From the NCBI GenBank assembly GCA_964558395.1, contig CAZLDS010000004.1, forward strand, positions 20,897 through 84,896: a stretch of 64,000 nucleotides of DNA. The letters run 5' to 3'. The translations under genes and the position numbers were made by a program. Each line of letters begins with the position of its first letter. The stretch's first letter is position 1. Positions 1 to 64,000 of the stretch are shown here, one piece after another. The notes below the pieces were generated by a model. The model had not been told where the DNA came from. It ran no database searches and worked only from the letters and a program-made list of their open reading frames with translations. This stretch comes from an uncultured bacterium (GTDB lineage Bacteria; Methylomirabilota; Methylomirabilia; Methylomirabilales; CSP1-5).

Positions 1-1045
1 TCAAGGCCGGCTCGGTGAAGACCGTCCAGGGGACGACGTACTTGCGAAAGTCACGTTTCAGTGGCCACGGCAGCATGCAGTTGACCAAGGCGATCATGCC
101 CTGATGCATGGCCGCATGCGAGAATTGCGCGTAGCCGTTGCAGTCGCCGGCCGCCATGATATGTGGCTGTGAGGTCCTGAGGTGCGCATCGACCGTAATC
201 CCGCTGTCACTGTACTGGACACCGGCATTGTCGAGTCTGAGCGGACCAAGGTCCATGCGCCGCCCGAGGGCTGCCAACACCCGCTCGGCCTCGATGATGC
301 TGTCCTCGGTGTGGAGCACAACCCGGCCGTTCTTCTTCTCAAAGCCCTTCATCTTCGCGTGCGTCCGGACTGCGATCCCTTCTTCCTGTAGCTTTTGTTG
401 GAGCAGATGTACCGCCTCCTGATCCTCGCGCCACAGGACGCTTTTCCCGCGCATGACCATCGTCACCTGACAGCCGAGGCGGTTGAACGCCTGGGCCATC
501 TCGCAGGCGATGTTGCCCCCGCCGACGACGATCATCGACTCGGGCACCGCATGCAGGTCGAACATCGTTTCGTTGGTGAGCGGATCGACCTCTGCGAGCC
601 CATCGATTGGCGGTAATGCGGGCCGGGTCCCGGCACAGATGAAGATGCGGCGAGCCGTGATCCGCCGCCCCCCGACCTCGACGGTGTGTGGGTCAGCAAA
701 GCCCGCCTTGCCCTGGCGCAGGATGAGGTCGACCTTATCGAAGAGGGCCATCGTCTTGGTGTCGTTGATGAATTGGACGTGGTGGGCGACCCTGGGAAAT
801 GGGTCGACGACCGCCGGCTTCGGCGCGGCGGCGAGGCCAAGCTTTTCCAATTTCTCGAAGGCATGCCGTGCCTTGGCCATTTGCAGCAGCGACTTGCTGG
901 GGATGCATCCGACATTCATGCACTCGCCCCCCACCTTGTGGGCTTCGATCGCACAGACTTTCAGTCCCATCTGGGACCCCATGATGGATACGGCCATGCC
1001 CGCCGGTCCCAGGCCAATCGTGCATATGTCGTACTCGTATTTCAT
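1..1045 (-). CDS. FAD-dependent pyridine nucleotide-disulfide oxidoreductase (dihydrolipoamide dehydrogenase / mercuric reductase-like); C-terminus lies beyond the window edge
   Basis: Not in the ORF track because it is open to base 1. Reverse translation from ATG at 1045-1043 reads MKYEYDICTIGLGPAGMAVS (FAD GxGxxG), GGECMNVGCIPSK (redox-active CxxxxC), IVVGGGNIACEMAQAF (NAD fold). There is no stop down to base 2, and a GAGGGGTGG RBS-like run lies just upstream. Confidence 0.85.
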   Translation of the reverse strand, partial: MKYEYDICTIGLGPAGMAVSIMGSQMGLKVCAIEAHKVGGECMNVGCIPSKSLLQMAKARHAFEKLEKLGLAAAPKPAVVDPFPRVAHHVQFINDTKTMALFDKVDLILRQGKAGFADPHTVEVGGRRITARRIFICAGTRPALPPIDGLAEVDPLTNETMFDLHAVPESMIVVGGGNIACEMAQAFNRLGCQVTMVMRGKSVLWREDQEAVHLLQQKLQEEGIAVRTHAKMKGFEKKNGRVVLHTEDSIIEAERVLAALGRRMDLGPLRLDNAGVQYSDSGITVDAHLRTSQPHIMAAGDCNGYAQFSHAAMHQGMIALVNCMLPWPLKRDFRKYVVPWTVFTEPAL

Positions 1046-1146
1046 TTACCACCCCTCATTCATTGGACGAGCCCATGCCCGACGCTCCCTTCACTTTCCC
1101 TCACTCAAATCTTCGATCAATGCTGCACTGTTGCGTCGTCATAGAC

Positions 1147-1186
1147 ACAAATAGCACCGGCGACCTCATCCGGTTCCCCGGTGCTA
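1147..1186 (-). terminator. Candidate intrinsic terminator after the 1214-1600 membrane-protein gene
   Basis: 9-bp stem TAGCACCGG / CCGGTGCTA (1152-1160 pairs with 1178-1186). On the minus strand it is followed by a weak U-tract, TTTGTGTC. Confidence 0.35.
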
Positions 1187-1213
1187 TTATAACGAATCGC
1201 GGTACTTTGTCTT

Positions 1214-1600
1214 CTAAGCAAAGACCGTGGTCAGAACCCAGAGGGCGAGGACGGTCCAGATCACGATCGGGAGCCACGCGTTGCGCAGCAGCTCTGCCCG
1301 TGTGGCCGACTTCTCCTCTGCGATTTTCAGCATCGCCTCCGCGTACGGCAGCACCCCCAGCCCCATCAAAAAGGCGGTGAACAGCATCACCGCGAAGACG
1401 TCGACGATATTGAGACTCGCCAGCACAACGTAGCCGGTCACGAGCGCCAGTCCCGCATACACGGCACTCGCCAAGGGAGGATTGCCCAAGAGTGGCTTCG
1501 CGACCTTCTCCATCCACAACCGTGGATTCACCAGCACCACCACGATCTTGACCAAAACGAAGATCGCGAAGATCGTCGCGATCACTTCGAGCGCGGTCAT
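1214..1600 (-). CDS. Small integral membrane protein, 4 predicted TM segments, function unknown
   Basis: ORF 1214-1609. ATG at 1600 is preceded by GGAGGTG 6 nt upstream. The sequence is hydrophobic throughout (ALEVIATIFAIFVLVKIVVVLV ... WLPIVIWTVLALWVLTTVFA). Confidence 0.7.
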   Translation of the reverse strand: MTALEVIATIFAIFVLVKIVVVLVNPRLWMEKVAKPLLGNPPLASAVYAGLALVTGYVVLASLNIVDVFAVMLFTAFLMGLGVLPYAEAMLKIAEEKSATRAELLRNAWLPIVIWTVLALWVLTTVFA

Positions 1601-1620
1601 GTGTCTCACCTCCGTGATAG

Positions 1621-1683
1621 TCGAGAGTTGAGAGCGGAGAGTCGAGAGAGGCCCTTCGACGAGCTCAGGGCAGGCCCTTCGAC
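1621..1683. repeat. Short tandem and direct repeats in the leader/promoter of the 1214-1600 gene
   Basis: Four tandem heptamers, tcgagag ttgagag cggagag tcgagag (1621-1648). These are followed by the 12-mer aggcccttcgac twice (1649-1660 and 1672-1683), separated by 11 nt. Confidence 0.8.
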
Positions 1684-1904
1684 TCGGAAAAGGGCAAAGA
1701 TTCCCGGAAATGTCTCTATCAATAATATAGCACCAGGGGCCGTTGTGGCCCGCCAGGGGCCTTTAGGCCATACAACACGCGCCCTTAGGGAGCCCGCCTA
1801 TGTGACCTTTCACACGGTCTGGCCTGTTCGCCGGGCTCATGGTTGGGGCAATGAAAAGGGAGGTTGGAGAGACGGGCTTTGGGGGGGATCGCCGGGTTTT
1901 GTGT

Positions 1905-2051
1905 CTAGAGGATGTTCTCGCGCAAAGGGGGCTGGTGGGTACCCCGAAAGCTTTTCGCGACTCTCACGATCCAGCTGCCCAAGAGCACAGCGCTTAAAGT
2001 CCCGTAGACCGTGATGAAAGAGAAAACGAACAGCGTATACCAGACTTTCAT
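1905..2051 (-). CDS. Candidate 48-aa single-pass membrane peptide (below the ORF-track length cut-off)
   Basis: ATG at 2051-2049 is preceded by GGGGGGAG, 7 nt upstream. Translation is MKVWYTLFVFSFITVYGTLSAVLLGSWIVRVAKSFRGTHQPPLRENIL followed by TAG (1907-1905). It has one hydrophobic helix and then a basic tail. Confidence 0.35.
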   Translation of the reverse strand: MKVWYTLFVFSFITVYGTLSAVLLGSWIVRVAKSFRGTHQPPLRENIL

Positions 2052-2091
2052 TGTTCACTCCCCCCTGCGAGATATTCCCTTTCCCTCTACA

Positions 2092-2106
2092 GCAGGAGGT
2101 GTGCCA
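2092..2106 (-). promoter_or_regulatory. Sigma-54-like -24/-12 element upstream of the 48-aa ORF
   Basis: The minus strand reads TGGCACACCTCCTGC, compared with the consensus TGGCACG-N4-TTGC. The GG and GC are at the correct 10-nt spacing. It lies 41 nt upstream of the ATG at 2051, in non-coding DNA. Confidence 0.3.
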
Positions 2107-2385
2107 ACACGCGTCTTCAACGGCAGGTTCAATTGTGTAAGTCCTGTCTTTATAAGGAATTGCACCCAACGGCCCCCGTCCGCCATCTGAGGATCCGTCA
2201 CTCTGCATATCAATGAAATGGTGAATATTGTGCATGGTGGTTTTTCCTGGTGAGTGTAACACGGTGAAATAGTACAGCGATATTTGTCGACCCCAACCAT
2301 GCAGTCTCTGCCCAGGGGGGCACCTAAGAAGGTGCATCAATGTCATCCCTCCGGACCTCGGACGTCGGCCATCGGACTTCGGACC

Positions 2386-2414
2386 TTGACACCGTCGCCG
2401 GCCTCGGGGATACT
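2386..2414 (+). promoter_or_regulatory. Sigma-70-like promoter for the sulfite-oxidase-family gene
   Basis: TTGACA (2386-2391), a 17-nt spacer, then GATACT (2409-2414). It lies about 40 nt upstream of the ORF start. Confidence 0.4.
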
Positions 2415-2453
2415 CAATTCCCCCACAAGATAGCATTACCACGCGAGTGATTC

Positions 2454-3593
2454 GTGGAACGCAAAGCTGATACGCAACGCCGGATGACAGACTCCGTCTC
2501 TTTCTCGGGCCTGATCCTTCGCGAAAAGGACCCGGAGAATCTGGAATTTCCGTTCTCCACCCTCTCTACCTTCATCACACCGAACGAGCAGTTCTTCATC
2601 CGTTCCCACTTCGCTGTGCCGAAACTGAACCCTCGCAGCTGGCGGCTCACGGTCGAAGGGTTGGTCGATCGGCCTCTCGAAATCAGTTACAAGGACTTGC
2701 TGAACTTGCCGTCCCGTTCGATGATGATGACCCTCGAATGCGCGGGAAACAGCCGTATTTTCCTGACGCCCAAAGTCGGCGGCTTGCAGTGGGGGTTGGG
2801 CGCCGTGGGAAACGCGGAATGGACAGGTGTCCCCCTTGCGGTCGTGTTGGAGCGTGCCGGGGTACGCCCGGGCGCCGTCGAGGTGGTGCTGGAGGGCGCG
2901 GATGCGGGCGAGATCAAAAAGGACCCGCAATCGCCCGGGAAGATCCATTTTGCCCGCAGTCTGCCCCTGGAAAAAGCGTTGCGGTCAGACGTGGTCCTCG
3001 CCTACGAAATGAACGGCACGCAGCTCCCCGTCGCACATGGCTTCCCCCTGCGGGCCGTCGTGCCGGGCTGGTATGCCATGGCGTCGGTCAAATGGCTCAC
3101 CCGCATCGTCGTCACTGACCGCGTCTTCCAAGGCTACTTTCAGACGGCCGATTACACCTACTGGCACCAGCGCGAGGGGCTGCCGATCCAACTGCTGCCT
3201 GTGGCCGAGATAGAGGTCAAAGCCCAGATCGCGCGTCCCGCGTTGCACGAAGTGGTCCCAGCACATTCAGTCTATCGGATGCACGGCGCCGCGTGGGCCG
3301 GAGAATCGGAGGTGGCCAAGGTGGAGGTCAGCACGAATGCGGGGCGCACGTGGAAGGCCGCAGAGTTGCTCAGCGCCTCGTCCAGGTATGCGTGGTGCTT
3401 GTGGGAATACCGATGGCGCACCCCGCCACGCGTGGGACGATATATCGTGATGGCGCGGGCGACCGACGCCCGTGGGCGCGTGCAACCCACGCACCGTGAT
3501 CCCCATCGTGGAACGTACATGATCAGCCACGTTCAACCGATCGAGGTCGACGTCCAGCAGCCACCCAGACCGACCTCCGCGTACACCATCTAA
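2454..3593 (+). CDS. Sulfite oxidase family molybdopterin oxidoreductase (Mo-co binding plus dimerisation domains), no signal peptide
   Basis: 379-aa ORF. TLECAGNSR carries the Mo-ligand Cys motif of the sulfite oxidase / YedY superfamily. The C-terminal Ig-like Mo-co dimerisation region is present (GAAWAGESEVAKVEVSTNAGRTW). The start could be GTG 2454 or ATG 2484. Confidence 0.85.
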   Translation: MERKADTQRRMTDSVSFSGLILREKDPENLEFPFSTLSTFITPNEQFFIRSHFAVPKLNPRSWRLTVEGLVDRPLEISYKDLLNLPSRSMMMTLECAGNSRIFLTPKVGGLQWGLGAVGNAEWTGVPLAVVLERAGVRPGAVEVVLEGADAGEIKKDPQSPGKIHFARSLPLEKALRSDVVLAYEMNGTQLPVAHGFPLRAVVPGWYAMASVKWLTRIVVTDRVFQGYFQTADYTYWHQREGLPIQLLPVAEIEVKAQIARPALHEVVPAHSVYRMHGAAWAGESEVAKVEVSTNAGRTWKAAELLSASSRYAWCLWEYRWRTPPRVGRYIVMARATDARGRVQPTHRDPHRGTYMISHVQPIEVDVQQPPRPTSAYTI

Positions 3594-3628
3594 TATGGAG
3601 AGGGGGAACCCTCAAGGGACGAGCTCAC

Positions 3629-3665
3629 AAAAAAGCACCGGGGCGCTCTCTGGCCCCCCGGTGCT
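3629..3665 (-). terminator. Rho-independent terminator of the hsp20 pair
   Basis: 10-bp GC-rich stem AGCACCGGGG / CCCCGGTGCT (3634-3643 pairs with 3656-3665). On the minus strand it is followed by TTTTTTG. It lies 22 nt after the hsp20 stop. Confidence 0.75.
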
Positions 3666-3686
3666 TGATCCTTTACGCCGGAAATC

Positions 3687-4082
3687 TTAGCTCACGGTCA
3701 CGTCGATCTTGCGCGGCTTTGCCTTCTCCCTCTTGGGCAGGTGTAGGGTGAGGACCCCGTGCTTCAGCTCCGCCCGGATCCCATCCACGTTCACCTCGTC
3801 GGATAGCTCAAACTGCCGGAAGAAATTCAAGAGCTCATATTCCCGCGCGATGGGGGTGCCGGGTGCCGCATGGCTTGTCCGTCCCTTCAGCGTCAAGATA
3901 TCGTCCTCGACCCGGATGTCCAGACCAGCCTGGTCCACGCCGGGCATATCCGCGACGACCGTCAATCCCGTGGCGTTCTCGCAGATATCCACGGGTGGGG
4001 TGATATACCGCTCTTGCGCGCGCGTCACTTCGCGCTGAGGTGCCCCCTCCTGCCGGACCTCGGGAACCGTCTTCTCCGCCAT
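3687..4082 (-). CDS. Hsp20 / alpha-crystallin family small heat-shock protein
   Basis: Alpha-crystallin domain (VVADMPGV ... DIRVEDDILTLKG ... ELKHGVLTLHLPK). ATG 4082 is preceded by AAGGAGGTG. Confidence 0.9.
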   Translation of the reverse strand: MAEKTVPEVRQEGAPQREVTRAQERYITPPVDICENATGLTVVADMPGVDQAGLDIRVEDDILTLKGRTSHAAPGTPIAREYELLNFFRQFELSDEVNVDGIRAELKHGVLTLHLPKREKAKPRKIDVTVS

Positions 4083-4097
4083 CGTCCTCACCTCCTT

Positions 4098-4547
4098 CTA
4101 TCCCACATTCACCTGAATCTGTCGCGGCTTCGCCTCCTCGCTTTTCGGGAGGGTAATCAGCAGCAGGCCGTTGGAGTAATCCGCCTTCACCTTCGCCGGA
4201 TCCACGTGGACGGGTAGATCGATGGTGCGGTTGAACTGTCCCGCCGCCCGCTCATTCCGATGGTACGCCTCGGCGGTCACATGCTCGAGCCCCATTTTTT
4301 CCCCCTTGATGGTGAGACGCCCCTGGACGACGGACAGGTCCAGGCTCTTCGGGTCAATGCCAGGGGCGAGCGCCTCGACGTACAGGTTGTTCACGTCCTC
4401 GATCAGGTTCACTAGGGGGTACCGACGGGCCGCCGTTCCGGGTAAAAACGCTGTCCGCCAGACCCGTGGCCACCGCCCACCCTCGAGGTCTTGAAATGTT
4501 CGATCCATCTGTTTCCGTAAGGCCTCCAGTTCCTCCCAAACGGTCAT
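4098..4547 (-). CDS. Hsp20 / alpha-crystallin family small heat-shock protein (paralog)
   Basis: YVEALAPGIDPKSLDLSVVQGRLTIKGEK ... DYSNGLLLITLPK. ATG 4547 is preceded by AAAGGAGGG. Confidence 0.9.
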   Translation of the reverse strand: MTVWEELEALRKQMDRTFQDLEGGRWPRVWRTAFLPGTAARRYPLVNLIEDVNNLYVEALAPGIDPKSLDLSVVQGRLTIKGEKMGLEHVTAEAYHRNERAAGQFNRTIDLPVHVDPAKVKADYSNGLLLITLPKSEEAKPRQIQVNVG

Positions 4548-4590
4548 GGCGCATCCCTCCTTTCTTTGCTCCTCGTGGGTTCCGCCCAGG

Positions 4591-4618
4591 AATATATTCA
4601 CCAGACCAAATTTGTCAA
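4591..4618 (-). promoter_or_regulatory. Sigma-70-like promoter of the hsp20 operon, inside an AT-rich island
   Basis: The minus strand reads TTGACA, a 16-nt spacer, then TATATT, about 37 nt upstream of ATG 4547. The surrounding 100 bp (4600-4700) is strikingly AT-rich for this genome and contains the palindrome TCTGTACAGA. Confidence 0.45.
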
Positions 4619-4827
4619 TATATCAGAAGAAAATTTTATCTGTACAGACTAATATTATAAATTATACGTTTATTTTCAATTAGTTACGTGGTATATTTGC
4701 TCGCTATTACGGTGTGAGGGATCGCTGGAGGGATCCGGGCGCTCCAGGCGCGCAAACCCGGTGGTAAACGTGGGCCACGTGCGGATGACCTCGTAGACCG
4801 CCAGACTGCTTTGGTGGGGGCACCACC

Positions 4828-5259
4828 CTACCCTTCCCCTTCCGACCTTTGGCCTCCCGCCCGTCGCCTTGCCGTCTCTCTGAAGCGCCCGACGACCTCT
4901 CCCATAGGCGTATCGGGCCCCATGATCTCCGCGACGCCCAACGCTTTCAGGGCGTGAATCTCTTCGGGGTCGATGATCGTCCCGCCCCCGAGGACCGGGA
5001 TCTCGTCGGCCCCCTCCTGTTTCAGGAGTTCCAGGATCCGGGGAAAGACTGTCATGTGGGCGCCCGAGAGGAGGCTGATCCCGATGACGTCGACATCCTC
5101 CTCGATGGCGGCCCGGACCACCTGCCCAGGGGATTGATGGAGCCCGGTGTAGACCACCTCCATCCCCGCGTCCCTGAGGGCCCGCGCGATCACTTTGACC
5201 CCCCGGTCGTGACCATCCAGGCCGCATTTCGCCATCAATACCCTGATCGGTTTTCCCAT
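4828..5259 (-). CDS. B12-binding small subunit of an acyl-CoA mutase (HcmB/MCM C-terminal-domain-like)
   Basis: MGKPIRVLMAKCGLDGHDRGVKVIARAL contains the DxHxxG cobalamin-binding motif. It lies immediately downstream of the mutase large subunit. Confidence 0.9.
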   Translation of the reverse strand: MGKPIRVLMAKCGLDGHDRGVKVIARALRDAGMEVVYTGLHQSPGQVVRAAIEEDVDVIGISLLSGAHMTVFPRILELLKQEGADEIPVLGGGTIIDPEEIHALKALGVAEIMGPDTPMGEVVGRFRETARRRAGGQRSEGEG

Positions 5260-5288
5260 AGAGGCGCCGTTGCGTCGAGGCGTATGCC

Positions 5289-6971
<1,683 letters not shown>

Positions 6972-7021
6972 CGCTCACCTCGCTAGGTCCACAGGTAGGA
7001 GTAAAGCATACTGATCATCGC

Positions 7022-8452
7022 TCAATGCGTCTTTTTGAATTCCTGGAAAAGCTCACGATTATCTATGATCCGCCGCGCCTTGAACTCCGTCCGCGGCAAC
7101 TCTCCCGGTGCCGTCACTTGGACCACCGCCCTGACCCCGACGAGCGCCCTCAGCCGCTCCTCTATCTGCCGCTGGAGCTTTGGGAGGCACTCCGGGTCTT
7201 GCCGGGCGTTCCCTGCAACTCCCTCGTTGTATTCCGCCTGGACCACCAGCTCATCCATAACCTCTTGCCGAGAGACGATCATGCGGAACTCCTCGCCGAA
7301 GCCTTGGATGCTGCGCAGGACCTCCTCAACGGCAGCAGGATACACATTATGACCTCGGATGATCACCATATCATCGACGCGGCCATAGATCCCCTTGGGC
7401 AGCCGCGGATAGGTCCGACCACATTCGCATGGCTCATCGGTCCAGGTCGCGAGGTCACCTGACCAATACCGGATCATGGGTTGAGAGGTACGTTCCAGGT
7501 GGGTATAGACCGGAACCCCCTCTCCACCGAACGGGACGGGTTCCTTTGTCTCGGGATGGAGGAGCTCGCAGTAGACGATGTCCTGCCACAGATGCATCCC
7601 CTGGCGAAACTTGCATTCGCTGTTGGACATCCAGGGGGTCATCTCGCCCATGGAACCGCAGTCCAGGCACTTCGCCCCCCCATAGGCCGCCTCGATCCGG
7701 CGCCTGGTGGAGGGGATGCCTGCGCCGGGCTCCCCCGAGAAGAACATGGTCCTGAAGGCAAAGTCTCTTGCCGGATCGATCCCCTCTTGTCTTGCCACCT
7801 CGGCCAGGTACAGGGCGTAGGAAGGGGTTCCGTAGAAGGTGGTCGCTTTAAAATCCCGCATGAACCGGACCGCCATGACCGTCTGACCGGCGACCCCGGC
7901 CCCGAAAGGGAACGAGGTGAGGCCGAGCCGCTCGGCACCGACCAGAGCTCCCCAACTCCCGATATAGAGGCTAAAGAAGGATCCGATGAAGAGGCGATCC
8001 CCGGGCCGGAGCCCCATCCCCCACATCACCCGTGCGTGGGCATTGCCGATCCGTCGCCAGTCATCCCGTCCGATCCCATAGGCGGTGGCCTTGCCAGTCG
8101 TTCCGGAAGTCCCGTGGATCCGGAAGACCTCTTGGGAGGGAATGCAGAGATAGCTGCCGAAGGGGGGATTGACTGTCTGATCTTCTCGGATCTCTTGCTT
8201 GGTCAGGATGGGGACTCGGAGAAAGTCATCAAGGGACGTAATGTCTCCTGGCTCGAGTCCTGCCGCTTTCCACTTCCGCCTGTAGAGGGGGCCCTGGTCG
8301 TATGCATATTTCATCTGGGCCCGAACTCGCTTCAGGATGAAGCTCTGTCGCTTCTCCGAGTCCATGGTCTCCCGATCCCGGAACCAGTATTGCTCTCGAG
8401 GATCCGGCAGATAGCCGTCATCATAGTCCGGGGGCCACCCTTCCGCTTCCAT
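7022..8452 (-). CDS. Phenylacetate-CoA ligase (PaaK)-like AMP-forming acyl-CoA ligase
   Basis: 476 aa with the P-loop-like GTSGTTGKATAY motif and a PaaK-type N-terminus (ETMDSEKRQSFILKRVRAQMKYAYDQGPLYRRKWKAAG). Confidence 0.85.
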   Translation of the reverse strand: MEAEGWPPDYDDGYLPDPREQYWFRDRETMDSEKRQSFILKRVRAQMKYAYDQGPLYRRKWKAAGLEPGDITSLDDFLRVPILTKQEIREDQTVNPPFGSYLCIPSQEVFRIHGTSGTTGKATAYGIGRDDWRRIGNAHARVMWGMGLRPGDRLFIGSFFSLYIGSWGALVGAERLGLTSFPFGAGVAGQTVMAVRFMRDFKATTFYGTPSYALYLAEVARQEGIDPARDFAFRTMFFSGEPGAGIPSTRRRIEAAYGGAKCLDCGSMGEMTPWMSNSECKFRQGMHLWQDIVYCELLHPETKEPVPFGGEGVPVYTHLERTSQPMIRYWSGDLATWTDEPCECGRTYPRLPKGIYGRVDDMVIIRGHNVYPAAVEEVLRSIQGFGEEFRMIVSRQEVMDELVVQAEYNEGVAGNARQDPECLPKLQRQIEERLRALVGVRAVVQVTAPGELPRTEFKARRIIDNRELFQEFKKTH

Positions 8453-8535
8453 CCGGTCACCTCACTCCGCGTCCTCGCCCTCGGACACTGCAAAGGGATT
8501 GATCAGAACCACGGTGGCCATGGCCGCAATCCTTT

Positions 8536-8931
8536 TTACTTGCACGGGCCTTTCGTATCGCCATGCGCCAGGTGTTCATCGACGGCCGCCGCGCCCACGA
8601 TTATCGAACGGGCATCTTCCGACTTGTCGGCCAATTTATGACACAGCGTCACCTTTTCCTCACCTGTCTTCTCTGAAGTCCTTTCCTTATGCTCCTTTTT
8701 TTCCTCTCGCTTTCCCGCCTGCTCTTGCTTCGAGTCGTTCCCGGTACTCTTCTTGTCCTTCTTGCCCTGCTCTTTCTCTTTCTTCTTCTCACCCTTGTGC
8801 TGCGTCACTTTTTTGTCCGCGTTCTTTTCCTGCTTGACGACTTTAAGCACCTGCTGCCCCGCCCACGCTGCCATGGAAGTGGGCATCACCATGGCCACCC
8901 CGACCACGACTGCAAGTATCAAAACCCTCAT
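8536..8931 (-). CDS. Secreted Lys/Glu-rich low-complexity protein with a Cys/His-containing C-terminal module
   Basis: Signal peptide MRVLILAVVVGVAMVMPTSMAAWA. This is followed by about 70 aa of K/E-rich sequence and then VTLCHKLADKSEDARSIIVGAAAVDEHLAHGDTKGPCK. Confidence 0.6.
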   Translation of the reverse strand: MRVLILAVVVGVAMVMPTSMAAWAGQQVLKVVKQEKNADKKVTQHKGEKKKEKEQGKKDKKSTGNDSKQEQAGKREEKKEHKERTSEKTGEEKVTLCHKLADKSEDARSIIVGAAAVDEHLAHGDTKGPCK

Positions 8932-9109
8932 TCGAGACACATTCGCCCTCCGTCTGTTTTCTCCGCTGCTGTGCGCGGCGCTCCGGGTTCGCTTCGGAAA
9001 CACGGCGGTTGTCCCCTCCCGTCGTCCGGGGGGTGGACACCATTATCCCACACACAGCCATCCGGGCAATGCAGGATTGCAAGGAAACGAACGGGGTCAC
9101 ACGGAAGGA

Positions 9110-9844
9110 TTAAGCATCGGCCTCAGGGGGTTCGCGCACGAGGGCATAGAGGTGTAAGGGAAACGCCTTCTGCTGTCTCTGGGCAAACCGCATGCCGTGG
9201 CGGTAGCCCACGGCGGTGAGGATGTCCCCGGCCCACTGCACAATGCCCTCCAAGAACAACCGGCCTTGGATATCGAGGTTCAGGGTGATCCTTTCTCCGA
9301 GGGTAAGCCGGTCGGGGAAGTAGGCTCCCAGGCCCCCCGCGCTGAGGTCGTAAAGCCACCCGGTCGTCTCCAATAACCCCTTTGTGCGGACACGAACAGG
9401 GGCGTTCATCTCGACCCGGGGATCCCGCCGCCCACAGGGTGCCTCTGCCGGAGGCGGGATGCGCCGGGGTTCTCCGAGCACCCCGCGCACGGCCCCCAAA
9501 AGGTCCTCCGGAGCGACGGGCTTGTCGAGCAGGTGTGCCACCCCCAGGCGATGCAACGTCTCACGAAAATCGGTCTCCACGCGCTCGCGAGTCACCACCA
9601 CCACGGGTATGGTCCACAGCTCCGGGCTCCCGAGCCGGTATTCGAGGAAATTCCGGCCGTTCAGGACGGGCACCTGCAGCTCAAGCAGGATGATATTTGC
9701 CCTTTCGCGCTCAAACCAAATGAGCGCCTCGGCGCCATTGATGGCTTCCACCACCCGAAATCCTTCAGGGTCAAGGAGATCGCGGCAAAACCCTCGGAAC
9801 ACAGGGTCGTCGTCGATGACCAGGGCAGACTGTCGGATGGGCAT
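9110..9844 (-). CDS. Receiver (REC) domain - PilZ domain protein; the phospho-acceptor Asp is replaced by Glu
   Basis: REC domain: VIDDDP ... IILLELQVPVLNG ... VVVVT ... LLDKP. PilZ-like C-terminus: RRDPRVEMNAPVRV ... YDLSAGGLGAYF. Confidence 0.8.
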   Translation of the reverse strand: MPIRQSALVIDDDPVFRGFCRDLLDPEGFRVVEAINGAEALIWFERERANIILLELQVPVLNGRNFLEYRLGSPELWTIPVVVVTRERVETDFRETLHRLGVAHLLDKPVAPEDLLGAVRGVLGEPRRIPPPAEAPCGRRDPRVEMNAPVRVRTKGLLETTGWLYDLSAGGLGAYFPDRLTLGERITLNLDIQGRLFLEGIVQWAGDILTAVGYRHGMRFAQRQQKAFPLHLYALVREPPEADA

Positions 9845-9966
9845 GGGCCGATGCGCTCCGAGCAATCAGTACGTATCGTTTTTCAAATGTCAGATGAGCA
9901 GGCGAGGCGCCCTTGGTTGAGCTGCGTAGCTAAAAAAGTGTGTACACCGTCAAGAACATCGGGCAT

Positions 9967-10191
9967 TCACAGTCGGGGGGGTTCAAACGGCCCGTTGGTG
10001 ACAAGCTTGATGAACTCCACACTCTCCTCGGGGGTAAAAATCCCGAGGTCTTGGGCCGCGCAGATGATCTCTTTCCACGACGGTCCTTCCCCCTCAATCT
10101 CTCTGCCCCGCCGGACGAGGGTATAGATGGCAGCCACGAGGTCAGGCGGCGCTTTGACGATGAGCCTCCGGAGCAGGTCCTGTCCCGACAT
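9967..10191 (-). CDS. Small (74 aa) soluble hypothetical protein
   Basis: ATG-initiated ORF with GC-rich third codon positions typical of the neighbouring genes. No motif recognised. Confidence 0.45.
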   Translation of the reverse strand: MSGQDLLRRLIVKAPPDLVAAIYTLVRRGREIEGEGPSWKEIICAAQDLGIFTPEESVEFIKLVTNGPFEPPRL

Positions 10192-10212
10192 GCGGACTCC
10201 TCGGGGGGGCTA

Positions 10213-10257
10213 GAAACAAAAAACGCCTCAAGGAGGGGTCTGTTCCTCCTTAAGGCG
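10213..10257 (-). terminator. Rho-independent terminator downstream of the ClC gene
   Basis: The minus strand reads CGCCTTAAGGAGG-AACAGACC-CCTCCTTGAGGCG followed by TTTTTTGTTTC. The stem is 13 bp with one G-U pair. Confidence 0.8.
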
Positions 10258-10382
10258 TCCCGGCCTCTGTCGAGCGACACGTCCATGGGGTCCTCGACTT
10301 TGTGCATATCTATCTGTTTACGCCGGTTCTCTCCCTTTGTCAAGAATTTCCTACACCCGGGTAAAGAGCTCTGGGTTTGGTC

Positions 10383-11750
10383 TCACGGTTCCTTTCTTCT
10401 TCCGGATAGTCTTGCATGCACCGCTTTCAGGATTCGTAAGACCCTCGCCCTGACGGGTGTGCGTCCCGGCTTCACGTGTGTTTCGATTTTTTCAATCTCC
10501 TCGCCGATCCGCACTTCCAGGGACGGAGATTTCTCGATCGCGAGTACTTGGGACGGGTAGACACTCCGATGGCCGGTCATCACGAAACTCACGACGCAGG
10601 CCACCGCGGCGTACGGGGCGATCCTCGGCCCAAAATACTCTACGGCCAACACACTCCCGGCAATCGGTGTATTCGCCGCTCCCGCCAAAAGGCTCACCAA
10701 GCCGATAGCCGCAAAGGTGGCGGTGTCCTCGCTCAAGATGTGGGCAATGGCCGTCCCCGCTGTTGCTCCCATGAAGAACATCGGCGTGACAATCCCGCCA
10801 CTGCCCCCAAAGCTGAGCGTGATGCTGGTAAAAATCGCCTTCAAGATGAAGGCATACCAAATGACGCTGCGCCCTTCTAAGGAAGCCTCAATCGTGTTCA
10901 GACCCAGCCCGAGATACTCTTGTGAGAAGAACAATGTCAGCACAATGATCAGCCCGCCACCAATCACCCCCTTCCACGGGGCCCAAATCGCCACGATGTC
11001 CGCAAGCTTCTTTGCCCATCGTAACGCCTCAATGAGAAGGACCGAACAGAGACCAAAGAAGACCCCCGCTACGAGGACCTTCAAGAAAAAGGCCTGCGTA
11101 AAGACCGGGACAAATTCAAGTGGGTGGTAAAAATAGGTAATCCCCAGTGATGAGGACACCTGGTAGCTGATAATTCCCGCCACAAAAGAGGGCAGAAGGA
11201 CGTCGTAGACAATGCTGCCCACAAAGAGCACTTCGACGCCAAAGATCGCCCCGGCGATTGGCGTGCCGAAGACCGAGGCAAAGCCGGCGCTAATGCCACA
11301 TATCACCAATTTTTTCCGATCGCGATCACCAAATCGAAATATATCGGCAAAGATCGAGGCAAGGCCCCCCCCGATTTGCGCACACGGGCCTTCTTTGCCG
11401 ACGGAACCCCCCAACGAGATCGTGAGGATCGTCGTCGCAAACTTGACCGGGACCGCCAACACCTCCATCTTGCCTGCCCGTTTGTGGACCACCTCAATCA
11501 CCCGCTCGGTCCCGTGGCCTTCCGCGGTCGGAGCAAGATAATGCGTCAGGATGACGCTGCAAAACAATGCGGCGGGCAGCAAGAGGAAAAAGTATGGGAC
11601 CTGACCCGTGAGCCAGGTGCTCCACTCCAAGGTTTTCAGGAACGCCGCCGTTGCCAAACCCACGATGGTGCCAATGATCGTTGCAAACACAAACCATCGG
11701 ATAATTTCAAAAAAAATGAGGGATTCTTCAGTGAATAATCGCGTCTTCAT
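10383..11750 (-). CDS. ClC family voltage-gated chloride channel / H+-Cl- antiporter
   Basis: 455 aa, polytopic. ClC selectivity-filter blocks are present: GSVGKEGP and GGSGGIVTPMFFMG. Confidence 0.9.
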   Translation of the reverse strand: MKTRLFTEESLIFFEIIRWFVFATIIGTIVGLATAAFLKTLEWSTWLTGQVPYFFLLLPAALFCSVILTHYLAPTAEGHGTERVIEVVHKRAGKMEVLAVPVKFATTILTISLGGSVGKEGPCAQIGGGLASIFADIFRFGDRDRKKLVICGISAGFASVFGTPIAGAIFGVEVLFVGSIVYDVLLPSFVAGIISYQVSSSLGITYFYHPLEFVPVFTQAFFLKVLVAGVFFGLCSVLLIEALRWAKKLADIVAIWAPWKGVIGGGLIIVLTLFFSQEYLGLGLNTIEASLEGRSVIWYAFILKAIFTSITLSFGGSGGIVTPMFFMGATAGTAIAHILSEDTATFAAIGLVSLLAGAANTPIAGSVLAVEYFGPRIAPYAAVACVVSFVMTGHRSVYPSQVLAIEKSPSLEVRIGEEIEKIETHVKPGRTPVRARVLRILKAVHARLSGRRKEP

Positions 11751-11765
11751 GGTATATATCTGACC

Positions 11766-12725
11766 TCATCGAGCCGAAAAGCCCTCGGTGTCGTGACCCC
11801 TCGGCGTGGTCTGCACGGCCAAGACCGGACACGGGGCCTTCCGGATCACCGCTGCCGCCACGCTCCCGAGGATGACGTGGGGGAGGCCGGTGCGGCCACG
11901 GGTGCCCATGACGATCAGGCCAGCCTGTTCGGTTTCGGCCTGGGCCACGATGACTTCGGTTGGTGCCCCGACCACGACCTTCCAATGAGCGCGCAGTCCT
12001 GTTGCCTCCGCTTCTCGCTGTCTGCGCCCGAGTTCTTGTTCGACGGTCGGAAAGGAACGCTGCACCTCGGCTTCTGGCAAGGGCCCCGGATGCTCAGCGA
12101 GGGCCTCGGCTATTTCGGGGGGCGAAACCGCGTGCAGGAGAACCATGTCCGCCTCAAAGACACCCGCCAAGGTCAGCGCATACTGCCAGGCGCCCTCGGA
12201 GACGGCAGATAGGTCAGTCGCCCAGAGAATACGTTTGACGCCGGTGAGTGGCCGCGCCCCCTGCCCAAGGCGGAGCGTGAGGACGGGAACGGACACCGTG
12301 CGGAGCACCGCCTGGGCGACGCTGCCGAGCAAGAGATGCGCGAGACCTCTGCGCCCGTGGGTCGCCATGAGGATGAGATCCGCCTGACTCTCTGCGGCCG
12401 CCCATCCGATCCCCGGCGTCGGGTCGCTGACTTTCACATGAAACCGGACGGTCAGCGACGGCCGGAGTTGTGCCGGCACGACGGTTTCAAACCACGTGCG
12501 GAGCCGGTCACGCACGTCATCCAAGACGTCCACCTGGGGCTTCCCCCGCTCCCGCCCGACCTCTTGGAGAAGCTCTAGCCCGGAAAAGGCATGGAACAGC
12601 ACGAGATCTGAGTGTGCCCGTGTCGCCAGCCGTGCAGCGAGCTCACACGCGGCCCCGGCGGGCGGGGAAAAGTCGGTCGGGACGAGAATGCGGGCGATAC
12701 GTGCTACGACACTCACATCCGTCAC
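11766..12725 (-). CDS. Tandem-domain universal stress protein (2 x UspA)
   Basis: 319 aa. Two USP modules each end in GxxGRxGLxHxLLGSV ([21 protein letters not shown] and [21 protein letters not shown]). Confidence 0.9.
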
Positions 12726-13682
12726 CTACGCGGCGATGCCATCGGTGCCTCGTTCCTTCGTTTGGCCATCTCGGCTGACCTTCACTGCCAGGACCGGACA
12801 GGGTGCCTTCCGGATTACCCCCGCCGCCACGCTTCCGAGGATGGCGTGCGAGAGGCCGGTTCGGCCATGCGTACCCATGATGATCAGATCGGCTTGCTCT
12901 GCCCGGGCATACCCCACGATGGCCTCGGTTGGAATTCCCACCACGACCTTCCGGCGGGCGCGCAATCGCAGGGCTTCGAGCGCCTGTTGTCGCCGCTCAA
13001 GTTCCTCCTCTATCCGTATGAAGTAATGCTCTACCCAGTGGACCGGCCGGGAGAGTGGATGATCAGCGACGGCGGCCACCTCGGTGGGTTGCACGGCGTG
13101 GAGCAGTACCACTTCGGCGCCAAAGACGCCCGCGAGAGTGACGGCGTACTGCCAGGCCCCCTCGGACACGGGGGACAGATCGGTCGCCCACAGAATCCGC
13201 CGGATCGCCGCGAGGTGGTGCTCCCCTTGCCCGAGCCGGAGCGCCAGGACGGGAACCGAAACAGTCCGGAGCACCGCCTCGGTGACGCTGCCCAGTAAGA
13301 GATGCGAGAGGCCGGTCCGCCCCCGGGTCGCCATCAGAACGAGGTCTGCCCCAGTGCGTCTCACCGCCCGCGCGATCCCCGGGATCGGTTCGCCAACCTT
13401 CACCCGGAAATCGACCGGCAGGAACCCGTGCAGTTCTGAGGGCACCCCAGCTTCGAACCACGTCTGCACCTGGGTCCGGGCGGCATTCAGGAACTCTACC
13501 TGCGTTCTCTTCCCCGGGCGCCGAACCTCGTGGAACAGCTCTGCCCTCGGGATGGCGTGGAAAATGACAAGGCCAGCCTTGAGGAAATTTGCCAACCGCG
13601 CGGCGAGGTGGCACGCAATCTGCGACGCGAGGGAATAGTCGGTGGGCAGAAGAATTCGGGTGATCTTCACTGTGGGATCCAT
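12726..13682 (-). CDS. Tandem-domain universal stress protein (2 x UspA), paralog of the 11766-12725 gene
   Basis: Same architecture as its neighbour. Long blocks are near-identical, for example [46 protein letters not shown]. Its stop codon abuts the next start codon. Confidence 0.9.
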   Translation of the reverse strand: MDPTVKITRILLPTDYSLASQIACHLAARLANFLKAGLVIFHAIPRAELFHEVRRPGKRTQVEFLNAARTQVQTWFEAGVPSELHGFLPVDFRVKVGEPIPGIARAVRRTGADLVLMATRGRTGLSHLLLGSVTEAVLRTVSVPVLALRLGQGEHHLAAIRRILWATDLSPVSEGAWQYAVTLAGVFGAEVVLLHAVQPTEVAAVADHPLSRPVHWVEHYFIRIEEELERRQQALEALRLRARRKVVVGIPTEAIVGYARAEQADLIIMGTHGRTGLSHAILGSVAAGVIRKAPCPVLAVKVSRDGQTKERGTDGIAA

Positions 13683-13933
13683 ACCTGCTCCCCTGCGCGG
13701 CCCCGAAAAGCACAACGCCCTCCCAGGCGATATTCCGCCCGGGAAGGCGCCAGAACGTTTGGTGCACCCACAATGATACCAGACGTGGGCGATGACTGTA
13801 TCTCTACCCCGGCTTCATGGACTCCTCCCTCAGCTTACGAAACAAATATCGCGCCCTGTCAAATGGGTGTCAAGCCTCGGGGATTTCATCGTGGGTGAAG
13901 GCATATCGACATCAGGTGGAGGGCTCGTCGCAA

Positions 13934-14533
13934 TTACTCACGGTTCAGCCGATCGAAGGCCTCTTTGGTGAGGGTCGCAACAAAGGGAAGGTTCCTGTAC
14001 ATCTGGCGGAAGTCGAGGCCGTACCCGATCACGAACTTGTCCGGGATCTCAAAGCCTCGATAGGCGATAGGCAAATCCACGATGCGACGGGCCGGTTTAT
14101 CCAGCAAGACACAGACCTTGAGGCTTGCGGGGGCCCGGGGCTCCAGATTACGCAACAGGTAACTGAGGGTGAGGCCGGTATCGATGATATCCTCGATAAC
14201 GAGGACCTCTCGGCCGGCGATGGTCTCTTCGAGATCTTTGAGAATCTTGACGACCCCGGACGGTCGTGCCCCGGGGCCGTAACTCGACACGGCCATGAGA
14301 TCAATGGTCAGGGGCATGGAGATGGCCCGGCACAGATCGGCGAGGAAGATGAATCCACCTTTGAGAACGCTGACGAGGACCAGGTCCTGTCCGGCATAGT
14401 CGCGCGAGATCTGCTCGCCGAGCTCTCGAACCTTGGCCTGCAGCTGTGCCTCGGGGACCAAGACCTCGGCGATATCGCCGGCCATCCAGCCCTCGACTCG
14501 ATGCACTTTCCCCCTTGACAGATCAGCAGCCAT
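13934..14533 (-). CDS. hpt: Hypoxanthine-guanine phosphoribosyltransferase
   Basis: PRPP-binding motif VLVIEDIIDTGLTLSYL and the typical Hpt C-terminus FVIGYGLDFRQMYRNLPFV. The start is ATG 14533 or ATG 14485. Confidence 0.9.
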   Translation of the reverse strand: MAADLSRGKVHRVEGWMAGDIAEVLVPEAQLQAKVRELGEQISRDYAGQDLVLVSVLKGGFIFLADLCRAISMPLTIDLMAVSSYGPGARPSGVVKILKDLEETIAGREVLVIEDIIDTGLTLSYLLRNLEPRAPASLKVCVLLDKPARRIVDLPIAYRGFEIPDKFVIGYGLDFRQMYRNLPFVATLTKEAFDRLNRE

Positions 14534-14625
14534 GATACATACTGTTAACGAGTCCCGAGAGGTCAGTCCGATCTTGATACCGGGTCACGCGATCCGGGGG
14601 GACCGGGGGCTCCCGTAGAAAGATT

Positions 14626-14670
14626 GACCAGCCGCCCTGATTACGCCGAGGGGCGCAGGGATAGCTGGTC
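14626..14670 (-). terminator. Extended GC-rich hairpin between the 14719 gene and hpt (terminator or leader structure)
   Basis: Nested perfect stems: GACCAGC/GCTGGTC, CCCTG/CAGGG and CGCC/GGCG. On the minus strand they are followed by AAUCUUUCU. Confidence 0.3.
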
Positions 14671-14718
14671 GCGGGAACCGGTTGCCGGAAAAAAGAGATC
14701 GGGAGGGTCACTCGGGAC

Positions 14719-15282
14719 TCAATTTTTTTGGACAATCCCGAATCTCGCAAGGAGCTTTCGATAATCCCGCCCATAGAAGACCTTCAGATTCACCGTCGGA
14801 TACAATTCCCGCAGCCTTCGGATCTTGCGATTCTTCTTGGTCACCAGGTCCTGTTTGAGGGTGGTCAGTTCGATGAAGAGGTCGAATTGGGGGAGATAGA
14901 AATCGGGGGTAAAGCTCTCGGTCACTTCTCCACCGCCGTCCCACTCCAGCGGGAAGTTCTGCGGCTCGTACTGCCACTCGATCTGGTAAAAGTCCAGGAT
15001 GCGGGCAAACTCCTCTTCGCTCGCGTTGGCAAACGGAGCGCGGGGTTCGCCGGTCTGCACCTCGAGGCCCGGAGTCTCTTCGGCCTCGTGGAGAATCGCG
15101 TGAAAGCGATCGAGAAGTGACAGGGGAATCTCGAGCCGCTCGTCACCCGGGATCCACTCCCCCTCAGGGGTCTCCCGAAACAACTGAATGTCCACCCCAC
15201 TATCGGTGAGGAAGATATGGATCTCTTCGCCGGGATTCCGCTCTAACCGCTCAATCAGTTCCCTGCGACCCTCCGTCTGCAT
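14719..15282 (-). CDS. Hypothetical protein with a PD-(D/E)xK nuclease-like C-terminal motif
   Basis: 187 aa. FTPDFYLPQFDLFIELTTLK fits a D...(D/E)xK-type restriction-endonuclease-fold core. No other motif recognised. Confidence 0.5.
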   Translation of the reverse strand: MQTEGRRELIERLERNPGEEIHIFLTDSGVDIQLFRETPEGEWIPGDERLEIPLSLLDRFHAILHEAEETPGLEVQTGEPRAPFANASEEEFARILDFYQIEWQYEPQNFPLEWDGGGEVTESFTPDFYLPQFDLFIELTTLKQDLVTKKNRKIRRLRELYPTVNLKVFYGRDYRKLLARFGIVQKN

Positions 15283-15285
15283 CCC

Positions 15286-15942
15286 CTAAGCACCCGTCCG
15301 ACGTGCCCCTCGACCCCGCCGGGCCTGCGCACCGACGAGCGCACCGACCTCGGTGTTGAGAGGAATCCCCTTCTTGCATAGGGGACACTCTGCGCGGAGA
15401 TACGTGTGGTAGTCCCGGGTCACTAGCGCGAAGAAGGGGGCCCGAAACTTTACGCGGGGGTTTCGGTTCCAGAGACTTCCAATACCGACGACGCGACCAC
15501 GACGCCCTTCCACCAGCTGGATGAGGGAGTGGATCGTGGACCCGGTGGTCACGATATCCTCGACAATCAACGCGCTGCATCCGCGGTACATGAAGGGAGA
15601 AAACTCTCGGGGAAGCGTCACTTCTGTCCTCCCTTCCTTGCCCTTCCCCTTGACGGCATATAGCAACTTGGGGCGCGAGGGATGCGCCTTGGCCACACAG
15701 TAGCCCAGGATGGTGGCACCGATCCCAGAGGTCAGCACCACATCCACGGGTGACGCGGCAAAGTGCTGCGCGATGATGTCTCCCAGTCCCTCGGTAAACG
15801 ACGGCTCCGTGGTCACCAGCCTCTTTTCCACGTACTCGCGCGCATGCCGACCCGAGGAGATGACGAAATGATCGTTCGTCAGGTACGCCCCGGTCCGCAT
15901 GATCAGCCCGCGATTAATCCGCTCGAGAACATCCGCCTCCAT
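15286..15942 (-). CDS. Type I phosphoribosyltransferase (orotate PRTase-like)
   Basis: PRPP loop ALIVEDIVTTGSTIHSL. The start was chosen at ATG 15942 to avoid overlap with the upstream GNAT gene; the ORF extends to 16011. Confidence 0.8.
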   Translation of the reverse strand: MEADVLERINRGLIMRTGAYLTNDHFVISSGRHAREYVEKRLVTTEPSFTEGLGDIIAQHFAASPVDVVLTSGIGATILGYCVAKAHPSRPKLLYAVKGKGKEGRTEVTLPREFSPFMYRGCSALIVEDIVTTGSTIHSLIQLVEGRRGRVVGIGSLWNRNPRVKFRAPFFALVTRDYHTYLRAECPLCKKGIPLNTEVGALVGAQARRGRGARRTGA

Positions 15943-15991
15943 CCGCTTGTCCTCCGTCACGCCCACCGTCCCCTCGCTTATGCCCGAAAAT

Positions 15992-17041
15992 TCACAAATC
16001 CATCGGATCAATGAAAACGAACCGGTCTTTCGGCACTCTTTCTTGCCCCGGGGTACGAATATAGAGTGTCAGTCCGATGCGCACGGCGTCTGGAGGAATG
16101 ATGGCGCTCAACGGGTCCCCCGGAACATACGGGAGGAGCAGGGTTCCGCCCGACGCAGTGATCATGGCCTGGGCCGCCCGCAGTCCCTCCACAAGCGTGT
16201 CCGGATCCCGCCAACCCAGCGGATAGAGGAAGAAGGGACGAACCGGCCTCTCGGCGTGACGGTCCCGAACGCGTAGCCGCATCACCTGGGAGTAATCCCA
16301 CAGGCCAAAACAGGCCGTCCACCTCCCGTGCACCCGGCGGCAGTACACGCCCTGCCAGCCCAGGGGGGGCAGCCGATCAAGCGTCCTGTCAAGGGTCGCC
16401 GGATCCCAGGGCGGCGTAAAATCGTGCAGGCGGTAGGTTGTATCCAGCAACGAAGCCATCTCGCCGTCTCTCTCGGTGATCCGCTCAAACCCGCCGGACC
16501 CTCCCCTATCCAACCCGGAGATGAGAGCCATCGCGCACTGCCTGAGCGGAACATTCCCGCGTCCTTCCACAAAGGATTCTGATGGCGTGTTCCCCTCGAT
16601 TACCCAGGAATAGCCGCCAACGATGCCCGGCTCAAGAACCGTATCCCGTAGGACATTCGCAATCCGACGCGCGACGCCACGCCGCTGGTGGGTGGGCCTG
16701 ACGCGCAGATCATAGAAGTACGCCCACCGATCTCTGACCCCATTTACCTGCAGGCTTTTAAGGGTCACACCCCCGACGCCGATAATCGTCCCTGCCTCTT
16801 CGGCCACACAGAGGCGAAAGCTGTCGTACACACGGGAACGGGCAAAAAAATCGGGAGAGCGGTCAAAGACGAGCGGGATCGCTCCCCCCATGACGCACTG
16901 ACGGTCCAGGTCGATGAGGGCGTCATTGTCTTCTTGTCGGGCATCCCGGACAACAATCTCGGAAGCCAATGAATCTCTTGACTCGCCTCCTCTTCGGGAG
17001 GATTCCCTGCACGAAGAACCTCCACAGCCTTTTCTTATCAT
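15992..17041 (-). CDS. GNAT family N-acetyltransferase with an extra C-terminal domain
   Basis: 349 aa. Acetyl-CoA-binding motif: LRVRPTHQRRGVARRIANVL (Q/RxxGxA type). Confidence 0.75.
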   Translation of the reverse strand: MIRKGCGGSSCRESSRRGGESRDSLASEIVVRDARQEDNDALIDLDRQCVMGGAIPLVFDRSPDFFARSRVYDSFRLCVAEEAGTIIGVGGVTLKSLQVNGVRDRWAYFYDLRVRPTHQRRGVARRIANVLRDTVLEPGIVGGYSWVIEGNTPSESFVEGRGNVPLRQCAMALISGLDRGGSGGFERITERDGEMASLLDTTYRLHDFTPPWDPATLDRTLDRLPPLGWQGVYCRRVHGRWTACFGLWDYSQVMRLRVRDRHAERPVRPFFLYPLGWRDPDTLVEGLRAAQAMITASGGTLLLPYVPGDPLSAIIPPDAVRIGLTLYIRTPGQERVPKDRFVFIDPMDL

Positions 17042-17057
17042 AGGATAGAAGCACGGG

Positions 17058-18227
17058 TCAAGGTTTTGCGCCCTGCGGGGTCCTCCCCAGCGAGAAACCG
17101 ATGAGTATAACGCCCACCAACGGTAAGACCCCCGTGATCCCGAACATCCCCTGATACCCGATCCACTCCGCCACGAACCCCATGGTCATGGGACCGAGGC
17201 AGGTCCCGAGGACCACGGCGCCACTGAAGAGGCCGAGCACACGCCCCCGACGCCCGGGTTCCACATGATCCACGAGCAGGGCAGCCAGCGTGGGATAGAG
17301 CACCCCGTGGGCGCTACCGGTGAGCCCTCCGATCCAGAACAGAGCCCGGCGCGGCCCCGGCCAGAGCAGGAGGAAGGTCCCGAGGGAAAAAAGGAGCAGG
17401 GTCGGAATCACCATCTGCCAGCGCCCCCAGACATCCGCCAAACGCACGCCGAGTAGCCGGACTATAATGGCGGCAGCGGCATACGCGAGATAGAAGCCCC
17501 CCACCCTGGCGACCCCCTCTACCCCCTTCGCGAACGGCGGGAAGAAGGCATACAAGGTTCCGAAACAGACCCCAAAGATGACTGAGATCAGCAGGGGAAG
17601 AAAGACGATGGATCGCGCGATTCCTCCCCCTGTATCGGCGGCGACCGGCACGACCTCCGGAGGGTTTAAAAGCCCGACGACCAGGAGACCACCCAGCGAG
17701 AAGCTTGCGGCGAAGAGGAAAAAGGCCTCGTACCCGTAGGCCTGGATCACCAGCTCGCCCACGGCGGGCGCCAGACCCATCGTCAGGAGACCAGAGATCC
17801 CGAAGACGCCAACCGTTTCGGCTCGATGTCTGGGAGGGGCGATCTCGGCAATCAGCGTCAGATTGGCCACGAAAAAAGCGGAGTAGCCGAAACCCTGGAG
17901 AAAGCGAAGCACGGAAAAGAGCGGGCTAAGCTCGGTCAGGAAGGCGAAGGGCGCCGAGGCAACCAGACACATCGCGCCGCCCAGCACTTGAAAGAACTTG
18001 ATCCCGACCCGTTCAAGCCACCTCCCGACCACCGGCAGGAAGATGAACGCGGCAAGACTGTAGACACCCATGATCCAGCCGATACGGGCTTCTGAACCAC
18101 CCAGATCCGCGATGTACAGGGGGAGGAGATTGAACGAGCTAATATTGAAGAAAAAGAGGAAATTGGCTGCCGTGGCCTGCCAGAATTCTGGACGCGAGAT
18201 GCCGGGAGAGAGCTGAAGTAGCCTCAC
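17058..18227 (-). CDS. MFS transporter
   Basis: 389 aa with about 12 TM segments. The MFS loop motif GRWLERVGIK lies between TM2 and TM3. Confidence 0.85.
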   Translation of the reverse strand: MRLLQLSPGISRPEFWQATAANFLFFFNISSFNLLPLYIADLGGSEARIGWIMGVYSLAAFIFLPVVGRWLERVGIKFFQVLGGAMCLVASAPFAFLTELSPLFSVLRFLQGFGYSAFFVANLTLIAEIAPPRHRAETVGVFGISGLLTMGLAPAVGELVIQAYGYEAFFLFAASFSLGGLLVVGLLNPPEVVPVAADTGGGIARSIVFLPLLISVIFGVCFGTLYAFFPPFAKGVEGVARVGGFYLAYAAAAIIVRLLGVRLADVWGRWQMVIPTLLLFSLGTFLLLWPGPRRALFWIGGLTGSAHGVLYPTLAALLVDHVEPGRRGRVLGLFSGAVVLGTCLGPMTMGFVAEWIGYQGMFGITGVLPLVGVILIGFSLGRTPQGAKP

Positions 18228-18246
18228 AGGTCCCTCGCGTTGGGGA

Positions 18247-18837
18247 TCATGCAGACCTCGGCGACATCAACAGGCGAGGGATGAGCTCCTTGATTCGGCG
18301 GGCGATCAGAGGCGGAGCGGCGTCTTTCCCCTTGTTCAGATACAGCGCGGGTGCAGTCACCTCGGTCAGCCGACGCAGAGACTCGTCCGCTCGAACCGCC
18401 GAGACAAAAAGAATCGGAACCGGGGTGGGAAGATCGAATCCCTTTTCCAGCGCGCGGAGCGCCAGGGCAGCGACAGACCCATCCATCGGTTTCATCAAGA
18501 TATCCAAGATGACCAACGAAACTTGGCGATGATCCCGGAAGCGCCGGACGCACTCGGTCAGGAGCTGAGCCCCGCCCTCGCAGGTGATGACCTCTTTACC
18601 CACCCGCTCTCCAATCAGGATGTCGCTCAGCAGGCTGCGAAAGAGTCGTTCATCATCCGCCAGAACGATACACTCGAGCGTTTTCTCCAAAATGATCCCG
18701 GCTCGCTCCTGCAAGGTGAAGCCACAGTAGGTGCATCGAAGCTCTACCTGCTCGCTATCTTCGACGCTGTAGGTGGTGGGGGCCTCCTCCCCGCAGCTCA
18801 TACAGTAGGGCGACTTGGATGGCGCAGTCGCGGTCAT
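18247..18837 (-). CDS. Zinc-ribbon - receiver domain protein (single-domain response regulator with an N-terminal CxxC...CxxC)
   Basis: YCMSCGEE-N18-CTYCGF, then a canonical REC domain (LADDE ... LVILDILMKPMDG ... LFVSA ... YLNKG). Its start overlaps the thrB stop (ATGA at 18834-18837). Confidence 0.8.
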   Translation of the reverse strand: MTATAPSKSPYCMSCGEEAPTTYSVEDSEQVELRCTYCGFTLQERAGIILEKTLECIVLADDERLFRSLLSDILIGERVGKEVITCEGGAQLLTECVRRFRDHRQVSLVILDILMKPMDGSVAALALRALEKGFDLPTPVPILFVSAVRADESLRRLTEVTAPALYLNKGKDAAPPLIARRIKELIPRLLMSPRSA

Positions 18838-19745
18838 AAGAGCTTTGCCCCCTCGTGTTCGACGGCGAGTACCTTGATCTGGGACTGCATGGCCCTTCTT
18901 GCCCAGACCTCCGCCATCTCTCCTCCGACTTTTTCGGCGTCCCGGTCAACCAGGGCGGCCACCGTGGACCCCGCGCCGCTGAGAAAGGCAGCGAGGGCTC
19001 CAGCCCGACGAGCCGCCGCGAGGACTTCTTCCATTCCCGGAATCAGCTTGGCCCGATACGGTTGGTGAAGCCGGTCCCGGGTCGCCTCATCCAGCAGGCT
19101 CAGATCCCCCGCGGCCATGGCTGCGACGAAGAGAGCCGATCGTCCGACGTTATGGACCGCGTCAGGAAGCGGGACCTGCGCCGGGAGAGCCCGCCGGGCC
19201 TCTACGGTCCCCAGCTCCATCGCCGGAATGACCGCGACCACCTTGATGACTTCCGGGATTGGAATCTTGACGTACCGGATGCCTGTATCTGACAGAGTCG
19301 TCGCGGTGAGTCCCCCCACCAGTGCGGGTGTCAGGTTATCCGGGTGGCCCTCCAGGGGGAGCGCGAGTCTCAGAACCTCGTCCGGAGAGAGGGACCGTCG
19401 ACTAAGCGCAGCCGCAGCGATGACGCCGCCAAGGCACGAGGTGGCACTCGAGCCCAAGCCGCGCTTCAAAGGAATTTCATTTTTGAGGTGGACCTTGAGC
19501 CCGGGGGAACTAACTCCGAGATAGCTAAAGGTAGCTCGAGCCGCACGCAACACTAAAGAACGGTCCCCCACCTTCCGGAGGCGCTCGGCTCCTTCACCCT
19601 CAACAGTGAACTCGACGCCGCGAGAGGTTGCCTCGATCTCGATGGTGTTGTAGAGGCCGAGGGCCAAGCCCAAGACGTCGAACCCTGAGCCCAAATTGGC
19701 GCTCGATGCGGGGACCCTGACCCGGACCCTTTGTCCTTCGCTCAT
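18834..19745 (-). CDS. thrB: Homoserine kinase
   Basis: 303 aa. GHMP kinase motif PLKRGLGSSATS and the N-terminus RVRVPASSANLGSGFD, typical of ThrB. Confidence 0.9.
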   Translation of the reverse strand: MSEGQRVRVRVPASSANLGSGFDVLGLALGLYNTIEIEATSRGVEFTVEGEGAERLRKVGDRSLVLRAARATFSYLGVSSPGLKVHLKNEIPLKRGLGSSATSCLGGVIAAAALSRRSLSPDEVLRLALPLEGHPDNLTPALVGGLTATTLSDTGIRYVKIPIPEVIKVVAVIPAMELGTVEARRALPAQVPLPDAVHNVGRSALFVAAMAAGDLSLLDEATRDRLHQPYRAKLIPGMEEVLAAARRAGALAAFLSGAGSTVAALVDRDAEKVGGEMAEVWARRAMQSQIKVLAVEHEGAKLL

Positions 19746-19808
19746 GAAGGGGTTCTAACAGAATCATGCTGTAAAATCAATCGCCATGGGTGCCGGGATT
19801 TTCCGAGG

Positions 19809-19943
19809 TTAGCAGGTGACGAACTTGTATCCGATGCCGTGAACCGTGAGAATGAAGCGGGCCTTCTCGGGCTCATCCTCCAGTTTTTGTCGCAGTTTCT
19901 GGGCGACACTGCGACGCGCTCGCCTGAATGACCGGGTGCATAA
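19809..19943 (-). pseudogene. Remnant of the C-terminal end of an OmpR/PhoB-type winged-helix DNA-binding domain (no start codon, no receiver)
   Basis: The frame reads LCTRSFRRARRSVAQKLRQKLEDEPEKARFILTVHGIGYKFVTC then stop. LRxKLEDxPxxPxxIxTVxGxGYxF is the recognisable end of OmpR-family effector domains. The frame is offset from the preceding gene by one base and has no ATG, GTG or TTG. Confidence 0.6.
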
Positions 19944-19944
19944 C

Positions 19945-21117
19945 CTAACGCAGCTGCGTCATATCAATGAAGTCGCCGTCTGTCATGACCGCGGCGTGTT
20001 CGATGTAATTCTGGAGTTCGCGCACGTTTCCCGGCCAGTCGTACTGCAGCAGCAGCCGGAGGGTCCTGGGCGTGACCCCACTAATCTGCTTGTCATTGTT
20101 TGAGTTCAGTTGCTGGATGAAGTGATGAACGAGCAGGGGGATATCATCTTTTCGCTCCCTCAAGGGGGGCATCGTGACGCTGATGACATCGAGCCGATAG
20201 AACAGGTCTTCCCGGAAGCGGCCAGCCTTGACGAGGCCCTTCAGGTCTTGATTCGTCGCCACGATAATACGCACATCGACCCGGGTCGACTGACTCTGTC
20301 CCACCCGTCGAAACTCCCGATTATGAATCACCCGCAACAGCTTCGCCTGAAGCGGCAGTGGCAACTCCGCCACCTCGTCCAGGAACACCGTCCCCGTATC
20401 TCCGAGTTGGAAGACTCCTACGCGATCCCCCACTGCTGACGTGAAGGCCCCCCGGACATGGCCAAACATCTCGCTCTCCATGAGCCCTTCGGGAATCGCC
20501 GCACAATCCAACACGACGAAGGGGCGGCCTGCGCGGCGGCCACTATCATGAATTGCCCGGGCCACCAACTCTTTCCCGGTGCCACTTTCCCCATAGATAC
20601 AGACGTTGGCCTCTGAGTGAGCTACTTTCATGACCCAGCCATACACCTCGCGCATCGCGTCGGATTTGCCGACGATCTGATCCGCAAATAGCCATTCCTC
20701 ATTGCTCTTATGAGGCTTGGCCAACGCAGGACCGCCCTCGGCACTTAAGTGGCTGCGTGTCAACACGCGTTCCATGACGGCCAGCAACGACGCACGCGAA
20801 AATGGCTTACTCAGGACGTCAAAGGCCCCGGCGGCCGTGCACTCAGCCAGCAAGGCGCTGTCGGCCGTTCCCGCGATGACGACGATGGCCGCATTCGGGG
20901 CCTGGCGCTGAATAGTCGTGAAGAACTTCCGTCCATCCGCGGACGTCTCGTCCAGATCGACGAAGACGGCATAAAATTGCTTTTCCTTTAGGAGCTGAGG
21001 TGCGTCAGCCCAGGATGCAATCGCCACCCTCGTGACCCAAGGCGAGGAGAGAAGCGGCTTCGTATATTCCGCGGCCGCTGAGGAACTTCCCACGATCAGG
21101 ACCTGGGGTGCCTTCAT
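19945..21117 (-). CDS. Sigma-54-dependent AAA+ activator (bEBP) with a degenerate receiver and no C-terminal HTH
   Basis: Walker A GESGTGKE, sigma-54 contact loop GAFTSA (variant of GAFTGA), and NVRELQN near the end. The protein stops 17 aa later with no Fis-type HTH. The N-terminal REC has GSSS in place of the acidic DD pair. Confidence 0.85.
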   Translation of the reverse strand: MKAPQVLIVGSSSAAAEYTKPLLSSPWVTRVAIASWADAPQLLKEKQFYAVFVDLDETSADGRKFFTTIQRQAPNAAIVVIAGTADSALLAECTAAGAFDVLSKPFSRASLLAVMERVLTRSHLSAEGGPALAKPHKSNEEWLFADQIVGKSDAMREVYGWVMKVAHSEANVCIYGESGTGKELVARAIHDSGRRAGRPFVVLDCAAIPEGLMESEMFGHVRGAFTSAVGDRVGVFQLGDTGTVFLDEVAELPLPLQAKLLRVIHNREFRRVGQSQSTRVDVRIIVATNQDLKGLVKAGRFREDLFYRLDVISVTMPPLRERKDDIPLLVHHFIQQLNSNNDKQISGVTPRTLRLLLQYDWPGNVRELQNYIEHAAVMTDGDFIDMTQLR

Positions 21118-21366
21118 AGAAACCTCCAATCCAATTAGGAGGGGCTATCTATCTTATAAGAAAGAGGTGTTCGGGTGAGAATCGGGGCGCGACCCTTTTT
21201 TCATCCCGGGGAAAATCCCGTGCTTTACCTCGGGGAGCACCCAATGAAATCGTAGGAAAATCCTCGAAGAGGGCAATCGCCCCCACTACCTAGTCAGATA
21301 CTTCTCGCTTCATCATATATCCATTCGCCCCTGCCCGACGAGCGAGCGATCTCGCTGACCCACACG

Positions 21367-21381
21367 TGGCTGCCGCCTTGC
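21367..21381 (+). promoter_or_regulatory. Sigma-54-like -24/-12 element in the intergenic region next to the bEBP gene
   Basis: TGGCTGCCGCCTTGC compared with TGGCACG-N4-TTGC. The GG and TTGC are at exact consensus spacing. It is divergent from the bEBP gene, whose start lies 250 bp away. Confidence 0.3.
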
Positions 21382-21553
21382 GGATCTTTGGAAATTCCCA
21401 TGAAAGGCCTGTCTGGGATTCAGCACACAAGCATTGGAAGGAAGATGCTTGTCCGGCGGTTGTCTCCCTGGGTATTCCGGGCAATCATGACTCCGAGCTT
21501 CACCTTCACCACCCCCGAGTCAACCACGGGGGCATCGGCGGCTGACACATTAC

Positions 21554-21582
21554 GAAAAACCACACACGTACACTCCTACGTG
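21554..21582 (-). terminator. Candidate intrinsic terminator of the ccdA / redoxin operon
   Basis: The minus strand reads CACGTA-GGAGTG-TACGTG, followed 4 nt later by GGTTTTTCG. It lies 36 nt after the TAG stop at 21618. Confidence 0.4.
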
Positions 21583-21617
21583 CAGGAAAGTTGCAGACCC
21601 GGACGCGCAAAGCCAGC

Positions 21618-22166
21618 CTATTCACCCAGGAGGTGTCCAATCATCGCCTCCATCTCGGCGTATCCTCCCTCACCGATACGCGTGTAACGGATGATCCCCT
21701 GCTTGTCAATGAGGTGAAGGGTAGGCCAGTATCGGGTGCGGTATCGGTTCCATGTGGCAAAGTCGTTGTCGAGGGCGACTGGATACGAGATCCCCAGCTC
21801 TTTGCAGGCTGATGTCACCTTGTCCAGCGGCTTTTCCCAACCAAACTCGGGTGAGTGGATGCCAATGATCGCGAGACCCTGAGGCCCGAATCGTTTATGC
21901 CAATCCACCAACTGGGGGATTGTGTTCCGACAGTTTATTCACCCGTAGGTCCAAAATTCCAGAAGGATAACCTTTCCGCGAAGATCGGCGAGGCGCACCG
22001 GTGCAGAATTGATCCACACCTGGTTGGTGAGCTCTGGGGCCCGCTGGCCGATCAGTGATGCTTCTACCCACGCCAGCGAGAGCCATACGATCCCCAGCGT
22101 GGTGACGATAATCCAAGGTTTGAAACGTCTTTGGGTTCTCATCGCTTGCGCTGACAACGGAATCAT
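21618..22166 (-). CDS. TlpA / DipZ-C-terminal-type thioredoxin-fold thiol:disulfide oxidoreductase; probable selenoprotein (UxxC) with in-frame TGA at 21941-21939
   Basis: ORFs 21939-22166 and 21618-21911 are in the same frame and are separated only by a TGA. Read-through gives LRGKVILLEFWTYG-U-INCRNTIPQLVDWHKRFGPQGLAIIGIHSPEF...YWPTLHLIDKQGIIRY, with the TGA exactly at the first Cys of the redox CxxC. There is an N-terminal signal anchor, and ccdA lies immediately upstream. Confidence 0.8.
21901..21922 (-). promoter_or_regulatory. Candidate bacterial SECIS hairpin for the redoxin UGA
   Basis: The mRNA CAAUCCCC-CAGUU-GG(U)GGAUUG starts 20 nt after the UGA. It has an 8-bp stem with a bulged U and GU in the apical loop, which lies about 28-32 nt from the UGA. 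Confidence 0.45.
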
Positions 22167-22240
22167 AATCTGTTGCTTCGCTTAACCCATATTAGGCCGG
22201 GCGGGCGAGAAGAGAAAGCCGGAAATCCTCTCGGGAGGTG

Positions 22241-22987
22241 TTAGAGACGCTGAAAGAGCCATTCAGGCGTGAAGTGCAGCGCGAAAGTCGAGAGGAGGGT
22301 GAAATAGTCCGTCAAAAGCAATACGCCCACTAGGATGAGCAAGAGACCGCTCCCGCGACTCACCCAGGGGAGCAGGCGCGTGAACCGACGGAAGAAGTAG
22401 AGGAACCGCTCAAAAAGCAGCGCGCTGAGAAAGAAAGGAATGGCGAGCCCCGCGGAGTAGGCCACGAGCAGGAGGATGCCCTGCCCGACGGTCTGGGAGG
22501 TGCTTGCCATGACCAGGATCGAACCGAGAATGGGGCCCACACACGGAATCCATCCGGCGGCAAAGGTCACGCCTACCAGGAAGGCCCCCAGGTAGCCACC
22601 GGGTTGGACCTTCAAGTCCACGTGTCTTTCTCGCATCAGGAACGGGAGGCTGAGCCATCCGGCGATGTGCAGCCCAAACAGAATAACCAACAGCCCACCG
22701 ATTTTGCGAATGACGAGCTGATAATCAAACAGGACCTGGCCGAGTGCGGTTGCTGAGGCCCCGAAGGCGATGAATATGCTCGAGAATCCAACAATAAAGG
22801 CCACGGAATGCGAGAGGAGAAGGCGTCGATTCTTGGCATGAGGAGCTGAGCCTTGCACCTCCTCCACGGAGAGACCACCTACGAAAGCGAGGTAGGAAGG
22901 GATGAGGGGAAAGACACAGGGCGAAAGGAACGAGAGCAGACCTGCCCCCATGGCTACCAAGACCGATACTTGCGCCGCCGCGCTCAT
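22241..22987 (-). CDS. ccdA: Cytochrome c biogenesis / thiol-reductant transfer membrane protein CcdA (DsbD core family)
   Basis: 248 aa with 6 or more TM segments. The two conserved membrane Cys motifs are present: LSPCVFPLIPSYL and WIPCVGPILGSIL. Confidence 0.9.
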   Translation of the reverse strand: MSAAAQVSVLVAMGAGLLSFLSPCVFPLIPSYLAFVGGLSVEEVQGSAPHAKNRRLLLSHSVAFIVGFSSIFIAFGASATALGQVLFDYQLVIRKIGGLLVILFGLHIAGWLSLPFLMRERHVDLKVQPGGYLGAFLVGVTFAAGWIPCVGPILGSILVMASTSQTVGQGILLLVAYSAGLAIPFFLSALLFERFLYFFRRFTRLLPWVSRGSGLLLILVGVLLLTDYFTLLSTFALHFTPEWLFQRL

Positions 22988-23034
22988 CTCTTGAAAAATC
23001 CTCCGTCGCTCCGCGTTTCTTTCTCCATCTGATC

Positions 23035-23086
23035 ATAGTAACGGCCGGGACGGCATTTGGCAACGGTCCCCCATCCCCTCGCTTCC
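23035..23086 (-). promoter_or_regulatory. Candidate promoter region of ccdA
   Basis: The minus strand has TTGCCA-17 nt-TACTAT (23063-23035). Overlapping it is GGAAG-N17-GTT (23086-23062), a weaker relative of the GGAAT-N18-GTT elements at 24.6-24.8 kb. Confidence 0.3.
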
Positions 23087-23186
23087 CCGCATGCCCACAA
23101 TCCCTCGGTGCCCGCGGCTCCCCACGCCGCCGTAACTTTCGGGTCGCGAGGAGGTGTCCTTCGGAGGACCGGCGTGCCAGGTCGAC

Positions 23187-24002
23187 TCAAGGGTGGCTGC
23201 CTTCGGAAAAGACGAGGGCACACTCGACGAGCTCGTCCCAGCCTACATCCGACACCAGCGCGTAAGTCATGTCCCCGCTATCCCAAAGGAGGATGTGTTT
23301 TCCCTGATACGCAGCGCTATAAAAGACCATACCCGATAGCTCCACCTTCTCGAGGCCCTCCAGCGAACCGCCATATCGCGGAAAGGCGAAGAGTGAGATG
23401 ATGTTTCGTCCCTTTTCGTACAGGATATACGCCGCCCGATGACCGGCCAGACGCGTGACCCGGCTACCGAGCAGCCGGATCCCCGCAGCGCTATAGTCCG
23501 GCACCCGGACGCGATGCCCGGTGCGCCCTTGAACCCAGACGGCCACCTGCTGGAGGTTCTCACTGGAAAGCTCTGTGGGGTTTTCGAGGGGGGCGAACTT
23601 CATGTGTTCCATGACCAGTTGAGCGACGAGCGGGTGAAGTGCGGGCGGCAAGCGGGGCGTCGCAATCAGATATCCGAGGAGTCCCCCGAGGAAGATGAGA
23701 AGCACCGAGGCGGCCAACGCCAACCACGACGCACGCCACCCCCAGCTCGACGTCCGAGCGGACCGCTTCCCTCCCTCGTCCAGCTCCCCAATCCTCGCTC
23801 GGAGCTTCTCCGCGACATGGGGCGGAACTGGTTCCTGAGAAACCGCCCTTCTGAGTTCTTCCCGGAATGCGTGTTCCGCCTCGACAGCCCGCTGGCAGGA
23901 AGGGCACTCCTGAAGATGCCCTTCGACCTCTAACGTCATCGAGGCGTTAAGTTCCCCGTCGCAATACGCTTGAAGAAACCGTGCAACCTCAGGACACCTC
24001 AT
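23187..24002 (-). CDS. Membrane-spanning anti-sigma factor with an N-terminal zinc-binding (zf-HC2 / ZAS-type HxxxCxxC) domain
   Basis: MRCPEVARFLQAYCDGELNASMTLEVEGHLQECPSCQ, then one TM segment (WLALAASVLLIFLGGLLGYLI) and an extracytoplasmic domain of about 160 aa. ATG 24002 is preceded by GGAGGA. It sits directly after the ECF sigma gene. Confidence 0.85.
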   Translation of the reverse strand: MRCPEVARFLQAYCDGELNASMTLEVEGHLQECPSCQRAVEAEHAFREELRRAVSQEPVPPHVAEKLRARIGELDEGGKRSARTSSWGWRASWLALAASVLLIFLGGLLGYLIATPRLPPALHPLVAQLVMEHMKFAPLENPTELSSENLQQVAVWVQGRTGHRVRVPDYSAAGIRLLGSRVTRLAGHRAAYILYEKGRNIISLFAFPRYGGSLEGLEKVELSGMVFYSAAYQGKHILLWDSGDMTYALVSDVGWDELVECALVFSEGSHP

Positions 24003-24018
24003 CCGTCCTCCTTCTAAC

Positions 24019-24567
24019 CTATTCGCTCTTCGTGTAGTCCTGAAGAGCGTCTCGCAACGCCTGCCGGCCACGGTACAGCCGCGACATCACGGTCCCGATG
24101 GGACACTGGGAGATCTCTGCGATCTCCCGATAGCTACAGCCCTCGAGATCCGCCAGGACCACCGTCAGGCGCAGCTTCGGCGGAAGGGCCGCGATGGCCC
24201 GCTGAATCTCCTCGCCCGTCAACCGGCGAATGAGATCGACCTCGGGAGCCCGGGACATCACGCTCCCGCGCTCCGCCTCCCGGTAGACTCGCTCCTCGTC
24301 AAAGTCGACTCCCTGCGCAGAGGCCTGCCGGATCCGATTAACAAAGAGATTGTGCAAGATGGCAAAGAGCCAAGCCCGACAATCGGTCCCCTGTTGGAAC
24401 TGATGGAAGAAGCGGTATGCCCTGAGGAACGTCTCTTGAAAAAGATCCTCCGCCTCGCTCTTATTTCGCGTGAGCCGCAGGGCCGCGTTGTATATTCGCT
24501 GCATATGGACCAGGGCAATCTCCTCAAATTCTTGCCGCCCTGGGTCTCCGCGATCGGGCCCCATCAC
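24019..24567 (-). CDS. ECF-type RNA polymerase sigma-70 family factor
   Basis: 182 aa. Region 2 (AEDLFQETFLRAYRFF ... WLFAILHNLFVNRIR) and region 4 (CSYREIAEISQCPIGTVMSRLYRGRQAL) are present. The start is GTG 24567 or ATG 24564. Confidence 0.9.
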   Translation of the reverse strand: MMGPDRGDPGRQEFEEIALVHMQRIYNAALRLTRNKSEAEDLFQETFLRAYRFFHQFQQGTDCRAWLFAILHNLFVNRIRQASAQGVDFDEERVYREAERGSVMSRAPEVDLIRRLTGEEIQRAIAALPPKLRLTVVLADLEGCSYREIAEISQCPIGTVMSRLYRGRQALRDALQDYTKSE

Positions 24568-24611
24568 CTGCTCCTGATGAAGGGGGAAAGGGCCCCATTC
24601 TCGTTCACGGG

Positions 24612-24638
24612 AACAGCCCCACCACCGAGAATATTCCC
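24612..24638 (-). promoter_or_regulatory. ECF (SigR/SigH-type) promoter candidate upstream of the ECF sigma gene
   Basis: The minus strand reads GGGAATA-N16-TGTT, i.e. GGAAT-N18-GTT. It ends 45 nt upstream of the sigma gene start. Confidence 0.5.
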
Positions 24639-24729
24639 TTTCCCAGAGAGATGCCCCTTCATCTTCAACAAATCCCCCGCAGCTGTCAACCGGATCGCCG
24701 ACCCCTCACGCGCCTTTTCGCCAAAATCA

Positions 24730-24756
24730 GGGAATAACATGCACCATCACCCTGTT
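24730..24756 (+). promoter_or_regulatory. ECF (SigR/SigH-type) promoter candidate upstream of the DUF3179 selenoprotein gene
   Basis: The plus strand reads GGGAATA-N16-TGTT, with identical hexamers and spacing to the divergent copy at 24612-24638. It ends about 60 nt upstream of ATG 24818. Confidence 0.5.
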
Positions 24757-24817
24757 GAACGCATATAAGAAGGACACTTGAGGGAGGGCAACGGAGAAAA
24801 GGGAGTTGGTTCTGGGT

Positions 24818-25894
24818 ATGAAGCAATATGTCTCGGCTGAACTGTCAGTCCTCGCACTTTTGTGGGTAATTCCTACTCTCGCTGGCCCCCTTCCTTATCA
24901 AGGCAGTCTGATCATCGACGGAGCCCCGGTGATCACCGTCCTCGGCAAAGATGCCATCCCGGCCACCAACCGGCCGGAGTTTATGTCGGTCCAGGAACCC
25001 AGTCCAGACTTCCGGGACGACGAACCGGTTCTGGGGGTACGGCGAGGCACGGTGGCCCGGGCCTATTCCCTCTGGCAACTAAACCACCACGAAATTGTCA
25101 ACGACCAGGTGGGAGATCTCCCACTCGCCATTACGTGGTGACCCCTCTGTTTCACGGGCATCGTGTATGTCCGACCAACATATCAGGGAAAACCACTCAC
25201 CTTCGGCGTCAGTGGGATGCTCTGGAAAGACGCCCTCGTCATGTATGATCGGGAGACCGAAACCCTGTGGAGCCACTTTAACGCCAGGGCCATCCACGGG
25301 ACGCTCCGGGGGACGGAGCTCAAACCTTACCCTGCGATTCACACAACATGGGGGGAGTGGAAGCAACTCTATCCCAATAGCAAGGTGCTGTCGAAAAGAG
25401 CGACGCTCGGGGGTATCAGAGGTCCCCATAACGTGTACGCCGGGTATATGGCCGACCCGAATCAGCTCGGGATCTTCGGGACGCGCAATCCGGACCACAC
25501 CCTGCCTGGAAAGGAGCACGTCTTTGGCCTCAAGTTCAAGGACGAGAGGGTGGCCTACCCGCTTCAATATCTGCGTCGCTCTCCGCTGGTCCATGACACG
25601 GTGGCTGGCGAACCGGTCCTCGTGGTGTTCATCGCCCGGGAAGCTACGGCAGTCGCCCTATCTCGTCATGTCGGGGGAAAGACCCTGGACTTCGCGCGTC
25701 TCCGTCAAACCGCAAGAAAATGGCTCATTGAGGATACGTTAACTGGGTCCAGATGGAGGGCACTGAATGGTGAAGCGATCGCTGGCCCACTGAAAGGGTC
25801 CCGCGTCACACCACTGCCAGGACACCAGGTCTTTTGGTTCGCGTGGAAGGGGTTCTACCCGCACACGCGTCTGTGGACCGGAAATAAACCTTGA
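24818..25894 (+). CDS. DUF3179 family exported protein; probable selenoprotein (U-P-L-C) with in-frame TGA at 25139-25141
   Basis: ORFs 24806-25141 and 25163-25894 share a frame. Read-through gives DEPVLGVRRGTVARAYSLWQLNHHEIVNDQVGDLPLAITW-U-PLCFTGIVYVRPTYQGKPLTFGVSGMLWKDALVMYDRETETLWSH, which matches DUF3179 blocks on both sides of the TGA. The TGA sits at the first Cys of the family CPLC motif. An N-terminal signal peptide is present. Confidence 0.8.
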
Positions 25895-26053
25895 CAATGC
25901 CAGTTGGGGTTACTATGAAGGGGGCACTTTTCCCGAACCCGCTCCCCCCGGGAAATCGCTTGCGCTTGCCCCCAGTCCGGGGTGGAGGCACCAATAATCG
26001 ATGAGTCCTAGGAGTTCAATCAGGCGTCAAGCCTCGCGCAACTGCCTGTAACC

Positions 26054-26857
26054 ATGCATAGTCCAATCTCAGCCTTTGCAAAAGGGGCCTCCGCGTATCA
26101 GGAGTACCTTGAAAGCCCGCATGGGCGGCTCCGATTGGAGATTATCTGGCATCAATTGTCGGCCTTCATGGCGAAGGCATGGGGACCTAACCGAGAGCCC
26201 GTTCGGGTTCTCGACATCGGCTGTGGGACCGGAGAAGTCGCTCTGCGCCTGGCTGCTCAGGGCCATGCGGTCACCCTCCTCGACTCGGTGGCGGCCATGC
26301 TGGATCTCGCCAAAGACAAGCTACGGGAGAAAGCACCGCCGCCCATTGCGCCATGCTTTCTCCACGGATCCCTCGAAGAGGCGTCCGATCTGCTCGAAAA
26401 GCAAACCTTCGATCTTCTCCTGTGCCACACGGTTGTGGAATACCTCCCAAATCCGGAGAGCGCCCTGGGTCCGTTTCGCTCCCTTCTCAACCGAGGGGGA
26501 TTCCTCTCCCTGGTCACCCTGAATGATTGGCAAGCGCCAATCCGCCTGGCCGTCCGGGATCGTAAATTCGACCAGGCAAGGGACGCCCTCGCGGCCGAAG
26601 AACCCACAGATTCCCTCTTCGGCATTCCTCGCAAGCGGATGGTCACCCACGAATTGTGCACGCAACTCGAGGCGGTCGGGATCGAGGTGCTCAGTCATGA
26701 GGGCATCGTGGTCTTCGCAGATTATCTCCCATCCACGGTGCTCAAGGACACTTCTCACTTCGAATCCCTGCTCCGCCTCGAAGTAGAAGCCGCCACTCGT
26801 TCTCCCTTCAAAGAGGTAGCTCGGTACTTCCATCTCTGGGGCAGGCGGACCGGATAA
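26054..26857 (+). CDS. Class I SAM-dependent methyltransferase, SmtA/CmoM-like
   Basis: SAM motif I VLDIGCGTGEVALRLA. The overall layout resembles E. coli SmtA/CmoM (LLCHTVVEYLPNPESAL ... RGGFLSLVTLN ... ARYFHLWGRR). Confidence 0.8.
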   Translation: MHSPISAFAKGASAYQEYLESPHGRLRLEIIWHQLSAFMAKAWGPNREPVRVLDIGCGTGEVALRLAAQGHAVTLLDSVAAMLDLAKDKLREKAPPPIAPCFLHGSLEEASDLLEKQTFDLLLCHTVVEYLPNPESALGPFRSLLNRGGFLSLVTLNDWQAPIRLAVRDRKFDQARDALAAEEPTDSLFGIPRKRMVTHELCTQLEAVGIEVLSHEGIVVFADYLPSTVLKDTSHFESLLRLEVEAATRSPFKEVARYFHLWGRRTG

Positions 26858-26872
26858 TCAGTTGGACTGCGG

Positions 26873-27550
26873 ATGGGAATCACGGTTATTATTCCGGCAC
26901 TCAATGAAGAAGAGGCAATCGGCACGGTCGTGACCGAAGTCCCCCGCGACCTCGCGAGTGAGATTATCGTTGTAGATAACGGCAGCACGGATCGGACGGC
27001 GGACATGGCCAGCGCGGCCGGCGCGAAGGTGATTCGCGAGCCGATGCGAGGGTACGGGGCGGCCTGTCTCGCAGGAGCGATGGCGGCTCACAATGATATC
27101 CTCGTCTTCTTGGACGGTGATCGGAGCGACGATCCGCAAGAAATGCCGGTTGTTCTTGCTCCCCTTCTGGACGGACAAGCTGATCTGGTCATCGGATCGC
27201 GTACGGCGGGCTTCACCGAGAAAGGAGCGCTGACGTCGCAACAGCGGTTCGGGAACCAACTCGTCACCTGCGTCGTTCGACTCCTGTACGGCATTACCCT
27301 GACTGACATCGGTCCCTTTCGAGCCATCCGGGCGTCAGTCCTGCGAGATCTCGGCATGGAGCACAAGACCTATGGATGGCCTGTGGAGATGGTCGTTAAG
27401 GCAGCCAAGAAAGGCTACCGCGTTATGAATGTTCCGGTCAGCTGTCGGAAGAGAATCGGCGTCTCAAAGGTGGCGGGGACGATGAAAGGCAGCATCCTGG
27501 CGGGCTATCATCTACTGTCGACCACTGTGCGATATGCCTGGAGGAGATAG
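26873..27550 (+). CDS. Family 2 glycosyltransferase (dolichyl/polyprenyl-phosphate sugar synthase-like)
   Basis: ITVIIPALNEEEAI ... VVDNGSTDRT ... VFLDGDRSDDP (DxD motif). Confidence 0.85.
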   Translation: MGITVIIPALNEEEAIGTVVTEVPRDLASEIIVVDNGSTDRTADMASAAGAKVIREPMRGYGAACLAGAMAAHNDILVFLDGDRSDDPQEMPVVLAPLLDGQADLVIGSRTAGFTEKGALTSQQRFGNQLVTCVVRLLYGITLTDIGPFRAIRASVLRDLGMEHKTYGWPVEMVVKAAKKGYRVMNVPVSCRKRIGVSKVAGTMKGSILAGYHLLSTTVRYAWRR

Positions 27551-27554
27551 CGCG

Positions 27555-28547
27555 ATGGCATACTCCGTTGGCATCGGTCTCACGAACGAATGCAATTTAC
27601 GATGTCCCCATTGCTACCGCCCCGATATGGTGATCGAGCGTCTCACGTTCCGGGAGGTGCAGGAGGTCTGCGAGAGCATTCCGATCCGATCGATGAACCT
27701 CGGCGTGGGAGAGAATGGACTCCACCCGGAATATCAAGCCATCCTCGATTATGTCTGGACGCAGGGCATCAAGACGACCATCACCTCGAACGGACTCAGT
27801 ATTCAGGCACTCTCGGACAAGCACGTTAAGCGCTTTCATAGCGTGGAGTTTTCCCTGGACTTCCCCACCGAGCGGGAGCACGACGCCTTTCGGGGGACAG
27901 GGAACTGGCGCGGCGTCATGGAGGCGATCGCGCGGTGTGCCGACATCGGCCTCTCGGTCACGGTGACTTCGGTCATGATGAGCATCAATTACGAGAAACT
28001 GGGCGATCTCGCCAAGGTGGCCGCCTCGGTCGGGGCCAACCTCCGAGTGAACATCTATCAACCCGCAAAGACGGATCAGTTTACGCTGAGGTACGAGCAA
28101 TTCTGGGAAGGATTCAGGCGCCTCTTGGGCGACACACGCCTGGTCGCCACCACCGAGCCTGTCTTAGCCGGAGTCCTGGGACTGGACGGGTTCGACGGTC
28201 CGGCGTGTGGCCGTTCCACGGTTCGGGTGGCCCCCGACGGTCGAATCCTTCCCTGCACGTACTGGCCGAAGAGTCGTCTGACCCTTGCCGACCTGAAAGC
28301 CCTCGGCGAAGACATCGTGCAGGCACCGGAGTTCCTCGAGGCCCGGCAGGTTCCCCCAGCGTGCGCGGGGTGTCCGTGTCGGGGTGGCTGCGCGGGCAGG
28401 CGCGCCGTGCTCGGTAACCTCCATGGATCTGATCCCTACTGCCCCTTTGTGAGGGGTGATCGACTCATGATCGAATGGGAGCAGGCAACAGGGCAGGATC
28501 TCCCCAAGGTGGGAAGCGCCTGCACCACGGTCGTGTCAGCACTGTAG
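27555..28547 (+). CDS. Radical SAM enzyme with a C-terminal SPASM/twitch-type Cys cluster
   Basis: CNLRCPHCY is the CxxxCxxC motif. C-terminal ACGRSTVRVAPDGRILPC ... CAGCPCRGGCAGRR. ATG 27555 is preceded by GGAGGAGA. Confidence 0.85.
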   Translation: MAYSVGIGLTNECNLRCPHCYRPDMVIERLTFREVQEVCESIPIRSMNLGVGENGLHPEYQAILDYVWTQGIKTTITSNGLSIQALSDKHVKRFHSVEFSLDFPTEREHDAFRGTGNWRGVMEAIARCADIGLSVTVTSVMMSINYEKLGDLAKVAASVGANLRVNIYQPAKTDQFTLRYEQFWEGFRRLLGDTRLVATTEPVLAGVLGLDGFDGPACGRSTVRVAPDGRILPCTYWPKSRLTLADLKALGEDIVQAPEFLEARQVPPACAGCPCRGGCAGRRAVLGNLHGSDPYCPFVRGDRLMIEWEQATGQDLPKVGSACTTVVSAL

Positions 28548-28577
28548 AGGCGTTTCGCGAGCGATGAGGACTGAGCG

Positions 28578-29597
28578 ATGAGCGATGAGATGAACCACTC
28601 GAAGCGTCTTCCGGTCGCGGCCGAATTACCCCGCACCCTCTATCTGGAGACGACCAATCGCTGTAACTCGAAATGCCAGACGTGCGTCCGGACTTTTCTC
28701 ACCCTTGAGCCGCCCAAGGACCTCACCCTGGCCGAGCTGAAGAGCATCGTGGACCAATTCCCAGTCTTGGAACGGGTCGTTCTCCACGGGGTTGGCGAGC
28801 CGCTGTTGAATCGAGAGCTTTTCGAAATGATCGCATACGTGAAGGCCCGGGGCGCAACGGTCCTGTTCAACTCCGATGCCATCAGCCTCACCCCAAAGCG
28901 CGCCCAACAGCTCATCGACAGCCGCCTGGATGAATTGCGCGTCTCCATGGACGGGGCGACCCGCGAAACGTATGACAAAATTCGCGGCGTTGACCAGTTC
29001 GACCGGGTCGTGGGAAATGTCAGTCATCTGCTCGACCTGCAGCGGAAGCTCAAGAGAGAGACCCCCCGCGTCTCCCTCTGGTTTACCGCCATGAAGGCCA
29101 ATCTCCATGAGCTCCCGGCATTCGTGCGACTGGCCGCCAGGATTGGAGTCCCGGAGGTCTACGTCCAGCGCCTCGTATATAACGGCCACGGGATCGCTGT
29201 GGCCGACCAGTCGCTTCACCGGGCGATGCACGAGCGGGAGCAAAAGTTGATCGCAGAGGCAGATGAGTTAGCGCGGACTTTCCAAATCGCCTTCAAGGCC
29301 TCAGGCTTGACCACGCCCATGGAAAGTCTCCAAGGAACGGAACTCGGTAAACGGCCCTGGTCCGGCTGCCACCGTCCCTGGACGCTGAGCTACGTAACGG
29401 CAAACGGCAACGTGCTCCCCTGCTGCCTCGCCCCTTGGACGGCGAAAAACTACCGGGGGGCCCTCTTGGGCAATGCCTTCACGGACGATTTTTCGCGCAT
29501 CTGGAACGGGGAACAATACCGGCAGTTCAGAGAGACGTTCGAGAGCGACGTCCCTCCAGATCCCTGCCACGGGTGCGGACTGCTCTGGAGTTATTAA
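28578..29597 (+). CDS. Radical SAM / SPASM domain protein
   Basis: TNRCNSKCQTCV is the CxxxCxxC motif. C-terminal CHRPWTLSYVTANGNVLPCC ... IWNGEQYRQFR ... DPCHGC. Confidence 0.85.
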   Translation: MSDEMNHSKRLPVAAELPRTLYLETTNRCNSKCQTCVRTFLTLEPPKDLTLAELKSIVDQFPVLERVVLHGVGEPLLNRELFEMIAYVKARGATVLFNSDAISLTPKRAQQLIDSRLDELRVSMDGATRETYDKIRGVDQFDRVVGNVSHLLDLQRKLKRETPRVSLWFTAMKANLHELPAFVRLAARIGVPEVYVQRLVYNGHGIAVADQSLHRAMHEREQKLIAEADELARTFQIAFKASGLTTPMESLQGTELGKRPWSGCHRPWTLSYVTANGNVLPCCLAPWTAKNYRGALLGNAFTDDFSRIWNGEQYRQFRETFESDVPPDPCHGCGLLWSY

Positions 29598-29614
29598 GGC
29601 CCAAGGAGGCAAGG

Positions 29615-30148
29615 ATGAACCTTGGACAAGAAGGTTCCACGCATATCAGTCCCTCGGTGTCCCTGGGACTGTTTCGCATGGGATTCGGCATCCTCTACCT
29701 GCACGCGGCCTGGCAAAAAGCTCCCTGGGTGATCAACGATGGGCAGCGGTTCGGGTGGCTCTACGGCTGGATCTGGCAAGAGATCAACCACCCAACCTTC
29801 GGCTGGTATAAGGCCTTCCTGCAGAAGGTCGTCCTCCCGAACTTCACCTTCTTCGGTTACATGAGCTTTCTAACGGAGGTCGCACTCGGGCTCTCGTTCC
29901 TCTTTGGGCTCTTTACGGTGCTCGGGGGTATCGGCGGGGCGTTATGGCAGCTGAACATCGCCCTGGGCAGCTACTCGGTACCCGGCGAATGGGGCTGGAT
30001 CTGGTTTCTCCTCATCGTCCCCCATTTGGTCTTTGCCCAGAGCCGGGCGGGACGCACTCTGGGAATAGACTGGCTGCTCTGGAACCAGCTGTCTCGAGTT
30101 CAGCGCCGACGCTCAGCACTCGGAAAGCTACTCCTTCGGCTTGTCTAA
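29615..30148 (+). CDS. DoxX-like small polytopic membrane protein
   Basis: 177 aa with 4 TM segments. ATG 29615 is preceded by AAGGAGG. The family call is from overall layout only. Confidence 0.55.
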   Translation: MNLGQEGSTHISPSVSLGLFRMGFGILYLHAAWQKAPWVINDGQRFGWLYGWIWQEINHPTFGWYKAFLQKVVLPNFTFFGYMSFLTEVALGLSFLFGLFTVLGGIGGALWQLNIALGSYSVPGEWGWIWFLLIVPHLVFAQSRAGRTLGIDWLLWNQLSRVQRRRSALGKLLLRLV

Positions 30149-30158
30149 GGAGGTACTC

Positions 30159-31529
30159 ATGGCCTGGAGGAGCCCCTCCTTTCTTCTGCTGGTCGGTGGG
30201 GGGATCGCATCGGCGTTTTTATACCTCCTGAATTTTGACATCATTCCTTTGGTCCAACATCTTGGGCTCATCGGTCCCCACCAAGATGCACTTGCCGTAT
30301 ATCCTATCCTGTTTTTTCTGCTCTTTGCCCTGTACCTGCTTGCTGTCGCCGTCATCTTCCGAAAGCGCTCCGAGCCTCACTCTGTGGGTGTGATCCTCGG
30401 ATTCGCTTTACTCTTTCGGGTCGCCCTCCTTGTTTCCCCTCCGGCCCTCTCGAGCGATGTGTACCGGTACGTCTGGGACGGTCGGGTTCAGACGGCCGGG
30501 ATCAGCCCGTACCTGTATGCCCCGTCGGCCCAAGAGCTGGCCCCGCTTCGAGACGAGGAAATCTTTCCGCACATCAATCGGCGGGATGTCCCCACCATTT
30601 ATCCGCCCGGCGCGCAGATGCTCTTGGCCTCCAGCGCTGTTTTCTTCCCAGACAGTGTCACGGGTCTGAAACTCATCATGATCTTGTTCGACATCGGGAC
30701 CATCTTCCTGATCCTTCGTGTCTTGAAAAAGACCGGAATCCGGACGGATCGGGTCGTGCTCTACGCGTGGTCTCCCCTCGTGATCTTTGAGGTAGCCGGA
30801 AGCGGCCATCTCGAGGCCGTGATGCTCCCGTTCGTCCTTCTCGCCCTCCTGGCCAGGATGGACGAAAGGCCGCTCCTCGCCGGCACGGCGCTTGGAGTCG
30901 CCACGTTGATCAAACTGTACCCGGCAGTCCTCTTTCCGGCCCTCTACAAGCGGCGAGAGAGGATGTTTCCCCTGGCCTTTGGCGCGACAATCCTGCTTGG
31001 ATACCTCCCATACCTCTATGGTGCCGGGGATCGCGTACTGGGATTCTTGCCAGCCTACTTCGGCCCCTGGGAGGACTTTAACGTCGGGCTCCGCTATTTT
31101 GTCACTTCCGCGTTGGCGACCCTCACCCCCTCGCCTCGCCCCATCGCCATGCTCCTCGTCACGGCCCTTCTTAGCGCGGTAGCCGTGTATATTCTCCGTC
31201 AAAGACAAGATGAAGCGTTCCTGTGGCACGGATACCTGATGGTGAGTGCCTATTTACTTTTTCTGCCGACGAGTTTTCATCCGTGGTACCTCATTTGGAT
31301 TCTCCCTTTTCTCTGTCTCTATCCCTCGTGGGGATGGCTCTATCTCAGCGGGGCCATTGGACTCTCCTACCTGAAATATGTCCAGGGGGGGCCCATTGTC
31401 CCCCTCGGCATTCGACTTGTGGAGTTCGTCCCCCTGTACGTGTTGCTCAGCATCGAGGCCGTCCGCCATCGTCGCCTGCATCTCGGTCCACGTGAAACCA
31501 TGACGCTCATGATGGAGAAACCGCAATGA
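30159..31529 (+). CDS. Polytopic GT-C-type glycosyltransferase (DUF2029 / GT87 / PIG-V-like mannosyltransferase family)
   Basis: About 456 aa with 10 or more TM segments. The first-loop motif LSSDVYRYVWDGRVQTAGISPYLYAP is typical of polyprenyl-phosphate-sugar-dependent GT-C enzymes. AAGGAGG RBS upstream. Confidence 0.7.
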   Translation: MAWRSPSFLLLVGGGIASAFLYLLNFDIIPLVQHLGLIGPHQDALAVYPILFFLLFALYLLAVAVIFRKRSEPHSVGVILGFALLFRVALLVSPPALSSDVYRYVWDGRVQTAGISPYLYAPSAQELAPLRDEEIFPHINRRDVPTIYPPGAQMLLASSAVFFPDSVTGLKLIMILFDIGTIFLILRVLKKTGIRTDRVVLYAWSPLVIFEVAGSGHLEAVMLPFVLLALLARMDERPLLAGTALGVATLIKLYPAVLFPALYKRRERMFPLAFGATILLGYLPYLYGAGDRVLGFLPAYFGPWEDFNVGLRYFVTSALATLTPSPRPIAMLLVTALLSAVAVYILRQRQDEAFLWHGYLMVSAYLLFLPTSFHPWYLIWILPFLCLYPSWGWLYLSGAIGLSYLKYVQGGPIVPLGIRLVEFVPLYVLLSIEAVRHRRLHLGPRETMTLMMEKPQ

Positions 31530-33151
31530 TATCCTCCAACATTCCAGAAGCACTGCTCCTCCTCCTTTACTTCGGCGCGCTCTTCCTGCTGTTTCTCTAC
31601 GGGATCAATTGTTACATCATGATCTTCCTTCACCGCCGGGCGAAAGAGCGCAACCATCAGCACGACGAAGCGGTCTGGACGGCGTGGCAGACCACGAAGC
31701 GAGACCTTCCCCACGTCACTGTGCAACTGCCGATTTACAACGAGCGATACGTGATCCAGCGACTGATCGAGTCGGTCGTGCGCTTGGACTACCCAAAGGA
31801 CCGGCTCGAGATTCAAGTCTTGGACGACTCCACAGACGAAACAACAGCCATCGCCGCCCCCCTCATTGACCGCTACCATCGGGCCGGTTTCGACATCACC
31901 CTTCTTCATCGCGTGACAAGGACCGGATATAAGGCCGGGGCCTTAAAGGAGGGGCTGGAAGTCGCCCGGGGGGAGTTCGTCGCCATCTTTGACGCCGACT
32001 TTATGCCCAAACCGGACTTTCTTATGAAGACCATTCCCTTCTTCCACGATCCCGCCATCGCCATGGTCCAGGCCCGTTGGGGGCACATCAACCGGGATTA
32101 TTCCCTCCTGACGCTCGCCCAGAGCTTCGGGATCGACGGCCACTTTTGGGTGGAGCAGGCAGCCCGATGTTGGTCCGGGCTCTTCATGAACTTCAATGGG
32201 ACGGCCGGGATCTGGCGGAGGAAGGCGATCGACGATGCCGGGGGGTGGCAGGCGGACACCCTGACGGAGGATTTGGATCTGAGCTATCGGGCGCAACTGA
32301 AAGGGTGGCGGATGAAATTCTTGCCGCAGGTCGTCTGCCCAGCCGAGGTCCCGGTCCAGATCGCCGCCGCAAAGAGCCAGCAGCACCGCTGGGCGAAGGG
32401 ATCGATTCAAACCGCCATGAAACTCGTTCCCGAGATTCTGAGGGCCGAGGTCCCGCTTTTCACCAAGTATCAAGCGGTCTTTCACCTGACCAACTACATG
32501 GTGCATCCCCTCATGTTGGTCGTTGCCCTGAGCTCGCCTCTCCTCCTCTGGTTCGACGGATTCTTCGCGCTTCGGGAGCATCTCTTTGCGGCAGCGGCGG
32601 TCTTTTCGATCGCGGCGTTCGGACCCTCGAGCATGTATCTTTACGCCCAACAACATCTCTATCCGGACTGGAAACGGCGCTTGAAATACTTCCCGTCCCT
32701 GCTCGTCTTCGGGACGGGGATCGCCCTCAACAATACCGAGGCCATTCTGGAGGCTTTCTTCAAGGTGGACGGGGCCTTTGTTCGGACGCCGAAATTCCGG
32801 ATCGAAAAAAGGTCGGACACGTGGGTGGAAAAGCGATATCGCCCCCCGATCCCATGGCTCAGTCTGTTCGAGGCCGTCCTCGCCCTCTACTGTCTGTATG
32901 GGGTCTCCCTTTTCATTCAACGGGGCAAGTACCTCATCGATCCCTTTCTCATCCTCTACTCCGTCGGATTCGCCACCGTCGCCACGATGAGCTTGTGGGA
33001 GACCCTGTGGGGCTCGGTGATCCATCCCAAGCCAGAAAGGAAACCCAAAGAAGGTGATGACGCTTTGGAGGCCCAGGTGTTGAGACTGGTGGAAGAGCGC
33101 GAGGGGGTCACGGCGGCGGCCGTTCCCTTGGAAAGGAGGCCGGTGGCATGA
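31526..33151 (+). CDS. Membrane-embedded processive family 2 glycosyltransferase (cellulose synthase / CslA-like)
   Basis: DDSTDET, FDADF, TEDLDLSYR and the QxxRW motif (QQHRWAKG), flanked by TM segments. ATGA overlap with the upstream gene. Confidence 0.85.
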   Translation: MISSNIPEALLLLLYFGALFLLFLYGINCYIMIFLHRRAKERNHQHDEAVWTAWQTTKRDLPHVTVQLPIYNERYVIQRLIESVVRLDYPKDRLEIQVLDDSTDETTAIAAPLIDRYHRAGFDITLLHRVTRTGYKAGALKEGLEVARGEFVAIFDADFMPKPDFLMKTIPFFHDPAIAMVQARWGHINRDYSLLTLAQSFGIDGHFWVEQAARCWSGLFMNFNGTAGIWRRKAIDDAGGWQADTLTEDLDLSYRAQLKGWRMKFLPQVVCPAEVPVQIAAAKSQQHRWAKGSIQTAMKLVPEILRAEVPLFTKYQAVFHLTNYMVHPLMLVVALSSPLLLWFDGFFALREHLFAAAAVFSIAAFGPSSMYLYAQQHLYPDWKRRLKYFPSLLVFGTGIALNNTEAILEAFFKVDGAFVRTPKFRIEKRSDTWVEKRYRPPIPWLSLFEAVLALYCLYGVSLFIQRGKYLIDPFLILYSVGFATVATMSLWETLWGSVIHPKPERKPKEGDDALEAQVLRLVEEREGVTAAAVPLERRPVA

Positions 33152-34800
33152 AGCAAACCCCATGCCGGGGCATGAGGAGAAGGACCCTTTGGCCGCTGGG
33201 TCTCTTTATGCTCGGTATCCTTATCCTTTCGGGCCCGGGTTTTCGCCACGGCGCGGTCGCGGCTCAACGAACGCGTTCCATCTTGGCCGAGTCGCCGTGG
33301 CCAAAGTACCGTGGTGATCCAAGGAATACCGGCCGAAGTCGCCACACTGGACCCGCGTCGGACACATTGAAGTGGACCTTTTCAACGGGGCGCCGGGATA
33401 AGGAGGGAGGCATCGAGACCGATCCTGTGATCGGTCCCGACGGCACTGTCTACTTCGGAGCGAACAACGGAATCCTGTATGCCCTCGATCCCGAAAACGG
33501 AGATATCCGCTGGGCCTTTCCAACACAATTCGATACCTTTGCGATTTATTCGAGTCCATTCGTGGACGAAGATGGAATTGTCTATTTCGGGGCGAAGGAC
33601 GGAACGGTGTATGCCCTGAGGGCTCCGCGCACGGGGATCATGGGAGAGGTCGTCTGGTCATTCGACGTCGGCACCACGATCCAGACCTCGCCGACGTTCA
33701 CTCCGGATGGAACACTCGTCATCGGTGCCGACGACTGGGCCTACTATGGGATCACGCCACCCCGAGACAACACGGGGCCAAAACTGAAGTGGCGCTTTCA
33801 AACCCAGGGGACCCTCATCACGTCTCCGGCGGTGGACTCCGACGGGACGGTGTTCGTCGCCTCGATGGATGGGAACGTCTATGCCCTTGAGCCGGCCAAG
33901 GAGGCGGGACAGCCCGTCAAAGTCCGCTGGACCTTTCCCTCGGGGGACCGGGATGCCAAGGGGGGATTCGAGAACGCCCCGGCGATCGATGATACGGGCA
34001 CCCTGTACATCGGAGGCAACAACGGGCTCCTGTATGCCCTCGACGTGAAGACGGGACGTGTGAAGTGGACCTTCGACGGCGTGGCCCAGTCCGGCTACCG
34101 AACCTTTGCAATTTTCTCATCGGCTGCCGTCGGGCCAGAGGAGACCATCTACTTTGGAGGAAAGAATGGCGTGCTCTACGCCCTGCGGGAAAGCCGAGGA
34201 CTTTTCTCGACCGGCGCCCAGGTCCTGTGGCGCTATAATGTGGGGCCGGGCATCCAGTCGTCGCCCCTGCTGGCGGCGGACGGAACGATCTACCTCGGCG
34301 ATGAGAAAGGAACCCTCCACGCTACTCGGCCTCCCCCGTCCGGAGAGTGGGCGACTTCTCTGTGGAAGTTCGCCACCAAAGGGATCGTGATCTCCTCAGC
34401 CGCCCTCGGGGCTGACGGAACCCTGTACACGGCATCGATGGACGGCAAGGCGTATGCCTTTCACGACGGCAAGAAGGTGCAATCATCCCAGGGTCCGCTT
34501 TCGGGGACGTGGTACGGCACTTACCAGGATGTTGGCGGCACCGGCAAAATCACCGTCGTCCTCGTGCAGCGAGGGACAGAGCTTCAAGGGATTTGGAGAA
34601 TTCAGGGTGGCGTCCGAGGCTCCCTCACGGGAAAGATCGAGGGAGATCAAGGCACCTACACTTTGCAGCCGCTGTCCAAGACATGTCTTGGGGACGGGGA
34701 GGGAACGATCACAATCGCTGGGACGACGCTCACCGGGCAGTATCGTGGCCAGGACTGTCGCGGGAAGATCGAGGGCGGCACACTTGAAGTGCACCGCTGA
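33148..34800 (+). CDS. Secreted PQQ-like / BamB-like beta-propeller repeat protein with an extra C-terminal beta domain
   Basis: Signal peptide, then at least 7 repeats of the DGT(V/I)Y.G..DG.(L/V)YAL type. ATGA overlap with the upstream GT2 gene. Confidence 0.8.
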   Translation: MKQTPCRGMRRRTLWPLGLFMLGILILSGPGFRHGAVAAQRTRSILAESPWPKYRGDPRNTGRSRHTGPASDTLKWTFSTGRRDKEGGIETDPVIGPDGTVYFGANNGILYALDPENGDIRWAFPTQFDTFAIYSSPFVDEDGIVYFGAKDGTVYALRAPRTGIMGEVVWSFDVGTTIQTSPTFTPDGTLVIGADDWAYYGITPPRDNTGPKLKWRFQTQGTLITSPAVDSDGTVFVASMDGNVYALEPAKEAGQPVKVRWTFPSGDRDAKGGFENAPAIDDTGTLYIGGNNGLLYALDVKTGRVKWTFDGVAQSGYRTFAIFSSAAVGPEETIYFGGKNGVLYALRESRGLFSTGAQVLWRYNVGPGIQSSPLLAADGTIYLGDEKGTLHATRPPPSGEWATSLWKFATKGIVISSAALGADGTLYTASMDGKAYAFHDGKKVQSSQGPLSGTWYGTYQDVGGTGKITVVLVQRGTELQGIWRIQGGVRGSLTGKIEGDQGTYTLQPLSKTCLGDGEGTITIAGTTLTGQYRGQDCRGKIEGGTLEVHR

Positions 34801-34824
34801 AGCGTTGGGAAAGAGGACTCAATA

Positions 34825-36159
34825 ATGATGGAAGTATCGCAAGCGGCCCCGCTTCCGATCGGTGGCCGCGTGTTGGCCCGCCCCTCGACCTCGCTGGCCC
34901 CGCGCATTCTGATCCTCGGTGGGGGCTTTGCAGGTGTGACCACCGCCCTGGAGTTGGGCAAGCGGTGTGCCGGGGTCTTACCCGTTCGCATTACCCTCAT
35001 TAGCGACCAGAATTCCTTTCTCTTCACGCCGATGCTGGCCGAGGCCGCTACGGGAGCCGTCGAGACCCGACACGTCATCTATCCTATCCGCTCACTGTGT
35101 GGTGAATGGGGTGTCGAGTTCGGAGAGATGATCGTCGAGGCCATCGACCTCGACCGGCGCCGTGTGATCGCCCGCCATCGCAGATCCCAGGTTCGCCAGC
35201 GCGTGCACTACGACAAGCTCGTCGTCGCCCTGGGTGCCACGCCGCTCGCGACCATCGCTCCCGGGGCGGCTGAATACGCCCTCCCGTTCAAAGAGGTGGC
35301 GGACGCCTTCCGCATTCGCAACCACGTGATCCACCTCTTCGAAACGGCGGCCTTGACCGATGATCGCTGGACGCAACGCCGCTTACTGACGTTCGTCGTG
35401 GTGGGGGCGGGTCACGCGGGGACAGAGCTGATGGCTGCTCTAGAGGAGCTCACGCGGGGCATTCTCCTGAAGCACTATCCGTCCATATATCAGGACAGCG
35501 TGCGCCTCGTCCTGGTCGGGAGCACCATCCTGCCGCAGACAGCGACCAACCTCGCCGCCTACGCGAAGGAACAGTTGCTCGCCCGAGGGATCGAGCACGA
35601 GACGACCCGTGCCGCCGCGGTGACACCGGAAGGACTGGAGCTCAAGGATGGGCGGACCATCCCGAGCCAATGTGTTATCTGGACCGCCGGGACGCAGGTG
35701 AGCCCGGTGGTGGCCGCCCTCTCCGTTCCGAAGGCACGGGACGACCGCCTGAGGGTCAACGAATTCTTCGAGGTGGAGGGGGTGCGTGACGTATACGCGC
35801 TCGGGGATAATGCCGCCCAGATCGATCCGCATACACAAGCCCCTTATGTGGCAACAGCCCAGGTAGCCATTCGCCAGGCCCGAGCCCTCGCCGCGGTGAT
35901 TGAGGCGGACCTCACAGGCCGCGAGAAGAAACCGTTCCGGTTCCAAGTCCTGGGAGAACTGGTTCCCCTGAGCCGGAGCACCGCCGTCGCGGACCTCAAG
36001 GGGATCAAGCTGACCGGGTTTTTGGCCTGGTTCGTGTGGAGGACGATCTATATGCTGAAGCTACCAACCCTGGCCGCGCGGTTACGGGTGGTCCTGGACT
36101 GGAGCGTCGAGCTGTTCTTCGAACGGGATGTGTCCGAGCTCAAGGTAGAGAAGGAGTAG
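34825..36159 (+). CDS. Type II NADH:quinone oxidoreductase (NDH-2)-like FAD-dependent oxidoreductase
   Basis: ILILGGGFAGVTTA, FVVVGAGHAGTEL and ALGDNA motifs. The C-terminus is amphipathic/membrane-associated. Confidence 0.8.
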   Translation: MMEVSQAAPLPIGGRVLARPSTSLAPRILILGGGFAGVTTALELGKRCAGVLPVRITLISDQNSFLFTPMLAEAATGAVETRHVIYPIRSLCGEWGVEFGEMIVEAIDLDRRRVIARHRRSQVRQRVHYDKLVVALGATPLATIAPGAAEYALPFKEVADAFRIRNHVIHLFETAALTDDRWTQRRLLTFVVVGAGHAGTELMAALEELTRGILLKHYPSIYQDSVRLVLVGSTILPQTATNLAAYAKEQLLARGIEHETTRAAAVTPEGLELKDGRTIPSQCVIWTAGTQVSPVVAALSVPKARDDRLRVNEFFEVEGVRDVYALGDNAAQIDPHTQAPYVATAQVAIRQARALAAVIEADLTGREKKPFRFQVLGELVPLSRSTAVADLKGIKLTGFLAWFVWRTIYMLKLPTLAARLRVVLDWSVELFFERDVSELKVEKE

Positions 36160-36169
36160 AGGAGCCGAC

Positions 36170-37612
36170 ATGACCGAAGGACCGGAGAAACCCATAAAAG
36201 CCCGTTTACCGCTCTGGCGCCGTCTCGCGGTGCGCCTGGGCGCCAGCTTCCTCCTCGTGAGCGCTGTCGGCATCTTTCTGGCCGGCCACCTCCAGTATCG
36301 GTCAGAGGAGCGGGTGCTGCGCGAGGCGATTGGGGTCGTCCTCCTCAATGTCGCGCGGACCGGTTCCTTGCTCGTGAGCGGCGACCTACATGACCAGCTG
36401 GTCAAACAGGGAAGCCGCGACACAGCAGCCTATGAAACGATTCGCGCGCATCTGCGGCAGATCCAGGAAACGAATGACTTGGAGAACCCGGTCTATACGC
36501 TTTACGACGTTCAAGGGGACGCCGCCCGATTCGGTGTGATTAGCCAGGGTGATGAGCCAGTTGGGAAAGAGTATCTGCTGGCCCCGGAGATCCGGCCCAT
36601 TCTTCGCCAGGTGATGGAACAAGGGAAGGCTGCATATACGGGCATCTACAGCAACGAGCACGGGGTCTGGATCACGGCATTTGCGCCAATCAAGAACACC
36701 GCAGGTCAGACCGTGGCTGCCCTCGATGTGGATTTCAAGGTCGGTGCCCTCTACGTCGAGCGACTGGAAGACATCCGGCGCAATCTCTTCTTCTATTCAT
36801 TGGCCGGAGCACTACTTGCCCTGGGCGTAGGCGTCTTCCTGGCCCGGCAAATCACCCGCCCGGTCGCGCAGCTCTCTGCGATGGCCCGGCGAGTCGTTGA
36901 AGGTGATTTGACTCCACCCGAGCGCATTAAGAGCCAGGATGAAATCGGCCTCCTCGGGAACGTCCTCCACCTCATGGTTGATCGCGTCCACGCCTCCCAC
37001 CGGAGTGTAGTCGATGTGTTGGTCCGGGTGCTACAGGCACGAGACGAAGAGGCCCGCTCACTCCCGCGGCTCGCCACTGCTGCACTGGTCGTAGCGGATC
37101 ACCTGGATCTCTCACCCACCGAACGCGAGGCCCTAGAGTTGGGTGCCCTGCTCCACGATATCGGCGACGTGCGCGTATCGCGGACTGTCCTGCAAAAAGT
37201 CGGACCCCTGACCCCTGAGGAGCGCCGCCACGTCGAACAACATGCCGTATGGGGCGTGGAAATCATCGAGGCAGTCCCCTTGCTCACCCCTGCGATCGAT
37301 GTCGTAGGCGCCCATCACGAGCGGTACGACGGGACCGGCTACCCCCAACGGTTACAGGGTGAAGACATCCCCCTCACGGCCCGGATCTTTTCCGTCGTGG
37401 ATGCGCTCGACGCCATGACCCACGACCGACCGTACCGGCGGCCGCGCTCCACCTCTGACGCGCTCGAGGAGCTGCGCCGAGAGGCAGGGAAACAGTTCGA
37501 CCCACGGGTCGTGGAAGTGGCCCTGGCCATCCCGCCGGAGCGGTGGGTCGAACTGCTGAGCCTCCAACCAGCGGCCGCAAGCGTACAGGAGAAACGGGAA
37601 GATTCACCATGA
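36170..37612 (+). CDS. Membrane sensor with a periplasmic Cache-like domain, HAMP and HD-GYP domains (putative c-di-GMP phosphodiesterase)
   Basis: Two TM segments flank a domain of about 170 aa. A HAMP domain follows (ITRPVAQLSAMARRVVEGDL). The HD-GYP signature is HDIGDV ... HHERYDGTGYP. Confidence 0.85.
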   Translation: MTEGPEKPIKARLPLWRRLAVRLGASFLLVSAVGIFLAGHLQYRSEERVLREAIGVVLLNVARTGSLLVSGDLHDQLVKQGSRDTAAYETIRAHLRQIQETNDLENPVYTLYDVQGDAARFGVISQGDEPVGKEYLLAPEIRPILRQVMEQGKAAYTGIYSNEHGVWITAFAPIKNTAGQTVAALDVDFKVGALYVERLEDIRRNLFFYSLAGALLALGVGVFLARQITRPVAQLSAMARRVVEGDLTPPERIKSQDEIGLLGNVLHLMVDRVHASHRSVVDVLVRVLQARDEEARSLPRLATAALVVADHLDLSPTEREALELGALLHDIGDVRVSRTVLQKVGPLTPEERRHVEQHAVWGVEIIEAVPLLTPAIDVVGAHHERYDGTGYPQRLQGEDIPLTARIFSVVDALDAMTHDRPYRRPRSTSDALEELRREAGKQFDPRVVEVALAIPPERWVELLSLQPAAASVQEKREDSP

Positions 37613-37818
37613 CTGCGCGCCGGTTCGTATCCTTCCTCGACGTCGACCACACCTTGTTTGACAACGATCGTGTCGTCGCCGACCTCATCTCCCGTCTCGA
37701 TCAACCCTACGCCCTTGCGATTCTTGCCAAGTACCCGCCTGCCGACAGCATGGATGAGATGGGAAACCTGCCGGATTATGACGTACACGTGCTGCTCACG
37801 GTGGCACGCGACGGCTGA
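37609..37818 (+). CDS. 69-aa ORF resembling only the N-terminal motif I of a HAD-superfamily hydrolase (possible gene remnant)
   Basis: MTARRFVSFLDVDHTLFDND contains the DxDxT motif. The ORF is far too short for a HAD fold. It overlaps the previous stop by 4 nt. Confidence 0.3.
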   Translation: MTARRFVSFLDVDHTLFDNDRVVADLISRLDQPYALAILAKYPPADSMDEMGNLPDYDVHVLLTVARDG

Positions 37819-37820
37819 TT

Positions 37821-40523
37821 ATGCGTGCGGCACGGGACGATTACGGGCCCATACGTGAGCCGTTTCAGGATCCTCTTTCAAGCACACGCCTTCCTTGGAC
37901 GACCCTGGTACATTCGCGTCTGCTCTCCATCAGTTTCTGGCTCCAACTTTTCGGCGCACTCATGGCGTTCCTTCTCATTTCTTTCTTTACCGCAACACAA
38001 AGCGAACTCGCGCGCTCTATCTCCCCGGGAGAAAGCCCTTTCTTACAGTGGATGAGGAATCATACAACCGAGTTTCTCTGGTCTGGTCTGGCTTATCTCT
38101 TACTCACCGCCGGCCTGCAGTATATCGCGATCCGATTCTCCCGCGACGATTCGCTTCGCGAGATGATGGGGCTGGTCGGAGCTGAACTCGTTGCCGTTGG
38201 CCTGCTGGGCTATGCGCTCGCTGCTCAGCGGAACGGCCTCTTGGCCTGGGGACACACTTTACTGCAAGTGTCCATCCTCCTTCAGGCCTATGTAACCTTG
38301 GGCCGTTCCAGACCGGTCGCGCCGGATGAATCGGTACAGGTTCTGGACATGCAGGAAAAGAGCAGTACCCTGTTCCTCTCGTTCCTTTTTGTCTTTGCCG
38401 CTATCCCCGCTGTCCTCGATCCATCGTGGCATCGCATGCAGGAATACGTGCAATTAGATTCTAATTTTGAGATTGCTTTGAGTCACGTGCTTCCCGCCGT
38501 CCTTTCGGGCGTCATCGGTCTCTGGTTTGGTATCGGGGTGCTGGTGATCTTGAACAGCCTGAGAGCGTTGTGGATCAGGCTGGATAGCCACGCGCGGCGT
38601 CGACAATGGTGCGCACTCATGCCTTTTCTTTTCATCTCAGGGTTCTACGCGGCGATATTAGTCGCTTCACTGGCATACGGGATCGAGTGGGAACTCAACT
38701 CTTTCCAGCTGAGAAGCGCCCTACTCCCCCTGTTCATCTTCCTCTGTGGAGGGGGTGGTGTCTTGAGCTATGTCGCATTCCGCCGGTTGGCGCCCCATGC
38801 GCGTCGCGCTGGTTCACAGAATTTGATTGGGATCATGGCGCTGTCGATGGGGGCGACGCTGGTCTTCCCCCTCATCTGGTTTCTCACCCGACCGGGGTCC
38901 GGGCGGTGGTCATGGCGATTGCTTTTGGCCGCCGCTGGGCTTGGAAGCCTGTTCCTGGGGTCTTACATCGTGTATGGCAACTTTTTCAATCCCTGGTTTA
39001 CGGTGTTTTCCTATTTGAAGGGAGCCATCGTGAAGATGACGGCCGTGAGCGCAGCGGGAATCCTGGTTCTAATCGTTCAGGAGATTCGCGCGTCTGAGCT
39101 CAGGCATCCGCCTCACGCTTGGAGGAGGTGGATGGCGGTCGCGTGCATCGTTCCTCTTGGCTTTCTCCCATTCGCGTCTCTCGAGCGGTACCCGGAAACC
39201 AAAGCGGCCATCTTACAGTTCAACGAATCCAGTATGGTTGATGCTACCTATGCGAGAGCGCTGTCCGACCTCGTGGGACTCGAAGGATGGGTTCGCCTCG
39301 GGCAGGGCCCGAAACCTCACGCCGATGCAAGACCATGGCCCCTTCCCTGGACCCTCGAAAAAACGCACTCATCCTTCCTTCCCAAAGACTTCAATCTTGT
39401 GGTGCTCGTGGTGGATGCCCTGCGGGGGGATGCCTTCCACTCCGCCGGGTATCCTCGTAATCTTACCCCCTTCTTGGATAGGTGGGCCCAGGAGGAAGCG
39501 ATTTCGTTTCGTCGGGCGTACAGCCAGGGGGGCGGAACGTTCGCCGCGTTTCCCTTCCTGGTTGCAGGAAGAAGCCGCTTTAACCTCTATGGACCGCGTC
39601 TGTATCAGGAGAACCTCTATTTCAAGATTGCTCAAGCGGAGGGGATCGATACAGTGATGGTGATAAAGGATTTCGGACCCCGGGCTATTTTCCCGCCCGA
39701 CTTTCCTGTGACTGAGCTGGGCAGATCGGGAGCGTACAGCGACCCACGCTCTGTCCCTGCCGACGAAGTGTTCGGCTGGGCGCAGGATGCGATTGCGAAA
39801 CTCGCCACCGGGCAGCGGTTTCTCGCGTTTCTCCATCTGATGGACGTGCACAATGATCTATGGAAAAAGGCCGATGGACTCGACTTTGGCGAGACGCCGC
39901 GGGACCTCTATGATAATAATCTTTCATATATCGACCGGGCGTGCGGCAGATTCGTGCGCTGGCTCAAGCAACGACGGATTTACGATCGGACGGTGATCTT
40001 GCTGACCTCGGATCATGGGGAGCAGTTCTGGGAACATGGGGCGAGCCTTCACGGTCACACCGTTTACGAAGAGGAGATCCGAATCCCCCTGATCCTGCTG
40101 GCCCACGGGATTCGTGGACGAGTGGAGGATGTTCCGGTCCTCGCGGCAGATATGGCCCCCACCATAGCCGAGCTGGCGGGGTACGCGGTCCACCCGCCCT
40201 ACGACGACTCCCGCATGGGGATCTCGCTCGTTCCCCTGTTACTCGGAAAGGAGCGGGCCCACTATCTCCACAGGGATATTCTTGGCAGGGCATCCTTCAC
40301 ACAGCGATACTTCCTCTACCGGAATTGGAAATGGAAATTGGTCTATTCCGCCGACTTCGATCTTTTGCAACTTTTTAATACCGCCAGGGATCCGGCGGAG
40401 CGAAAGAGCCTCCTGCAAGAGAAACCGGAGCTTGCCGCCGAACTGGAAAGAGAACTCTTGGGATATCTTGAACGTGTGGGGGGAAAATCGTATCGTCCCC
40501 TGCTTCACGACACGTCGTCGTAA
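37821..40523 (+). CDS. Large polytopic membrane protein with a C-terminal sulfatase / alkaline-phosphatase-superfamily domain (LtaS/EptA-like transferase)
   Basis: 900 aa. About 13 TM segments occupy the first 470 aa. Then come VVLVVDALRGDAF, GGGTFAAFP (Thr in the nucleophile position, not the C/SxPxR of true sulfatases) and LLTSDHGEQFWEHG. Confidence 0.8.
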   Translation: MRAARDDYGPIREPFQDPLSSTRLPWTTLVHSRLLSISFWLQLFGALMAFLLISFFTATQSELARSISPGESPFLQWMRNHTTEFLWSGLAYLLLTAGLQYIAIRFSRDDSLREMMGLVGAELVAVGLLGYALAAQRNGLLAWGHTLLQVSILLQAYVTLGRSRPVAPDESVQVLDMQEKSSTLFLSFLFVFAAIPAVLDPSWHRMQEYVQLDSNFEIALSHVLPAVLSGVIGLWFGIGVLVILNSLRALWIRLDSHARRRQWCALMPFLFISGFYAAILVASLAYGIEWELNSFQLRSALLPLFIFLCGGGGVLSYVAFRRLAPHARRAGSQNLIGIMALSMGATLVFPLIWFLTRPGSGRWSWRLLLAAAGLGSLFLGSYIVYGNFFNPWFTVFSYLKGAIVKMTAVSAAGILVLIVQEIRASELRHPPHAWRRWMAVACIVPLGFLPFASLERYPETKAAILQFNESSMVDATYARALSDLVGLEGWVRLGQGPKPHADARPWPLPWTLEKTHSSFLPKDFNLVVLVVDALRGDAFHSAGYPRNLTPFLDRWAQEEAISFRRAYSQGGGTFAAFPFLVAGRSRFNLYGPRLYQENLYFKIAQAEGIDTVMVIKDFGPRAIFPPDFPVTELGRSGAYSDPRSVPADEVFGWAQDAIAKLATGQRFLAFLHLMDVHNDLWKKADGLDFGETPRDLYDNNLSYIDRACGRFVRWLKQRRIYDRTVILLTSDHGEQFWEHGASLHGHTVYEEEIRIPLILLAHGIRGRVEDVPVLAADMAPTIAELAGYAVHPPYDDSRMGISLVPLLLGKERAHYLHRDILGRASFTQRYFLYRNWKWKLVYSADFDLLQLFNTARDPAERKSLLQEKPELAAELERELLGYLERVGGKSYRPLLHDTSS

Positions 40524-40571
40524 CCTGAGGACGACGATGGAGTCTTCCCCTCTGGAAAGTTGGCAACGTAA

Positions 40572-41522
40572 ATGAAGGGTATCTTCACCTTGCTGATGAT
40601 CGCTGTTACAGTGACCGGATGTCTTGAAAGCCGTGAGGTACCCCGGATTACGACAATCCCGGTCGGTCAGTGGCCCAATGACGTCGTGTTCGACCCGGGC
40701 TCCGCCCGACTCTTTGTCGCCGATGAAGGGAGCGCCACGGTTACCGTGTTGCAATCAGACGGGAAGAAGGTTGGGACAATCTCTCTGACGACGAGGGCCC
40801 GACATCTGGCAGTAGACCCCGAGCTCGGCCATCTCTACGCGCCGAATGAAGGCAGCGCCTTTGTTGCCGCGTTCGACACCCGGAATCTTGAGGAGCGCTT
40901 CCGTGTCCCTGTGGGGCAAGAACCCCACGGGATTGCGGTCGATCGCGCTTCCCACCGGGTGTTTGTGGGCAACGAAGGCGAGGGGTCCCTCACGGCCTTC
41001 GATGGCCGGAGGGGCCATGTTCTCTTTACGCTCCCGGTCGGACCAGGGCCGGGAGGTATTGCTACGGACCGCCTCACCGGGCGGGTCTTCGTCGTCAGCG
41101 TGAAGGCGGACCGGGTCGTCGTGGTTGACGGACACAGGGGGCACAAACTCGCCGAGATCCCGGTTGGTCGCGGCCCGACCCACCTGGGGGTCAATCCACA
41201 GAGCGGGACCGTATATGTCCTCAACTCGGGGGGTAATAGCGTCACGGTCCTGGACGGCCGCCACATGCACCCGGTGAAAACCATTCGTGTGGGCAACTAC
41301 CCCATCGGCATCGCCGTTGATGAGAAGGCCGGCCGGGCCTATGTTGTAAATAACCGAGAAAACAGCCTTTCTATCATTGATGAAACCTCCCTCGAGGTTC
41401 GGGGGACGAGGCAAATTCCGTTGAATGTGTCCAACGTCGCCCTGAACGCGACAGCGGGACTCCTGTATCTCGCGCTGAAGAGCGAGGACCACGTCGCGGT
41501 TGTCCGCGTGCGCGATCTATAG
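40572..41522 (+). CDS. YVTN-family beta-propeller repeat lipoprotein
   Basis: Lipobox VTGC. Repeated modules of about 40 aa (P.G.AVD......YV.N.G..SV.V.D). Confidence 0.8.
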   Translation: MKGIFTLLMIAVTVTGCLESREVPRITTIPVGQWPNDVVFDPGSARLFVADEGSATVTVLQSDGKKVGTISLTTRARHLAVDPELGHLYAPNEGSAFVAAFDTRNLEERFRVPVGQEPHGIAVDRASHRVFVGNEGEGSLTAFDGRRGHVLFTLPVGPGPGGIATDRLTGRVFVVSVKADRVVVVDGHRGHKLAEIPVGRGPTHLGVNPQSGTVYVLNSGGNSVTVLDGRHMHPVKTIRVGNYPIGIAVDEKAGRAYVVNNRENSLSIIDETSLEVRGTRQIPLNVSNVALNATAGLLYLALKSEDHVAVVRVRDL

Positions 41523-41550
41523 TGAAACTATTCGGAGAAGCCGTCGCGAG

Positions 41551-42291
41551 ATGACATCGAACGCAAGGGACGAATCGGCCCCAGCGCACCCGCAGCCGGC
41601 CGAGAACGCGCAGGAAAATCGGCGTGATTGGTGGCGGCCGGTCGCGCTCTTGGCCGCGATTCTAGCGGCGCTCGCTTTGACCCGGGCCCTTGGTATTGGG
41701 GAACGGCTGGTCAATCTCAGGGACTGGATTCAAAGTTTGGGTCCCTGGGGGCCGGTCGTCTTCACCGTCCTCTACGTCGCCGCCACGGTGGCGGCCGTTC
41801 CCGGCTCGGTCATGACCGTGGCAGCCGGAGCCCTCTTTGGGTCCGTGCTCGGGGTCATCGTGGTGATCAACGCGGCGACACTCGGGGCCGGCCTTGCGTT
41901 CGTGATTGCCCGGTACTTCGCCCGGGACGCCGTTGCCCGGTCGTTTGCCGGCAACGAGAAATTCCAAAAACTGGATCGCCTCACCGAAGAACACGGGGCA
42001 ATCATCGTCGCCCTTACCCGGCTTATACCCGTCTTCCCCTTCAATCTCCTCAATTATGGTTTCGGCCTCACCCGAGTCCCGTTCTGGACGTATGTCATCT
42101 GGTCCTGGCTCTGCATGCTGCCTGTGACGATCCTTCTTGTCGTCGGGGCAGACGCATTCACCAAAGGCGTCACCCAAGGCCAGGTCCCCTGGCTCCTGAT
42201 CGGTACGTTTGCCGCGACAGCGTTGATCTTAACATTGCTAGTTCGACATGCACGCCGCACACTGAAGGCGAAGGAAAGAAAGGCCAAATGA
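41551..42291 (+). CDS. DedA / TVP38-TMEM64 (SNARE-associated) family membrane protein
   Basis: VFTVLYVAATVAAVPGSVMTVAAGALFG ... RLIPVFPFNLLNYGFGLT are the characteristic re-entrant-loop motifs. Confidence 0.85.
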   Translation: MTSNARDESAPAHPQPAENAQENRRDWWRPVALLAAILAALALTRALGIGERLVNLRDWIQSLGPWGPVVFTVLYVAATVAAVPGSVMTVAAGALFGSVLGVIVVINAATLGAGLAFVIARYFARDAVARSFAGNEKFQKLDRLTEEHGAIIVALTRLIPVFPFNLLNYGFGLTRVPFWTYVIWSWLCMLPVTILLVVGADAFTKGVTQGQVPWLLIGTFAATALILTLLVRHARRTLKAKERKAK

Positions 42292-42301
42292 GAGTAAAGG
42301 G

Positions 42302-43843
42302 ATGAGAAGCAATGAGGAGCTTTCCATGACGCAGGCGCCGGACGTATTTCCCAAAGATGAACACAATGCGCTGCTGGTATCTCATGTCCATCCTCCCGAC
42401 TGGAAGAATCCCGATCCGGCGTCTCGATACAACCTTGTCGTGATCGGAGCAGGCACGGCCGGTCTGGTGAGCGCCGCAGGGGCGGCTGTTCTGGGGGGAA
42501 GGGTCGCTCTCATTGAAAAACATCTCCTCGGCGGGGACTGCCTCACCGTAGGATGCGTCCCCTCCAAATGCGTGATCCGTTCTTCACGAGTGATCGAAGA
42601 CGTGCGTCTAGGACCGGAGCTGAGCGTGCGCGTCCCCACGGGTACCCAAGTCGACTTTCCCGGCGTCATGGAGCGTATGCGCCGCCTGCGAGCCCGGATC
42701 AGCCACCATGACTCGGTCGACCGATTCCAGCAGTTCGGCGTGGACGTGTTCCTCGGGGAAGGCCGATTCACCGGCCGGAACGCCATTGAGGTGGATGGCA
42801 AGATACTCCAGTTCAGCAAGGCCGTGATCGCGACCGGGGCACGTGCCGCCGCCCCACCAATTCCGGGCCTTGCCGAGGCGGGCTACCTCACCAACGAGAC
42901 CGTTTTCTCTTTGACCGAACGCCCCGAACGGTTGGCCGTCATCGGTGCCGGGCCGATCGGCTGCGAAATGTCCCAAGCCTTCCGTCGCCTCGGGTCAGAG
43001 GTTTGGCTTCTCGAAGCGCAGGCTCAAATTCTCACACGCGAGGATCGGGACGTGGCAGAGATCGTCCAGCGGGCGTTTGTGCGTGACGGGGTGAACCTTG
43101 TTCTCGGCTGCACGATCCGAAAGGTAGAGCGCCGTGGTCGAGAGAAAATCATTCAGTTCGAGGGGAATGGGACCTGTAATGACCTTCCGGTTGACGCCAT
43201 TCTCGTTGGCGTCGGACGCGCGCCGAACGTCGAAGGGTTAAACCTGGACGCGGCCGGAGTCGAGCACAACACAGACGGCGTACAGGTGAACGACTACCTC
43301 CAGACGACCAATCCTCGCATCTATGCTGCGGGGGATATCTGTCTGCCATATAAATTCACTCACACCGCCGATGCAACCGCTCGCATTGTCATCCAGAACG
43401 CCCTCTTTGCCGGCCGGAAGAAGTTGAGCTCCTTAATCATTCCCTGGTGCACGTACACCGATCCGGAGATTGCGCACGTCGGTATGTATGAACGGGATGC
43501 GTTGCGGAAGGGAATCCCTGTCGAAACGTTCGTGAGATACCTGCGGGATGTGGATCGGGCTATTACCGACGGTGAGGAAGAGGGATTGGTCAAGGTCCAT
43601 GTCAAGAAAGGGACCGATCAGATCTTGGGGGCCACCATCGTCGCCCGACACGCGGGAGAGATGATCAGTGAAATCACTCTGGCCATGGTCGGAAAGCTTG
43701 GTCTGAAGACGATCTCGAACGTGATCCATCCCTATCCCACGCAAGCCGAAGCCATTCGGCAGGTCGCAGATGCGTACAACCGAACCCGGTTGACTCCGGG
43801 TGTGAAGAATCTGTTTACCCGTTGGTTTGCCTGGACACGATAG
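42302..43843 (+). CDS. Flavoprotein disulfide reductase (mercuric reductase / dihydrolipoamide dehydrogenase-like), paralog of the gene at 1-1045
   Basis: VVIGAGTAGLVSA, GGDCLTVGCVPSK (CxxxxC), VIGAGPIGCEMSQAF, and a C-terminal dimerisation domain with HPYPTQAE. Confidence 0.9.
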   Translation: MRSNEELSMTQAPDVFPKDEHNALLVSHVHPPDWKNPDPASRYNLVVIGAGTAGLVSAAGAAVLGGRVALIEKHLLGGDCLTVGCVPSKCVIRSSRVIEDVRLGPELSVRVPTGTQVDFPGVMERMRRLRARISHHDSVDRFQQFGVDVFLGEGRFTGRNAIEVDGKILQFSKAVIATGARAAAPPIPGLAEAGYLTNETVFSLTERPERLAVIGAGPIGCEMSQAFRRLGSEVWLLEAQAQILTREDRDVAEIVQRAFVRDGVNLVLGCTIRKVERRGREKIIQFEGNGTCNDLPVDAILVGVGRAPNVEGLNLDAAGVEHNTDGVQVNDYLQTTNPRIYAAGDICLPYKFTHTADATARIVIQNALFAGRKKLSSLIIPWCTYTDPEIAHVGMYERDALRKGIPVETFVRYLRDVDRAITDGEEEGLVKVHVKKGTDQILGATIVARHAGEMISEITLAMVGKLGLKTISNVIHPYPTQAEAIRQVADAYNRTRLTPGVKNLFTRWFAWTR

Positions 43844-43871
43844 CGTCCCCCAGAGACGACGAGGCCAAGAG

Positions 43872-44540
43872 ATGGGACGAGTGGCTGTCACGATTATGGC
43901 GAAAGTCCCACGGGCGGGCGAGGTCAAAACGAGACTCTGTCCTCCCTTTACGTCCGACGAGGCAGCTGAGCTGTACCGCTGTTTTCTTCTCGATAAGATA
44001 GAACAGGTGCGAACCCTCGACGCAGCACGCCCGGCGATCTCGTACACGCCGGCCGAGGGAAAAACATATTTTGAGGAGCTGGCCCCCGGCTTTGTCCTGA
44101 TTCCCCAGCACGGTCCCGATCTGGGGGCCCGGTTGGCCAACAGTTTCAATCAGCTTTTTGCAAGAGGATATGCGGGTGCAATGGCTATCGATAGCGACAC
44201 GCCTACCTTGCCAACCCATTTTCTCGAGCAAGCCCTCGACCTCATCGCCACGCCGACGATTGATTTAGTGTTGGGCCCGAGCGACGACGGCGGCTACTAC
44301 CTGATCGGGCTGCGGCGGGTCTACCGTGAGCTCTTCGAAGAGATGGCATGGAGTACAGCCCAGGTCATGCCAGTGACCATCCAGCGGGCCGAGGCGAGGG
44401 GACTGAAGGTGGCTACCCTGCCCCTCTGGTTTGATGTGGACACCTCGGAAGATTTGGAGCGATTACACGCCTCCCTGCAAAGCGCAGGGGCGGATGCAGC
44501 CCGTCATACTCGAAAATTTCTCAAGGAGCATACACCATGA
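43872..44540 (+). CDS. DUF2064 / TIGR04282-type nucleotidyl- or glycosyl-transferase-like protein
   Basis: AKVPRAGEVKTRLCPP ... AIDSDTPTLP ... LGPSDDGGYYLIGL are blocks typical of DUF2064. Confidence 0.7.
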   Translation: MGRVAVTIMAKVPRAGEVKTRLCPPFTSDEAAELYRCFLLDKIEQVRTLDAARPAISYTPAEGKTYFEELAPGFVLIPQHGPDLGARLANSFNQLFARGYAGAMAIDSDTPTLPTHFLEQALDLIATPTIDLVLGPSDDGGYYLIGLRRVYRELFEEMAWSTAQVMPVTIQRAEARGLKVATLPLWFDVDTSEDLERLHASLQSAGADAARHTRKFLKEHTP

Positions 44541-45088
44541 AGAAGTGGTCGGCAATCCCCTGGAAGACCATCTCCACCAAACCGATTTACAGCAATAGGT
44601 GGCTCTCCCTCCGAGAAGACGTGGCAGAGCTCCCCGATGGGCGAACCACGATCTATGGCGTGGTGACGTGTGGAGATTGTGTCGGTGTTCTCCCCTTCGT
44701 CGATTCCGACACGGTGCTACTCATCCAGCAGTACCGCTACGTGGCACGGCAGGTAACATGGGAGATGCCAACAGGGGGGGTCCATTCGGGTGAGTCGACC
44801 GAGGAGGCGGCGCAACGCGAGCTGGCGGAAGAGATTGGCTATCGCGCTGGTCACCTGATCCCCATCAGTGCGTACCATACGAGTAAGAGTGTGATGGACG
44901 AGACGGCCCACTTGTACATCGGAGAAGGGTTGGTCAAACTCGACCGACCGCCCCGTGATGAGACGGAGTTCATCGAGGTTCGTCCTTTTCCCTTTCGCGA
45001 CGTCCTGCAGATGGTCTTGTCCGGCGAGATTGTCGATAGTATGACCCTCATCGCCGTTCTCCTCGCCGCCCGCCGGAAACACTGCTAA
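44537..45088 (+). CDS. NUDIX hydrolase (ADP-ribose pyrophosphatase-like)
   Basis: Nudix box GGVHSGESTEEAAQRELAEEIGY. ATGA overlap with the upstream gene. Confidence 0.9.
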   Translation: MKKWSAIPWKTISTKPIYSNRWLSLREDVAELPDGRTTIYGVVTCGDCVGVLPFVDSDTVLLIQQYRYVARQVTWEMPTGGVHSGESTEEAAQRELAEEIGYRAGHLIPISAYHTSKSVMDETAHLYIGEGLVKLDRPPRDETEFIEVRPFPFRDVLQMVLSGEIVDSMTLIAVLLAARRKHC

Positions 45089-45095
45089 CTGGCCC

Positions 45096-45113
45096 AAGAG
45101 GATTCCTCCTCTT
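45096..45113. terminator. Small hairpin at the convergence point of the plus and minus gene blocks
   Basis: AAGAGGA-TTCC-TCCTCTT, a 7-bp stem between the two convergent stop codons. There is no clear U-tract. Confidence 0.25.
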
Positions 45114-45138
45114 CCCGCTTTCGGGCTTCCCCTCGGAC

Positions 45139-46299
45139 CTACGTACCAGGCACCAGCCACATAGCAAACTCCTCCCGCGTCCCGTTTTCCACGACCACGG
45201 CTCCGAGCCTGACGTTACCCTTCCGGAGAAAATCCACGCGAACGTAGCCTGTCGCTCCCCGGGCATAGCGCGTGGTCTCGTCACTGCCGACGGGTTCGAA
45301 GTGTCCCACTGTCGAGGCTCCACTCACGACCACATACTTGGTAGTCCGACCGGCCATGACCTGAAGATTGTGGTCGTGTCCCGCGGCATAGAGCAGCGGG
45401 CGGTACCGTACGAGAATGGAATCGAGGGACCGGCGCATGTGCTGGTTTCGGGCCCCCGACAGGTCCTGGTTGGTGATGCCGAGGTTTCGTGCAAGGGGAT
45501 ACGATGAGCCGATGACAGGCAGGGGGATCCAGAGCCACGGTGCCAGATTCGTGAGGGGAAAGAGGTGGGTCTTGGCGTCGAAGTATCCCCCGTGGCGCCC
45601 CGTGGTCGCCAGCGGGTGGTGCGTGGCAACCACCACATGGCGAGCCCCGGCCTGCTTTAGTGCAGCGTCTAGTCCTGCCAGTATCTCGGCCTCCGAGTCG
45701 GCGGAACAGTCCGAGTCGGGGTCCAAGGGCTTCGGCCCCCGGTGGAGCCACCATTGGGTGTCCAAAACGACCAGGCGTACCCGGCTGGCCAGATCCAGGA
45801 TGGAGGGTCCGGGACAACCATGGGTGGGCAGGATGTGAACCCGAGGTCCCCCGTGGCGCTCGATGAATCGCGTCTGGCGTCTCACCGCGGCCCACCCGTC
45901 GTCGCCGCCGTTATCCCAATCGTGGTTGCCGAGGACGAATATGACCCGGGCCCCGCTGGCTCGGGAGACCGCGAGCTGGGTGCCAAGGACGTCCTCGGCC
46001 GAGCTCCGGTCCGGATGGCCGGAGTCCGGCAGCCCGGCGGGATAGACGTTGTCGCCGAGGAAGACCACGACGATCCGGTCGGGAGCCTGATTGGCCTCCC
46101 GCGTCACCGCCGCAAGCACCGGATCGCCCTCGGTCGCGTATCCGGCATCTCCCAGAAGGAGTAGCCGGAGCTCCACGTCGTCGAGCGATGCCTGGGGCGT
46201 CGGGCCCCCGGGCTTAGGAGACCAGCCCGTCGCGCACGAAACCAGCAGTCCCCCCACGAGGGCCAACGCGAAGGCACCGGCCGTGATGGAGGACGGCAC
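45139..46299 (-). CDS. Calcineurin-like metallophosphoesterase lipoprotein
   Basis: Lipobox LLVSC, then LLLLGDAGY, VVFLGDNVY and LGNHDW metallophosphoesterase motifs. GTG 46299 was chosen because GGAAGGAG lies upstream and it avoids overlap; the ORF extends to 46344. Confidence 0.8.
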   Translation of the reverse strand: MPSSITAGAFALALVGGLLVSCATGWSPKPGGPTPQASLDDVELRLLLLGDAGYATEGDPVLAAVTREANQAPDRIVVVFLGDNVYPAGLPDSGHPDRSSAEDVLGTQLAVSRASGARVIFVLGNHDWDNGGDDGWAAVRRQTRFIERHGGPRVHILPTHGCPGPSILDLASRVRLVVLDTQWWLHRGPKPLDPDSDCSADSEAEILAGLDAALKQAGARHVVVATHHPLATTGRHGGYFDAKTHLFPLTNLAPWLWIPLPVIGSSYPLARNLGITNQDLSGARNQHMRRSLDSILVRYRPLLYAAGHDHNLQVMAGRTTKYVVVSGASTVGHFEPVGSDETTRYARGATGYVRVDFLRKGNVRLGAVVVENGTREEFAMWLVPGT

Positions 46300-46306
46300 G
46301 CTGCCC

Positions 46307-47008
46307 TTACTCCTTCCCAGCGGTCGTAAAGGTAGTCTCAACAAACGAAATGTTGCCCTCCTGCGACACCGTGCCGATACTCAGCTCATATTTGACACCG
46401 GCACGCAGAAAACCGTCGGGCACGGAAAACGTGGTCATGGTCCCAGGCAGTCTTGCCGTGAGATTGGCGCCCATTTCTTCCTGTTCAATTTTCATAATGT
46501 ACGCAGCCAGATGCTTGACCGGGGTCCAGGTGACCTTCAGATCCTTGGCGTCCACGCTCTGGGCGCCCGCCCTGGGCCGAACAAAAAAGGCCGCGGCCGG
46601 CAACTTGTGGATCAGAGTTGACTTGCCGTGGAATGTGTCACCGGACGCGGTCTTCCCGGTGAAGGTGTACACTCCCTCCGGGTAGGCCGATTTGAGGCTT
46701 TCAACGTCACGCGGCTCCGGAGATTCGAAACGGAACTGCCGGATCCCTAGGAAAGAAGTGTCAGGAGCCGTGAAGTCGATGACGGTGCGGCCGTCCGGAG
46801 AAACCACGGCGAGCTTCGCCAGTCCCTCGTTACCGCCCTGGACCTCGAACACGACCTCCACATCCCCGTCCGTCGCATTCTGTTCCAGGTAGATCCTCGC
46901 CACGTCAAAGGGCACGGACCAAGTGGACTCCTTAGCGGCCCCCAGTGCCAGGCCATAACAACCCAGAAGGAGAGTGACCCCTGCCAGAATCTGCATTCGT
47001 CTTGTCAT
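46307..47008 (-). CDS. Secreted beta-rich hypothetical protein
   Basis: Signal peptide MTRRMQILAGVTLLLGCYGLALGA. No recognisable motif. Confidence 0.6.
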   Translation of the reverse strand: MTRRMQILAGVTLLLGCYGLALGAAKESTWSVPFDVARIYLEQNATDGDVEVVFEVQGGNEGLAKLAVVSPDGRTVIDFTAPDTSFLGIRQFRFESPEPRDVESLKSAYPEGVYTFTGKTASGDTFHGKSTLIHKLPAAAFFVRPRAGAQSVDAKDLKVTWTPVKHLAAYIMKIEQEEMGANLTARLPGTMTTFSVPDGFLRAGVKYELSIGTVSQEGNISFVETTFTTAGKE

Positions 47009-47082
47009 TTCGAATCCCTCACTAGGTACGGGAAAAAGACCAGGCTGGCGAATTGAGGATGCCACGGCCGGCCGTCCGGAGA

Positions 47083-49047
47083 TCAGTCCCGAAGCGCTTC
47101 AACCGGTTCCAGGTGGGCAGCCCGCAACGCGGGATAGGCGCCCGACAGCAACCCGATCAGGCCGCCGACAAGTGGCGCGAGCAAGGGTGCCTCGACGTCC
47201 AGCACCGGGGTCCAGACCTGGTAGGCGGAGACGGCAGCCACAATGAGCACTCCTACGCTGGCCCCAATGATGCCCCCGATCACGCCCATCGAGGCGCTCT
47301 CGAACAAAAACTGCGCGGCGATGTGCCCGCGCGTTGCTCCGATGGCTCGGCGCAGGCCGATCTCACCAGTCCGCTCCATCACTCCCACGAGTGTAATATT
47401 GGCAATGCCAATAGCGCCGACAACCAGGGATAATCCCCCGAGCAAGAGAAACATGGCGCTCAGGTCAGTCTGGACTTCCTCGCGCAGGCGCTTGGGCTCC
47501 TGGGGAACCTCGAGTTTCAAAACCCGGGGATCATCGGGCCGCAGCGCCAATCGTGCTTGATCGGCAATGAGGTACGCCGCGCCAATCTTTGTCTCGACGA
47601 CCACCCTGCCAGGCCCCGCCAGCCCGAAATCATGGCGTGCGGTGCCTTCAGGGATAATAACGGAGCTAAGTAACTCGGGTCTGCGGGCGACATCGCGCAG
47701 AATACCAACGACCAGGTAGAGATGATCGCCGATGGAGATGGCCGGAATTTGCTCAAGGCCCATGATATTGAGCCTGCGAGCAGCGTCCGGACCCAGAACA
47801 GCGATCCGGTCCGCCCGATTCGAATGGCCCAGATCCGGGAAACGCCCGGTCTTGAGCTCCGCTCTGACCGCCCGGAACAAATCGGGGGATGCGGCGTACA
47901 CCGAAAGCTTGAATGCGGTCTGATTCCGAGGGTCTTTCATCGGCGACGAGCTCACCAGCGCGCCTCCGACATGAACCTCACTCATCGTTCCCGCGGCAAC
48001 CACGCCGTTCAGACGGCGAAGACGCGTCGACGCATCCCATGGAATGGCTTTAGGATCGACGATGCCCGTTGTTCTACCAGGCTTCGCCGTGATAAAAAGC
48101 TCGGTCGCGGCGACCTGGTCGAACTGGCTGATGATGCGGTTGCCGGCGGTGCGGGTCAGGCCCACCGTCGCCACGACAGCCGTCAGCCCAATGGCAACCC
48201 CCAGCACGGTCAGCATCATCCGGATCGGCCTGGCGAACATCCCCGCCAGCGCTTCATTCAGAAGATCACGAATCGTGATTCCCGAACGCGATACAGTCTT
48301 ATTCACAGTTGCTGGCGCAGAGCCCTTTGACCTGTCCTCATTCTCTCCATTGGTGACATGTGTCAGCGAACCATCAACCATGTGCACGCGGCGTGCGGCC
48401 CGATTGGCCACCTCTTCGTTGTGCGTCACCACGACCAGCGTGAGACCTTCTTGGTTCAGTTTCTCGAGGAGATCGAGGATGGCGGTGGATGACTTTGAAT
48501 CCAGATTTCCGGTCGGTTCGTCGCATAACAGCAGGCTGGGAGAACCAACGAGGGCGCGGGCAATGGCAACCCGTTGCCTCTCACCGCCCGACAGTTTCCC
48601 CGGCAGGAAATCGGCACGGTGACTGAGCCCCACGCGCTCGATCGCCGCCAGTGCGCGCGCTCGCCGACCGTGATTGGACTGCCTGCGGTACACTTCCGCC
48701 AACATCACGTTCTCCAATACGGTGCGGTACGGTAGCAGATGGAATGATTGAAACACGAACCCGATGCGTTGACTCCGTAATCCGGCACGTTGTTCGTCGG
48801 GCAACTTGGCGGTGTCTATGCCATCAAAGAAATAAGTGCCGCTGGTTGGGCGGTCCAGGCAGCCGATGATGTGCAGCAGGGTCGACTTTCCAGCGCCCGA
48901 TGGACCGGTAATCGCTAGCCACTCGCCACGCGCCAACAAAAGATCAACATCGACGAGTGCGTGCACGGCCGGTTCGCTTCCGTATTGCCTGCTCACCTTA
49001 TGCAACTCGAACACCCTCTGGGTTGTGTCGAGTTCATGCGTAATCAT
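47083..49047 (-). CDS. macB: MacB-type ABC transporter, fused ATPase and FtsX-like permease
   Basis: Walker A GPSGAGKST, signature LSGGERQRVAIARAL and Walker B LLLCDEPT. A C-terminal 4-TM FtsX domain with a large periplasmic loop follows. Confidence 0.85.
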   Translation of the reverse strand: MITHELDTTQRVFELHKVSRQYGSEPAVHALVDVDLLLARGEWLAITGPSGAGKSTLLHIIGCLDRPTSGTYFFDGIDTAKLPDEQRAGLRSQRIGFVFQSFHLLPYRTVLENVMLAEVYRRQSNHGRRARALAAIERVGLSHRADFLPGKLSGGERQRVAIARALVGSPSLLLCDEPTGNLDSKSSTAILDLLEKLNQEGLTLVVVTHNEEVANRAARRVHMVDGSLTHVTNGENEDRSKGSAPATVNKTVSRSGITIRDLLNEALAGMFARPIRMMLTVLGVAIGLTAVVATVGLTRTAGNRIISQFDQVAATELFITAKPGRTTGIVDPKAIPWDASTRLRRLNGVVAAGTMSEVHVGGALVSSSPMKDPRNQTAFKLSVYAASPDLFRAVRAELKTGRFPDLGHSNRADRIAVLGPDAARRLNIMGLEQIPAISIGDHLYLVVGILRDVARRPELLSSVIIPEGTARHDFGLAGPGRVVVETKIGAAYLIADQARLALRPDDPRVLKLEVPQEPKRLREEVQTDLSAMFLLLGGLSLVVGAIGIANITLVGVMERTGEIGLRRAIGATRGHIAAQFLFESASMGVIGGIIGASVGVLIVAAVSAYQVWTPVLDVEAPLLAPLVGGLIGLLSGAYPALRAAHLEPVEALRD

Positions 49048-49057
49048 GGTCGGGCCC

Positions 49058-50638
49058 CTATTCATTCTTGGGATTCTCATATCCGACGACCACGAGTTCG
49101 CCTGCGGCGAGCTTCTCCTTAACAGGAGTCACTTCGACGAAACCGTCAGCGGACAATCCCGGTTTCACCGCGATGTACTTGAGCGCATCACCGCGTTTTA
49201 CCTGGACTCGTGATGTCCCGTCGGCGGCGAGAGAGAGTGCGCTGAGCGGGACGACGGTGACGACTCCCTTGGTTGATTCGATGGGGATCGTGAGGCGCAG
49301 GGAGAAACCCTCGAGCCGAGTCGGCGTCTTGTCAACGCGAATCTCGCAGTAGATGTGGTATCCGTCGACTCCGTGGGTGCCAGGGGTATCGGCCACCCTT
49401 GTGACCACACCCGTGGCTTTGATGCCCAGGGCCTGTTCATCAATGGCGACCTGCATACCCGGCTTGACAAGCGGCGCTGCGTCCAGAGGGAGGGCTGCGT
49501 CGATCACTAATTGATTATCTGTCACCGACATGACGGGCCCCCTCGCCTCGTGACCGACAAGGGACGTGACCTCCTCGACGCGGACAGGGAGAGCGGGAAT
49601 GAACACGATCTCATCGGCGGGCACCTGCACGCCAAGCTTCCGTTTGGCAATGTCCAAGTCAGCAGCGAGTCGATCGGCTCGCTCTGCCGCCAACTTGGCC
49701 TCACGTACAGCCGCCTTCTGTGCGTCAAGAGCGGCCTGGATCTCTACTTCACCTTCCAACTGAGCTTTGCGGGCAGCGGCTCGAGCCAATTCGAGTTTGG
49801 CCTCGGCGGCCGCTCGGGCTGTTTCCGGTTGTCGCGGGTCCAGCACGATCAAAGCCCGTTCGGCGATCATGGCCTGAATCTCGGCGGCAGCAGCCCTATT
49901 GGCGTGTTCCGCTTTGGCGCGTGCGGCGTCTACGGCCCGGGGTGCGGCGGCAGCAGCCGCAGCAGTCGCCACCTTGTTTTTTTGCGCGGCACCCCACTCC
50001 CGCTCGAGGGCACGGATATGCGCAATTTGGTCGAGCGTCGGTCCAAACGGCTCAAATCCCGCCGCATTGTACCATTGGGCCACCGCAGCGCTCGTCCGCT
50101 TGTCGTACGTTCCATCAATGGGACCGGGATCAAACCGGAGTCGCTTGAGTCCTTGCTCCAATTGGCGGACATCATCTCCGGACGTCCCGGGGACGAGATC
50201 CCGGTATGCCGTGATCTTCCCCCGGAGAACGAACACTGGGCGCCCTGAAGCGGCGAGTATGACATCCCCTTCCCGCAGCTGGGTGTTTCGCAAAGGCAAT
50301 GTGGTGATTAACCCTGCCTTCGCCTTCAAGGTGGAGGGCACAATCGAGATCGGTTGGGGCAATCCGAATCGGGCCGTGCCGCGCGTCACGACCGTCGAAC
50401 TGAGCACGCGTTCTTCGACCGGGACGAGAATCGCCGATGGTGTGGGGGGTGCTGTTCGTGCGGCGACATCCGCTGGGGATTGGATCCACGTCGCTGCCAG
50501 GAAACCTCCTACCACGGCAGCGGCCACAAGCGCGAGGACGCAGTACAGGACAATGGTTTGTTTTCTGTTCAATGTCGGTATACCGAGTTTTGCGAGAACA
50601 CCTCTGTCTACTGGCCAACCTCGACCAGACGGCTCCAT
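49058..50638 (-). CDS. Membrane-anchored periplasmic adaptor (HlyD/MacA-like) with an inserted peptidoglycan-binding domain
   Basis: N-terminal TM segment. PG_binding_1-like GDDVRQLEQGLKRLRFDPGPIDGTYDKRTSAAVAQWY. A long Ala-rich coiled coil is followed by a beta-barrel/MP-like C-terminus. The start is ATG 50638 or TTG 50671. Confidence 0.75.
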   Translation of the reverse strand: MEPSGRGWPVDRGVLAKLGIPTLNRKQTIVLYCVLALVAAAVVGGFLAATWIQSPADVAARTAPPTPSAILVPVEERVLSSTVVTRGTARFGLPQPISIVPSTLKAKAGLITTLPLRNTQLREGDVILAASGRPVFVLRGKITAYRDLVPGTSGDDVRQLEQGLKRLRFDPGPIDGTYDKRTSAAVAQWYNAAGFEPFGPTLDQIAHIRALEREWGAAQKNKVATAAAAAAAPRAVDAARAKAEHANRAAAAEIQAMIAERALIVLDPRQPETARAAAEAKLELARAAARKAQLEGEVEIQAALDAQKAAVREAKLAAERADRLAADLDIAKRKLGVQVPADEIVFIPALPVRVEEVTSLVGHEARGPVMSVTDNQLVIDAALPLDAAPLVKPGMQVAIDEQALGIKATGVVTRVADTPGTHGVDGYHIYCEIRVDKTPTRLEGFSLRLTIPIESTKGVVTVVPLSALSLAADGTSRVQVKRGDALKYIAVKPGLSADGFVEVTPVKEKLAAGELVVVGYENPKNE

Positions 50639-50870
50639 AGGATCATACCCACAAATGGGGCGTGCACGCAAGCACCCGGCGTCTCCGCAGAACGCTGGAT
50701 TGTGCGCAAGCCCCGCCTGTGTCTCGGCGCAGGGTTCACCCTGTGACGTCTAGTGTCGTTCCAACTTGTTGGACAGAATACCCGGAAGCGAGGCAGGCAC
50801 CCAGGACTCAGCACACCGCGTTACTCCCTTTGGCCCCAATACTTAGAACGGCACTAGGGAGCGTCGCCGC

Positions 50871-51746
50871 TCATTTGACTTCACGGGCAAACAATTCCTT
50901 CTCAATCTTCTCCTCAACTGGGTCGAAGATCTCCTCTTGTAGCTTGAAGTTTTTCGCGGCGACCCTCCGCTCATAGTCTTGGAGCTTCTTGAGGGCGGCC
51001 CGTTGCTCAGGCGGCATCTCTTCGACACGGATCGTCCCGCCGGTTGTGAGGGCGGCAAGCCGATCCCTCATATCGTCCTCGACCTCATCTGGATGATCGT
51101 ATTCGAAACCGGCCTTGCGCATCGCGGCGCCGTATTGCCGCAGAGCCGCTTTCATACGCGGGTCCTTGTTGATGAGGGCATCCTTTGGGTTGTAGTAGGT
51201 CGCCTTCAATTGTTCCGGGTCGAATACCTGTTCGATGGCCTTGCGCGTACACCCGCCAGTCCGGGAGAAATTCTCTGTCTCGAGCCCAACCGCGAATGTC
51301 GCGCCGATATTTTCGCCGAAGAGGGTGCGGTTGTACGCAACCTGATCAGCAGGTGAAAGGTTCTTGTAGATTTGCACGTTCCGTTCCCCCAAGCCGACCT
51401 TGGCCGGACTGTAACCCTCGGCGAGCTGTGGGGGTTGACCGGTATACAGCGTCGAAACGCCGAACCCGTACTTGTTGATGAATTCTTCCTCGCTGAGTCC
51501 CGGCAGATTTTTATCGGCCGCCATTCCCTTGCGCACCGTGATGTAGTCAGCGGCGACGTACTCGAATCCCTGGTCACGCATGCACTTGGAGATCAACGTT
51601 TCAACCTTCTCGACGGCCTGGACGAGTTGCGCGTGTGTGAGGCCAAACTCCTCTGTACCCATACCCGGCGGAGCCTGTGCGTGAGCGCTGCCGGCAAGGA
51701 GGAGCACGGCCACGACAGTTATGATAGCCCGAATCACGTCTCTCAT
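50871..51746 (-). CDS. Secreted hypothetical protein
   Basis: Signal peptide MRDVIRAIITVVAVLLLAGSAHA. ATG 51746 is preceded by GGAGA. No motif recognised. Confidence 0.6.
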   Translation of the reverse strand: MRDVIRAIITVVAVLLLAGSAHAQAPPGMGTEEFGLTHAQLVQAVEKVETLISKCMRDQGFEYVAADYITVRKGMAADKNLPGLSEEEFINKYGFGVSTLYTGQPPQLAEGYSPAKVGLGERNVQIYKNLSPADQVAYNRTLFGENIGATFAVGLETENFSRTGGCTRKAIEQVFDPEQLKATYYNPKDALINKDPRMKAALRQYGAAMRKAGFEYDHPDEVEDDMRDRLAALTTGGTIRVEEMPPEQRAALKKLQDYERRVAAKNFKLQEEIFDPVEEKIEKELFAREVK

Positions 51747-51768
51747 GGCATGGCTTCTCCTGCCACCA

Positions 51769-52887
51769 TTATTTCTCCATAGCCAACACCTTCCCTGTCT
51801 CCATGTCGATGATGACATCGGTCTCGGCTCCGTCTTCTTTCGAAAGCACCTCTACAACGTATCGGTTTGCACCGAGCTTCTTCTCAATGGCTACGTCCGT
51901 GACCTCGCCTGGTACTGCCTTCACTGCGATCTTGACGGCTTCTTCTTCGCTGATCCTCGGGCGCTTGGCACTGGCCTGGGCCGTGATCCTGCGCTGGTAT
52001 TTCTTCAGTGCGGTGAACTTGATCAGCGGGTGCTCGATCGGGTTCGAGAGCGCGTAGACATCCTTACTGACCTCGTAGGCGTGATTTTCCAACTCGAGCA
52101 CCTTCGCGCGGACTTCCGCCAGGGCCTCGGGGCCGAGCTGCTCGACTCTGATCAGCTCGAGGGTCTCTTTTGTTTTTTCCCCCTTGCCCCTCCAGCCAAC
52201 TCGAATATTGCCGACGCCCTGCGCGTAGTACTTGAGCTGGGTAGCGTTCGGTTCCTCCTTGCTGGTCTCGGCGATCACCAGAACGTCCTTATAGCGGCCC
52301 GCGGGTACCGTTGTCTCCTGCCCCATTTGATCCACTTGTCCTCGGTCTTTGAAGCCAACGGCCGGCCCCCACCCTTGGGCAAAACTCGGCGTGCCAGTCT
52401 GCGGCTTTGCCGGCATCATGATTCCAGCCTTGGCGCCTTCGATTCCATGAACCCACGTCGGGGCAGCCACGAACTTCCCGTCTTCGTATTCTTCAGGATA
52501 CTCACCCAGGCGCCAGACAGTGCCGTCGTTGTCCTGCGCAAAGAAGGCGAGCTCCGCCTCCTCCAACTCATCGGCACTGTAATCCAGGTCCCATGTCACG
52601 ACCGAGCGAACGCCGCCGATCATCTTGGTCGTGTCGGTGACGGTGATCACCACCCGATGCGGCACGGTCGCGCCGTCATCTTCGATGGTGGTCCCTTCGT
52701 ACACGTATCGCGTCCCCGGTTTCAGCGGAAACCATGCGTTGTCGATCTGGGTAGAACGAGCAAAATTGCTGGGGTTAAAGTCCTCGAACTCTTTCTCAGC
52801 AGTTTGACCACCATACACCGTTGCCAAAAGCACCAGCAGCGACGCAGTTGCCACGGAGACGACACGAAGACCGTACACTGCTTTCAT
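51769..52887 (-). CDS. Secreted protein with a C-terminal PepSY domain
   Basis: Signal peptide present. The C-terminal ISEEEAVKIAVKAVPGEVTDVAIEKKLGANRYVVEVLSKEDGAETDVIIDMETGKVL matches the PepSY pattern. Confidence 0.65.
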   Translation of the reverse strand: MKAVYGLRVVSVATASLLVLLATVYGGQTAEKEFEDFNPSNFARSTQIDNAWFPLKPGTRYVYEGTTIEDDGATVPHRVVITVTDTTKMIGGVRSVVTWDLDYSADELEEAELAFFAQDNDGTVWRLGEYPEEYEDGKFVAAPTWVHGIEGAKAGIMMPAKPQTGTPSFAQGWGPAVGFKDRGQVDQMGQETTVPAGRYKDVLVIAETSKEEPNATQLKYYAQGVGNIRVGWRGKGEKTKETLELIRVEQLGPEALAEVRAKVLELENHAYEVSKDVYALSNPIEHPLIKFTALKKYQRRITAQASAKRPRISEEEAVKIAVKAVPGEVTDVAIEKKLGANRYVVEVLSKEDGAETDVIIDMETGKVLAMEK

Positions 52888-52941
52888 CGTCTTAGCTCCA
52901 TTGTGGGTTAGTTAGAAACAGCGCTTCACGCACCTCGATCC

Positions 52942-55900
52942 TCACCTTGACGCAGGTTCCAAGCTGGATGTACCCGCATAATGGCTGGGCGCAAAGCGCA
53001 GGTACAGGCTAGGGACGACGAAAAGGTTGAGCAGTGTCGAGGTGACCAGGCCGCCCAGAACCACGAGGGCCAACGGGTGTTCGATCTCGTTGCCGGGAAT
53101 CGAGCCCGCAATCACCAGGGGCACGAGGGCCAGCCCGGTTGTGGTCGCGGTCATCAAGATGGGCGCCAGCCGTTCCCGTGCCCCGCGCAGGACGAGCGCG
53201 GGGCCAAAGGTCTCCCCCTCATACGCTTCCAGATGCTGAAAGTGATTGATCATCAAAATACCGTTGCGTGCCGCAATTCCCAACACGGTGAGGAATCCCA
53301 CGAGCGAACCGAGCGAGATGACGCCGTCACCCAACCAAGCCGCCAGCACACCGCCCACTAGGGCCGAGGGGAGAAGCACAAAGGAAATGACCGCCAGGCG
53401 GGCACTATTAAAGGAGGTGTGGAGTAAGAGGAAAATCGCGAGCAGACCGACAATTGCGAAGGCGAGCATTTTGCGCTGAACCGCCAGCCGCTCCGTATAT
53501 TCCCCCAGCAGCACCGGATAGTACTCATGGGGGAACTCGATCTTGGCGAGGGCGGCCTGCACATCGGCATAGACCGCGCCAAGAGGGCGTCCACGCACGT
53601 TGGCATCAACGTCCATGCGGCGACTGAGGTTCTCACGTTGGACGACATTCGGCGTTGGCGCGATGCGCACATCGGCCACTTCCTCCAAACGCGCGTGACC
53701 GCCGCCAGGCGTGTCAATTAAAAGGTTCTTAATATCGCTCAGACTATGGCGCGCCGAAGGTATGCTCCACACATTCACATCGTACGTCCGGTTGGCGATG
53801 TGAATATCGCCGGCTTCCTCGAGGGCCACCAAGGTAGTCGTTGCTCGGCGCACGTCTCCTGGTTTAACGCCATACTTTTGGGCCTTCGCTAGATCGACCT
53901 TCACTTCGATCTGGGGGATCTTTTCCTGAAAGGACATGTGCAGATCGATGATGCCGTCAATCTTCGCCAGGGCATCTCTCACTTCCGTCGCCTTTTGCTT
54001 GAGGACATCCAGATCACGCCCATAGATCCGCACCACAATCGCATCGGAGCTTCCGGTGAGCACCTCGCGGATCCTCTCTTTGAGATAGGTCTGCACGTCG
54101 CGATAGACCCCGGGGTAGCCGTCAACGGCCGCCTGGATTTTGCGGAGCGTCTCGTCATAGTCCACCGCAGGATCGACGCTGATCCAATTTTCGCCGAAAT
54201 ACACACCGACCACTTCATCCATGATCAGGGCTTGCCCGATGTGGGCCCCGAAATTGCGGACACCGGGAATGGACCGCAATTCCTTACTGGCCTGAACGGT
54301 GATGCGGGCCTCCTCTGGCCAGGAGGTGCCGGGCTTGGTGAGCCAGTGCATCAGGAAGTCCCTCTCCTTGAACGAAGGCAGCAGCGAATGCCCGAGTAGC
54401 GGCCACACGACGATGCCCGCCAGCATGATGACGCCGACGGTCAGATAGGCCGGGAGGGGCGTCTTGACAATCCGCGAAAGTACCGTGCCGTAGCCGCGTT
54501 GCAGCCAGCGCGTGAGCGGGGACTCGCGGTGCTCGAGCGGGACATTCCGCAACAGAATAAAGCTCATTGCCGGTGTGACAGTCAGTGCGACCACCATGGA
54601 CGCTGCAATCGCTATCGCATAAGAAAACGCCAGGGGCCTGAAAAATGCACCAGACAACCCCTCCATCACGAAGACCGGCAACAGTGCCGCGATTTCGATC
54701 AGCGATGCGACGACGATGGCGTGGCGCACCTCATACGAGGCCTCGAGAACGACTCTCCCAAACGGTACCTGGCTGCCCTCCTTACGATACTCGCGCAGGC
54801 GTCGCACGATGTTTTCGACATCGACGATCGCATCATCCACCACGGCGCCCAGGGCAATCACCAGCCCGGCCAACACCATGGTATTGATGGTTGTCCCACG
54901 TAAGTAGAGGACCATCATTGCCGACATCAGCGATAAGGGGATCGCCGTACAACTGATCAACGCGGTACGCCACTCGTACAGAAAGACAAAAAGAACCAGC
55001 ACGACGAGAACCGCGGCGATGATAAGCGCCTTGTTGAGATTGTGGACGGCCACCTCGATGAAGGTGGCCGGCCGGAAGATGGTCGTGTCAATGTCCACAT
55101 CGGGAAGACCGGGCCGCAAGGCATCGAGCGCCTTTTCGACTTCCCGAGACACTTGCAGCGTGTTGCCCCAGGGGAATTTTTCCACGATGAGCAGCAGGCC
55201 GGGACCCTCGTTGACGATACCTTCGCCAACCATCGGTTGATGATCAATCACCACCTCGGCCACGTCTTTCAGCAGCAGCTGTTTGCCATTCCTGACGGCA
55301 AGGGGCACATTGGCCAGGGGATCCGTCGTGACCTGGTCATACTTCTGGACCACGGGGGGGACGTGCCGGATTTGCAGCCTTTGGTTCGGGGTCTCCACCC
55401 ACCCGCCGCTGCCGATATGGTGTCCCTCTGAAAATTTGAACAAACCCACGTCCAAAGAGTCGGCCGTGGCCCCCATGACCTCTTCCAGCGTCACCTTGTG
55501 CTTGCGCAACAACTCCGGTACGACGTTGACATTCAGCATTTGCAGCCGCTCGCCCCACATGGCGACATTGGCCACACCGGGGACGCGCAACAAGCGCTGC
55601 CGGATGGTCCAATAGGTGATCATCGACAAGTCCATTACGGATCGGGTTTTCGACGAAATCCCGATCTTCATCATCCGGCTGGTTGACGACAGGGGCGGCA
55701 GCATCACGGGCGGGCTGGCCCAGCTTGGCAACGTCGGGACGACTGTTATAATGCGCTCGTTCAGCATCTGCCGCGCCAGCAGCAGATCCGTGCCGGGCTT
55801 GAAATACATCTTGATTGCCGACAAACCAGGAACCGACTTGGAGCGCATGGCGGTCATCCCCGGCACGCCGGCGAGCACCTGCTCCAGCGGAGCCGTGACC

Positions 55901-56091
55901 AGGGACTCCACTTCTTCCGAAGAAAGTCCGAGGCTGATGGTCTGAATCTCCACCATCGGCGGCGCGAACTCGGGAAAGACGTCCACCGGCATTTTTTGAA
56001 CTTGCTCGATGCCGAAGTACATCAGTCCCACCGCGCAGGCAAGAACAAGGTACCTGAACTTCAGGCTCTTTTCGACGATCCACCGAAACAT
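52942..56091 (-). CDS. RND efflux permease, CusA/CzcA (COG3696)-like
   Basis: 1049 aa with 12 TM segments and two large periplasmic loops. The N-terminus [17 protein letters not shown] and the TM4 motif [19 protein letters not shown] are typical of the family. Confidence 0.9.
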
Positions 56092-56167
56092 AGCAGAGTC
56101 TCCGTCTATAGTCGGTTAGGTAGCATGTGCCCTATAAGGCGTAAAACGTGTTTCCGCTTCCCGTCTT

Positions 56168-56596
56168 CTAATGTCCAACCTTGAACTCGGCGCCGTACAG
56201 TTCCGCCACTGCCACTGCCGCGACGACCGTACCAACCGGCGGGCCGTCGTTCAGGACCGCAATATCACCTTTAATGTAGTCAACATCGACTTTATGCCTG
56301 ACGAAGGCACGGGGTTGGGGGCTGGTGTATACCCAGGTTTGGCCTTCGGGGTCATAGATCAGCGAAGAGTAGGGAACTACCTTTTTCCCTCCCTCCTCAC
56401 GAACCTGATCGGTTTTCAGATCGAGCCGTTCGATCGCCCGCTCGGTCAGAGTCACACGGCTCATATTCGACCCCTCGATTTTCGTGATTTCGGCCGGATG
56501 CTCGACGTGCTGTGTGTCAGCTTGTCTTTGGCACGCTGCCAGTGGCAGGCCCGCAATGATCAGCACCGCAATCATCACTCGATGAGTGTCCTGCAT
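56168..56596 (-). CDS. Small lipoprotein resembling only the N- and C-terminal (membrane-proximal) segments of an RND adaptor
   Basis: Lipobox LPLAAC. RVTLTERAIERLDLKTDQV resembles the start of CzcB/CusB-type adaptors. VVPYSSLIYDPEGQTWVYTSPQPRAFVRHKVDVDYIKGDIAVLNDGPPVGTVVAAVAVAELYGAE resembles their C-terminal MP domain. No hairpin, lipoyl or barrel parts are present. Confidence 0.6.
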   Translation of the reverse strand: MQDTHRVMIAVLIIAGLPLAACQRQADTQHVEHPAEITKIEGSNMSRVTLTERAIERLDLKTDQVREEGGKKVVPYSSLIYDPEGQTWVYTSPQPRAFVRHKVDVDYIKGDIAVLNDGPPVGTVVAAVAVAELYGAEFKVGH

Positions 56597-56652
56597 CGCT
56601 CCCCTCCTATTGATCCTTAATACGGGTTGTCCCTTTCTGGTTCTTGGACTTG

Positions 56653-59600
56653 TTAAGCTCGCACCATACCCTCTCGCATTTCATCTTCGGTGACGACTCT
56701 GCCCGGAACGTCTTGAAGATCAAGCTCCGCTTCGCGGGCAGCTCCAAAGAGCACGTACAATGCCGGGACACCGGCCAGGGAATAAATCGTCGCCGTCACC
56801 AGGCTACCGAGAACGACGACGGCCGTCGGATGCACGATTTCGAGACCGGCGATGTTGCCGAAAAACCCCAGGGGTAGGAAAGCCAGTGCGGTGGTGACCG
56901 CCGTCATCAAGATCGGGGCAGATCGTTCCCGAGTCGCACGCTGAACGAGCTCGGCGCCAAACTTTTCACCCTCACGCTCGAGAGTACGGTAACGGCTAAT
57001 CAACGTGATACTGTTCCGCACGACAATTCCCCAGACCGCGATGAATCCCGCGATCGAACCGAGTGAGAGCAGGCCGCCGCTGGTCACGAAGACAGCCAGC
57101 ACACCGCCCACCAGAGCCATGGGCAGGGTTAGGAAGACGGCCGTCGCCAGGCGCCAGCTCCGGAAGAACACCTGCAAGAGCAGGAAAGCCCCAATGGCCG
57201 CGGCAATCGCATAAGCGAGCACGCGCTGCTCGGCAGCATCGCGTTCCACGTACTCTCCGAGCAGCTCCGCGCGGTACTCAAGCGGAAACGCGACTTTCTC
57301 GAGACGATCTTCGACCTCGTCCCCTACGGCGCCGAGATCGCGTCCACGCACGTTGGCTGCCACATCCACGTAACGCGCCACGGCATCTCGATGGATCTCG
57401 GTGACAGAGGGCACGATGCGCACATGCGCCACGTCTTTCAAGCGCACATGGCTACCCGAGGGGGTGTCGATTAGCAGATTTTGAACATTGGTAACACTGT
57501 GGCGGGTCTCGGGCGTGCCCCATACCACAACGTCGAACACTTTCTGTTCTTCGAAAAGCGCGCCGACGACAATGCCCGACACCAATGAGGTCGCGGCGCG
57601 GCGGACATCGCCAGGCTTGAGGTTATAGCGTTTGGCTCTTTCGACATCGACCTCGATTTCCAAAGTGGGCATTTCTGGAGGATATTGTACTTTGGCATTA
57701 ACAATGCCGTCGGTCCCCGCCAGGAGCTTCTGAACCTCCTCTGCCTTATTGCGGATCATATTCATATTCTCACCGTACACGCGCACGACGAGCGATTTAC
57801 CGGTTCCCGTCAACTCCTCTCTGACCTTTTTTTGCAGATAGGTCAGCACCTCAGGAGACAGGCCAGGATAGCCGGCAACCACTTCCTTGACCCTGGCGAC
57901 GGTCGCTTCGTAGTCGGCTGAAGGATCGATGCTGACCCACAGCTCACTGGAATTGATATTCGTCCGCTTATCCGACATGATGGCGCGTCCCATAAGAGCG
58001 CTGACATTGCGGACGCCTGGAATCGACCGCAGCTCGCGGCTGGCGAGCGTGATGATGCGGCTCATGGCCGGATGGGAAGCGCTGGAGCTGCCTTCCATGC
58101 GAACCACCAGGTCCGTTTCTTTGAAAGCGGGCAGCAGAGACTCCTGGCGGAGGAATGGAACGAACGCGAAGCCGACAACGACGAGCGCACAGACAGCGAC
58201 AAATGCTGGGATTGGTGTGCGGGCAGCCCATCCCAAAAGACCGCTGTGGATGCCGCGCAGCATCCCCATCCCAGGAGAATCACCGGCCCGGAGCGAGGCA
58301 TTGCGCAAGAGGAACACACTCAACGCCGGCGTGACGGTCAGCGCAACCGCAAAGGAGGCGAGCAACGCCAGTATATAGGACGTGGCGACTGGCCGAGAAA
58401 ACGCGCCGGACAAACCTTCCAGGAAGAAGGCCGGCACCACCGCCAGTGCCATAATGGCCGTCGCGTAGACGAGGGGGCTGCGCATCTCGAGGGCGGCATG
58501 GAAAATGATAGTTGACGTCGACTTGGCGTGACCTTCTTCAGGCGCCTGGCGAAGACGTCGCACAATATTTTCTATGTCGACGATCGCGTCGTCGATGATG
58601 ACACCAAGGGCGATCATCAGCCCGGTGATGATCATCATATTGATCGTGACGCCCCTCATGTAAAGCACCGTTCCGGCGGCGATCACAGACATCAACACCG
58701 CCACGGTACTGATGAACCCCGTGCGCCAGTCGAAGAAAAAGGCAAGGAAAGCCACAATCATGAGCACCGCGCCGAAGAGCAGCGCCGAGGAGAGATTGGC
58801 AACCGCTAGCTCGAGGTAGGTCGCCGGCCGAAAGAGGGTGGAATCCATCTGCATATCGGAGACAGCAGGCCGCAAGTCTGTGAGCGCCTTTTCCACTTCT
58901 TTTGTTACATCCTTCGTATTGGCCCAGGGGAATTTCTCCACGACCAGCGTGAGCGCAGGCGCCTGGTTGACGATAGCATCCCCGATGAGCGGTTGATGGT
59001 CCTCCACCACTTCGGCCACGTCTCCCAAACGCTTCGCTGAGGCGTCGTCGATCGGCACCTTGGCCAGGTCCACCGCCGCTGTGATGGGCAGGACATGTCG
59101 GATGCTGAGCCTTTGATTGGGGGTATCGATCCATCCGCCGGTGCCGGGCGTCGAGGCTTCCAAAAAGCTCAATGGCGAGGCCCACAGCGAGTTGCCGGCG
59201 GTCTTGATGAGTTGCATCAGCGTCAGGCCTTCGGCCCGCAGCCGCTCGGGATCGACTTGCACCTGCAACTGCCGCTGGCGTTCGCCCCATATCGATACAT
59301 TGGCCACGCCGGGCAATCCCATTAAGCGGGGCATAATCGTCCAGCGCGCGAGCACCGACATTTCGATCAGGGACAACTTATCCGAGGTCAAGCCGATCTC
59401 CATGAACCTGCCGGCTGAGGAGACGGGATTGATCATGGTAAACTGGTTCGACACCTGTGGCAGGGCAAATATCTCGATGAGGCGCTCCTGGGCCACTTGC
59501 CGGGCCCGCATGATGTCGGTCCCTTTCTCAAAGATGAGCGTGATCGACGACAGGCCGGGAAGTGACACGGAACGGATTTCCTCAGCCCATGGGGTCCCGT

Positions 59601-59823
59601 TGAGCATGTCCGCCTCTAGGGGCGTGGTGATCATGGCCTCCACTTCCTGGGCGGAAAGTCCCAGGGCCTCAATTTGAATCTCCACATACGGGCGTGAGAA
59701 CTCGGGCAAGGCGTCCACCGGCATGGTGCGCAGCTGCGTGAAACCGAAAACCATCAGCAATGCCGCGAACGCAACAACGACGAGTCGAAGCTTCAAGCTC
59801 GACCCAACGATCCAACGCATCAT
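56653..59823 (-). CDS. RND efflux permease, CusA/CzcA (COG3696)-like, paralog of the 52942-56091 gene
   Basis: 1056 aa. MMRWIVGSSLKLRLVVV and LGVIIDDAIVDIENIVRRL. By eye, about half of positions are identical to the neighbouring pump. Confidence 0.9.
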   Translation of the reverse strand: MMRWIVGSSLKLRLVVVAFAALLMVFGFTQLRTMPVDALPEFSRPYVEIQIEALGLSAQEVEAMITTPLEADMLNGTPWAEEIRSVSLPGLSSITLIFEKGTDIMRARQVAQERLIEIFALPQVSNQFTMINPVSSAGRFMEIGLTSDKLSLIEMSVLARWTIMPRLMGLPGVANVSIWGERQRQLQVQVDPERLRAEGLTLMQLIKTAGNSLWASPLSFLEASTPGTGGWIDTPNQRLSIRHVLPITAAVDLAKVPIDDASAKRLGDVAEVVEDHQPLIGDAIVNQAPALTLVVEKFPWANTKDVTKEVEKALTDLRPAVSDMQMDSTLFRPATYLELAVANLSSALLFGAVLMIVAFLAFFFDWRTGFISTVAVLMSVIAAGTVLYMRGVTINMMIITGLMIALGVIIDDAIVDIENIVRRLRQAPEEGHAKSTSTIIFHAALEMRSPLVYATAIMALAVVPAFFLEGLSGAFSRPVATSYILALLASFAVALTVTPALSVFLLRNASLRAGDSPGMGMLRGIHSGLLGWAARTPIPAFVAVCALVVVGFAFVPFLRQESLLPAFKETDLVVRMEGSSSASHPAMSRIITLASRELRSIPGVRNVSALMGRAIMSDKRTNINSSELWVSIDPSADYEATVARVKEVVAGYPGLSPEVLTYLQKKVREELTGTGKSLVVRVYGENMNMIRNKAEEVQKLLAGTDGIVNAKVQYPPEMPTLEIEVDVERAKRYNLKPGDVRRAATSLVSGIVVGALFEEQKVFDVVVWGTPETRHSVTNVQNLLIDTPSGSHVRLKDVAHVRIVPSVTEIHRDAVARYVDVAANVRGRDLGAVGDEVEDRLEKVAFPLEYRAELLGEYVERDAAEQRVLAYAIAAAIGAFLLLQVFFRSWRLATAVFLTLPMALVGGVLAVFVTSGGLLSLGSIAGFIAVWGIVVRNSITLISRYRTLEREGEKFGAELVQRATRERSAPILMTAVTTALAFLPLGFFGNIAGLEIVHPTAVVVLGSLVTATIYSLAGVPALYVLFGAAREAELDLQDVPGRVVTEDEMREGMVRA

Positions 59824-59933
59824 GACTGGGGCCCTCCCTTAGTATGGTGACCTGTTTGGTTTATTTCCAATGCCACGAATGTCTCTTGACCTTTCACGCC
59901 AGGCATGTCCTCCGCCGGGGGCGTCCGACCGCG

Positions 59934-61829
59934 TTACCACACGTACGTAAGTTGCGAGAAGAACCCGTTCGCGGAGTTGCCGGTACCGCCTGCACTCTGC
60001 GAGTAGTCCCAGACGTGGGAATACTCGAGCGAAAACTTGACACCGTCCAAGACCCACTCGCTCACGTTCACGAGGAATCGCCTCCTGGGAACGAACCCGA
60101 CCCTGTTCCCATCTTGCATTACCCCCGCCAGATCGTAGCTCTGCGAGTAGCCGATGGCGAAAAAGGTTCCTTGATCGCCAATCGCTTCAACCCACGGGTT
60201 CCAATCGAATTGATAGCCGAGTGAGATTTGCCAGGCACCAGGCATGATGTTGACGGAAGTCCCCGAATTATCGACAAATCTTGCCCGTTGGATGGCCCCA
60301 TTCCACTCACCAACGAGTGATACAGGACCGAGGGTTCCTTTGACACTTGCAGCCATCCCGGGCACGAAACCGATCTGGCCCAGAAACGCCTGATATTCGG
60401 ATGACAGGAACTGACTGTCGAAAACCGAGGTGTTGAAATCGACATCGACATCGACAGACCACGGACAAAAGAATTCCAGCCAGCTCTGCCGCTTGCCGGC
60501 ACCGAGCTGATCGTAAGAACGACCACAATGCCCCTTGGTGCGAAAACCCACCGTGGCGTCAATGTGATGCCCAGGGTCCCACCCCGTTTTTTCGAGCCCG
60601 TCAAAGGTATCACCGTTGTAAAAATAGACGCCCGCATTGAAAAGAGGAGGAGCTGGCGTGGGAATGAAGGGAGTTGGGGGCGGCGGCCGTGTCGGAGGTG
60701 CATCATAGCCAAGGCCCCGCATGACTGAGCTGACGAGGGGATTGATCACCAGTGGCCTGACCGGCGGCGGCGTGATCGGTGGACCGGGTGGAGTCGGAGG
60801 TGGAGTCGGAAACGCGACGCCCAACCCGATGGCGACGTTTTTCATCTCGAACACTTCTATGGTCAGTGGATCTTCAATGGTCAGCACATCTGCCACGGGA
60901 TCGCCCGTCGAGATGCCGAAGGGCAAGACAATTTGGCCCCCCGTCACGAAAGGTGGGAATCTCTGCGGATCGCCAATGAGGATAAAAGCCGTGTCGATAC
61001 TGATTCGATCAACCCCCGTGTTAAAACCATCGGTCGTGGGAAAGAGCACATCTGTACCGTCAAGAAATTCGAGGATGAGACTTCCCAAGGTCCAATCGTT
61101 TGCCTGGACTTCAAAGTCGAGCTCAGCTGTATTCAACGTGAGCACGCCCTCAGACGGACCGGAAAAATTCTCCTGCCATCCCGCGAGCACCTCGAGCGTA
61201 CCGCCGAACGTCACAGACTCGTTGATCTTCGATCCCACCGTCGCAAGGGCTTGTCGAATGATCGAACGGGTCGCTTCTTCCCGGGCAGCCTTCTCGGCTT
61301 CCAACTCTTCGACGCGTTCCTCCAGCTGTTTCTGGTTCCCGTTCTCGGCCTCGACCCGTCCGGGCTGATTCTCGGCTTCTTCCTGCGTCTGCGCGCGTGT
61401 GTGTTGGGCCGCTTCGAGCTCAGCTACTCGCTGCGCAAGCGCACGATTCTGTGTCCGCAGCGCTTCGATGGCGCGATTCTGTGCCTGGAGCATTTGGGTG
61501 ATACGTTTAATTTTCGAAATACCATCCGCGGCATGTTTCAGAATTTGCGCTCTATAGGTCGCAGTGCGACCGTTCCCTATTTCCTTTCTGACAGCCTCCA
61601 AGAATTCTTCTTCTGTATTAAAATTGTGATCTTTGAGGGCTTCCAACTTTTCTACAATTTCGTTAGGAAGCCCCTCTTGTCGTAGACTCTCCAGAGACTG
61701 TTCGGTGAGTGTAACCCCCCCCTCATCCGCACCGGCGGCGGTCCCTCGTTCAGCCCAGGCCGTTGACCCGGCGAGAACGCAAAACGTCAATACCGTGAGC
61801 ACGGTACTCTTAATTCTCACGAGCTTCAT
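59934..61829 (-). CDS. Outer-membrane beta-barrel protein with an N-terminal coiled coil and an internal proline-rich insert
   Basis: Signal peptide ending AWA. A heptad-rich segment of about 150 aa follows (NRAIEALRTQNRALAQRVAELEAA ... LEERVEELEAEKAA). Then come alternating beta-strand patterns and the C-terminal FFSQLTYVW, an aromatic OMP terminus. The insert reads PTPPPTPPGPPITPPPVRP ... PPTRPPPPTPFIPTPAPP. Confidence 0.7.
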   Translation of the reverse strand: MKLVRIKSTVLTVLTFCVLAGSTAWAERGTAAGADEGGVTLTEQSLESLRQEGLPNEIVEKLEALKDHNFNTEEEFLEAVRKEIGNGRTATYRAQILKHAADGISKIKRITQMLQAQNRAIEALRTQNRALAQRVAELEAAQHTRAQTQEEAENQPGRVEAENGNQKQLEERVEELEAEKAAREEATRSIIRQALATVGSKINESVTFGGTLEVLAGWQENFSGPSEGVLTLNTAELDFEVQANDWTLGSLILEFLDGTDVLFPTTDGFNTGVDRISIDTAFILIGDPQRFPPFVTGGQIVLPFGISTGDPVADVLTIEDPLTIEVFEMKNVAIGLGVAFPTPPPTPPGPPITPPPVRPLVINPLVSSVMRGLGYDAPPTRPPPPTPFIPTPAPPLFNAGVYFYNGDTFDGLEKTGWDPGHHIDATVGFRTKGHCGRSYDQLGAGKRQSWLEFFCPWSVDVDVDFNTSVFDSQFLSSEYQAFLGQIGFVPGMAASVKGTLGPVSLVGEWNGAIQRARFVDNSGTSVNIMPGAWQISLGYQFDWNPWVEAIGDQGTFFAIGYSQSYDLAGVMQDGNRVGFVPRRRFLVNVSEWVLDGVKFSLEYSHVWDYSQSAGGTGNSANGFFSQLTYVW

Positions 61830-62277
61830 TCATTCTTCCTCCCTCGTGTGGGGGGGCCAGTTCCTCCAAGGGAACCAAGCCCACTCCTAAGCCCGGGCTC
61901 AGATAGGTCTGCCCCGTGACCACCATCCGAATCGCGAGGAACAGTTCCGTGAACATATCTTCCTTTAGTACGTAGCCCGACGCCCCGGCATCGAGCATGG
62001 CCTCGACGAATAGCTTGTCGGCATGCACAGACAGTGCGAGTACCTTGGTGCGATGAGCAGAAGCAACAATGTGGCGTGTCGCCTCAATGCCACTCACAGT
62101 GGGCATGGCCACGTCCATGATGACGACATCCGGCTCCAACTCCCTGGACAACCGAATCGCGGCCTGGCCGTTCTCGGCCTCACCTATCACAATCAGACTG
62201 GAATCCTTGTCAAGCAAGGACCGGAGGCACTGGCGGAATTCCGTCTTGTTGTCGGCCAGGACAAGTCGTGTGATCAT
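61810..62277 (-). CDS. Stand-alone NarL-type receiver domain protein (no LuxR HTH)
   Basis: ITRLVLADN ... DVVIMDVAMPTVSGIEATRHI ... VLALSVH ... GASGYVLK is a NarL/FixJ-type REC domain. The protein ends after about 25 more residues without an HTH. Its last 20 nt overlap the OMP gene start. Confidence 0.75.
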   Translation of the reverse strand: MITRLVLADNKTEFRQCLRSLLDKDSSLIVIGEAENGQAAIRLSRELEPDVVIMDVAMPTVSGIEATRHIVASAHRTKVLALSVHADKLFVEAMLDAGASGYVLKEDMFTELFLAIRMVVTGQTYLSPGLGVGLVPLEELAPPHEGGRMNEAREN

Positions 62278-62397
62278 TTCGTGGCTCAGACGTCTTCCGT
62301 GCACCATGAGTACAGCGTTTGTCGCGTCGGGCGACGATACACAACCTTGCGGCCCCAGGCTTGCCGCCAAGCCGCCAATGTGTCGTCAACTATCTAT

Positions 62398-62530
62398 GAC
62401 AATTTCGCCGCAAGAAAACAATCGGCGAATTCCTGAATTTGGCGTTCCGAAAAGCTGATTCCGCGACGGAAGCCGGACCGAGCATGAACACCGAGCGTGG
62501 AGAACTACGCCCCGGGAAAGCGGCGAATTT
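62398..62530. promoter_or_regulatory. Three copies of a CGGCGAA(A)TT motif in the 325-bp region upstream of the export gene array
   Basis: aatttcgccg (62401-62410, inverted), cggcgaatt (62423-62431) and cggcgaattt (62521-62530). The middle copy lies within the imperfect palindrome GCGAATTC-CT-GAATTTGGC. Confidence 0.3.
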
Positions 62531-62603
62531 GCGTGCGAAAACGAACGAAGGATGAAAAAAAAGTTCTTTTGGAGGAAGGAGGGGCTTGGCCTACCGGTGG
62601 AGA

Positions 62604-63251
62604 TCAGTAGGAGGCGGTCAATCCATGCCTGATCGCATATTTCGTGAGCCCGGCAACGCTGGGGATACTCAGTTTTTCCATGATGCGCCGGCGGTGGGTG
62701 TCTATAGTTTTTATGCTCAGGTGGAGTTGCCCGGCAATATCCTTGGTGGAATGACCCTCGGCTACTAGCTGAAGCACCTCCCGCTCTCGCCCCGTCAAAC
62801 AGGACAAAGGAGAGGTGTGCCCGGACCGGAGCGTCCTGTAGCCTTCTAGAATGGGACCTGCGACGGCCGGAGAAAGGTACGTTTGGTTGGCCATCACGGC
62901 GCGGATGGCCGTGAGCATCTCCTCAAACGGGGACTCCTTGAGCAAATATCCCGAGGCGCCGCCTTCGAACGCATCTCCGACAAACTGCTCGCTAGCATGC
63001 ATAGATAAACACAGGATCCGAACCCTAGGCAGCTCGGCGGTAATTTGGCGCGTCGCCTCAATACCGTTCATTCCAGGCATCGACACGTCCATGATAACCA
63101 GGTCAGGCTTCTTTTCACGGGCAACCTTCACGGCGTCCCGACCGTCCCGCGCCTCAGCGATGACCTCGAGGTCACTTTGCTTTTCGAGTAAAGCGCGCAG
63201 CCCGCTTAAGAACATCACATGGTCGTCGACCAGCACAATCCCGACCTTCAT
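62604..63251 (-). CDS. NarL/FixJ family response regulator (REC plus LuxR-type HTH)
   Basis: IVLVDDH ... DLVIMDVSMPGMNG ... ILCLSMH ... GYLLK. The HTH region reads LTGREREVLQLVAEGHSTKDIAGQLHLSIKTIDTHRRRIMEKL. Confidence 0.9.
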   Translation of the reverse strand: MKVGIVLVDDHVMFLSGLRALLEKQSDLEVIAEARDGRDAVKVAREKKPDLVIMDVSMPGMNGIEATRQITAELPRVRILCLSMHASEQFVGDAFEGGASGYLLKESPFEEMLTAIRAVMANQTYLSPAVAGPILEGYRTLRSGHTSPLSCLTGREREVLQLVAEGHSTKDIAGQLHLSIKTIDTHRRRIMEKLSIPSVAGLTKYAIRHGLTASY

Positions 63252-63325
63252 GCCTGATAACCCCTCAATCAAAATACCCCACGATCCCTACTGCAAGGGC
63301 CCACCGCATCGGGTTTTGTTCCGCT

Positions 63326-64000
63326 TCATTGAAGCGGCGCGACCACGAGCACGCGGGTCCCCCGGCCAGGTACGCCTTCCAGCTCGAGCCGCCCCCCCAG
63401 CTGTTTCAATTGCTCCTGAATGCTGAAGAGACCAAACCGATAGGTCGTAGGGACGCCTCGACCGACGGCAGAGGCGTCGATTCCCACCCCATCATCTTCG
63501 ACGATGATGTGTACTTGACCGCCAACCCGGTGTATCTCCACTTTTGCCTGACGCGCTTGAGCATGCTTTTCGATGTTCCGAATCAGTTCGCGTACGATTC
63601 GATATAACACGACGCTGATTTGATCGGACTGCGGCCTCGGCTGTTTGTCAGACTTGAAATGACATCGAATACCTGTGTGTTTCTGCAGCTGCCCAGTCAG
63701 CTGCTCGAGCGCAGCGTCGAGGCCCAAGGTGTAGAGGACGGGCGAGCTCAGCTCGAACGTGAGCAGGCGAATAGTCTCGATCGTATGATCGATCAGCGCG
63801 CGGATTTCTTTGGTGAGCCCGGTGCTTTCATCGGAAACCTCCGCTTGCAACAACTCGTTGAGTTTAATCTTGGCGATGGCCAGGACTTGCCCGACATCAT
63901 CATGCAGACCCATCGCGATCCGCCGGCGCTCCCGCTCTTCGGCCAAAGACAACGCTATCGTGAGAGCCTGGAGCTTCTCTCTGTACACACGGATCTGCTG
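63326..64000 (-). CDS. Sensor histidine kinase, HisKA_3 (NarX/DesK) type; N-terminus lies beyond the window
   Basis: H-box RRRIAMGLHDDVGQ. HATPase N-box LVRELIRNIEKHA, G1 VEDDGVGI and G2 FGLFSIQEQLKQLGGRLE. The reading frame is still open at base 64000. Confidence 0.85.
   Translation of the reverse strand, partial: QQIRVYREKLQALTIALSLAEERERRRIAMGLHDDVGQVLAIAKIKLNELLQAEVSDESTGLTKEIRALIDHTIETIRLLTFELSSPVLYTLGLDAALEQLTGQLQKHTGIRCHFKSDKQPRPQSDQISVVLYRIVRELIRNIEKHAQARQAKVEIHRVGGQVHIIVEDDGVGIDASAVGRGVPTTYRFGLFSIQEQLKQLGGRLELEGVPGRGTRVLVVAPLQ

Follow-up and report, generated by a model that had tools for sequence, protein, structure and literature searches.

A candidate selenocysteine-encoding redoxin gene of the DipZ type beside ccdA in a Methylomirabilota bacterium

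Among predicted bacterial selenoproteins, thioredoxin-fold proteins with a UxxC motif are the most common. For their Cys-containing relatives, CcdA/DsbD together with the TlpA, ResA and DipZ systems provide an established basis for the electron path. Reductases of the TlpA/ResA/CcmG type are exported thioredoxin folds fed by CcdA or DsbD. In DipZ of M. tuberculosis (Rv2874; PDB 2HYX, 5CYY) a CcdA-like membrane domain is fused N-terminally to the redoxin part, which is followed by an extra C-terminal domain.

Several selenocysteine (Sec) families of this fold have been catalogued, namely the 'Redoxin family protein' (PF08534, UxxC; HEU0032618.1 / MBA3499694.1), the 'Thiol-disulfide isomerase-like protein' (TlpA-like cd02966, UxxC) and the 'Prx-like thiol:disulfide oxidoreductase' (PF00578, UxxC) (PMC13188914, PMC9312934). 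Representative accessions of the catalogued redoxin/TlpA-like families are HEU0032618.1, MGB1650493.1 and WP_010940744.1. Bacterial SECIS elements (bSECIS) have an upper stem of 4-16 bp and an apical loop of 3-9 nt with a G within its first two positions, usually as GG or GU; the loop lies 16-37 nt from the UGA, and the minimum free energy (MFE) is -7.5 kcal/mol or lower (PMC13188914).

In the 64-kb stretch of Methylomirabilota DNA analysed here (the window), an earlier note had pointed to a redoxin gene with UGA at its nucleophilic Cys and a plausible SECIS hairpin. Judging from homologous loci, 22166..21618 on the minus strand is very probably a genuine selenocysteine-encoding gene.

The redoxin reading frame and its family

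The candidate selenoprotein gene spans 21618..22166 on the minus strand. Its frame, its Pfam and DipZ structure matches and the N-termini of its orthologs mark it as a complete gene for a putatively exported, DipZ-C/TlpA-like redoxin. Translation from 22166 to 21618 gives a single frame whose sole interruption is the TGA at 21941-21939, confirming that ORFs 21939-22166 and 21618-21911 (minus strand) share a frame and are parted by this codon only; the nine codons from the TGA to the TTG at 21911 contain zero stops. The translation reads GKVILLEFWTYG up to the TGA and INCRNTIPQLVDWHKRFG after it, and in a longer reading the product runs through LADLRGKVILLEFWTYG, the TGA, INCRNTIPQLVDWHKRFGPQGLAIIGIHSPEF and, further on, RYWPTLHLIDKQGIIRYTRIGEGGY. 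The gene has 182 codons from the ATG at 22166 and 174 from the ATG at 22142, and it ends with a TAG at 21620-21618. The true start is probably the ATG at 22142 (MRTQRRFKPW...) rather than 22166, because orthologs begin with M-G/V-R-K-x-x-F.

A signal peptide is predicted for the redoxin (MRTQRRFKPWIIVTTLGIVWLSLAWVEA, followed by SLIG). Read from the sequence, the N-terminus carries a positively charged and a hydrophobic segment ending in VEA before an S. Likewise, ortholog N-termini continue from M-G/V-R-K-x-x-F into a hydrophobic stretch and then A-x-A. These N-termini indicate a signal peptide, by which the protein would be exported.

For the Pfam comparison, Cys was put in place of the stop codon in the query. 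The redoxin matched AhpC-TSA (PF00578) with 60.3 bits, Redoxin (PF08534) with 43.0 bits and Thioredoxin_8 (PF13905) with 42.4 bits, all above cut-offs of 26-27, so that both families proposed for alignment, Redoxin and AhpC-TSA, recognise it. Among solved structures, the redoxin is most similar to the C-terminal domain of M. tuberculosis DipZ (2HYX/5CYY; E=4e-43, residues 43-181 aligned). Together the Pfam scores and this match bear out the assignment to the thioredoxin-fold family represented by the DipZ C-terminus. The DipZ motif had been given as FWTYSCINC and needs correction: the structure alignment sets FWAYSCINC of DipZ against FWTYG-U-INC of the redoxin. The W-x-x-x-C-x-x-C active site is present with its first Cys replaced by the UGA codon (21939..21941, minus strand), which thus takes the first, nucleophilic position of a U-I-N-C redox motif; its reading as Sec comes from the codon comparison below. 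Furthermore, the cis-Pro region reads RYWPA in DipZ and RYWPT here.

NCBIfam equivalog cut-offs were missed for ResA (58.6 bits against 170), TlpA (29 against 230), DsbE (28 against 123) and StoA (33 against 210). Because these scores lie far under the cut-offs, we judge that the redoxin is not an ortholog of ResA, TlpA, DsbE or StoA. NCBIfam/Pfam scans found no cytochrome c maturation genes among the neighbour proteins tested.

The TGA codon and the downstream hairpin in homologous loci

We fetched 160 homologous loci from one-genome-per-species and metagenome collections, and the codon aligned to the TGA could be read in 157 of them. Of these, 53 have TGA and 104 a Cys codon (73 TGC, 31 TGT), which supports the placement of UGA at the nucleophilic Cys. 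The TGA-type loci belong to Methylomirabilota/NC10, Binatia and some Chloroflexota. In the databases, the most similar proteins are from Methylomirabilales/NC10 and Binatia metagenome-assembled genomes (MAGs), and the closest relatives are NC10/Methylomirabilota MAGs with 86-88% amino-acid identity. One Binatia ortholog, L008, lies on the complete chromosome OZ244621.1. In a neighbour-joining tree, Methylomirabilota, Binatia and some unassigned metagenome contigs form one large Sec clade. Separate Chloroflexota Sec lineages are formed by L031/L140 and by L130, the latter being sister to the Cys-type locus L023.

A TGA may also arise from TGC or TGT by a sequencing or assembly error, for which one base change is enough; yet the same TGA recurs in 53 loci that come from different samples and studies and were assembled independently, and the chance of such an error here is practically negligible.

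The protein sequence is conserved on both sides of the TGA, with no frameshifts, and the pattern WINS.P..LADLRGKV.LLEFWT.G is conserved directly ahead of it in this frame. In the part upstream of the TGA, substitutions number 101, 58 and 228 at codon positions 1, 2 and 3, and codon differences comprise 178 synonymous and 117 nonsynonymous changes (178/295 synonymous), a pattern that we read as purifying selection in this frame. Given the third-position bias, the N-terminal 'fragment' is therefore translated, in the reading frame that leads up to the TGA. Orthologs that truly end at this position had been considered a possible objection; both flanks are conserved in the 53 TGA loci.

Were the TGA a true stop, the locus would be a pseudogene or would encode a 75-aa N-terminal and a roughly 100-aa C-terminal redoxin fragment. 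Gene calls in public records give only the C-terminal fragment, in keeping with this reading, and TGA ends 22 of 48 confident genes in the window, more than any other stop. The public protein records of close orthologs are all C-terminal pieces of 84-110 aa, as had been foreseen for automated annotation. Their starts, however, vary just past the motif (MNCRNT, MHTIPQ, MPQLVD, LVDWHK) with no conserved start, and judging from the DipZ alignment a fragment lacking the CxxC and the first beta-strands would not be a functional redoxin. Moreover, 53 loci, drawn from three or more phyla, have the TGA at precisely the codon of the catalytic Cys; zero frameshifts and purifying selection are seen on both flanks, and a Sec-specific hairpin accompanies the codon. 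A true stop is thus very unlikely, and we return to the reading of UGA as Sec.

The SECIS-like hairpin of the window lies at 21901..21922 on the minus strand, at nt 20-41 after the U of the UGA, and was recognised by folding, by a covariance model and by the bSECIS criteria. It can be written CAAUCCCC / CAGUU / GG(U)GGAUUG. The stem, CAAUCC(C)CC / GG(U)GGAUUG, comprises 8 bp and contains a single C.U mismatch (alternatively a bulged U); the apical loop AGUU (21913-21910) lies 25 nt after the UGA, and the energy is -10.0 kcal/mol. The hairpin falls within all four bSECIS constraints of PMC13188914. It is present as the earlier note described it; the argument from a single sequence is weak, as the hairpin is not more stable than dinucleotide shuffles (MFE z-score 0.30). 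One sequence displays its anatomy, and its significance is not evident from that sequence.

The 66 nt that follow the TGA occur in 42 distinct versions. We compared these with 94 Cys-type sequences, scoring in each the best simple hairpin with a GU-containing apical loop at nt 24-36 and a stability of at least -5.5 kcal/mol. Such a hairpin is found in 42/42 Sec-type but only 4/94 Cys-type sequences. Mean energies of this hairpin are -9.2 kcal/mol for Sec-type and -0.45 kcal/mol for Cys-type sequences (Mann-Whitney p about 1e-24; the sequences are not independent of one another, yet the difference is categorical). Folding nt 13-50 without constraints gives an MFE of -11.6 kcal/mol for Sec-type and -6.9 kcal/mol for Cys-type sequences. 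In some orthologs the core hairpin reaches only -5.5 to -7.2 kcal/mol.

Across five clades the hairpin occupies the same place with different sequences and has GU in every apical loop. The window clade has AUCCCC/CAGUU/GG(U)GGAU; L003, L083, L006 and L092 have UUCCAC/AGUUG/GUGGA, which is displaced by one nucleotide in register through two synonymous changes. The U-YNC clade has UCCCGC/AGUU/GCGGGA, L031 has UUCCCGC/GGU/GCGGGAA, L130 has ACUCCCUC/GGU/GAGGGAGU and L106 has CCCAUC/GUU/GGUGGG. In L130 the codons CCC UCG GUG AGG GAG UGG form a perfect 8-bp stem, whereas its Cys-type sister L023 reads CCU UCA GUA AAA GCC UGG and forms no stem. Closely related Sec/Cys pairs such as L130 and L023 illustrate the hairpin being gained or lost together with the UGA.

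A covariance model, R1, was built from 23 sequences of the same clade. It matched 48/48 Sec-type sources at the expected offset, with 30-59 bits, and 1/100 Cys-type loci (652 kb) at the homologous site, with 23.7 bits; this specificity partly mirrors primary-sequence similarity, the model having been trained on the same clade. In the window the match spans 21929..21892 with 52.6 bits. Strict column covariation is thin: fixed-register pair counts score 0.141 against 0.106 for shuffles, and there is one true compensatory pair (C-G to G-C, in 4 distinct sequences). This thinness is partly due to registers that shift by 1 nt and to the close relationship of most sequences. Likewise, when 14 sequences were aligned without gaps, RNAalifold predicted a weak, uninformative structure (-1.86 kcal/mol), the hairpins of the clades being one nucleotide out of register with each other, and MFE tests with synonymous recoding were modest and individually weak (z = -1 to -2.4). 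Weak covariation and recoding signals are expected for a short element with shifting registers in a conserved coding region. The proposed check of SECIS conservation in orthologs thus came out in favour of the hairpin, and the case for a SECIS owes more to the contrast between Sec and Cys forms than to classical covariation. Judged by ortholog comparison, the TGA and the hairpin each lie far beyond what chance would give.

The motif itself varies. A large subclade reads U-I-N-S, with Ser encoded by unrelated codons (AGC/AGT, and TCG in L101), and because these codons are unrelated we take the loss of the resolving Cys to be selected and not an error. An extra Cys 45 residues downstream occurs in most Sec forms, including this UxxS clade, and is absent from the three Cys-type homologs inspected.

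Decoding background, neighbourhood and a proposed mechanism

We found no selA, selB, selD or tRNA-Sec gene in the 64-kb window or the fetched loci. When E. coli SelA, SelB and SelD were used as tblastn queries, neither the window nor any of the 160 fetched loci was matched, and NCBIfam/Pfam scans of 20 window proteins, including all SelA/SelB-sized ORFs, gave no sel genes. Scans for tRNAs found no tRNA gene in the window and no tRNA-Sec in the window and L001-L013, and no Rfam family passed its gathering threshold anywhere in the window. Global reassignment of UGA is ruled out: TGA is an ordinary stop in the window, in 22/48 genes, and the code is therefore not reassigned.

The UGA may be recoded as something other than Sec, either as Cys through a tRNA-Cys(UCA) and SelB or by near-cognate Trp/Cys read-through. 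A non-canonical tRNA-Cys(UCA) acting with SelB is attributed to Vargas-Rodriguez et al. 2018 in a passage of PMC13582414. SECIS-dependent insertion of Cys would give the same genomic signature, and the window holds no tRNA gene to show the decoder of UGA. Such recoding is, however, a rare mechanism with a low prior, a TGC or TGT would do for Cys, as in the 104 Cys-type homologs, and stop usage excludes a global change of code. Furthermore, the phylum is reported to have large predicted selenoproteomes: one Methylomirabilota MAG has 63 predicted selenoprotein genes (PMC13188914, a review), and Sec-type hydrogenases are reported in Methylomirabilota, with selABCD enriched among genomes carrying hydrogenases of this type (PMC13582414). 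Non-Sec recoding thus seems unlikely, and Sec remains our reading of the codon.

Directly upstream, the redoxin gene adjoins ccdA (22241..22987, minus strand; PF02683, 54.8 bits), encoding a DsbD_TM family membrane electron transporter in which both conserved Cys residues are present (SPCVFP, IPCVGP). By analogy, CcdA is presumed to be the reductant of the redoxin. Among the NC10 Sec-type loci whose upstream DNA reaches far enough, most have a ccdA gene in the same place, as do many Cys-type loci. Further upstream on the minus strand are a gene for an anti-sigma factor (23187..24071), in which a domain scan found an N-terminal zf-HC2 (HxxxCxxC) domain, and one for an ECF-type sigma-70 factor (24019..24567), the first gene of the sigma/anti-sigma/ccdA/redoxin cluster. 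The order ECF sigma, anti-sigma, ccdA, redoxin recurs in the NC10 loci L001, L002, L010 and L084, and in part in L098, L103 and L108. A terminator-like stem-loop followed by a T run, found by consensus match at 21563..21584 (minus strand), 34 nt past the stop codon, suggests that the redoxin gene closes the operon.

Divergent from this cluster and 3 kb from the redoxin gene is a DUF3179 gene (24818..25894, plus strand) with an in-frame TGA at 25139-25141 (AITW-U-PLC) and a GU-loop hairpin downstream of it. The TGA is also present in the L001 ortholog. DUF3179 is listed as a selenoprotein family with a UxxC/T motif (PMC13188914), and we consider this gene the second candidate selenoprotein of the locus, which lends indirect support to Sec decoding in this genome.

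What we observe directly is the frame, the protein family, the pairing of Sec and Cys codons, a hairpin specific to Sec forms and the synteny; for export, electron path, substrates and regulation we draw on what is known of CcdA/DsbD with TlpA, ResA and DipZ. We propose that the hairpin about 20-41 nt past the UGA acts as a bacterial SECIS, as its anatomy and the comparison of homologs suggest, and that it would recruit SelB-GTP-Sec-tRNA(Sec), so that UGA is read as Sec and not as a stop. The mature redoxin, probably a thiol:disulfide reductase that is either secreted or anchored in the membrane, would be exported through its predicted signal peptide and kept reduced by CcdA with electrons from cytoplasmic thioredoxin, as known systems and the conserved adjacency of the two genes suggest. 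Its selenolate may then attack disulfides or oxidised residues of envelope substrates, and the Cys at +3 would resolve the selenenylsulfide. The ECF sigma factor and its zinc-finger anti-sigma factor would allow induction under envelope or oxidative stress.

Comparison with catalogued selenoproteins and CcdA-linked redoxins

The redoxin shares with the catalogued UxxC families the same Pfam domains, a UxxC motif with putative Sec in first position, a candidate bSECIS directly downstream and widespread Cys homologs, a likeness drawn from domain and motif descriptions rather than from sequence placement. HEU0032618.1 and MBA3499694.1 are not among the record accessions of the close orthologs. 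The suggested comparison with known Sec thiol:disulfide oxidoreductases thus shows that UxxC redoxin/TlpA-like families were already catalogued, and the redoxin would add one more, fairly ordinary, selenoprotein to this well-known class. It fits established patterns and overturns no current understanding, and its main practical value is in mending a systematic misannotation. In a phylum recently reported as unusually rich in selenoproteins, it would also extend the selenoproteome by a disulfide reductase that is extracytoplasmic and coupled to CcdA.

Two NCBIfam models describe thioredoxin-fold selenoproteins related to ResA/TlpA, as the redoxin is. It scored 25.6 bits against a cut-off of 300 for NF041054, 'ResA-like WAxxUGC motif-containing protein', and 16.1 bits against 120 for NF040769, 'SelL-related redox protein'. 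Their motif is UGC, in contrast to U-I-N-C here, and the redoxin is a member of neither; its clade is covered by no selenoprotein model of NCBIfam. Since it falls outside both, the NCBI pipeline misses the Sec gene and gives fragments. The 84-110 aa records hide the active-site half and the Sec nature of the protein from downstream analyses, and a dedicated model for the clade would mend the annotation of dozens of MAGs.

The literature searched makes no mention of a DipZ or CcdA link for the catalogued UxxC families; the original descriptions in PMC2398784, PMC5029168 and PMC1088965 are silent on redoxin, DipZ and CcdA where these families are concerned. Likewise, PMC13188914 and PMC9312934 describe no UxxS subclade for these families. 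We raise, as a tentative and on balance doubtful proposal, that the DipZ-type clade is an uncatalogued, exported, CcdA-fed Sec reductase under ECF-sigma/anti-sigma control, paired with a Sec-containing DUF3179 protein, and that its U-I-N-S members use a different resolving chemistry. If so, the window and its closest relative would each encode a selenium-based redox module of the periplasm, made up of the redoxin and the Sec-containing DUF3179 protein, and the U-I-N-S chemistry may be a selenenylsulfide that is intermolecular or formed with the remote, clade-specific Cys at +45, or a peroxidase-like cycle. Whether a selenolate can work without a vicinal resolving Cys is a question for which the UxxS subclade serves as a natural experiment.

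Among Cys-containing systems, TlpA/ResA/CcmG reductases resemble the redoxin, itself putatively exported, in their exported thioredoxin fold, their linkage to CcdA and the position of the CxxC at the start of helix 1, and there is weak NCBIfam similarity to ResA, TlpA and DsbE. DipZ shares with it the fold, the motif context and a GEG-Y element, and both would work with a CcdA/DsbD-type membrane module. DipZ has Cys at its active site, whereas the redoxin would have Sec. Furthermore, unlike DipZ with its fused membrane domain, the redoxin is encoded by a stand-alone gene of 182 codons with its own predicted signal peptide, and its presumed CcdA partner by a separate gene upstream.

Sec/Cys exchange and the probable SECIS hairpin

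Sec-type redoxins, with TGA at the first cysteine codon of the CxxC motif, also occur outside the main Methylomirabilota/Binatia clade, in Chloroflexota-like contigs (homologous loci L130 and L031/L140). L130, which encodes Sec and carries a perfect 8-bp hairpin, is sister to L023, which encodes Cys and lacks the hairpin, indicating an independent Cys/Sec switch in which the SECIS was gained or lost together with the codon change. A few Cys-type homologs (L054, L065, L067, L143 and L044) display, between nt +12 and +50 counted from the Cys codon, either a hairpin with a GU loop where the SECIS would lie or a weak match to the covariance model. The L054 hairpin reaches down to -12 kcal/mol, and L044 matches the model at 23.7 bits. 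Such hairpins and matches may be relics of former SECIS elements or products of chance.

Cysteines accompanying the predicted Sec residue

Across a whole redoxin subclade (L006, L007, L009, L010, L091-L105 and L108) U-I-N-S replaces U-I-N-C, with ccdA still adjoining the redoxin. The Ser at codon +3 after the TGA is mostly AGC or AGT and is TCG in L101, indicating that loss of the resolving Cys is selected. A third Cys lies 45 residues after Sec (TSACKELG; window 21804-21806, minus strand) and occupies the same column in orthologs. Most Sec-type sequences keep it, the UxxS clade, L106 and L130 among them; all three Cys-type homologs inspected (L014, L016 and L023) lack it, as do clade C, L008 and L031. 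This residue may serve as an alternative resolving cysteine.

Gene neighbourhood and annotation

In Binatia loci L008 (about 3063-3581) and L011 (about 2703-3179), an ECF-sigma-like gene with about 30% identity to that of the window lies directly 5' of the Sec-redoxin. No ccdA was detected in the 4-kb upstream flank of either, and the operon organisation is therefore unlike that of Methylomirabilota. In the window, the sigma factor gene is transcribed divergently from a DUF3179 gene (24818-25894, plus strand) with an in-frame TGA at 25139-25141 in the motif AITW-U-PLC, followed by the GU-loop hairpin CGGGCAU/CGUGU/AUGUCCG. The DUF3179 ortholog in L001 (1-886, minus strand) has TGA at the same codon, and DUF3179 (UxxC/T) is an already catalogued selenoprotein family (PMC13188914).

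Public records of the redoxin orthologs from Methylomirabilota and Binatia (P0001, P0012, P0017, P0033, P0115 and their clusters) are all C-terminal fragments of 84-110 aa with disagreeing start positions, labelled either 'redoxin domain-containing protein' or simply 'hypothetical protein'. This is systematic misannotation.

A possible lower SECIS helix

The Sec codon and the one after it read UGAAUC in most clade A/B orthologs, and a complementary GAUUCG follows 50 nt downstream. Judged by this complementarity, the two segments might pair as a lower helix of the SECIS, with the UGA inside it. The corresponding window segments are 21941-21936 and about 21893-21888 (minus strand), where one pair is broken by AUA instead of AUC. 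Such a helix in clade A/B orthologs would resemble E. coli fdhF, in which the UGA likewise lies within the lower SECIS helix.

Follow-up and report, generated by a model that had tools for sequence, protein, structure and literature searches.

In the thiol-stress ECF systems of Actinobacteria, SigH and SigR are paired with the soluble anti-sigma factors RshA and RsrA and govern the cytoplasmic Trx/TrxR genes. The SigH consensus of C. glutamicum, GGAAT-N18-19-GTT, is equal to the motif found at the locus described here (PMC10012870). Two further systems concern electron transfer across the membrane. Mycobacterium tuberculosis DipZ (Rv2874; PDB 2HYX, 5CYY) is a fusion of two parts, a membrane domain resembling CcdA and a thioredoxin domain resembling TlpA. 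In the CcdA-ResA/TlpA reductive branch of System II cytochrome c maturation, a membrane CcdA is combined with an exported thioredoxin-fold CxxC protein. Sec-DUF3179 (UxxC/T) and UxxC redoxin or thiol:disulfide selenoproteins have already been tabulated (PMC9312934, PMC13188914), and the novelty that a sequence-only reading had claimed for the present locus does not hold for these two families. NC10 bacteria are known to be rich in selenoproteins, one Methylomirabilota MAG being reported to have 63 predicted members. The DUF3179 selenoprotein (UxxC/T) was reportedly first described by Zhang and Gladyshev in 2007.

Here we analysed a 64-kb stretch of DNA (the window) from a Methylomirabilota (NC10) relative, comparing it with other loci designated by L numbers. 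The locus is probably the hub of an ECF stress regulon peculiar to its clade, in which the sigma factor would drive both a split DipZ and a Sec-containing DUF3179 protein.

Table 1. Features of the locus, in window coordinates
Feature	Position	Strand	Remarks
Terminator-like hairpin and T-run after redoxin stop	21563..21584	-	
Exported DipZ-type thioredoxin-fold redoxin selenoprotein	21618..22166	-	Pfam AhpC-TSA/Redoxin; PDB 2HYX/5CYY DipZ, E=4e-43
Candidate redoxin SECIS hairpin, AGUU loop	21901..21922	-	Centroid fold; 20-41 nt past U of UGA
Redoxin Sec codon TGA	21939..21941	-	Context FWTYG-U-INC
CcdA (DsbD_TM), membrane thiol-disulfide electron conduit	22241..22987	-	PF02683, 54.8 bits
Sigma-70-like promoter TTGCCA-17-TACTAT upstream of ccdA	23035..23063	-	Kept in L003, L004, L009
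ZAS anti-sigma factor, membrane-anchored	23187..24002/24071	-	zf-HC2, 34.8 bits
ECF sigma factor, SigH/SigR-like	24019..24567	-	Pfam Sigma70_r2 + r4_2
ECF-type promoter GGAATA-N17-GTT facing sigma gene (autoregulation)	24612..24637	-	Matches SigH consensus (PMC10012870); kept in 9 relatives
Conserved inter-promoter island CATCTTC...TGTCAACCG	24660..24692	.	Invariant columns, 9-sequence alignment
ECF-type promoter GGAATA-N17-GTT facing DUF3179	24731..24756	+	62 nt before ATG
Exported DUF3179 selenoprotein	24818..25894	+	PF11376, E=2e-82, 277 bits; match spans TGA
DUF3179 Sec codon TGA	25139..25141	+	Context ITW-U-PLC (W-U-P-L-C)
DUF3179 SECIS hairpin, 7-bp stem, CGUGU loop	25155..25173	+	17-35 nt past UGA

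Gene content and kinship with described systems

All five linked genes named in the sequence-only reading were present (Table 1). The sigma gene starts at GTG 24567 or ATG 24564, and its product matches TIGR02947 (SigH_actino) as its top NCBIfam model, with 158.5 bits, under the cut-off of 251.55. The anti-sigma factor likely starts at ATG 24002, 17 nt past the sigma stop; in L002 the corresponding gene call begins at the internal ATG. Its claimed HxxxCxxC motif was found as HLQECPSC within the zf-HC2 protein. This H-x3-C-x2-C arrangement is shared with SigH/SigR systems, as are the GGAAT-N18-GTT boxes, one of them before the sigma gene itself, and the thiol-disulfide reductase genes in the predicted regulon. 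However, both the sigma and the anti-sigma factor score under equivalog cut-offs (for the latter, those of NF052375 and RsrA-type models), the host is NC10 rather than actinobacterial, and the predicted regulon here comprises envelope selenoproteins. Disulfide-stress-type control, which had also been proposed, is not implied by HxxxCxxC alone: unlike RsrA and RshA, the anti-sigma factor is membrane-anchored, with one hydrophobic/TM span and an extracytoplasmic C-terminal domain of ~150 aa.

CcdA carries both conserved TM cysteines (LSPCVFP, WIPCVGP), and its orthologues at 77-88% identity are confined to this NC10 clade. The redoxin aligns across the whole DipZ thioredoxin domain and shares its FW-x-Y-x-C-I-N-C active-site context; its gene directly follows that of CcdA, so that the two parts match the two DipZ modules. 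Because of this close homology, we interpret the pair as a split DipZ with Sec for the attacking Cys, and the transmembrane electron relay previously suggested for CcdA and the redoxin is plausible. Unlike the DipZ fusion, the pair is encoded by two separate genes attached to the ECF sigma operon, and the redoxin does not extend past the Trx domain, so that it lacks the C-terminal carbohydrate-binding-like domain of DipZ. Both the redoxin and DUF3179 (alternative start, TTG 24806) have N-terminal hydrophobic segments, judged by eye only to be export signals; in the AF2 model for a homologue, residues 8-23 form an N-terminal helix.

The same pair could be read as ordinary System II cytochrome c maturation, in which CcdA and a ResA would reduce the haem-binding cysteines of apocytochromes, unrelated to stress or DUF3179. 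Source annotations call this CcdA clade 'cytochrome c biogenesis protein', ResA models match the redoxin weakly, c-type cytochromes occur in the divergent operon of L004, and the general logic of transmembrane electron transfer is common to both. We regard this role as quite unlikely, since the redoxin is of the DipZ type, reaching only ~1e-12 against ResA structures, and the operon has no ResB/ResC or CcsA genes alongside and ends at a terminator. The redoxin carries Sec, and ccdA-redoxin is fused to, or promoter-linked with, the ECF sigma operon, which points to ECF control. In other NC10 genomes, the CcdA is a different one (61-63% identity) and lies among HtrA/M16 protease genes.

Sec codons and SECIS hairpins

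Each in-frame TGA occupies the first Cys of its family's CxxC motif. The DUF3179 site was compared in 86 aligned copies, which come from several phyla: 79 have TGA and the remaining seven TGT or TGC, with neither TAA nor TAG in any of the 86; the family thus occurs in Sec and Cys forms, and CPLC is invariant among the latter. In the alignment, the DUF3179 hairpin is paired in 98.9% of cells and shows compensatory changes at three pairs (65 cells). None of 500 shuffles reached this level, and slid controls were 16-55% paired. The redoxin TGA is kept in 5/5 clade members that carry the gene, including L003, L004, L088 and L153. Close redoxin relatives are annotated as fragments of 100-106 aa, a sign of Sec forms. 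The core of the candidate redoxin hairpin, AUCCCCCAGUUGGUGGAU, is invariant in the five orthologues and so offers no covariation, while flanking synonymous sites vary.

That one or both genes are pseudogenes or sequencing artefacts is very improbable. Gene callers split both genes, selA, selB, selC, selD and tRNA-Sec were not seen in the 64-kb window, and no SECIS family of Rfam matched. Against these observations stand a site at which only TGA and Cys codons occur, protein conservation on both sides of it in several phyla, a covarying DUF3179 hairpin, a full-length Pfam match across the stop and the fact that Sec-DUF3179 is a catalogued selenoprotein family. The conservation of TGA and the hairpins bear out the sequence-only reading of two real selenoprotein genes. 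Its argument from co-location is weaker: two Sec genes within 4 kb are less telling in a phylum where a single MAG is reported to have 63 predicted selenoproteins. As judged from these comparisons, each of the two in-frame TGAs truly encodes Sec.

Promoters of the sigma factor locus

GGAAY-N18-GTT has just three matches in the window, with 3.6 expected by chance; two of them share the 250-bp sigma-DUF3179 spacer in back-to-back orientation, one directed at each of the two genes. Since the window-wide count is that of chance, what speaks for a regulon is where the motifs lie, how they are oriented and that fairly close relatives conserve them. Both promoters are kept in L003, L004, L009, L088, L090, L091, L093 and L094, and L092 has one. 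The reverse complement of the conserved island between them contains TTGACA, so the island may serve as an operator or supply the -35 box of a basal sigma-70 promoter. On the other flank, ccdA lies 35-95 nt downstream of the anti-sigma gene in L088, L093 and L153, and GGAAC-N18-GTT precedes it in L003, L004, L009 and L089. No terminator was found between the anti-sigma gene and ccdA in this genome. A terminator does follow the anti-sigma gene in three relatives and, with the conserved sigma-70-like promoter, suggests that ECF control of ccdA may be partial. Sigma control of the neighbouring genes, as earlier supposed, probably extends to both flanks, to judge by the promoter motifs and by the joining of ccdA to the operon or its own GGAAC-N18-GTT.

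Alternatively, DUF3179 might lie beside the sigma gene by shared ancestry, the motif facing it being fortuitous or vestigial and the sigma factor controlling only itself and perhaps ccdA-redoxin. The clade is narrow (sigma factors 71-84% identical), and promoter conservation may therefore reflect short divergence time. The motif specifies 8 bases only, and the divergent promoter fronts a methyltransferase rather than DUF3179 in L088 and L094. However, in a nine-sequence alignment of the spacer with a mean identity of 54%, invariant columns cluster in the -35/-10 boxes while the promoter spacers vary, and both boxes are correctly oriented and spaced to start codons. DUF3179-ECF sigma adjacency also arises independently in other phyla. 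We consider such a functionless adjacency unlikely.

For the regulon that we favour, we infer the following course of events in vivo. The autoregulated SigH/SigR-like sigma factor would be held by its membrane-anchored zinc-finger (ZAS) anti-sigma factor and, upon release, would transcribe from GGAAT-N18-GTT promoters. One promoter would read through the sigma and anti-sigma genes into ccdA and the redoxin gene, with basal ccdA expression from the sigma-70-like promoter, and the divergent promoter would serve the exported Sec-DUF3179 and probably also the envelope-modification genes behind it. Cytoplasmic thioredoxin would supply reducing equivalents, which CcdA would carry through the membrane by means of its pair of TM cysteines. 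On the far side, the exported redoxin, with its thioredoxin fold, would accept them and reduce envelope targets, with Sec as the attacking residue (U-I-N-C).

Neighbourhoods of DUF3179

The sequence-only reading had joined all five genes into one dedicated relay, running from the cytoplasm through CcdA and the Sec-redoxin to a substrate that might be DUF3179 or its target; on such a model, the redoxin would keep the DUF3179 selenol/thiol reduced. The genes are indeed co-located in the window, L003 and L009, ECF-type promoters are common to both sides, both proteins appear exported and carry U-x-x-C, and a U/C-x-x-C site would need some reductant to stay reduced where the envelope is oxidising. 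However, recurring synteny, whose absence the sequence-only reading had itself named as a refutation, was looked for and did not appear: of 80 genome loci, just the window and its close relatives L003 and L009 have CcdA no more than 6 kb from DUF3179, with ~3 DsbD_TM matches in a Pfam tally of 405 DUF3179 neighbours. The NC10 Sec-DUF3179 loci L001, L005, L006 and L007 have neither ccdA nor the redoxin. Within the clade the gene sets come and go independently, L091 having DUF3179 without ccdA/redoxin and L088 and L094 having ccdA/redoxin or sigma without DUF3179. Elsewhere, DipZ-type redoxin homologues do not adjoin DUF3179. A single relay of this kind is thus unlikely, and DUF3179 appears to be co-regulated with the split DipZ, yet not its obligate client. 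What survives of the earlier interpretation is the selenoproteins, a plausible CcdA-redoxin relay and probable sigma control; DUF3179 as a client, novelty and disulfide-stress control find no support.

Outside the clade, ECF sigma genes are concentrated close to DUF3179: the flanks up to 1.5 kb away make up 18% of all flank sequence and hold 6/9 matches (binomial P=0.002). In L146-L152, a Cys-form DUF3179, a cupredoxin, a sigma factor and a homologous anti-sigma factor are grouped. MerT and HMA genes lie downstream of DUF3179 in L012, and in L001 its vicinity holds MerR, an HMA-ATPase and MerT. TIGR04283, TIGR04282, ArsS, VTT and a MerA-like oxidoreductase were found near DUF3179 in L001, L004, L006, L007, L022 and L037. 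Such metal(loid)-type neighbourhoods are a minority (about 10-15 of 80 loci), the commonest neighbours being housekeeping genes, in Dehalococcoidia. A Foldseek search for structural relatives of DUF3179 gave no significant match (best E=0.08).

The DUF3179 protein itself is no different from the catalogued selenoprotein, with which PF11376, Sec position and motif all match. For the family, our analysis adds a covarying SECIS and a U-P-L-A-H subtype; it also shows that the Sec form is widespread and that ECF sigma, mer-type and 'arsenosugar'-cluster neighbourhoods recur. Because its recurring neighbours elsewhere include ECF sigma/anti-sigma pairs, mer-type/heavy-metal genes and the MerA-like/VTT/'arsenosugar' cluster, DUF3179 would most likely act in the envelope, on either a thiophilic metal(loid) or a redox substrate.

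Cysteine-aligned TGA codons in the redoxin and DUF3179 genes

Profile matches identified an ECF sigma factor, a zf-HC2 anti-sigma factor, CcdA, a redoxin and a divergent DUF3179 gene, and thus recovered in place all five genes of the sequence-only reading (see table). In what follows, L001 to L169 denote loci in other genomes and metagenomes compared with the window (W). Judged by its relatives, the source organism belongs to Methylomirabilota (NC10). By exact look-up, the window CcdA matched a single 2.9-kb Logan contig and the window DUF3179 fragment P0001 matched no record.

Features of the five-gene locus, with window coordinates
Feature	Position	Strand	Remarks
Redoxin	21618-22166	-	thioredoxin fold; 182 residues
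CcdA	22241-22987	-	DsbD_TM (PF02683), 54.8 bits
zf-HC2 anti-sigma factor	23187-24002/24071	-	HLQECPSC; single hydrophobic span; long C-terminal domain
ECF sigma factor	24019-24567	-	profile matches
ECF-type promoter facing sigma	24612-24637	-	GGAAY-N18-GTT match
Invariant island	24660-24692		CATCTTC...TGTCAACCG; between the ECF promoters; unchanged in nine relatives
ECF-type promoter facing DUF3179	24731-24756	+	GGAAY-N18-GTT match
DUF3179 gene	24818-25894	+	PF11376 across the internal stop, E=2e-82
Sigma-70-like promoter of ccdA			TTGCCA-17-TACTAT; conserved
Terminator-like site	3' of redoxin

The internal stop of both the redoxin and the DUF3179 gene is TGA. In the redoxin it occupies the first Cys of the family CxxC (FWTYG-U-INC), which aligns with the first Cys of the C-I-N-C motif of DipZ, the M. 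tuberculosis CcdA-like membrane domain fused to a thioredoxin domain. The DUF3179 protein, which scored 277.3 bits against PF11376 (cut-off 27) across profile positions 1-292 of 292, carries the motif W-U-P-L-C; here too the TGA stands at the first Cys of a CxxC (ITW-U-PLC), aligned with the invariant C108 of CPLC. When homologues of DUF3179 were scanned at one genome per species (80 loci), the aligned site was TGA in 79 copies, TGT or TGC in 7 and TAA or TAG in none, a ratio that does not describe the family as a whole because the sample was ordered by similarity to the Sec form. TGA forms came from NC10, Acidobacteriota, Chloroflexota, Marinimicrobia, Bacteroidota, Bacillota and one Woeseiaceae MAG. 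The redoxin site reads TGA in all five clade members that have the gene. Near relatives of the redoxin are annotated as fragments of 100-106 aa, as is characteristic of Sec forms; remoter homologues of 170-200 aa are Cys forms.

A hairpin with a 7-bp stem and a CGUGU/CGGGU loop lies 17-35 nt 3' of the DUF3179 UGA. In the homologue alignment, 98.9% of its cells are paired and compensatory changes occur at three pairs; none of 500 shuffles matched it, and slid controls were only 16-55% paired. The core of the corresponding redoxin hairpin is invariant in five orthologues while neighbouring synonymous sites vary; this invariance offers no covariation to read, and we regard the hairpin as a suggestive SECIS candidate. 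Folding energy (MFE) z-scores 3' of each UGA were not significant by themselves, and the case for the hairpins comes from the comparative data. Across the whole 64-kb window, an Rfam scan found no SECIS model and a tRNA scan found no tRNA, hence no tRNA-Sec. Altogether, the Cys-aligned TGA, the conserved coding sequence on both sides, the absence of TAA or TAG and the covarying DUF3179 SECIS bear out the proposal that both UGA genes encode selenoproteins, and effectively exclude that either is a pseudogene.

Three further observations concern Sec sites. At L153, a clade relative, the redoxin orthologue (~2216) reads U-I-N-S in place of U-I-N-C, and has therefore lost the resolving Cys. Six loci (L011, L019, L029, L037, L039 and L044) carry a DUF3179 subtype, W-U-P-L-A-H-T, with Sec, no second Cys and a His two residues on; four of them (L029, L037, L039, L044) adjoin an ECF sigma gene, with a zf-HC2 anti-sigma gene in L029 and L037. 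A third candidate from the motif scan, TGA at 11766 (-) within 10383-12728 (-) of the window, was rejected: this TGA simply ends a tandem-Usp gene, and a ClC channel gene starts in frame after it.

The fold of DUF3179 gave few leads. A PDB sequence search with the DUF3179 profile returned noise only and no solved relative. Foldseek, run with a confident AF2 prediction for a Cys homologue (pLDDT 89), gave no match with E<0.001; local matches to Rieske-ferredoxin-like structures (probability 0.9-0.99, E ~0.1) provide at most a weak lead from the model. The protein also shows signs of internal duplication (second HSPs).

The ccdA-redoxin pair as a split DipZ

The redoxin matches the DipZ thioredoxin domain (PDB 2HYX, 5CYY) at E=4e-43 over query residues 43-181, compared with E ~1e-12 for ResA structures. 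Because this match spans the same C-I-N-C context, ccdA and the redoxin together are, as judged from sequence, a split DipZ with Sec in place of the attacking Cys. Like DipZ, the pair combines a thioredoxin domain bearing a C-I-N-C-type site (here U-I-N-C) with a CcdA module whose two transmembrane cysteines are both present (LSPCVFP and WIPCVGP). DipZ, however, holds both modules in a single polypeptide with an extra C-terminal domain, whereas here the genes are separate, 74 nt apart, and the extra domain is absent, the match to the redoxin being confined to residues 57-199 of a DipZ chain of 352.

An alternative assignment, to System II cytochrome c maturation, would place a ResA-type redoxin in an operon with ResB/ResC. 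That arrangement is missing here: a terminator-like site closes the operon 3' of the redoxin gene, the adjoining gene is a sigma-54 activator, and the ResA model NF002854 scored 58.6 on the redoxin against a cut-off of 170. Elsewhere, DipZ-type redoxin homologues stand alone, beside MsrP/MsrQ-like genes or in other contexts, and the CcdA homologues closest to those of the clade, at 61-63% identity, lie in an HtrA/M16-protease context. At L169 (2501-4569), in a Binatia MAG, a Sec DipZ-type redoxin is followed by Oxidored_molyb and Ferric_reduct genes (MsrP/MsrQ-like), with no CcdA nearby.

A SigH-like sigma factor and its predicted divergent promoters

The best model for the sigma factor is TIGR02947 (SigH_actino), at 158.5 bits under a cut-off of 251.55. 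The anti-sigma factor likewise stays under cut-off with RsrA-type models (43.3 vs 62.5 for TIGR03988). RsrA-type anti-sigma factors are soluble and cytoplasmic; the protein encoded here keeps the H-x3-C-x2-C motif but has a transmembrane segment and a long C-terminal domain. What the locus shares with SigH/SigR systems (ECF12-type, thiol stress) is a GGAAT-N18-GTT match ahead of the sigma operon itself and another ahead of a putative target, DUF3179. The motif equals the consensus defined by experiment for SigH in C. glutamicum (PMC10012870), an actinobacterial consensus applied here to an NC10 host.

The 64 kb contain three GGAAY-N18-GTT matches, about as many as expected by chance; the 250-bp spacer between the sigma start and the DUF3179 gene holds two of them, arranged back to back. 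Both are kept in eight clade relatives (L003, L004, L009, L088, L090, L091, L093, L094) and one of the two in L092. In a nine-sequence alignment with a mean identity of 54%, invariant columns gather in the GGAATA and GTT boxes and the spacers vary. The island between the two promoters may be a basal promoter or operator, because its reverse complement carries TTGACA.

Four clade relatives (L003, L004, L009, L089) have a terminator and then a GGAAC-N18-GTT box ahead of ccdA-redoxin. In the window, L088, L093 and L153, the anti-sigma gene and ccdA are 35-199 nt apart with no terminator between them. Taken together, the predicted promoters and the uninterrupted gene order argue that the sigma factor is linked to DUF3179 at promoter level and that ccdA-redoxin is tied to the same sigma factor, a predicted regulatory link that holds up.

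The clade loci also carry other genes around these promoters. Between the anti-sigma gene and ccdA, after a strong terminator and the GGAAC box, L009 (~1390-1860, -), L004 (~1640-2100, -) and probably L089 have a Cys-rich ORF of ~91 aa with two CxxC-like pairs and no Pfam match; it seems degraded in L003, and the terminator-box-ORF segment is deleted in the window. In L004, two exported ORFs with tandem Cys-rich NPCAA(K) repeats (6738-7836; Pfam gave only the low-complexity 'Cornifin') have c-type cytochromes on one side and an FGE-sulfatase-domain gene on the other, the whole group standing 3' of the divergent ECF promoter and 5' of DUF3179. In the window, a series of envelope-modification-type genes stands 3' of DUF3179 (26054-31526), encoding a methyltransferase, a GT2, two radical SAM/SPASM proteins, a DoxD-like protein, a GT87 and a second GT2; transcription from the divergent ECF promoter may extend through them.

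Neighbourhoods of DUF3179 and the proposed regulon

The sequence-only reading had cast the five genes as a dedicated relay, from the cytoplasm through CcdA and the Sec-redoxin to DUF3179 or its target. Synteny of DUF3179 with ccdA or tlpA-like genes did not recur across the 80 genome loci: CcdA lies within 6 kb of DUF3179 only in the window and its closest relatives L003 and L009, a redoxin does so in just two further loci, and among 405 ORFs within 2.5 kb of DUF3179 the Pfam tally gave ~3 DsbD_TM and 7-9 AhpC-TSA. A CcdA match beside DUF3179 in L012 was rejected as a 45-residue fragment, the true neighbours being MerT and HMA. The NC10 Sec-DUF3179 loci L001, L005, L006 and L007 have neither ccdA nor redoxin. 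Gene sets vary even inside the clade. In L004, 6.3 kb separate the sigma operon from DUF3179; a metagenome scan with sigma recovered L091, with DUF3179, sigma and anti-sigma and without ccdA or redoxin, and L088 and L094, with the sigma operon and without DUF3179, L088 also having ccdA-redoxin. In these last two loci, what lies directly 3' of the divergent promoter is the methyltransferase-GT2-radical SAM set that sits 3' of DUF3179 in the window. (For a 100-aa ORF of L094, an 'AhpD-like' identity was dropped, Pfam giving no confirmation.) Since CcdA-DUF3179 linkage is limited to the window, L003 and L009, the dedicated relay fails on its own terms, and the five genes are not a conserved five-gene relay. 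The observation behind it stands, as do the selenoproteins and the regulatory link.

The commonest neighbours of DUF3179 (RecF, SIR2, HAD, APRT) are lineage-specific housekeeping genes of Dehalococcoidia. In 11 loci of the same group, Sec-DUF3179 has an AIR-synthase-family gene (Pfam AIRS/AIRS_C; SelD-like by eye) 3-4 kb away (e.g. L051 13743-14702, L042 14994-15947), probably as a conserved gene order of the lineage.

Outside the clade, ECF sigma genes show enrichment close to DUF3179: six of nine matches lie within 1.5 kb, a zone making up 18% of the flanking sequence (P=0.002; L006, L029, L037, L039, L044, L077). A soil lineage (L146-L152) combines Cys-form DUF3179 with a cupredoxin, a sigma factor and an anti-sigma factor that is homologous along its full length. 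Mer and heavy-metal genes flank DUF3179 in L012 (MerT, HMA) and L001 (MerR, HMA P-type ATPase, MerT); a VTT/DedA gene, mostly with a MerA-like FAD oxidoreductase, does so in L001, L004, L006, L007, L022, L037 and L091, and TIGR04283/TIGR04282 'arsenosugar' glycosyltransferases or ArsS in L001, L004, L006, L007 and L037. These neighbourhoods, a minority that crosses phyla, are suggestive of thiophilic metal(loid) or redox chemistry and not of CcdA; soft-metal(loid) or redox handling is probably the chemistry of DUF3179. In the window, a VTT/DedA gene, a MerA-like FAD oxidoreductase and a TIGR04282-type glycosyltransferase (71% identical to that of L004) occupy 41599-44522, ~16 kb downstream of DUF3179 on the same strand; the trio or its VTT member is directly 3' of DUF3179 in L004 and L091.

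The locus is best read as an ECF stress regulon specific to this clade, whose two arms each consist of a selenoprotein system: a Sec-DipZ reductase and the orphan Sec-DUF3179. A more specific proposal, which we consider unlikely, is that the SigH-like sigma factor and membrane ZAS would sense thiophilic envelope stress (soft metals, metalloids, oxidants) and co-induce both arms, DUF3179 binding or reducing the toxicant at a selenol-thiol site and the Sec-DipZ branch recycling DUF3179. If true, a function could be assigned to DUF3179 for the first time, and no selenol-to-selenol relay spanning a bacterial envelope would precede this one.

Sec-DUF3179 (UxxC/T) was reported in 2007 and, like UxxC redoxin and thiol:disulfide selenoproteins, is tabulated in reviews (PMC9312934, PMC13188914). 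Methylomirabilota are reported to be selenoprotein-rich, with 63 predicted selenoproteins in one MAG. Our literature search found nothing linking CcdA/DipZ with selenoproteins, DipZ with SigH, or DUF3179 with ECF sigma factors. What is new here is that a split DipZ occurs in a Sec form, that it is attached to a SigH-like ECF operon, and that the same sigma factor is linked to DUF3179 at promoter level.

DUF3179 is a large, widespread orphan family, very often a selenoprotein, and there are now three testable handles on it: in the NC10 clade it is the first gene of a putative operon 3' of a predicted SigH-type ECF promoter, and elsewhere it recurs by ECF sigma/anti-sigma pairs in other phyla, and recurs by mer-type, cupredoxin and MerA-like/VTT/'arsenosugar' genes. 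The Sec DipZ reductase offers a natural experiment on why Sec supplants the attacking Cys in an envelope reductant. Short of changing the field, these results narrow the range of hypotheses both for this orphan selenoprotein family and for the selenoproteome of NC10, which is unusually large.

Follow-up and report, generated by a model that had tools for sequence, protein, structure and literature searches.

Organization of the locus

The window analysed here, a 64-kb stretch of a contig from an uncultured member of the Methylomirabilales (NC10), contains an ECF sigma factor gene and a DUF3179 gene that are read in opposite directions from a shared intergenic region. The sigma factor gene (24019..24567, minus strand) encodes 182 aa with sigma2 and sigma4 domains only (Pfam Sigma70_r2 and Sigma70_r4_2). 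Its stop codon is separated by 13 nt from the ATG of an anti-sigma factor gene (23187..24005, minus strand; 272 aa, Pfam zf-HC2), and further downstream lies a gene for a ccdA/DsbD-type thiol-disulfide membrane transporter (22241..22987, minus strand; Pfam DsbD_TM) that is syntenic in orthologues. The locus thus combines the general features of an ECF sigma/anti-sigma module, namely a sigma factor reduced to domains 2 and 4, an anti-sigma gene directly downstream, and a promoter of group-specific type ahead of the sigma gene.

On the plus strand, the DUF3179 gene (24818..25894) begins with a signal-peptide-like segment and is interrupted by an in-frame TGA (25139..25141, within W-U-P-L-C), on both sides of which its translation matches Pfam DUF3179. 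A hairpin at 25155..25173, 16 nt past the TGA, sits where a bacterial SECIS element would be expected, and six orthologues have kept both the hairpin and the TGA. Selenoprotein families listed in PMC9312934 include DUF3179 with UxxC/T, and with a TGA at the UxxC/T position and a hairpin behind it, the window gene and these six orthologues probably encode selenoproteins. Genes for a methyltransferase, a GT2 polyprenyl-phosphate-type glycosyltransferase, a radical SAM protein, and a radical SAM/SPASM protein follow (26054..29597, plus strand; Pfam), and the cluster continues into GT87-like and cellulose-synthase-like glycosyltransferase genes. Its NCBIfam matches are all sub-threshold, but the cluster is syntenic in orthologues with or without DUF3179.

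Two divergent promoter elements of the SigH/SigR type

By direct reading, the minus strand at 24638..24612 is GGGAATATTCTCGGTGGTGGGGCTGTT and the plus strand at 24730..24756 is GGGAATAACATGCACCATCACCCTGTT. Both lie within the 250-bp gap between the sigma and DUF3179 genes and, as the initial annotation had described, both are GGGAATA-N16-TGTT elements that diverge from each other with the same spacing. In the minus-strand element, the -35 GGGAATA (24638..24632) and the -10 GTT (24614..24612, preceded by T at 24615) are 17 bp apart, and TGTT is 44 nt from the sigma GTG at 24567. The plus-strand element has its -35 GGGAATA at 24730..24736 and its -10 GTT at 24754..24756, and here TGTT is 61 nt from the DUF3179 ATG at 24818. 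These distances agree with the 45 and ~60 nt given initially. In the open complex of SigH, GTT occupies -11..-9 (PMC6411747), and the same numbering predicts transcription starts at ~24603-24605 on the minus strand and at A24765 on the plus strand.

The SigH/SigR type (ECF12) of promoter consists of GGAAT or GGAAYA, 17 bp, and GTT. It has been defined as GGAAYA, 17 bp, and GTT for the optimum of Mycobacterium tuberculosis SigH (PMC6411747), as gGGAAta / t/cGTTgaa for Corynebacterium glutamicum SigH (PMC10012870), and as GGAAT-N18-GTT for SigR (PMC2375139). Each of our two sites reads GGAATA-N17-GTT, so that sequence and geometry both fit the promoter type to which the elements had been assigned. 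We consider them almost certainly real promoter sequences of this type, on the basis of exact match, position weight matrix (PWM) score, and conservation.

How far these matches could arise by chance depends on the form of the motif. The looser published form, GGAAT-N18-GTT, finds the same two sites and no others in the window, in line with the earlier statement that there was no further exact hit. Still, 1.95 such matches are expected by chance, and this count by itself is not significant. By contrast, the extended GGGAATA-N16-TGTT occurs exactly twice where 0.02 occurrences are expected, and two or more were found in 0 of 100 shuffles. The significance therefore comes from the extended identity, from the fact that both matches share a single 250-bp intergenic region and each faces a gene, and most of all from conservation.

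We compared the locus with its orthologues in Methylomirabilales (sigma factors 69-84% identical), of which 12 unique loci had enough upstream DNA. Both elements were kept at the same two positions in every such locus. The minus-strand element was in the same place in 11 of the 12, with one mismatch in the remaining locus (L085), and the plus-strand element was kept in 12 of 12, irrespective of the first downstream gene. The GGAATA and GTT boxes were invariant, whereas the sequence between them drifted at a constant length of 17 bp (16 in two loci). Invariant alignment columns spelled GGAATATT and T.TT on the sigma side and TATTCC and AACA on the divergent side, where most orthologues also shared a conserved CAT-purine 6-9 nt past GTT. 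The preference of SigH for G/C at -5 was uninformative here, with G/C at 15 of 24 sites against a 60% G+C background.

The information content of a PWM derived from 21 orthologous sites was 1.4-1.8 bits per position in both boxes, compared to 0-0.5 bits in the spacer. This PWM scored the minus-strand element at 24.7 bits and the plus-strand element at 23.8 bits, compared to a noise ceiling of ~14 bits in the real window. No other site in the window rose above noise, the next best reaching 13.8 bits (shuffles reached up to 21), and across the ~64-kb window and 14 orthologous loci, high-scoring sites were essentially confined to these two positions. When the spacer was allowed to vary by ±1, a site at 53477..53505 (minus strand) scored 19.8 bits; it falls inside a 1049-aa RND-transporter ORF and was taken as chance. 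Beyond the Methylomirabilales, an exact GGAATA-N16-18-GTT lay 25-200 nt upstream of the sigma gene, on its strand, in 31 of 142 loci of distant homologues from other phyla, while only 11 more matches occurred when both strands of 858 kb were scanned. This amounts to a ~190-fold enrichment ahead of the sigma gene. Although the loose consensus is expected about as often as it is seen, the rarity of the extended motif, the conservation of its boxes while the spacers drift, and this enrichment effectively refute a chance resemblance without function.

The same pattern bears on whether the elements are instead operator sites of a DNA-binding regulator. Such a regulator would occupy GGAATATTC, and a candidate near-palindrome, GGAATATTCC, is present on the sigma side, where conservation in most orthologues covers GGAATATTCTCG, more than a -35 box needs. 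However, this extension is missing on the divergent side and in two orthologous loci (L003 and L005). Moreover, at both sites a pair of short, invariant boxes flanks a spacer that is fixed in length but not conserved in sequence, and each site faces a gene at promoter distance. This is the signature of a sigma factor rather than of a dimeric regulator, and we regard operator sites as highly improbable. Known RNA families were detected neither in the window as a whole nor in 24400-25300, and we claim no conserved structure in the 5' leader of the sigma gene, for which the consensus energy was -5.9 kcal/mol with no covariation.

The neighboring sigma factor as the likely user of both promoters

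The sigma factor encoded beside the elements resembles SigH more than any other solved structure or NCBIfam family. Its best structural match is M. tuberculosis SigH (E 4.8e-40, 44% identity), and its best NCBIfam family is TIGR02947 SigH_actino, although at 158.5 bits it stays under the curated cut-off of 251.55. Orthologues of the protein are named as Candidatus Methylomirabilales. In SigH, R186, S182, and M181 read positions -34, -33, and -31/-30 (PMC6411747), and all three are kept here (as R166, S162, and M161). The core -10 pocket of SigH (N92, I85, W81, N88, F72, and T76) is likewise identical (N77, I70, W66, N73, F57, and T61). SigH N77 is replaced by D62, and overall 13 of the 26 DNA- or bubble-contacting residues of SigH are identical while the other half differ.

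Because SigH/SigR-type promoters are conserved at both positions beside a SigH-like sigma factor that has the base-reading residues, we infer that the sigma factor activates its own operon and directly controls the divergent one. This supports, as the best explanation of motif, conservation, and sigma similarity, what the initial annotation had proposed. Overall, we assign a probability of roughly 80% to one autoregulatory ECF promoter and one divergent ECF target promoter that are both used by the adjacent sigma factor.

The promoters could also be genuine ECF-type promoters that are used mainly, or additionally, by another ECF sigma factor encoded in the same genome, in which case the neighboring sigma gene would be a target and not its own activator. 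SigH and SigE promoters are documented to overlap in Corynebacterium, and GGAAN ... GTT patterns (GGAAC/T ... GTT-like) are common to several ECF groups (PMC10012870); in addition, our view of this genome covers only 64 kb. Yet no second ECF gene is present within those 64 kb, the motif accompanies this particular sigma gene in all orthologues and in distant homologues of several phyla, and M161 corresponds to the Met that, in SigH-specific promoters, pairs with T at -31. Use by a different sigma factor is therefore decidedly improbable compared to use by the neighboring one. A literature search found no paper on ECF sigma factors in Methylomirabilis.

Additional putative promoters of the sigma operon, ccdA, and the methyltransferase cluster

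Between the two ECF promoters, alignment columns revealed a candidate sigma-70-type promoter of the sigma operon, TTGACA-N17-GAAGAT (24661..24689, minus strand), with a predicted start near 24654. TTGACA was invariant in 12 of 12 aligned orthologous regions, and so was the second hexamer at positions 2, 5, and 6 (A, A, and T); the spacing was ungapped. A simple consensus scan missed this candidate because its -10 matches at only 3 of 6 positions; a housekeeping function for it is tentatively suggested by the alignment.

A weak GGAAG-N17-GTT in front of ccdA (23086..23062) had also been pointed out. The sequence is present, but its lack of conservation and its noise-level score led us to reject it as an ECF element. 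Its GTT forms part of the -35 of a sigma-70-type promoter of ccdA, TTGCCA-N17-TACTAT (23035..23063, minus strand), which belongs to a conserved TTGCCA-N17-TACYAT pattern. Six orthologous loci (L001, L003, L004, L005, L082, and L084) keep it as TTGNNA-N17-TACCAT, and GGAAG is not kept.

On the divergent side, the initial annotation held that the selenoprotein operon runs on into the methyltransferase, glycosyltransferase, and radical SAM genes, and this held only in part. Directly upstream of the methyltransferase operon is a promoter-like element, GGAAATA-N3-CTTGACAA-N13-TTACTAT (25880..25916, plus strand), defined by columns that are invariant in seven loci. Its core, TTGACA-N14-TACTAT, is unique in the window (0.00 expected). 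The DUF3179 stop codon falls within the TTGACA, which leaves no space for a terminator before the element, and a simple scan found none between the DUF3179 and methyltransferase genes. With an invariant element of their own, these genes are not just the end of a selenoprotein operon. In favor of ECF control of the divergent operon, three orthologous loci that lack DUF3179 (L081, L006, and L084) have the divergent promoter followed by the methyltransferase operon with no intervening ORF. DUF3179 is an optional gene in a slot behind the ECF promoter, and the methyltransferase, glycosyltransferase, and radical SAM genes are most plausibly the conserved downstream targets of that promoter. In another orthologous locus (L088), an AhpD/CMD-like ORF with a TGA was observed among the predicted targets.

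The anti-sigma factor and the nature of the signal

In the anti-sigma factor, an N-terminal zinc-binding domain (H30-x3-C34-x2-C37) is joined by a single membrane helix to a C-terminal domain that lies in the periplasm and contains one invariant Cys. Its resemblance to the cytoplasmic anti-sigma factor of SigR bears on whether this is a true equivalent of SigR-RsrA or SigH-RshA, in which cytoplasmic thiol oxidation of a zinc-finger anti-sigma factor frees the sigma factor to induce a thiol-oxidative stress regulon. H-x3-C-x2-C is invariant across all orthologues in the alignment, and the sole significant PDB sequence match of the protein (E ≤ 0.01) is RsrA (E 0.0012, residues 3-76), with Cys3 aligned to RsrA Cys11. 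Redox-type selenoproteins occur among the possible targets (DUF3179 with UxxC and the AhpD/CMD-like ORF), and ccdA belongs to the operon, all of which would suit a thiol switch.

However, members of the RsrA/RshA family are small, soluble, and above the TIGR03988 RsrA cut-off of 62.5 bits, whereas this anti-sigma factor scores 43.5 bits and is a 272-aa protein that combines a membrane helix with a conserved domain in the periplasm, rather than a soluble one of ~100 aa. The equivalent of RsrA Cys11 is Cys in only 5 of 13 orthologues and A, S, G, or T in the other 8. Among the genes of the window, no thioredoxin or other classical SigR target bears the motif, and the conserved targets are envelope genes of glycan/lipid type. 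We therefore found the proposed connection to SigR/SigH-like thiol-oxidative stress unsupported. Since the anti-sigma factor is membrane-anchored and not RsrA-like, the link to such stress is only an analogy, and thiol-oxidative sensing by a true SigR-RsrA equivalent is unlikely.

The periplasmic domain had no family match in Pfam or NCBIfam. A single-sequence AlphaFold model of the anti-sigma factor (pLDDT ~70) placed a membrane helix before a beta-rich C-terminal domain, and in a Foldseek search with this domain, RseB/MucB, TM1622, and DcrB were matched at E 1e-3 to 3e-2 only. The resemblance to RseB/MucB-like half-barrels, the best of these matches, is thus a weak lead, below significance, from a modeled structure.

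A model for regulation of the locus in comparison with known systems

On the reading that we favor, with the adjacent sigma factor using both divergent promoters, the co-transcribed zinc-finger anti-sigma factor would hold the sigma factor at the membrane in the resting state, until it is released by a signal that is most likely envelope- or periplasm-derived. Sigma domain 4 would then read GGAATA at -34..-29 and domain 2 would read GTT at -11..-9, beyond a rigid 17-bp spacer, just as these domains do in M. tuberculosis SigH. RNA polymerase with this sigma factor would induce the sigma/anti-sigma (and possibly ccdA) transcript from the minus-strand promoter, a case of positive autoregulation, while the weaker conserved housekeeping-type promoter upstream of it could supply a basal level. 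The plus-strand promoter would switch on the divergent transcript, which would start with the exported DUF3179 selenoprotein (U-x-x-C) and continue into the methyltransferase/glycosyltransferase/radical SAM envelope cluster, itself equipped with its own promoter-like element.

The promoter pair is an ordinary case of an ECF sigma factor controlling itself and a neighboring gene set, and it reveals no new mechanism. Its value lies in a precise regulatory prediction for uncultured NC10 bacteria, which are biogeochemically important as nitrite-dependent methane oxidizers. The prediction comprises two start sites, a cognate sigma factor, and a promoter for basal expression, along with a few direct targets, among them exported selenoproteins and an uncharacterized radical SAM/glycosyltransferase cluster. 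The locus also indicates that the SigH/SigR promoter code is in use well beyond Actinobacteria, by sigma factors whose anti-sigma partners are membrane-bound, which is relevant to regulon prediction in metagenome-assembled genomes and to the choice of orthogonal ECF parts.

A more far-reaching reading is that the locus defines a sister clade of SigH/SigR that spans several phyla outside the Actinobacteria. In this clade, the GGAATA-17-GTT code would no longer serve a cytoplasmic thiol switch but would have been rewired to a zinc-finger anti-sigma factor that is tethered to the membrane and carries a periplasmic sensor (possibly RseB/LolA-like, with a single Cys). In Methylomirabilales, a periplasmic redox or lipid signal would then control exported selenoproteins (DUF3179 with UxxC or an AhpD-like Sec protein, which would have the ECF promoter only and swap in and out of the slot) together with a radical SAM/glycosyltransferase cluster for envelope modification. 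We offer this as speculation, with the odds clearly against it in full.

Among known systems, M. tuberculosis and C. glutamicum SigH and Streptomyces coelicolor SigR share the promoter sequence and spacing seen here, as well as a zinc-finger anti-sigma gene directly after the sigma gene. By contrast, the present host is not an actinobacterium, the anti-sigma factor is membrane-anchored with a periplasmic domain, and instead of thioredoxin or mycothiol genes the visible targets comprise envelope genes and exported selenoproteins. Membrane-anchored ZAS systems such as M. tuberculosis SigL-RslA have in common with this locus a sigma factor with sigma2 and sigma4 only, a co-transcribed zf-HC2 anti-sigma factor, and an autoregulatory promoter, yet SigL is a much weaker sequence match than SigH (E 4.2e-10 vs 4.8e-40).

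The layout itself recalls that of Rhodobacter sphaeroides, in which one RpoE-dependent promoter serves rpoE-chrR itself and another serves an operon transcribed divergently from it; ChrR, however, is soluble and has a cupin domain. A membrane-held ECF sigma factor, envelope signals, and targets in envelope biogenesis, as proposed here, would also be shared with Escherichia coli RpoE-RseA-RseB. Still, RseA is not a zinc-finger anti-sigma factor, RseB is a separate protein, and the E. coli RpoE promoter is of the GGAACTT-N16-TCAAA type, unlike GGAATA-N17-GTT.

Finally, the sigma ORF starts at the first start codon past a stop, with no in-frame start upstream, which makes an unstable long isoform like SigR' impossible here. 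The sigR gene has two promoters, p1 and p2, one of its own type and one of housekeeping type. The sigma gene of our locus likewise combines an ECF promoter of its own type with a candidate housekeeping-type promoter, but in the reverse order, with the ECF promoter proximal and the housekeeping-type promoter distal.

Paired ECF promoters between the sigma and DUF3179 genes

Re-reading the window sequence bore out the strands and sequences proposed in the initial annotation for two promoter-like elements: an ECF-type promoter for the sigma operon at 24638..24612 (minus strand; GGGAATA TTCTCGGTGGTGGGGC TGTT) and another for the divergent operon at 24730..24756 (plus strand; GGGAATA ACATGCACCATCACCC TGTT). 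This pair of ECF promoters is real and well supported. The full motif, GGGAATA-N16-TGTT, matched the window only twice against 0.02 matches expected, and no shuffled sequence contained two. The published loose form, GGAAT-N18-GTT, was also confined to these two sites, as had been claimed, but this count proves nothing because 1.95 matches are expected by chance. Instead, the weight of evidence lies in the extended identity, in the placement of both elements within one 250-bp intergenic region where each faces a gene, and in conservation. A duplicated or mobile-element repeat was ruled out as the origin of the pair, since the two 16-nt spacers show no kinship to one another.

Genomes and metagenomes yielded 16 orthologous loci (sigma identity 69-84%), and all of those with enough upstream DNA carried both elements in the same divergent arrangement, with a single mismatch (GAGAAT) on the sigma side of one locus, L085. 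When 12 non-redundant intergenic regions were aligned, mean column identity was 50%, and the invariant columns were exactly TATTCC/AACA at the divergent promoter and exactly GGAATATT/T.TT at the sigma promoter. Spacing between GGAATA and GTT was 17 bp throughout; only the sigma-side sites of loci L003 and L005 differed, at 16 bp. A position weight matrix built from 21 orthologous sites having an 18-nt GGAAT-GTT gap carried 1.4-1.8 bits per position in the boxes and 0-0.5 bits in the spacer. Two short invariant boxes, held at a fixed distance by a spacer whose sequence drifts and oriented toward a gene, form the signature of a sigma-factor promoter.

The matrix was also specific. The two window sites scored 24.7 and 23.8 bits, and the next-best score of 13.8 bits lay inside shuffle noise. 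Allowing the spacer to vary by 1 nt added one window match (53477..53505, 19.8 bits), within a 1049-aa transporter ORF. In the orthologous loci, each about 5-8 kb long, no site outside the sigma intergenic region exceeded 19 bits.

Probable recognition by a SigH-like sigma factor

The ECF sigma factor gene (24567..24019, minus strand) encodes Sigma70_r2 and Sigma70_r4_2 domains, and judging by its homologues the window belongs to Candidatus Methylomirabilales (phylum NC10). Its best NCBIfam family was the actinobacterial SigH family TIGR02947 (158.5 bits; runner-up 132.6), but the curated cut-off of 251.55 was not reached, and the protein therefore stands outside that family. The best solved structure was Mycobacterium tuberculosis SigH (E 4.8e-40, vs. 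1.2e-29 for SigE), with 44% identity over 169 aligned residues.

SigH recognizes GGAAYA at -34..-29 and GTT at -11..-9 with an optimal spacer of 17 bp, reading G-34 through R186, G-33 through S182, and -31/-30 through M181 (PMC6411747). These three residues correspond to R166, S162, and M161 in the window sigma. Among the -10 residues, N92, I85, W81, N88, F72, and T76 are identical, and I91 and N77 are replaced by V and D, respectively. This methionine accompanies a T at -31 in promoters specific to SigH, as distinct from those of SigE (PMC10012870). The plus-strand site, GGGAATA...TGTTGAA, agrees in every letter with the Corynebacterium glutamicum SigH consensus gGGAAta / t/cGTTgaa (PMC10012870), and GGAAT-N18-GTT is recognized by Streptomyces coelicolor SigR (PMC2375139). 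Promoter recognition and autoregulation in the window would resemble those of SigH and SigR, and both promoters are probably used by this particular sigma factor. SigH numbering predicts transcription starts at A24765 (plus strand) and about 24603 (minus strand), with an alternative A at 24604/24605; most orthologues of the divergent promoter conserve a CAT-purine at -3..+1.

The motif also extended to distant homologues (142 loci at 35-52% identity; Rokubacteria, Acidobacteria, Planctomycetes, Myxococcota, and others). In 31 of these loci, an exact GGAATA-N16-18-GTT was located on the sigma strand at 25-200 nt upstream, and scanning both strands elsewhere in these 858 kb yielded only 11 more matches, with a handful of divergent second copies tallied separately. 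This roughly 190-fold enrichment indicates that the motif serves as autoregulatory promoter throughout a broad ECF clade, spanning several phyla and related to SigH/SigR, rather than being a peculiarity of the window, placing the SigH/SigR promoter code in use far outside Actinobacteria. In some distant homologues from Rokubacteria and Acidobacteria (L010, L029, L094, L118, L144/L145), the DNA upstream of the sigma match also contains a second GGAATA-N16/17-GTT in divergent orientation, indicating that the bidirectional layout recurs outside Methylomirabilales.

Divergent arrangements in which the sigma operon and a neighboring operon each have an ECF promoter are already well known, and Rhodobacter sphaeroides rpoE-chrR is an example. 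The pair introduces no new principle; as the seed of a regulon in an uncultured phylum, it is clean and testable.

Other promoter-like elements

Between the ECF promoters, a conserved block pointing toward the sigma gene reads TTGACA-N17-GAAGAT (24689..24661, minus strand). Its -35 box, A(-11), and T(-7) were invariant across the 12 aligned regions, and a simple promoter scan did not call it. We consider it a candidate housekeeping-type basal promoter of the sigma operon. RNA polymerase bound there would overlap the -35 boxes of both ECF promoters.

The CcdA/DsbD_TM protein gene (22987..22241, minus strand; DsbD_TM domain) has, judging from sequence and conservation, a sigma-70-type promoter, TTGCCA-N17-TACTAT (23063..23035, minus strand), kept as TTGNNA-N17-TACCAT in six orthologues. 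The orthologous locus L081 lacks it, and ccdA there begins 35 nt after the anti-sigma gene. The weak ECF element formerly proposed for ccdA, GGAAG-N17-GTT, was rejected: the orthologues do not keep its GGAAG, and its GTT is borrowed from the -35 box TTGCCA. No ECF-type site preceded ccdA in any orthologous locus scanned with the matrix.

On the divergent side, an element invariant in 7/7 loci compared, GGAAATA-N3-CTTGACAA-N13-TTACTAT (25880..25916, plus strand), lies just upstream of the methyltransferase gene. Its perfect TTGACA contains the DUF3179 stop codon TGA and lies 14 nt from a perfect TACTAT or 17 nt from TATGAA, an odd spacing for a sigma-70 promoter. The leader that follows (25917-26053, about 130 nt) is partly conserved and has no Rfam match. 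An operon running on into the methyltransferase, glycosyltransferase, and radical SAM genes was first suggested; these genes have a separate promoter-like element, and transcription from the ECF promoter would reach them by read-through.

Anti-sigma factor and signal

A zf-HC2 anti-sigma factor of 272 aa (24005..23187, minus strand) is encoded 13 nt past the sigma gene. Its H-x3-C-x2-C is invariant among orthologues, and RsrA was the sole significant match of this domain among PDB sequences (E 0.0012; threshold E <= 0.01). The initial annotation had pointed to the ZAS factors that control SigR and SigH in thiol-oxidative stress. The protein scored 43.5 bits against an RsrA family cut-off of 62.5, and it combines a membrane helix with a C-terminal domain (about 150 aa) that is conserved and contains a single invariant Cys. 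At the position equivalent to the trigger Cys11 of RsrA, 5/13 orthologues have Cys and most others have His one position later. The protein is not an RsrA. A cytoplasmic thiol switch of the RsrA kind is possible but unsupported, and the signal more probably originates outside the cytoplasm.

The periplasmic domain (23187-23640, minus strand; residues ~125-272) matched no Pfam or NCBIfam family, and its invariant Cys lies near the C-terminus (..DELxxCAxVF..). A single-sequence AlphaFold model (pLDDT 70-85 in this domain) gave weak Foldseek matches to RseB/MucB (half-barrels), TM1622, and DcrB (E 1e-3 to 3e-2).

We propose that the housekeeping-type promoter would supply basal sigma and anti-sigma, with the zinc-finger anti-sigma sequestering sigma at the membrane. 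An envelope or periplasmic signal would release sigma to initiate at both GGAATA-17-GTT promoters, amplifying its own operon from one and, from the other, producing a DUF3179 transcript that may read through into the methyltransferase/glycosyltransferase/radical SAM cluster.

A variable slot downstream of the divergent promoter

The DUF3179 gene (24818..25894, plus strand) has an in-frame TGA at 25139 (motif W-U-P-L-C) and a hairpin 16 nt downstream (25155-25173, plus strand), both kept in all DUF3179 orthologues (n = 6). DUF3179 UxxC/T figures among the listed selenoprotein families (PMC9312934), and the selenoprotein assignment appears to hold. The N-terminus resembles a signal peptide, which suggests export of a UxxC selenoprotein encoded near the CcdA gene.

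Downstream on the plus strand lie genes for a methyltransferase, a GT2 glycosyltransferase, radical SAM and radical SAM/SPASM proteins, and GT87-like and cellulose-synthase-like GT2 proteins. This long co-directional cluster (26054-34800) includes an AglJ-like GT2, a GT87-like membrane glycosyltransferase, and a PQQ/BamB-like propeller. None of its proteins attains any curated family cut-off, pointing to an uncharacterized envelope glycoconjugate pathway.

Besides the window, loci L001, L002, L004, L005, L007, and L085 carry DUF3179. It is absent from L081, L006, and L084; in these three, the ECF promoter leads directly to the methyltransferase element and then the gene, and no ORF intervenes. 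The DUF3179-free stretches are L081 1545-1760, L006 3495-3735, and L084 512-765, in close relatives (sigma 84% identical in L081) from which the gene is cleanly missing. Sequences flanking these stretches align with window 24757-24785 and 25880-26070, suggesting that DUF3179 was recently gained or lost in the interval that separates the ECF promoter from the methyltransferase promoter element.

Other genes also occupy this slot. Loci L087/L088 carry a CMD/AhpD-like ORF with an in-frame TGA, probably a second selenoprotein under the same divergent ECF promoter; in both loci it replaces DUF3179 (L088 3190-3729, minus strand; ..GSSY-U-MDIRH..). The divergent gene of L003 encodes a secreted BNR/Ycf48-like propeller. 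Given these swaps and the presence or absence of DUF3179, what stays constant is the ECF promoter together with the methyltransferase operon; genes for exported redox-type (seleno)proteins between them come and go. For the slot genes, the ECF promoter was the sole promoter-like element detected upstream. In L007, from one Methylomirabilis MAG, a DedA-like (DedA/VTT-family) membrane protein gene (1747-2508, minus strand) lies between DUF3179 and the methyltransferase.

Follow-up and report, generated by a model that had tools for sequence, protein, structure and literature searches.

Proteins with the DUF3179 domain (pfam11376) appear, with a UxxC/T motif and under the name 'DUF3179 domain-containing protein', in the prokaryotic selenoprotein table of PMC9312934 (2022), and the family is listed with the same motif in the table of PMC13188914 (2026). 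For this listing both refer to Zhang and Gladyshev 2007 (PMC1976440), a paper that predates the DUF3179 name and does not use it; the family is probably one of the 'OS_HP' families of that paper. The same paper tabulates DsbA-like, DsbG-like and thiol:disulfide interchange selenoproteins, and Sec-containing thiol:disulfide oxidoreductases are known families (PMC1976440). According to published work, selenocysteine (Sec) is used and selenoproteins are numerous in the Methylomirabilota, one MAG of this phylum having 63 predicted selenoprotein genes.

The stretch of DNA analysed here, referred to as the window (64 kb), carries an unannotated member of this known selenoprotein family, split into fragments in a Methylomirabilota MAG. 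It shares with the listed family the Pfam domain, the position of Sec and the UxxC motif, Cys homologues exist, and nothing essential differs. An earlier note on the same DNA had read the in-frame TGA of this gene as a Sec codon at the UxxC of an apparently exported DUF3179 protein, and that reading is retained. Its author was not aware of DUF3179 as a listed selenoprotein family, considered an extracytoplasmic UxxC protein unusual and placed the SECIS element elsewhere; the first two views are superseded by the tables cited above, and the third is corrected below. In the portions of the published family accounts that were available, no description was found of covariation in a DUF3179 SECIS, of the breadth of the Sec form or of an ECF/CcdA/TlpA context, and these are the subjects of the present analysis.

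Structure of the DUF3179 gene

Two open reading frames, 24806-25141 and 25163-25894, were found in the same frame, with the TGA at 25139-25141 as the sole interruption. Translation from the ATG at 24818 gives 107 aa if this TGA terminates and 358 codons with read-through, the peptide across the junction being ...LAITW-(TGA)-PLCFTGIVYVRP.... When the TGA was read as Cys, the product matched the PF11376 (DUF3179) profile over positions 1-292 of 292, across the TGA (E=2.1e-82), and the score of the read-through protein was 277.3 bits, compared with a Pfam gathering threshold of 27. The (V/I)T(W/Y)-C-P-L-C, FGVSG and VMYDR motifs were all present, with U replacing the first Cys, and E95, N98, D99, D144 and R145 are further conserved residues. 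The match of the TGA to Cys is a direct observation from the alignment: all 19 full-length homologues (19/19) have Cys in this column, within (V/I)T(W/Y)-C-PLC. As TGA is the ordinary stop of 17 of the 34 Pfam-supported ORFs of the window, the DUF3179 gene itself among them, the genetic code is standard. Several statements of the earlier note were thereby borne out, namely the single frame broken at 25139-25141 alone, the coordinates and the quoted peptide, the Cys expected at the TGA column of the PF11376 alignment, and the use of TGA as a stop elsewhere in the window. The features of the locus are collected in Table 1.

Table 1 Features of the DUF3179 locus and its divergent neighbours, in window coordinates.
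Feature	Position	Strand	Details
DUF3179 selenoprotein gene (predicted)	24818..25894	+	single frame; full-length PF11376 match; 358 codons including Sec109
Shine-Dalgarno-like AGGGAG (putative)	24800..24805	+	12 nt 5' of ATG 24818; prediction from the sequence
N-terminal signal peptide or membrane anchor (MKQYVSAELSVLALLWVIPTLAG), predicted	24818..24886	+	prediction from the sequence
In-frame UGA predicted to be read as Sec, first position of U-P-L-C	25139..25141	+	aligned with Cys in homologues
SECIS-like apical hairpin CGGGCAU-CGUGU-AUGUCCG	25155..25173	+	7 bp, 5-nt loop, -7.2 kcal/mol; covariation
Terminal stop of the DUF3179 gene (TGA)	25892-25894	+	
ECF-type promoter motif GGAAT-N18-GTT facing DUF3179	24731..24756	+	conserved; SigH/SigR consensus
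ECF-type promoter motif GGAAT-N18-GTT facing the sigma operon	24612..24637	-	conserved; putative autoregulation
ECF sigma factor	24019..24567	-	Pfam Sigma70_r2 and Sigma70_r4_2
ZAS-type anti-sigma factor (zf-HC2, H-x3-C-x2-C)	23187..24071	-	Pfam zf-HC2; HLQECPSC; one predicted membrane span
CcdA/DsbD-type transmembrane thiol-disulfide electron transporter	22241..22987	-	Pfam DsbD_TM, E=1e-14
TlpA/ResA-like redoxin, second predicted selenoprotein gene, FWTYG-U-INC	21618..22166	-	in-frame TGA 21939-21941, 3 kb from DUF3179

Conservation of the in-frame TGA and selection on both halves of the gene

Homologues of the protein were sought in a collection of 5.8 billion proteins. All the close ones (53-100% identity, about 60 clusters, mostly from Methylomirabilota/NC10) were fragments of 215-278 aa that correspond to the post-TGA part alone, and full-length DUF3179 proteins appeared only at 47% identity or less. 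In every close relative, gene callers break the gene into two pieces that match PF11376.

A census of the codon at the Sec column was taken from the DNA of 79 GTDB species-representative loci, the best 80 of roughly 500 or more genome matches having been fetched. Within this set of closest loci, 74 of the 79 had an in-frame stop at the Sec column, which was read directly as TGA in 71 and seen as '*' in translations or tblastn output in the remaining three (L018, L021 and L041). The other five loci had TGT or TGC and are referred to as Cys forms. In this sample of relatives the Sec form prevails. TGA forms occurred in Methylomirabilota, in Brocadiales and other Planctomycetota, in Acidobacteriota, Marinimicrobia and Woeseiaceae, and in many Chloroflexota, so that the conservation observed directly in these loci extends over at least six phyla. 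Four further relatives (L080-L083) also had TGA at the same column, in a gene called as two PF11376 pieces.

The selection acting on the two halves was likewise determined directly. With the seven closest orthologues, dN/dS (Nei-Gojobori) was 0.10-0.18 upstream of the TGA (62 codons) and 0.06-0.14 downstream of it (62 codons), and values did not exceed 0.35 against more distant Methylomirabilota orthologues. Low dN/dS on both sides of the TGA indicates that both halves are kept as protein in one frame. The earlier note had named further stops or frameshifts in close relatives as the mark of a true pseudogene; an extra in-frame stop (TAA) was found in one relative, L073, and the other loci had neither further stops nor frameshifts.

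A conserved hairpin downstream of the TGA

Folding of the TGA plus 57 nt from each locus disclosed a hairpin that is shared by nearly all Sec forms and lies at +17 to +35 (U of UGA = 1), beginning 13 nt after the UGA and within the coding sequence, over the codons of T-G-I-V-Y-V-R. Covariation was scored on an ungapped alignment of 72 sequences, 66 of them distinct, against 500 column shuffles. Paired cells amounted to 97.2%, compared with 82.8% in the column shuffles, four of the seven pairs had changes on both sides, and there were 57 compensatory cells against 18.5 expected; none of the 500 shuffles attained the values observed. Sliding the register of the hairpin lowered the pairing to 14-54%. 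Part of the covariation in the stem is synonymous: Arg is AGA where Thr is ACU (26 sequences) and CGN where Thr is ACG (31 sequences), and nine combinations fall outside both classes. Of the synonymous ways to encode T-G-I-V-Y-V-R, only 3.1% give all seven pairs.

The absence of the hairpin from the Cys forms was observed as directly as its covariation in the Sec forms. The five Cys-form DNA sequences encode a near-identical peptide, yet none of them (0/5) was fully paired, and the mean energy of the 19-mer was -7.7 kcal/mol in Sec forms versus -2.2 kcal/mol in these five Cys forms (Mann-Whitney p=2e-4). The residue that follows Tyr in the hairpin peptide also differs, being V, A or S in Sec forms versus D or E in Cys forms. 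Loss of the structure from Cys orthologues and its presence on folding with orthologues were both checks proposed in the earlier note, and both came out in favour of a SECIS in this gene.

In 55 of the 66 distinct sequences the loop reads CGUGU or CGGGU, its second position being G; the loop begins 20 nt after the UGA. Like the bacterial SECIS of the E. coli fdhF type, the element is a stem-loop within the coding sequence, shortly after the UGA, with G at the second position of the loop; here the conserved part is a minihelix of only 7 bp, with a clade-specific lower stem, and no Rfam model matches. Its distance from the UGA, its stem length and its loop G appear to fit the rules for bacterial SECIS elements and the criteria of bSECISearch, a model reportedly due to Zhang and Gladyshev in 2005. 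An extended lower stem (positions 10-15 with 37-42) was considered as a family-wide element and rejected, as most of its pairs formed in 41-64% of the sequences and the pairing was clade-specific.

Searches with Rfam returned no SECIS match, either in the whole window at the gathering threshold or in 25050-25350 at E<=10; bacterial SECIS models in Rfam are family- or clade-specific, and this negative result is a weak one. The fold of the single sequence 25139-25210 (72 nt) was no better than those of shuffled sequences (z=+0.28), and support for the hairpin is therefore comparative and not thermodynamic. The hairpin at 25165-25183, which had been put forward earlier as the SECIS, formed partially (2-6 of 6 bp), in the nearest clade (Methylomirabilota) alone, and was absent elsewhere. 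It shares positions with the 3' arm of the stem at 25155-25173, so both cannot form together, and it is the latter hairpin that is conserved.

Interpretation of the in-frame TGA

The assignment of the TGA as a putative Sec codon, at the first position of the UxxC of an apparently exported DUF3179 protein, is strongly supported. In full, it is very probable that the UGA at 25139-25141 encodes Sec in one exported or membrane-anchored DUF3179 protein, with the hairpin at 25155-25173 as its SECIS. Codon 109 of the mRNA would then be recoded: the hairpin would act as a bacterial SECIS and recruit SelB with Sec-tRNA(Sec), the ribosome would insert Sec at the UGA instead of terminating, and the centre of the product would be U-P-L-C in place of the C-P-L-C of Cys-type homologues. 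A Pfam survey of the 44 ORFs of the window found no selA, selB or selD, and no tRNA was found in the 64 kb, hence no tRNA-Sec there. Indirect support for Sec decoding comes from a second gene of the window, in which a conserved TGA lies in frame at a CxxC position (see below), and from the published accounts of selenoproteins in the Methylomirabilota.

Other explanations of the break were weighed against this reading. It could be a nonsense mutation in a Cys-type DUF3179 gene, now a pseudogene from which the 107-aa fragment or nothing is made. Gene callers and the NCBI annotation do show two fragments, Sec machinery is missing from the window and L073 has its additional TAA, but a decaying gene would hardly present the same TGA in 74 of 79 species-level genomes from six or more phyla, reading frames that are otherwise intact in every locus except L073, dN/dS well below 1 on both sides of the TGA and an RNA hairpin that covaries specifically in the TGA forms; this explanation is very improbable. 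Still more improbable is that the locus holds two separate genes, the first for an N-terminal DUF3179 fragment of 107 aa and the second encoding 243 aa and restarting at GTG 25163, or that TGA is a sense codon in a different code. Both ORFs do exist mechanically; against their being separate genes, the downstream start is not conserved, the called fragments beginning variously to give 215 to 278 aa, the Pfam domain runs unbroken through the junction, and the 21 nt from the TGA to GTG 25163 encode the conserved PLCFTGI. A reassigned code is at odds with the 17 of 34 genes that end in TGA and with the aligned residue, which is Cys and not Trp or Gly. Taken together, the conservation of the TGA, the dN/dS values and the standard code therefore leave effectively no room for a pseudogene or a split gene, for a sequencing error or for a reassigned code.

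Read-through independent of a SECIS would leave the gene intact and differ in the residue inserted or in the cause: a near-cognate tRNA (for Trp or Cys) or the context would serve, and the hairpin would merely slow termination. Sec insertion is deduced here from sequence, Rfam has no model that fits the hairpin, and neither SelB nor tRNA-Sec was found in the window, which was the region searched. Set against this, the UGA replaces the Cys of a CxxC, the canonical position of Sec, DUF3179 is already catalogued as a selenoprotein family, the distance, stem and loop G of the hairpin appear to agree with the rules for bacterial SECIS elements, use of Sec has been reported for these phyla, and a second UxxC gene is present in the same window. 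Such read-through was consequently judged improbable.

Predicted properties of the DUF3179 protein

A literature search retrieved no functional paper on DUF3179, NCBIfam has no model for the protein, and a profile search of PDB sequences with DUF3179 gave nothing meaningful. As a stand-in for the window protein, an AlphaFold2 model was made of a Cys homologue that is 45% identical to it (P0046). The model is confident (pLDDT 89.9, pTM 0.86) and all-beta with few helices, and residues 1-31 are disordered. Foldseek found no match to it in the PDB at E<=1e-3. The best matches were Rieske ferredoxins (E=0.026-0.5), partial over about 90 residues. A Rieske-type [2Fe-2S] ferredoxin was rejected as an assignment, as these fold matches are weak and partial and as the protein has C/U-P-L-C and is devoid of the C-x-H ... 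C-x-x-H ligand motifs.

Homologues share hydrophobic N-termini comparable with the MKQYVSAELSVLALLWVIPTLAG region, which suggests that the protein is exported or membrane-anchored. We infer that it acts outside the cytoplasm, as a selenol/thiol redox protein or as a metal-handling protein.

A second predicted selenoprotein gene and the divergent ECF sigma operon

Divergent to the DUF3179 gene lie genes for an ECF sigma factor, a zf-HC2 anti-sigma factor, a CcdA/DsbD-type transporter and a TlpA-like selenoprotein. The last was found by scanning the window for ORFs bridged by TGA. Its read-through product matched Pfam AhpC-TSA/Redoxin/Thioredoxin_8 above the cut-off (E=2e-16), while its matches to the NCBIfam models ResA, TlpA and DsbE were far below theirs; the active-site motif is FWTYG-U-INC. 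The closest homologues (77-91% identity) were all C-terminal fragments of 100-106 aa, and full-length homologues were no more than 63% identical. Since TlpA-like orthologues could not be recovered by synteny in L080-L083, homologues of the redoxin were taken from a separate search, in which its TGA was conserved in four relatives, L084-L087 (Methylomirabilales, NC10 and Binatia). As in the CcdA-ResA/TlpA reducing pathways, a CcdA-type transporter adjoins a membrane-anchored thioredoxin-fold W-x-x-(C/U)-x-x-C protein; here, in contrast, the TlpA-like protein falls below the ResA/TlpA/DsbE cut-offs of NCBIfam, and DUF3179 would be a hypothetical substrate.

The sigma factor has Sigma70 regions 2 and 4 only, and the adjacent anti-sigma factor carries the H-x3-C-x2-C of zf-HC2. 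In all eight of the eight close loci this pair divergently adjoins DUF3179. The motif GGAAT-N18-GTT has two matches in the 64-kb window, both in the 250-bp divergent intergenic region and one per strand, 63 nt 5' of the DUF3179 ATG and 44 nt 5' of the sigma start. As a short motif it would be met 1.95 times in the window by chance, compared with the two matches counted, and it is the placement and the conservation alone that are non-random. The paired arrangement is conserved in eight loci, and it was present with diverged spacers in L001, L002, L010 and L080-L083. GGAAT-N18-19-GTT is the consensus of ECF sigma factors of the SigH/SigR type, which are ZAS-controlled and govern thiol-oxidative stress regulons (PMC10012870).

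The locus thus resembles the SigH/SigR-RshA/RsrA systems of Actinobacteria in the ECF sigma factor beside a zf-HC2 anti-sigma factor with H-x3-C-x2-C, in the GGAAT-N18-GTT motifs and in having thiol-redox genes as targets, which are putative for this locus. RsrA and RshA are soluble anti-sigma factors. Here the anti-sigma factor, 294 aa long, is predicted to span the membrane, with about 155 aa forming an outer domain, and the host belongs to the Methylomirabilota.

Because GGAAT-N18-GTT motifs face both transcription units, an envelope stress module is proposed, in which the gene for the Sec form of DUF3179 would be controlled by the ECF sigma factor next to it, itself autoregulated, and the protein would work in the envelope alongside CcdA and the Sec-redoxin. 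A more specific arrangement can be conceived, although we regard it as rather unlikely, in which the DUF3179 and TlpA-like selenoproteins form an extracytoplasmic selenol redox relay controlled by the ECF sigma factor. The membrane ZAS anti-sigma factor would sense thiol or metal stress in the envelope, the sigma factor would fire the two divergent GGAAT-N18-GTT promoters, and CcdA would pass electrons to the TlpA-like (U-x-x-C) protein and from there to the U-P-L-C centre of DUF3179, which would be kept reduced. If true, the relay would give a first physiological role to the uncharacterised and very widespread DUF3179 family, and Sec-type DUF3179, present in 74 of the 79 closest species genomes, would rank with the most widely distributed envelope selenoproteins of the Chloroflexota, Acidobacteriota and Methylomirabilota.

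Since DUF3179 was already catalogued as a selenoprotein family, the scientific gain is modest. What is added is a well-supported, family-specific SECIS minihelix that constrains codon choice and even the residue after Tyr, together with the wide occurrence of the Sec form, a second selenoprotein nearby and a pair of ECF promoter motifs. This uncharacterised domain also gains a testable setting, both regulatory and functional, in the ECF sigma factor, the ZAS anti-sigma factor, CcdA and the Sec-redoxin. As for annotation, the DUF3179 gene and its orthologues, as well as the neighbouring redoxin gene, are routinely mis-called, each as two fragments, and recognising the split DUF3179 and redoxin genes corrects the proteome of a selenoprotein-rich phylum.

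Beyond the nearest relatives the link of DUF3179 to CcdA/TlpA is weak. Clustering of the neighbours in the 79 loci gave no universal partner gene of DUF3179, and CcdA or TlpA-like neighbours were present in about nine of them; even among the close relatives, L080-L083 lack the TlpA-like gene. Most of the neighbours that recur can be put down to synteny inside a single Dehalococcoidia clade. ECF sigma genes neighbour DUF3179 also in L007 and in a locus from the Planctomycetota (L071).

RNA structure and motif variation in DUF3179

The tenth codon after the UGA of the DUF3179 gene (positions 25169-25171 of the window) forms part of the 3' arm of the SECIS stem. In the corresponding column of L001-L079, the DUF3179 loci from GTDB species-representative genomes, this codon specifies V, A or S (GCC, UCC, GUC) in the Sec forms, whereas D or E (GAC, GAG) occurs in the Cys forms (n=5). 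The amino acid difference between Sec and Cys forms at this position appears to be dictated by the structure of the RNA.

A variant motif, W-U-P-L-A-H, was found in DUF3179 from L012, L013, L021, L024 and L041, which belong to Terriglobia, other Acidobacteriota and one MAG labelled Bacillota. Here Sec is retained and the second Cys is replaced by Ala, followed by His, and the SECIS hairpin is also present. Selenoprotein reviews give the DUF3179 motif as UxxC/T, not UxxA (PMC9312934, PMC13188914). L073, a locus from an uncultured-bacterium MAG, carries an extra in-frame TAA (3160-3162, H*IVND) on the 5' side of the conserved TGA. This locus may hold a true pseudogene, or the TAA may stem from an assembly error.

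A second TGA-interrupted gene and the surrounding region

Another gene in the window, predicted to encode a thioredoxin-fold redoxin, is also interrupted by TGA (see table). Its close homologues are without exception C-terminal fragments, and the TGA is kept in four relatives (L084-L087). On the 3' side of the TGA, the nucleotide block GAUCCCCCAGUUGGUGGAUUGGCAU is identical in all five sequences, leaving zero variation for covariation; this block could be the SECIS of the redoxin gene. The gene is absent from the close relatives L081-L083. In L080, likewise a close relative, only its final 31 residues are left (1545-1637, minus strand, 71% identity), adjoining a Phenol_MetA_deg gene downstream of CcdA, and the redoxin gene appears to have undergone loss or replacement.

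Features of the window
Feature	Position	Strand	Remarks
TlpA/ResA-like redoxin gene	21618-22166	-	TGA 21939-21941, motif FWTYG-U-INC
GGAAT-N18-GTT motif	24612-24637	-	intergenic, ECF sigma operon/DUF3179
GGAAT-N18-GTT motif	24731-24756	+	same intergenic region
SAM methyltransferase, GT2 glycosyltransferase, two radical-SAM genes	26054-29597	+	one radical-SAM gene with SPASM domain
Two double-Usp universal stress proteins	11766-13715	-	tandem paralogues
Two AcrB-type RND transporters, ~1050 aa	52942-59823	-	tandem paralogues

The two GGAAT-N18-GTT motifs, the only matches in the whole window, are arranged back-to-back, and this arrangement is retained in seven related loci. The pair agrees with the promoter consensus of SigH/SigR-type ECF sigma factors.

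The methyltransferase/GT2/radical-SAM block is located immediately 3' of DUF3179, with synteny kept in L002, L010 and L080. In two further loci, L007 and L011 (Brocadiales), DUF3179 likewise has radical-SAM genes as neighbours.
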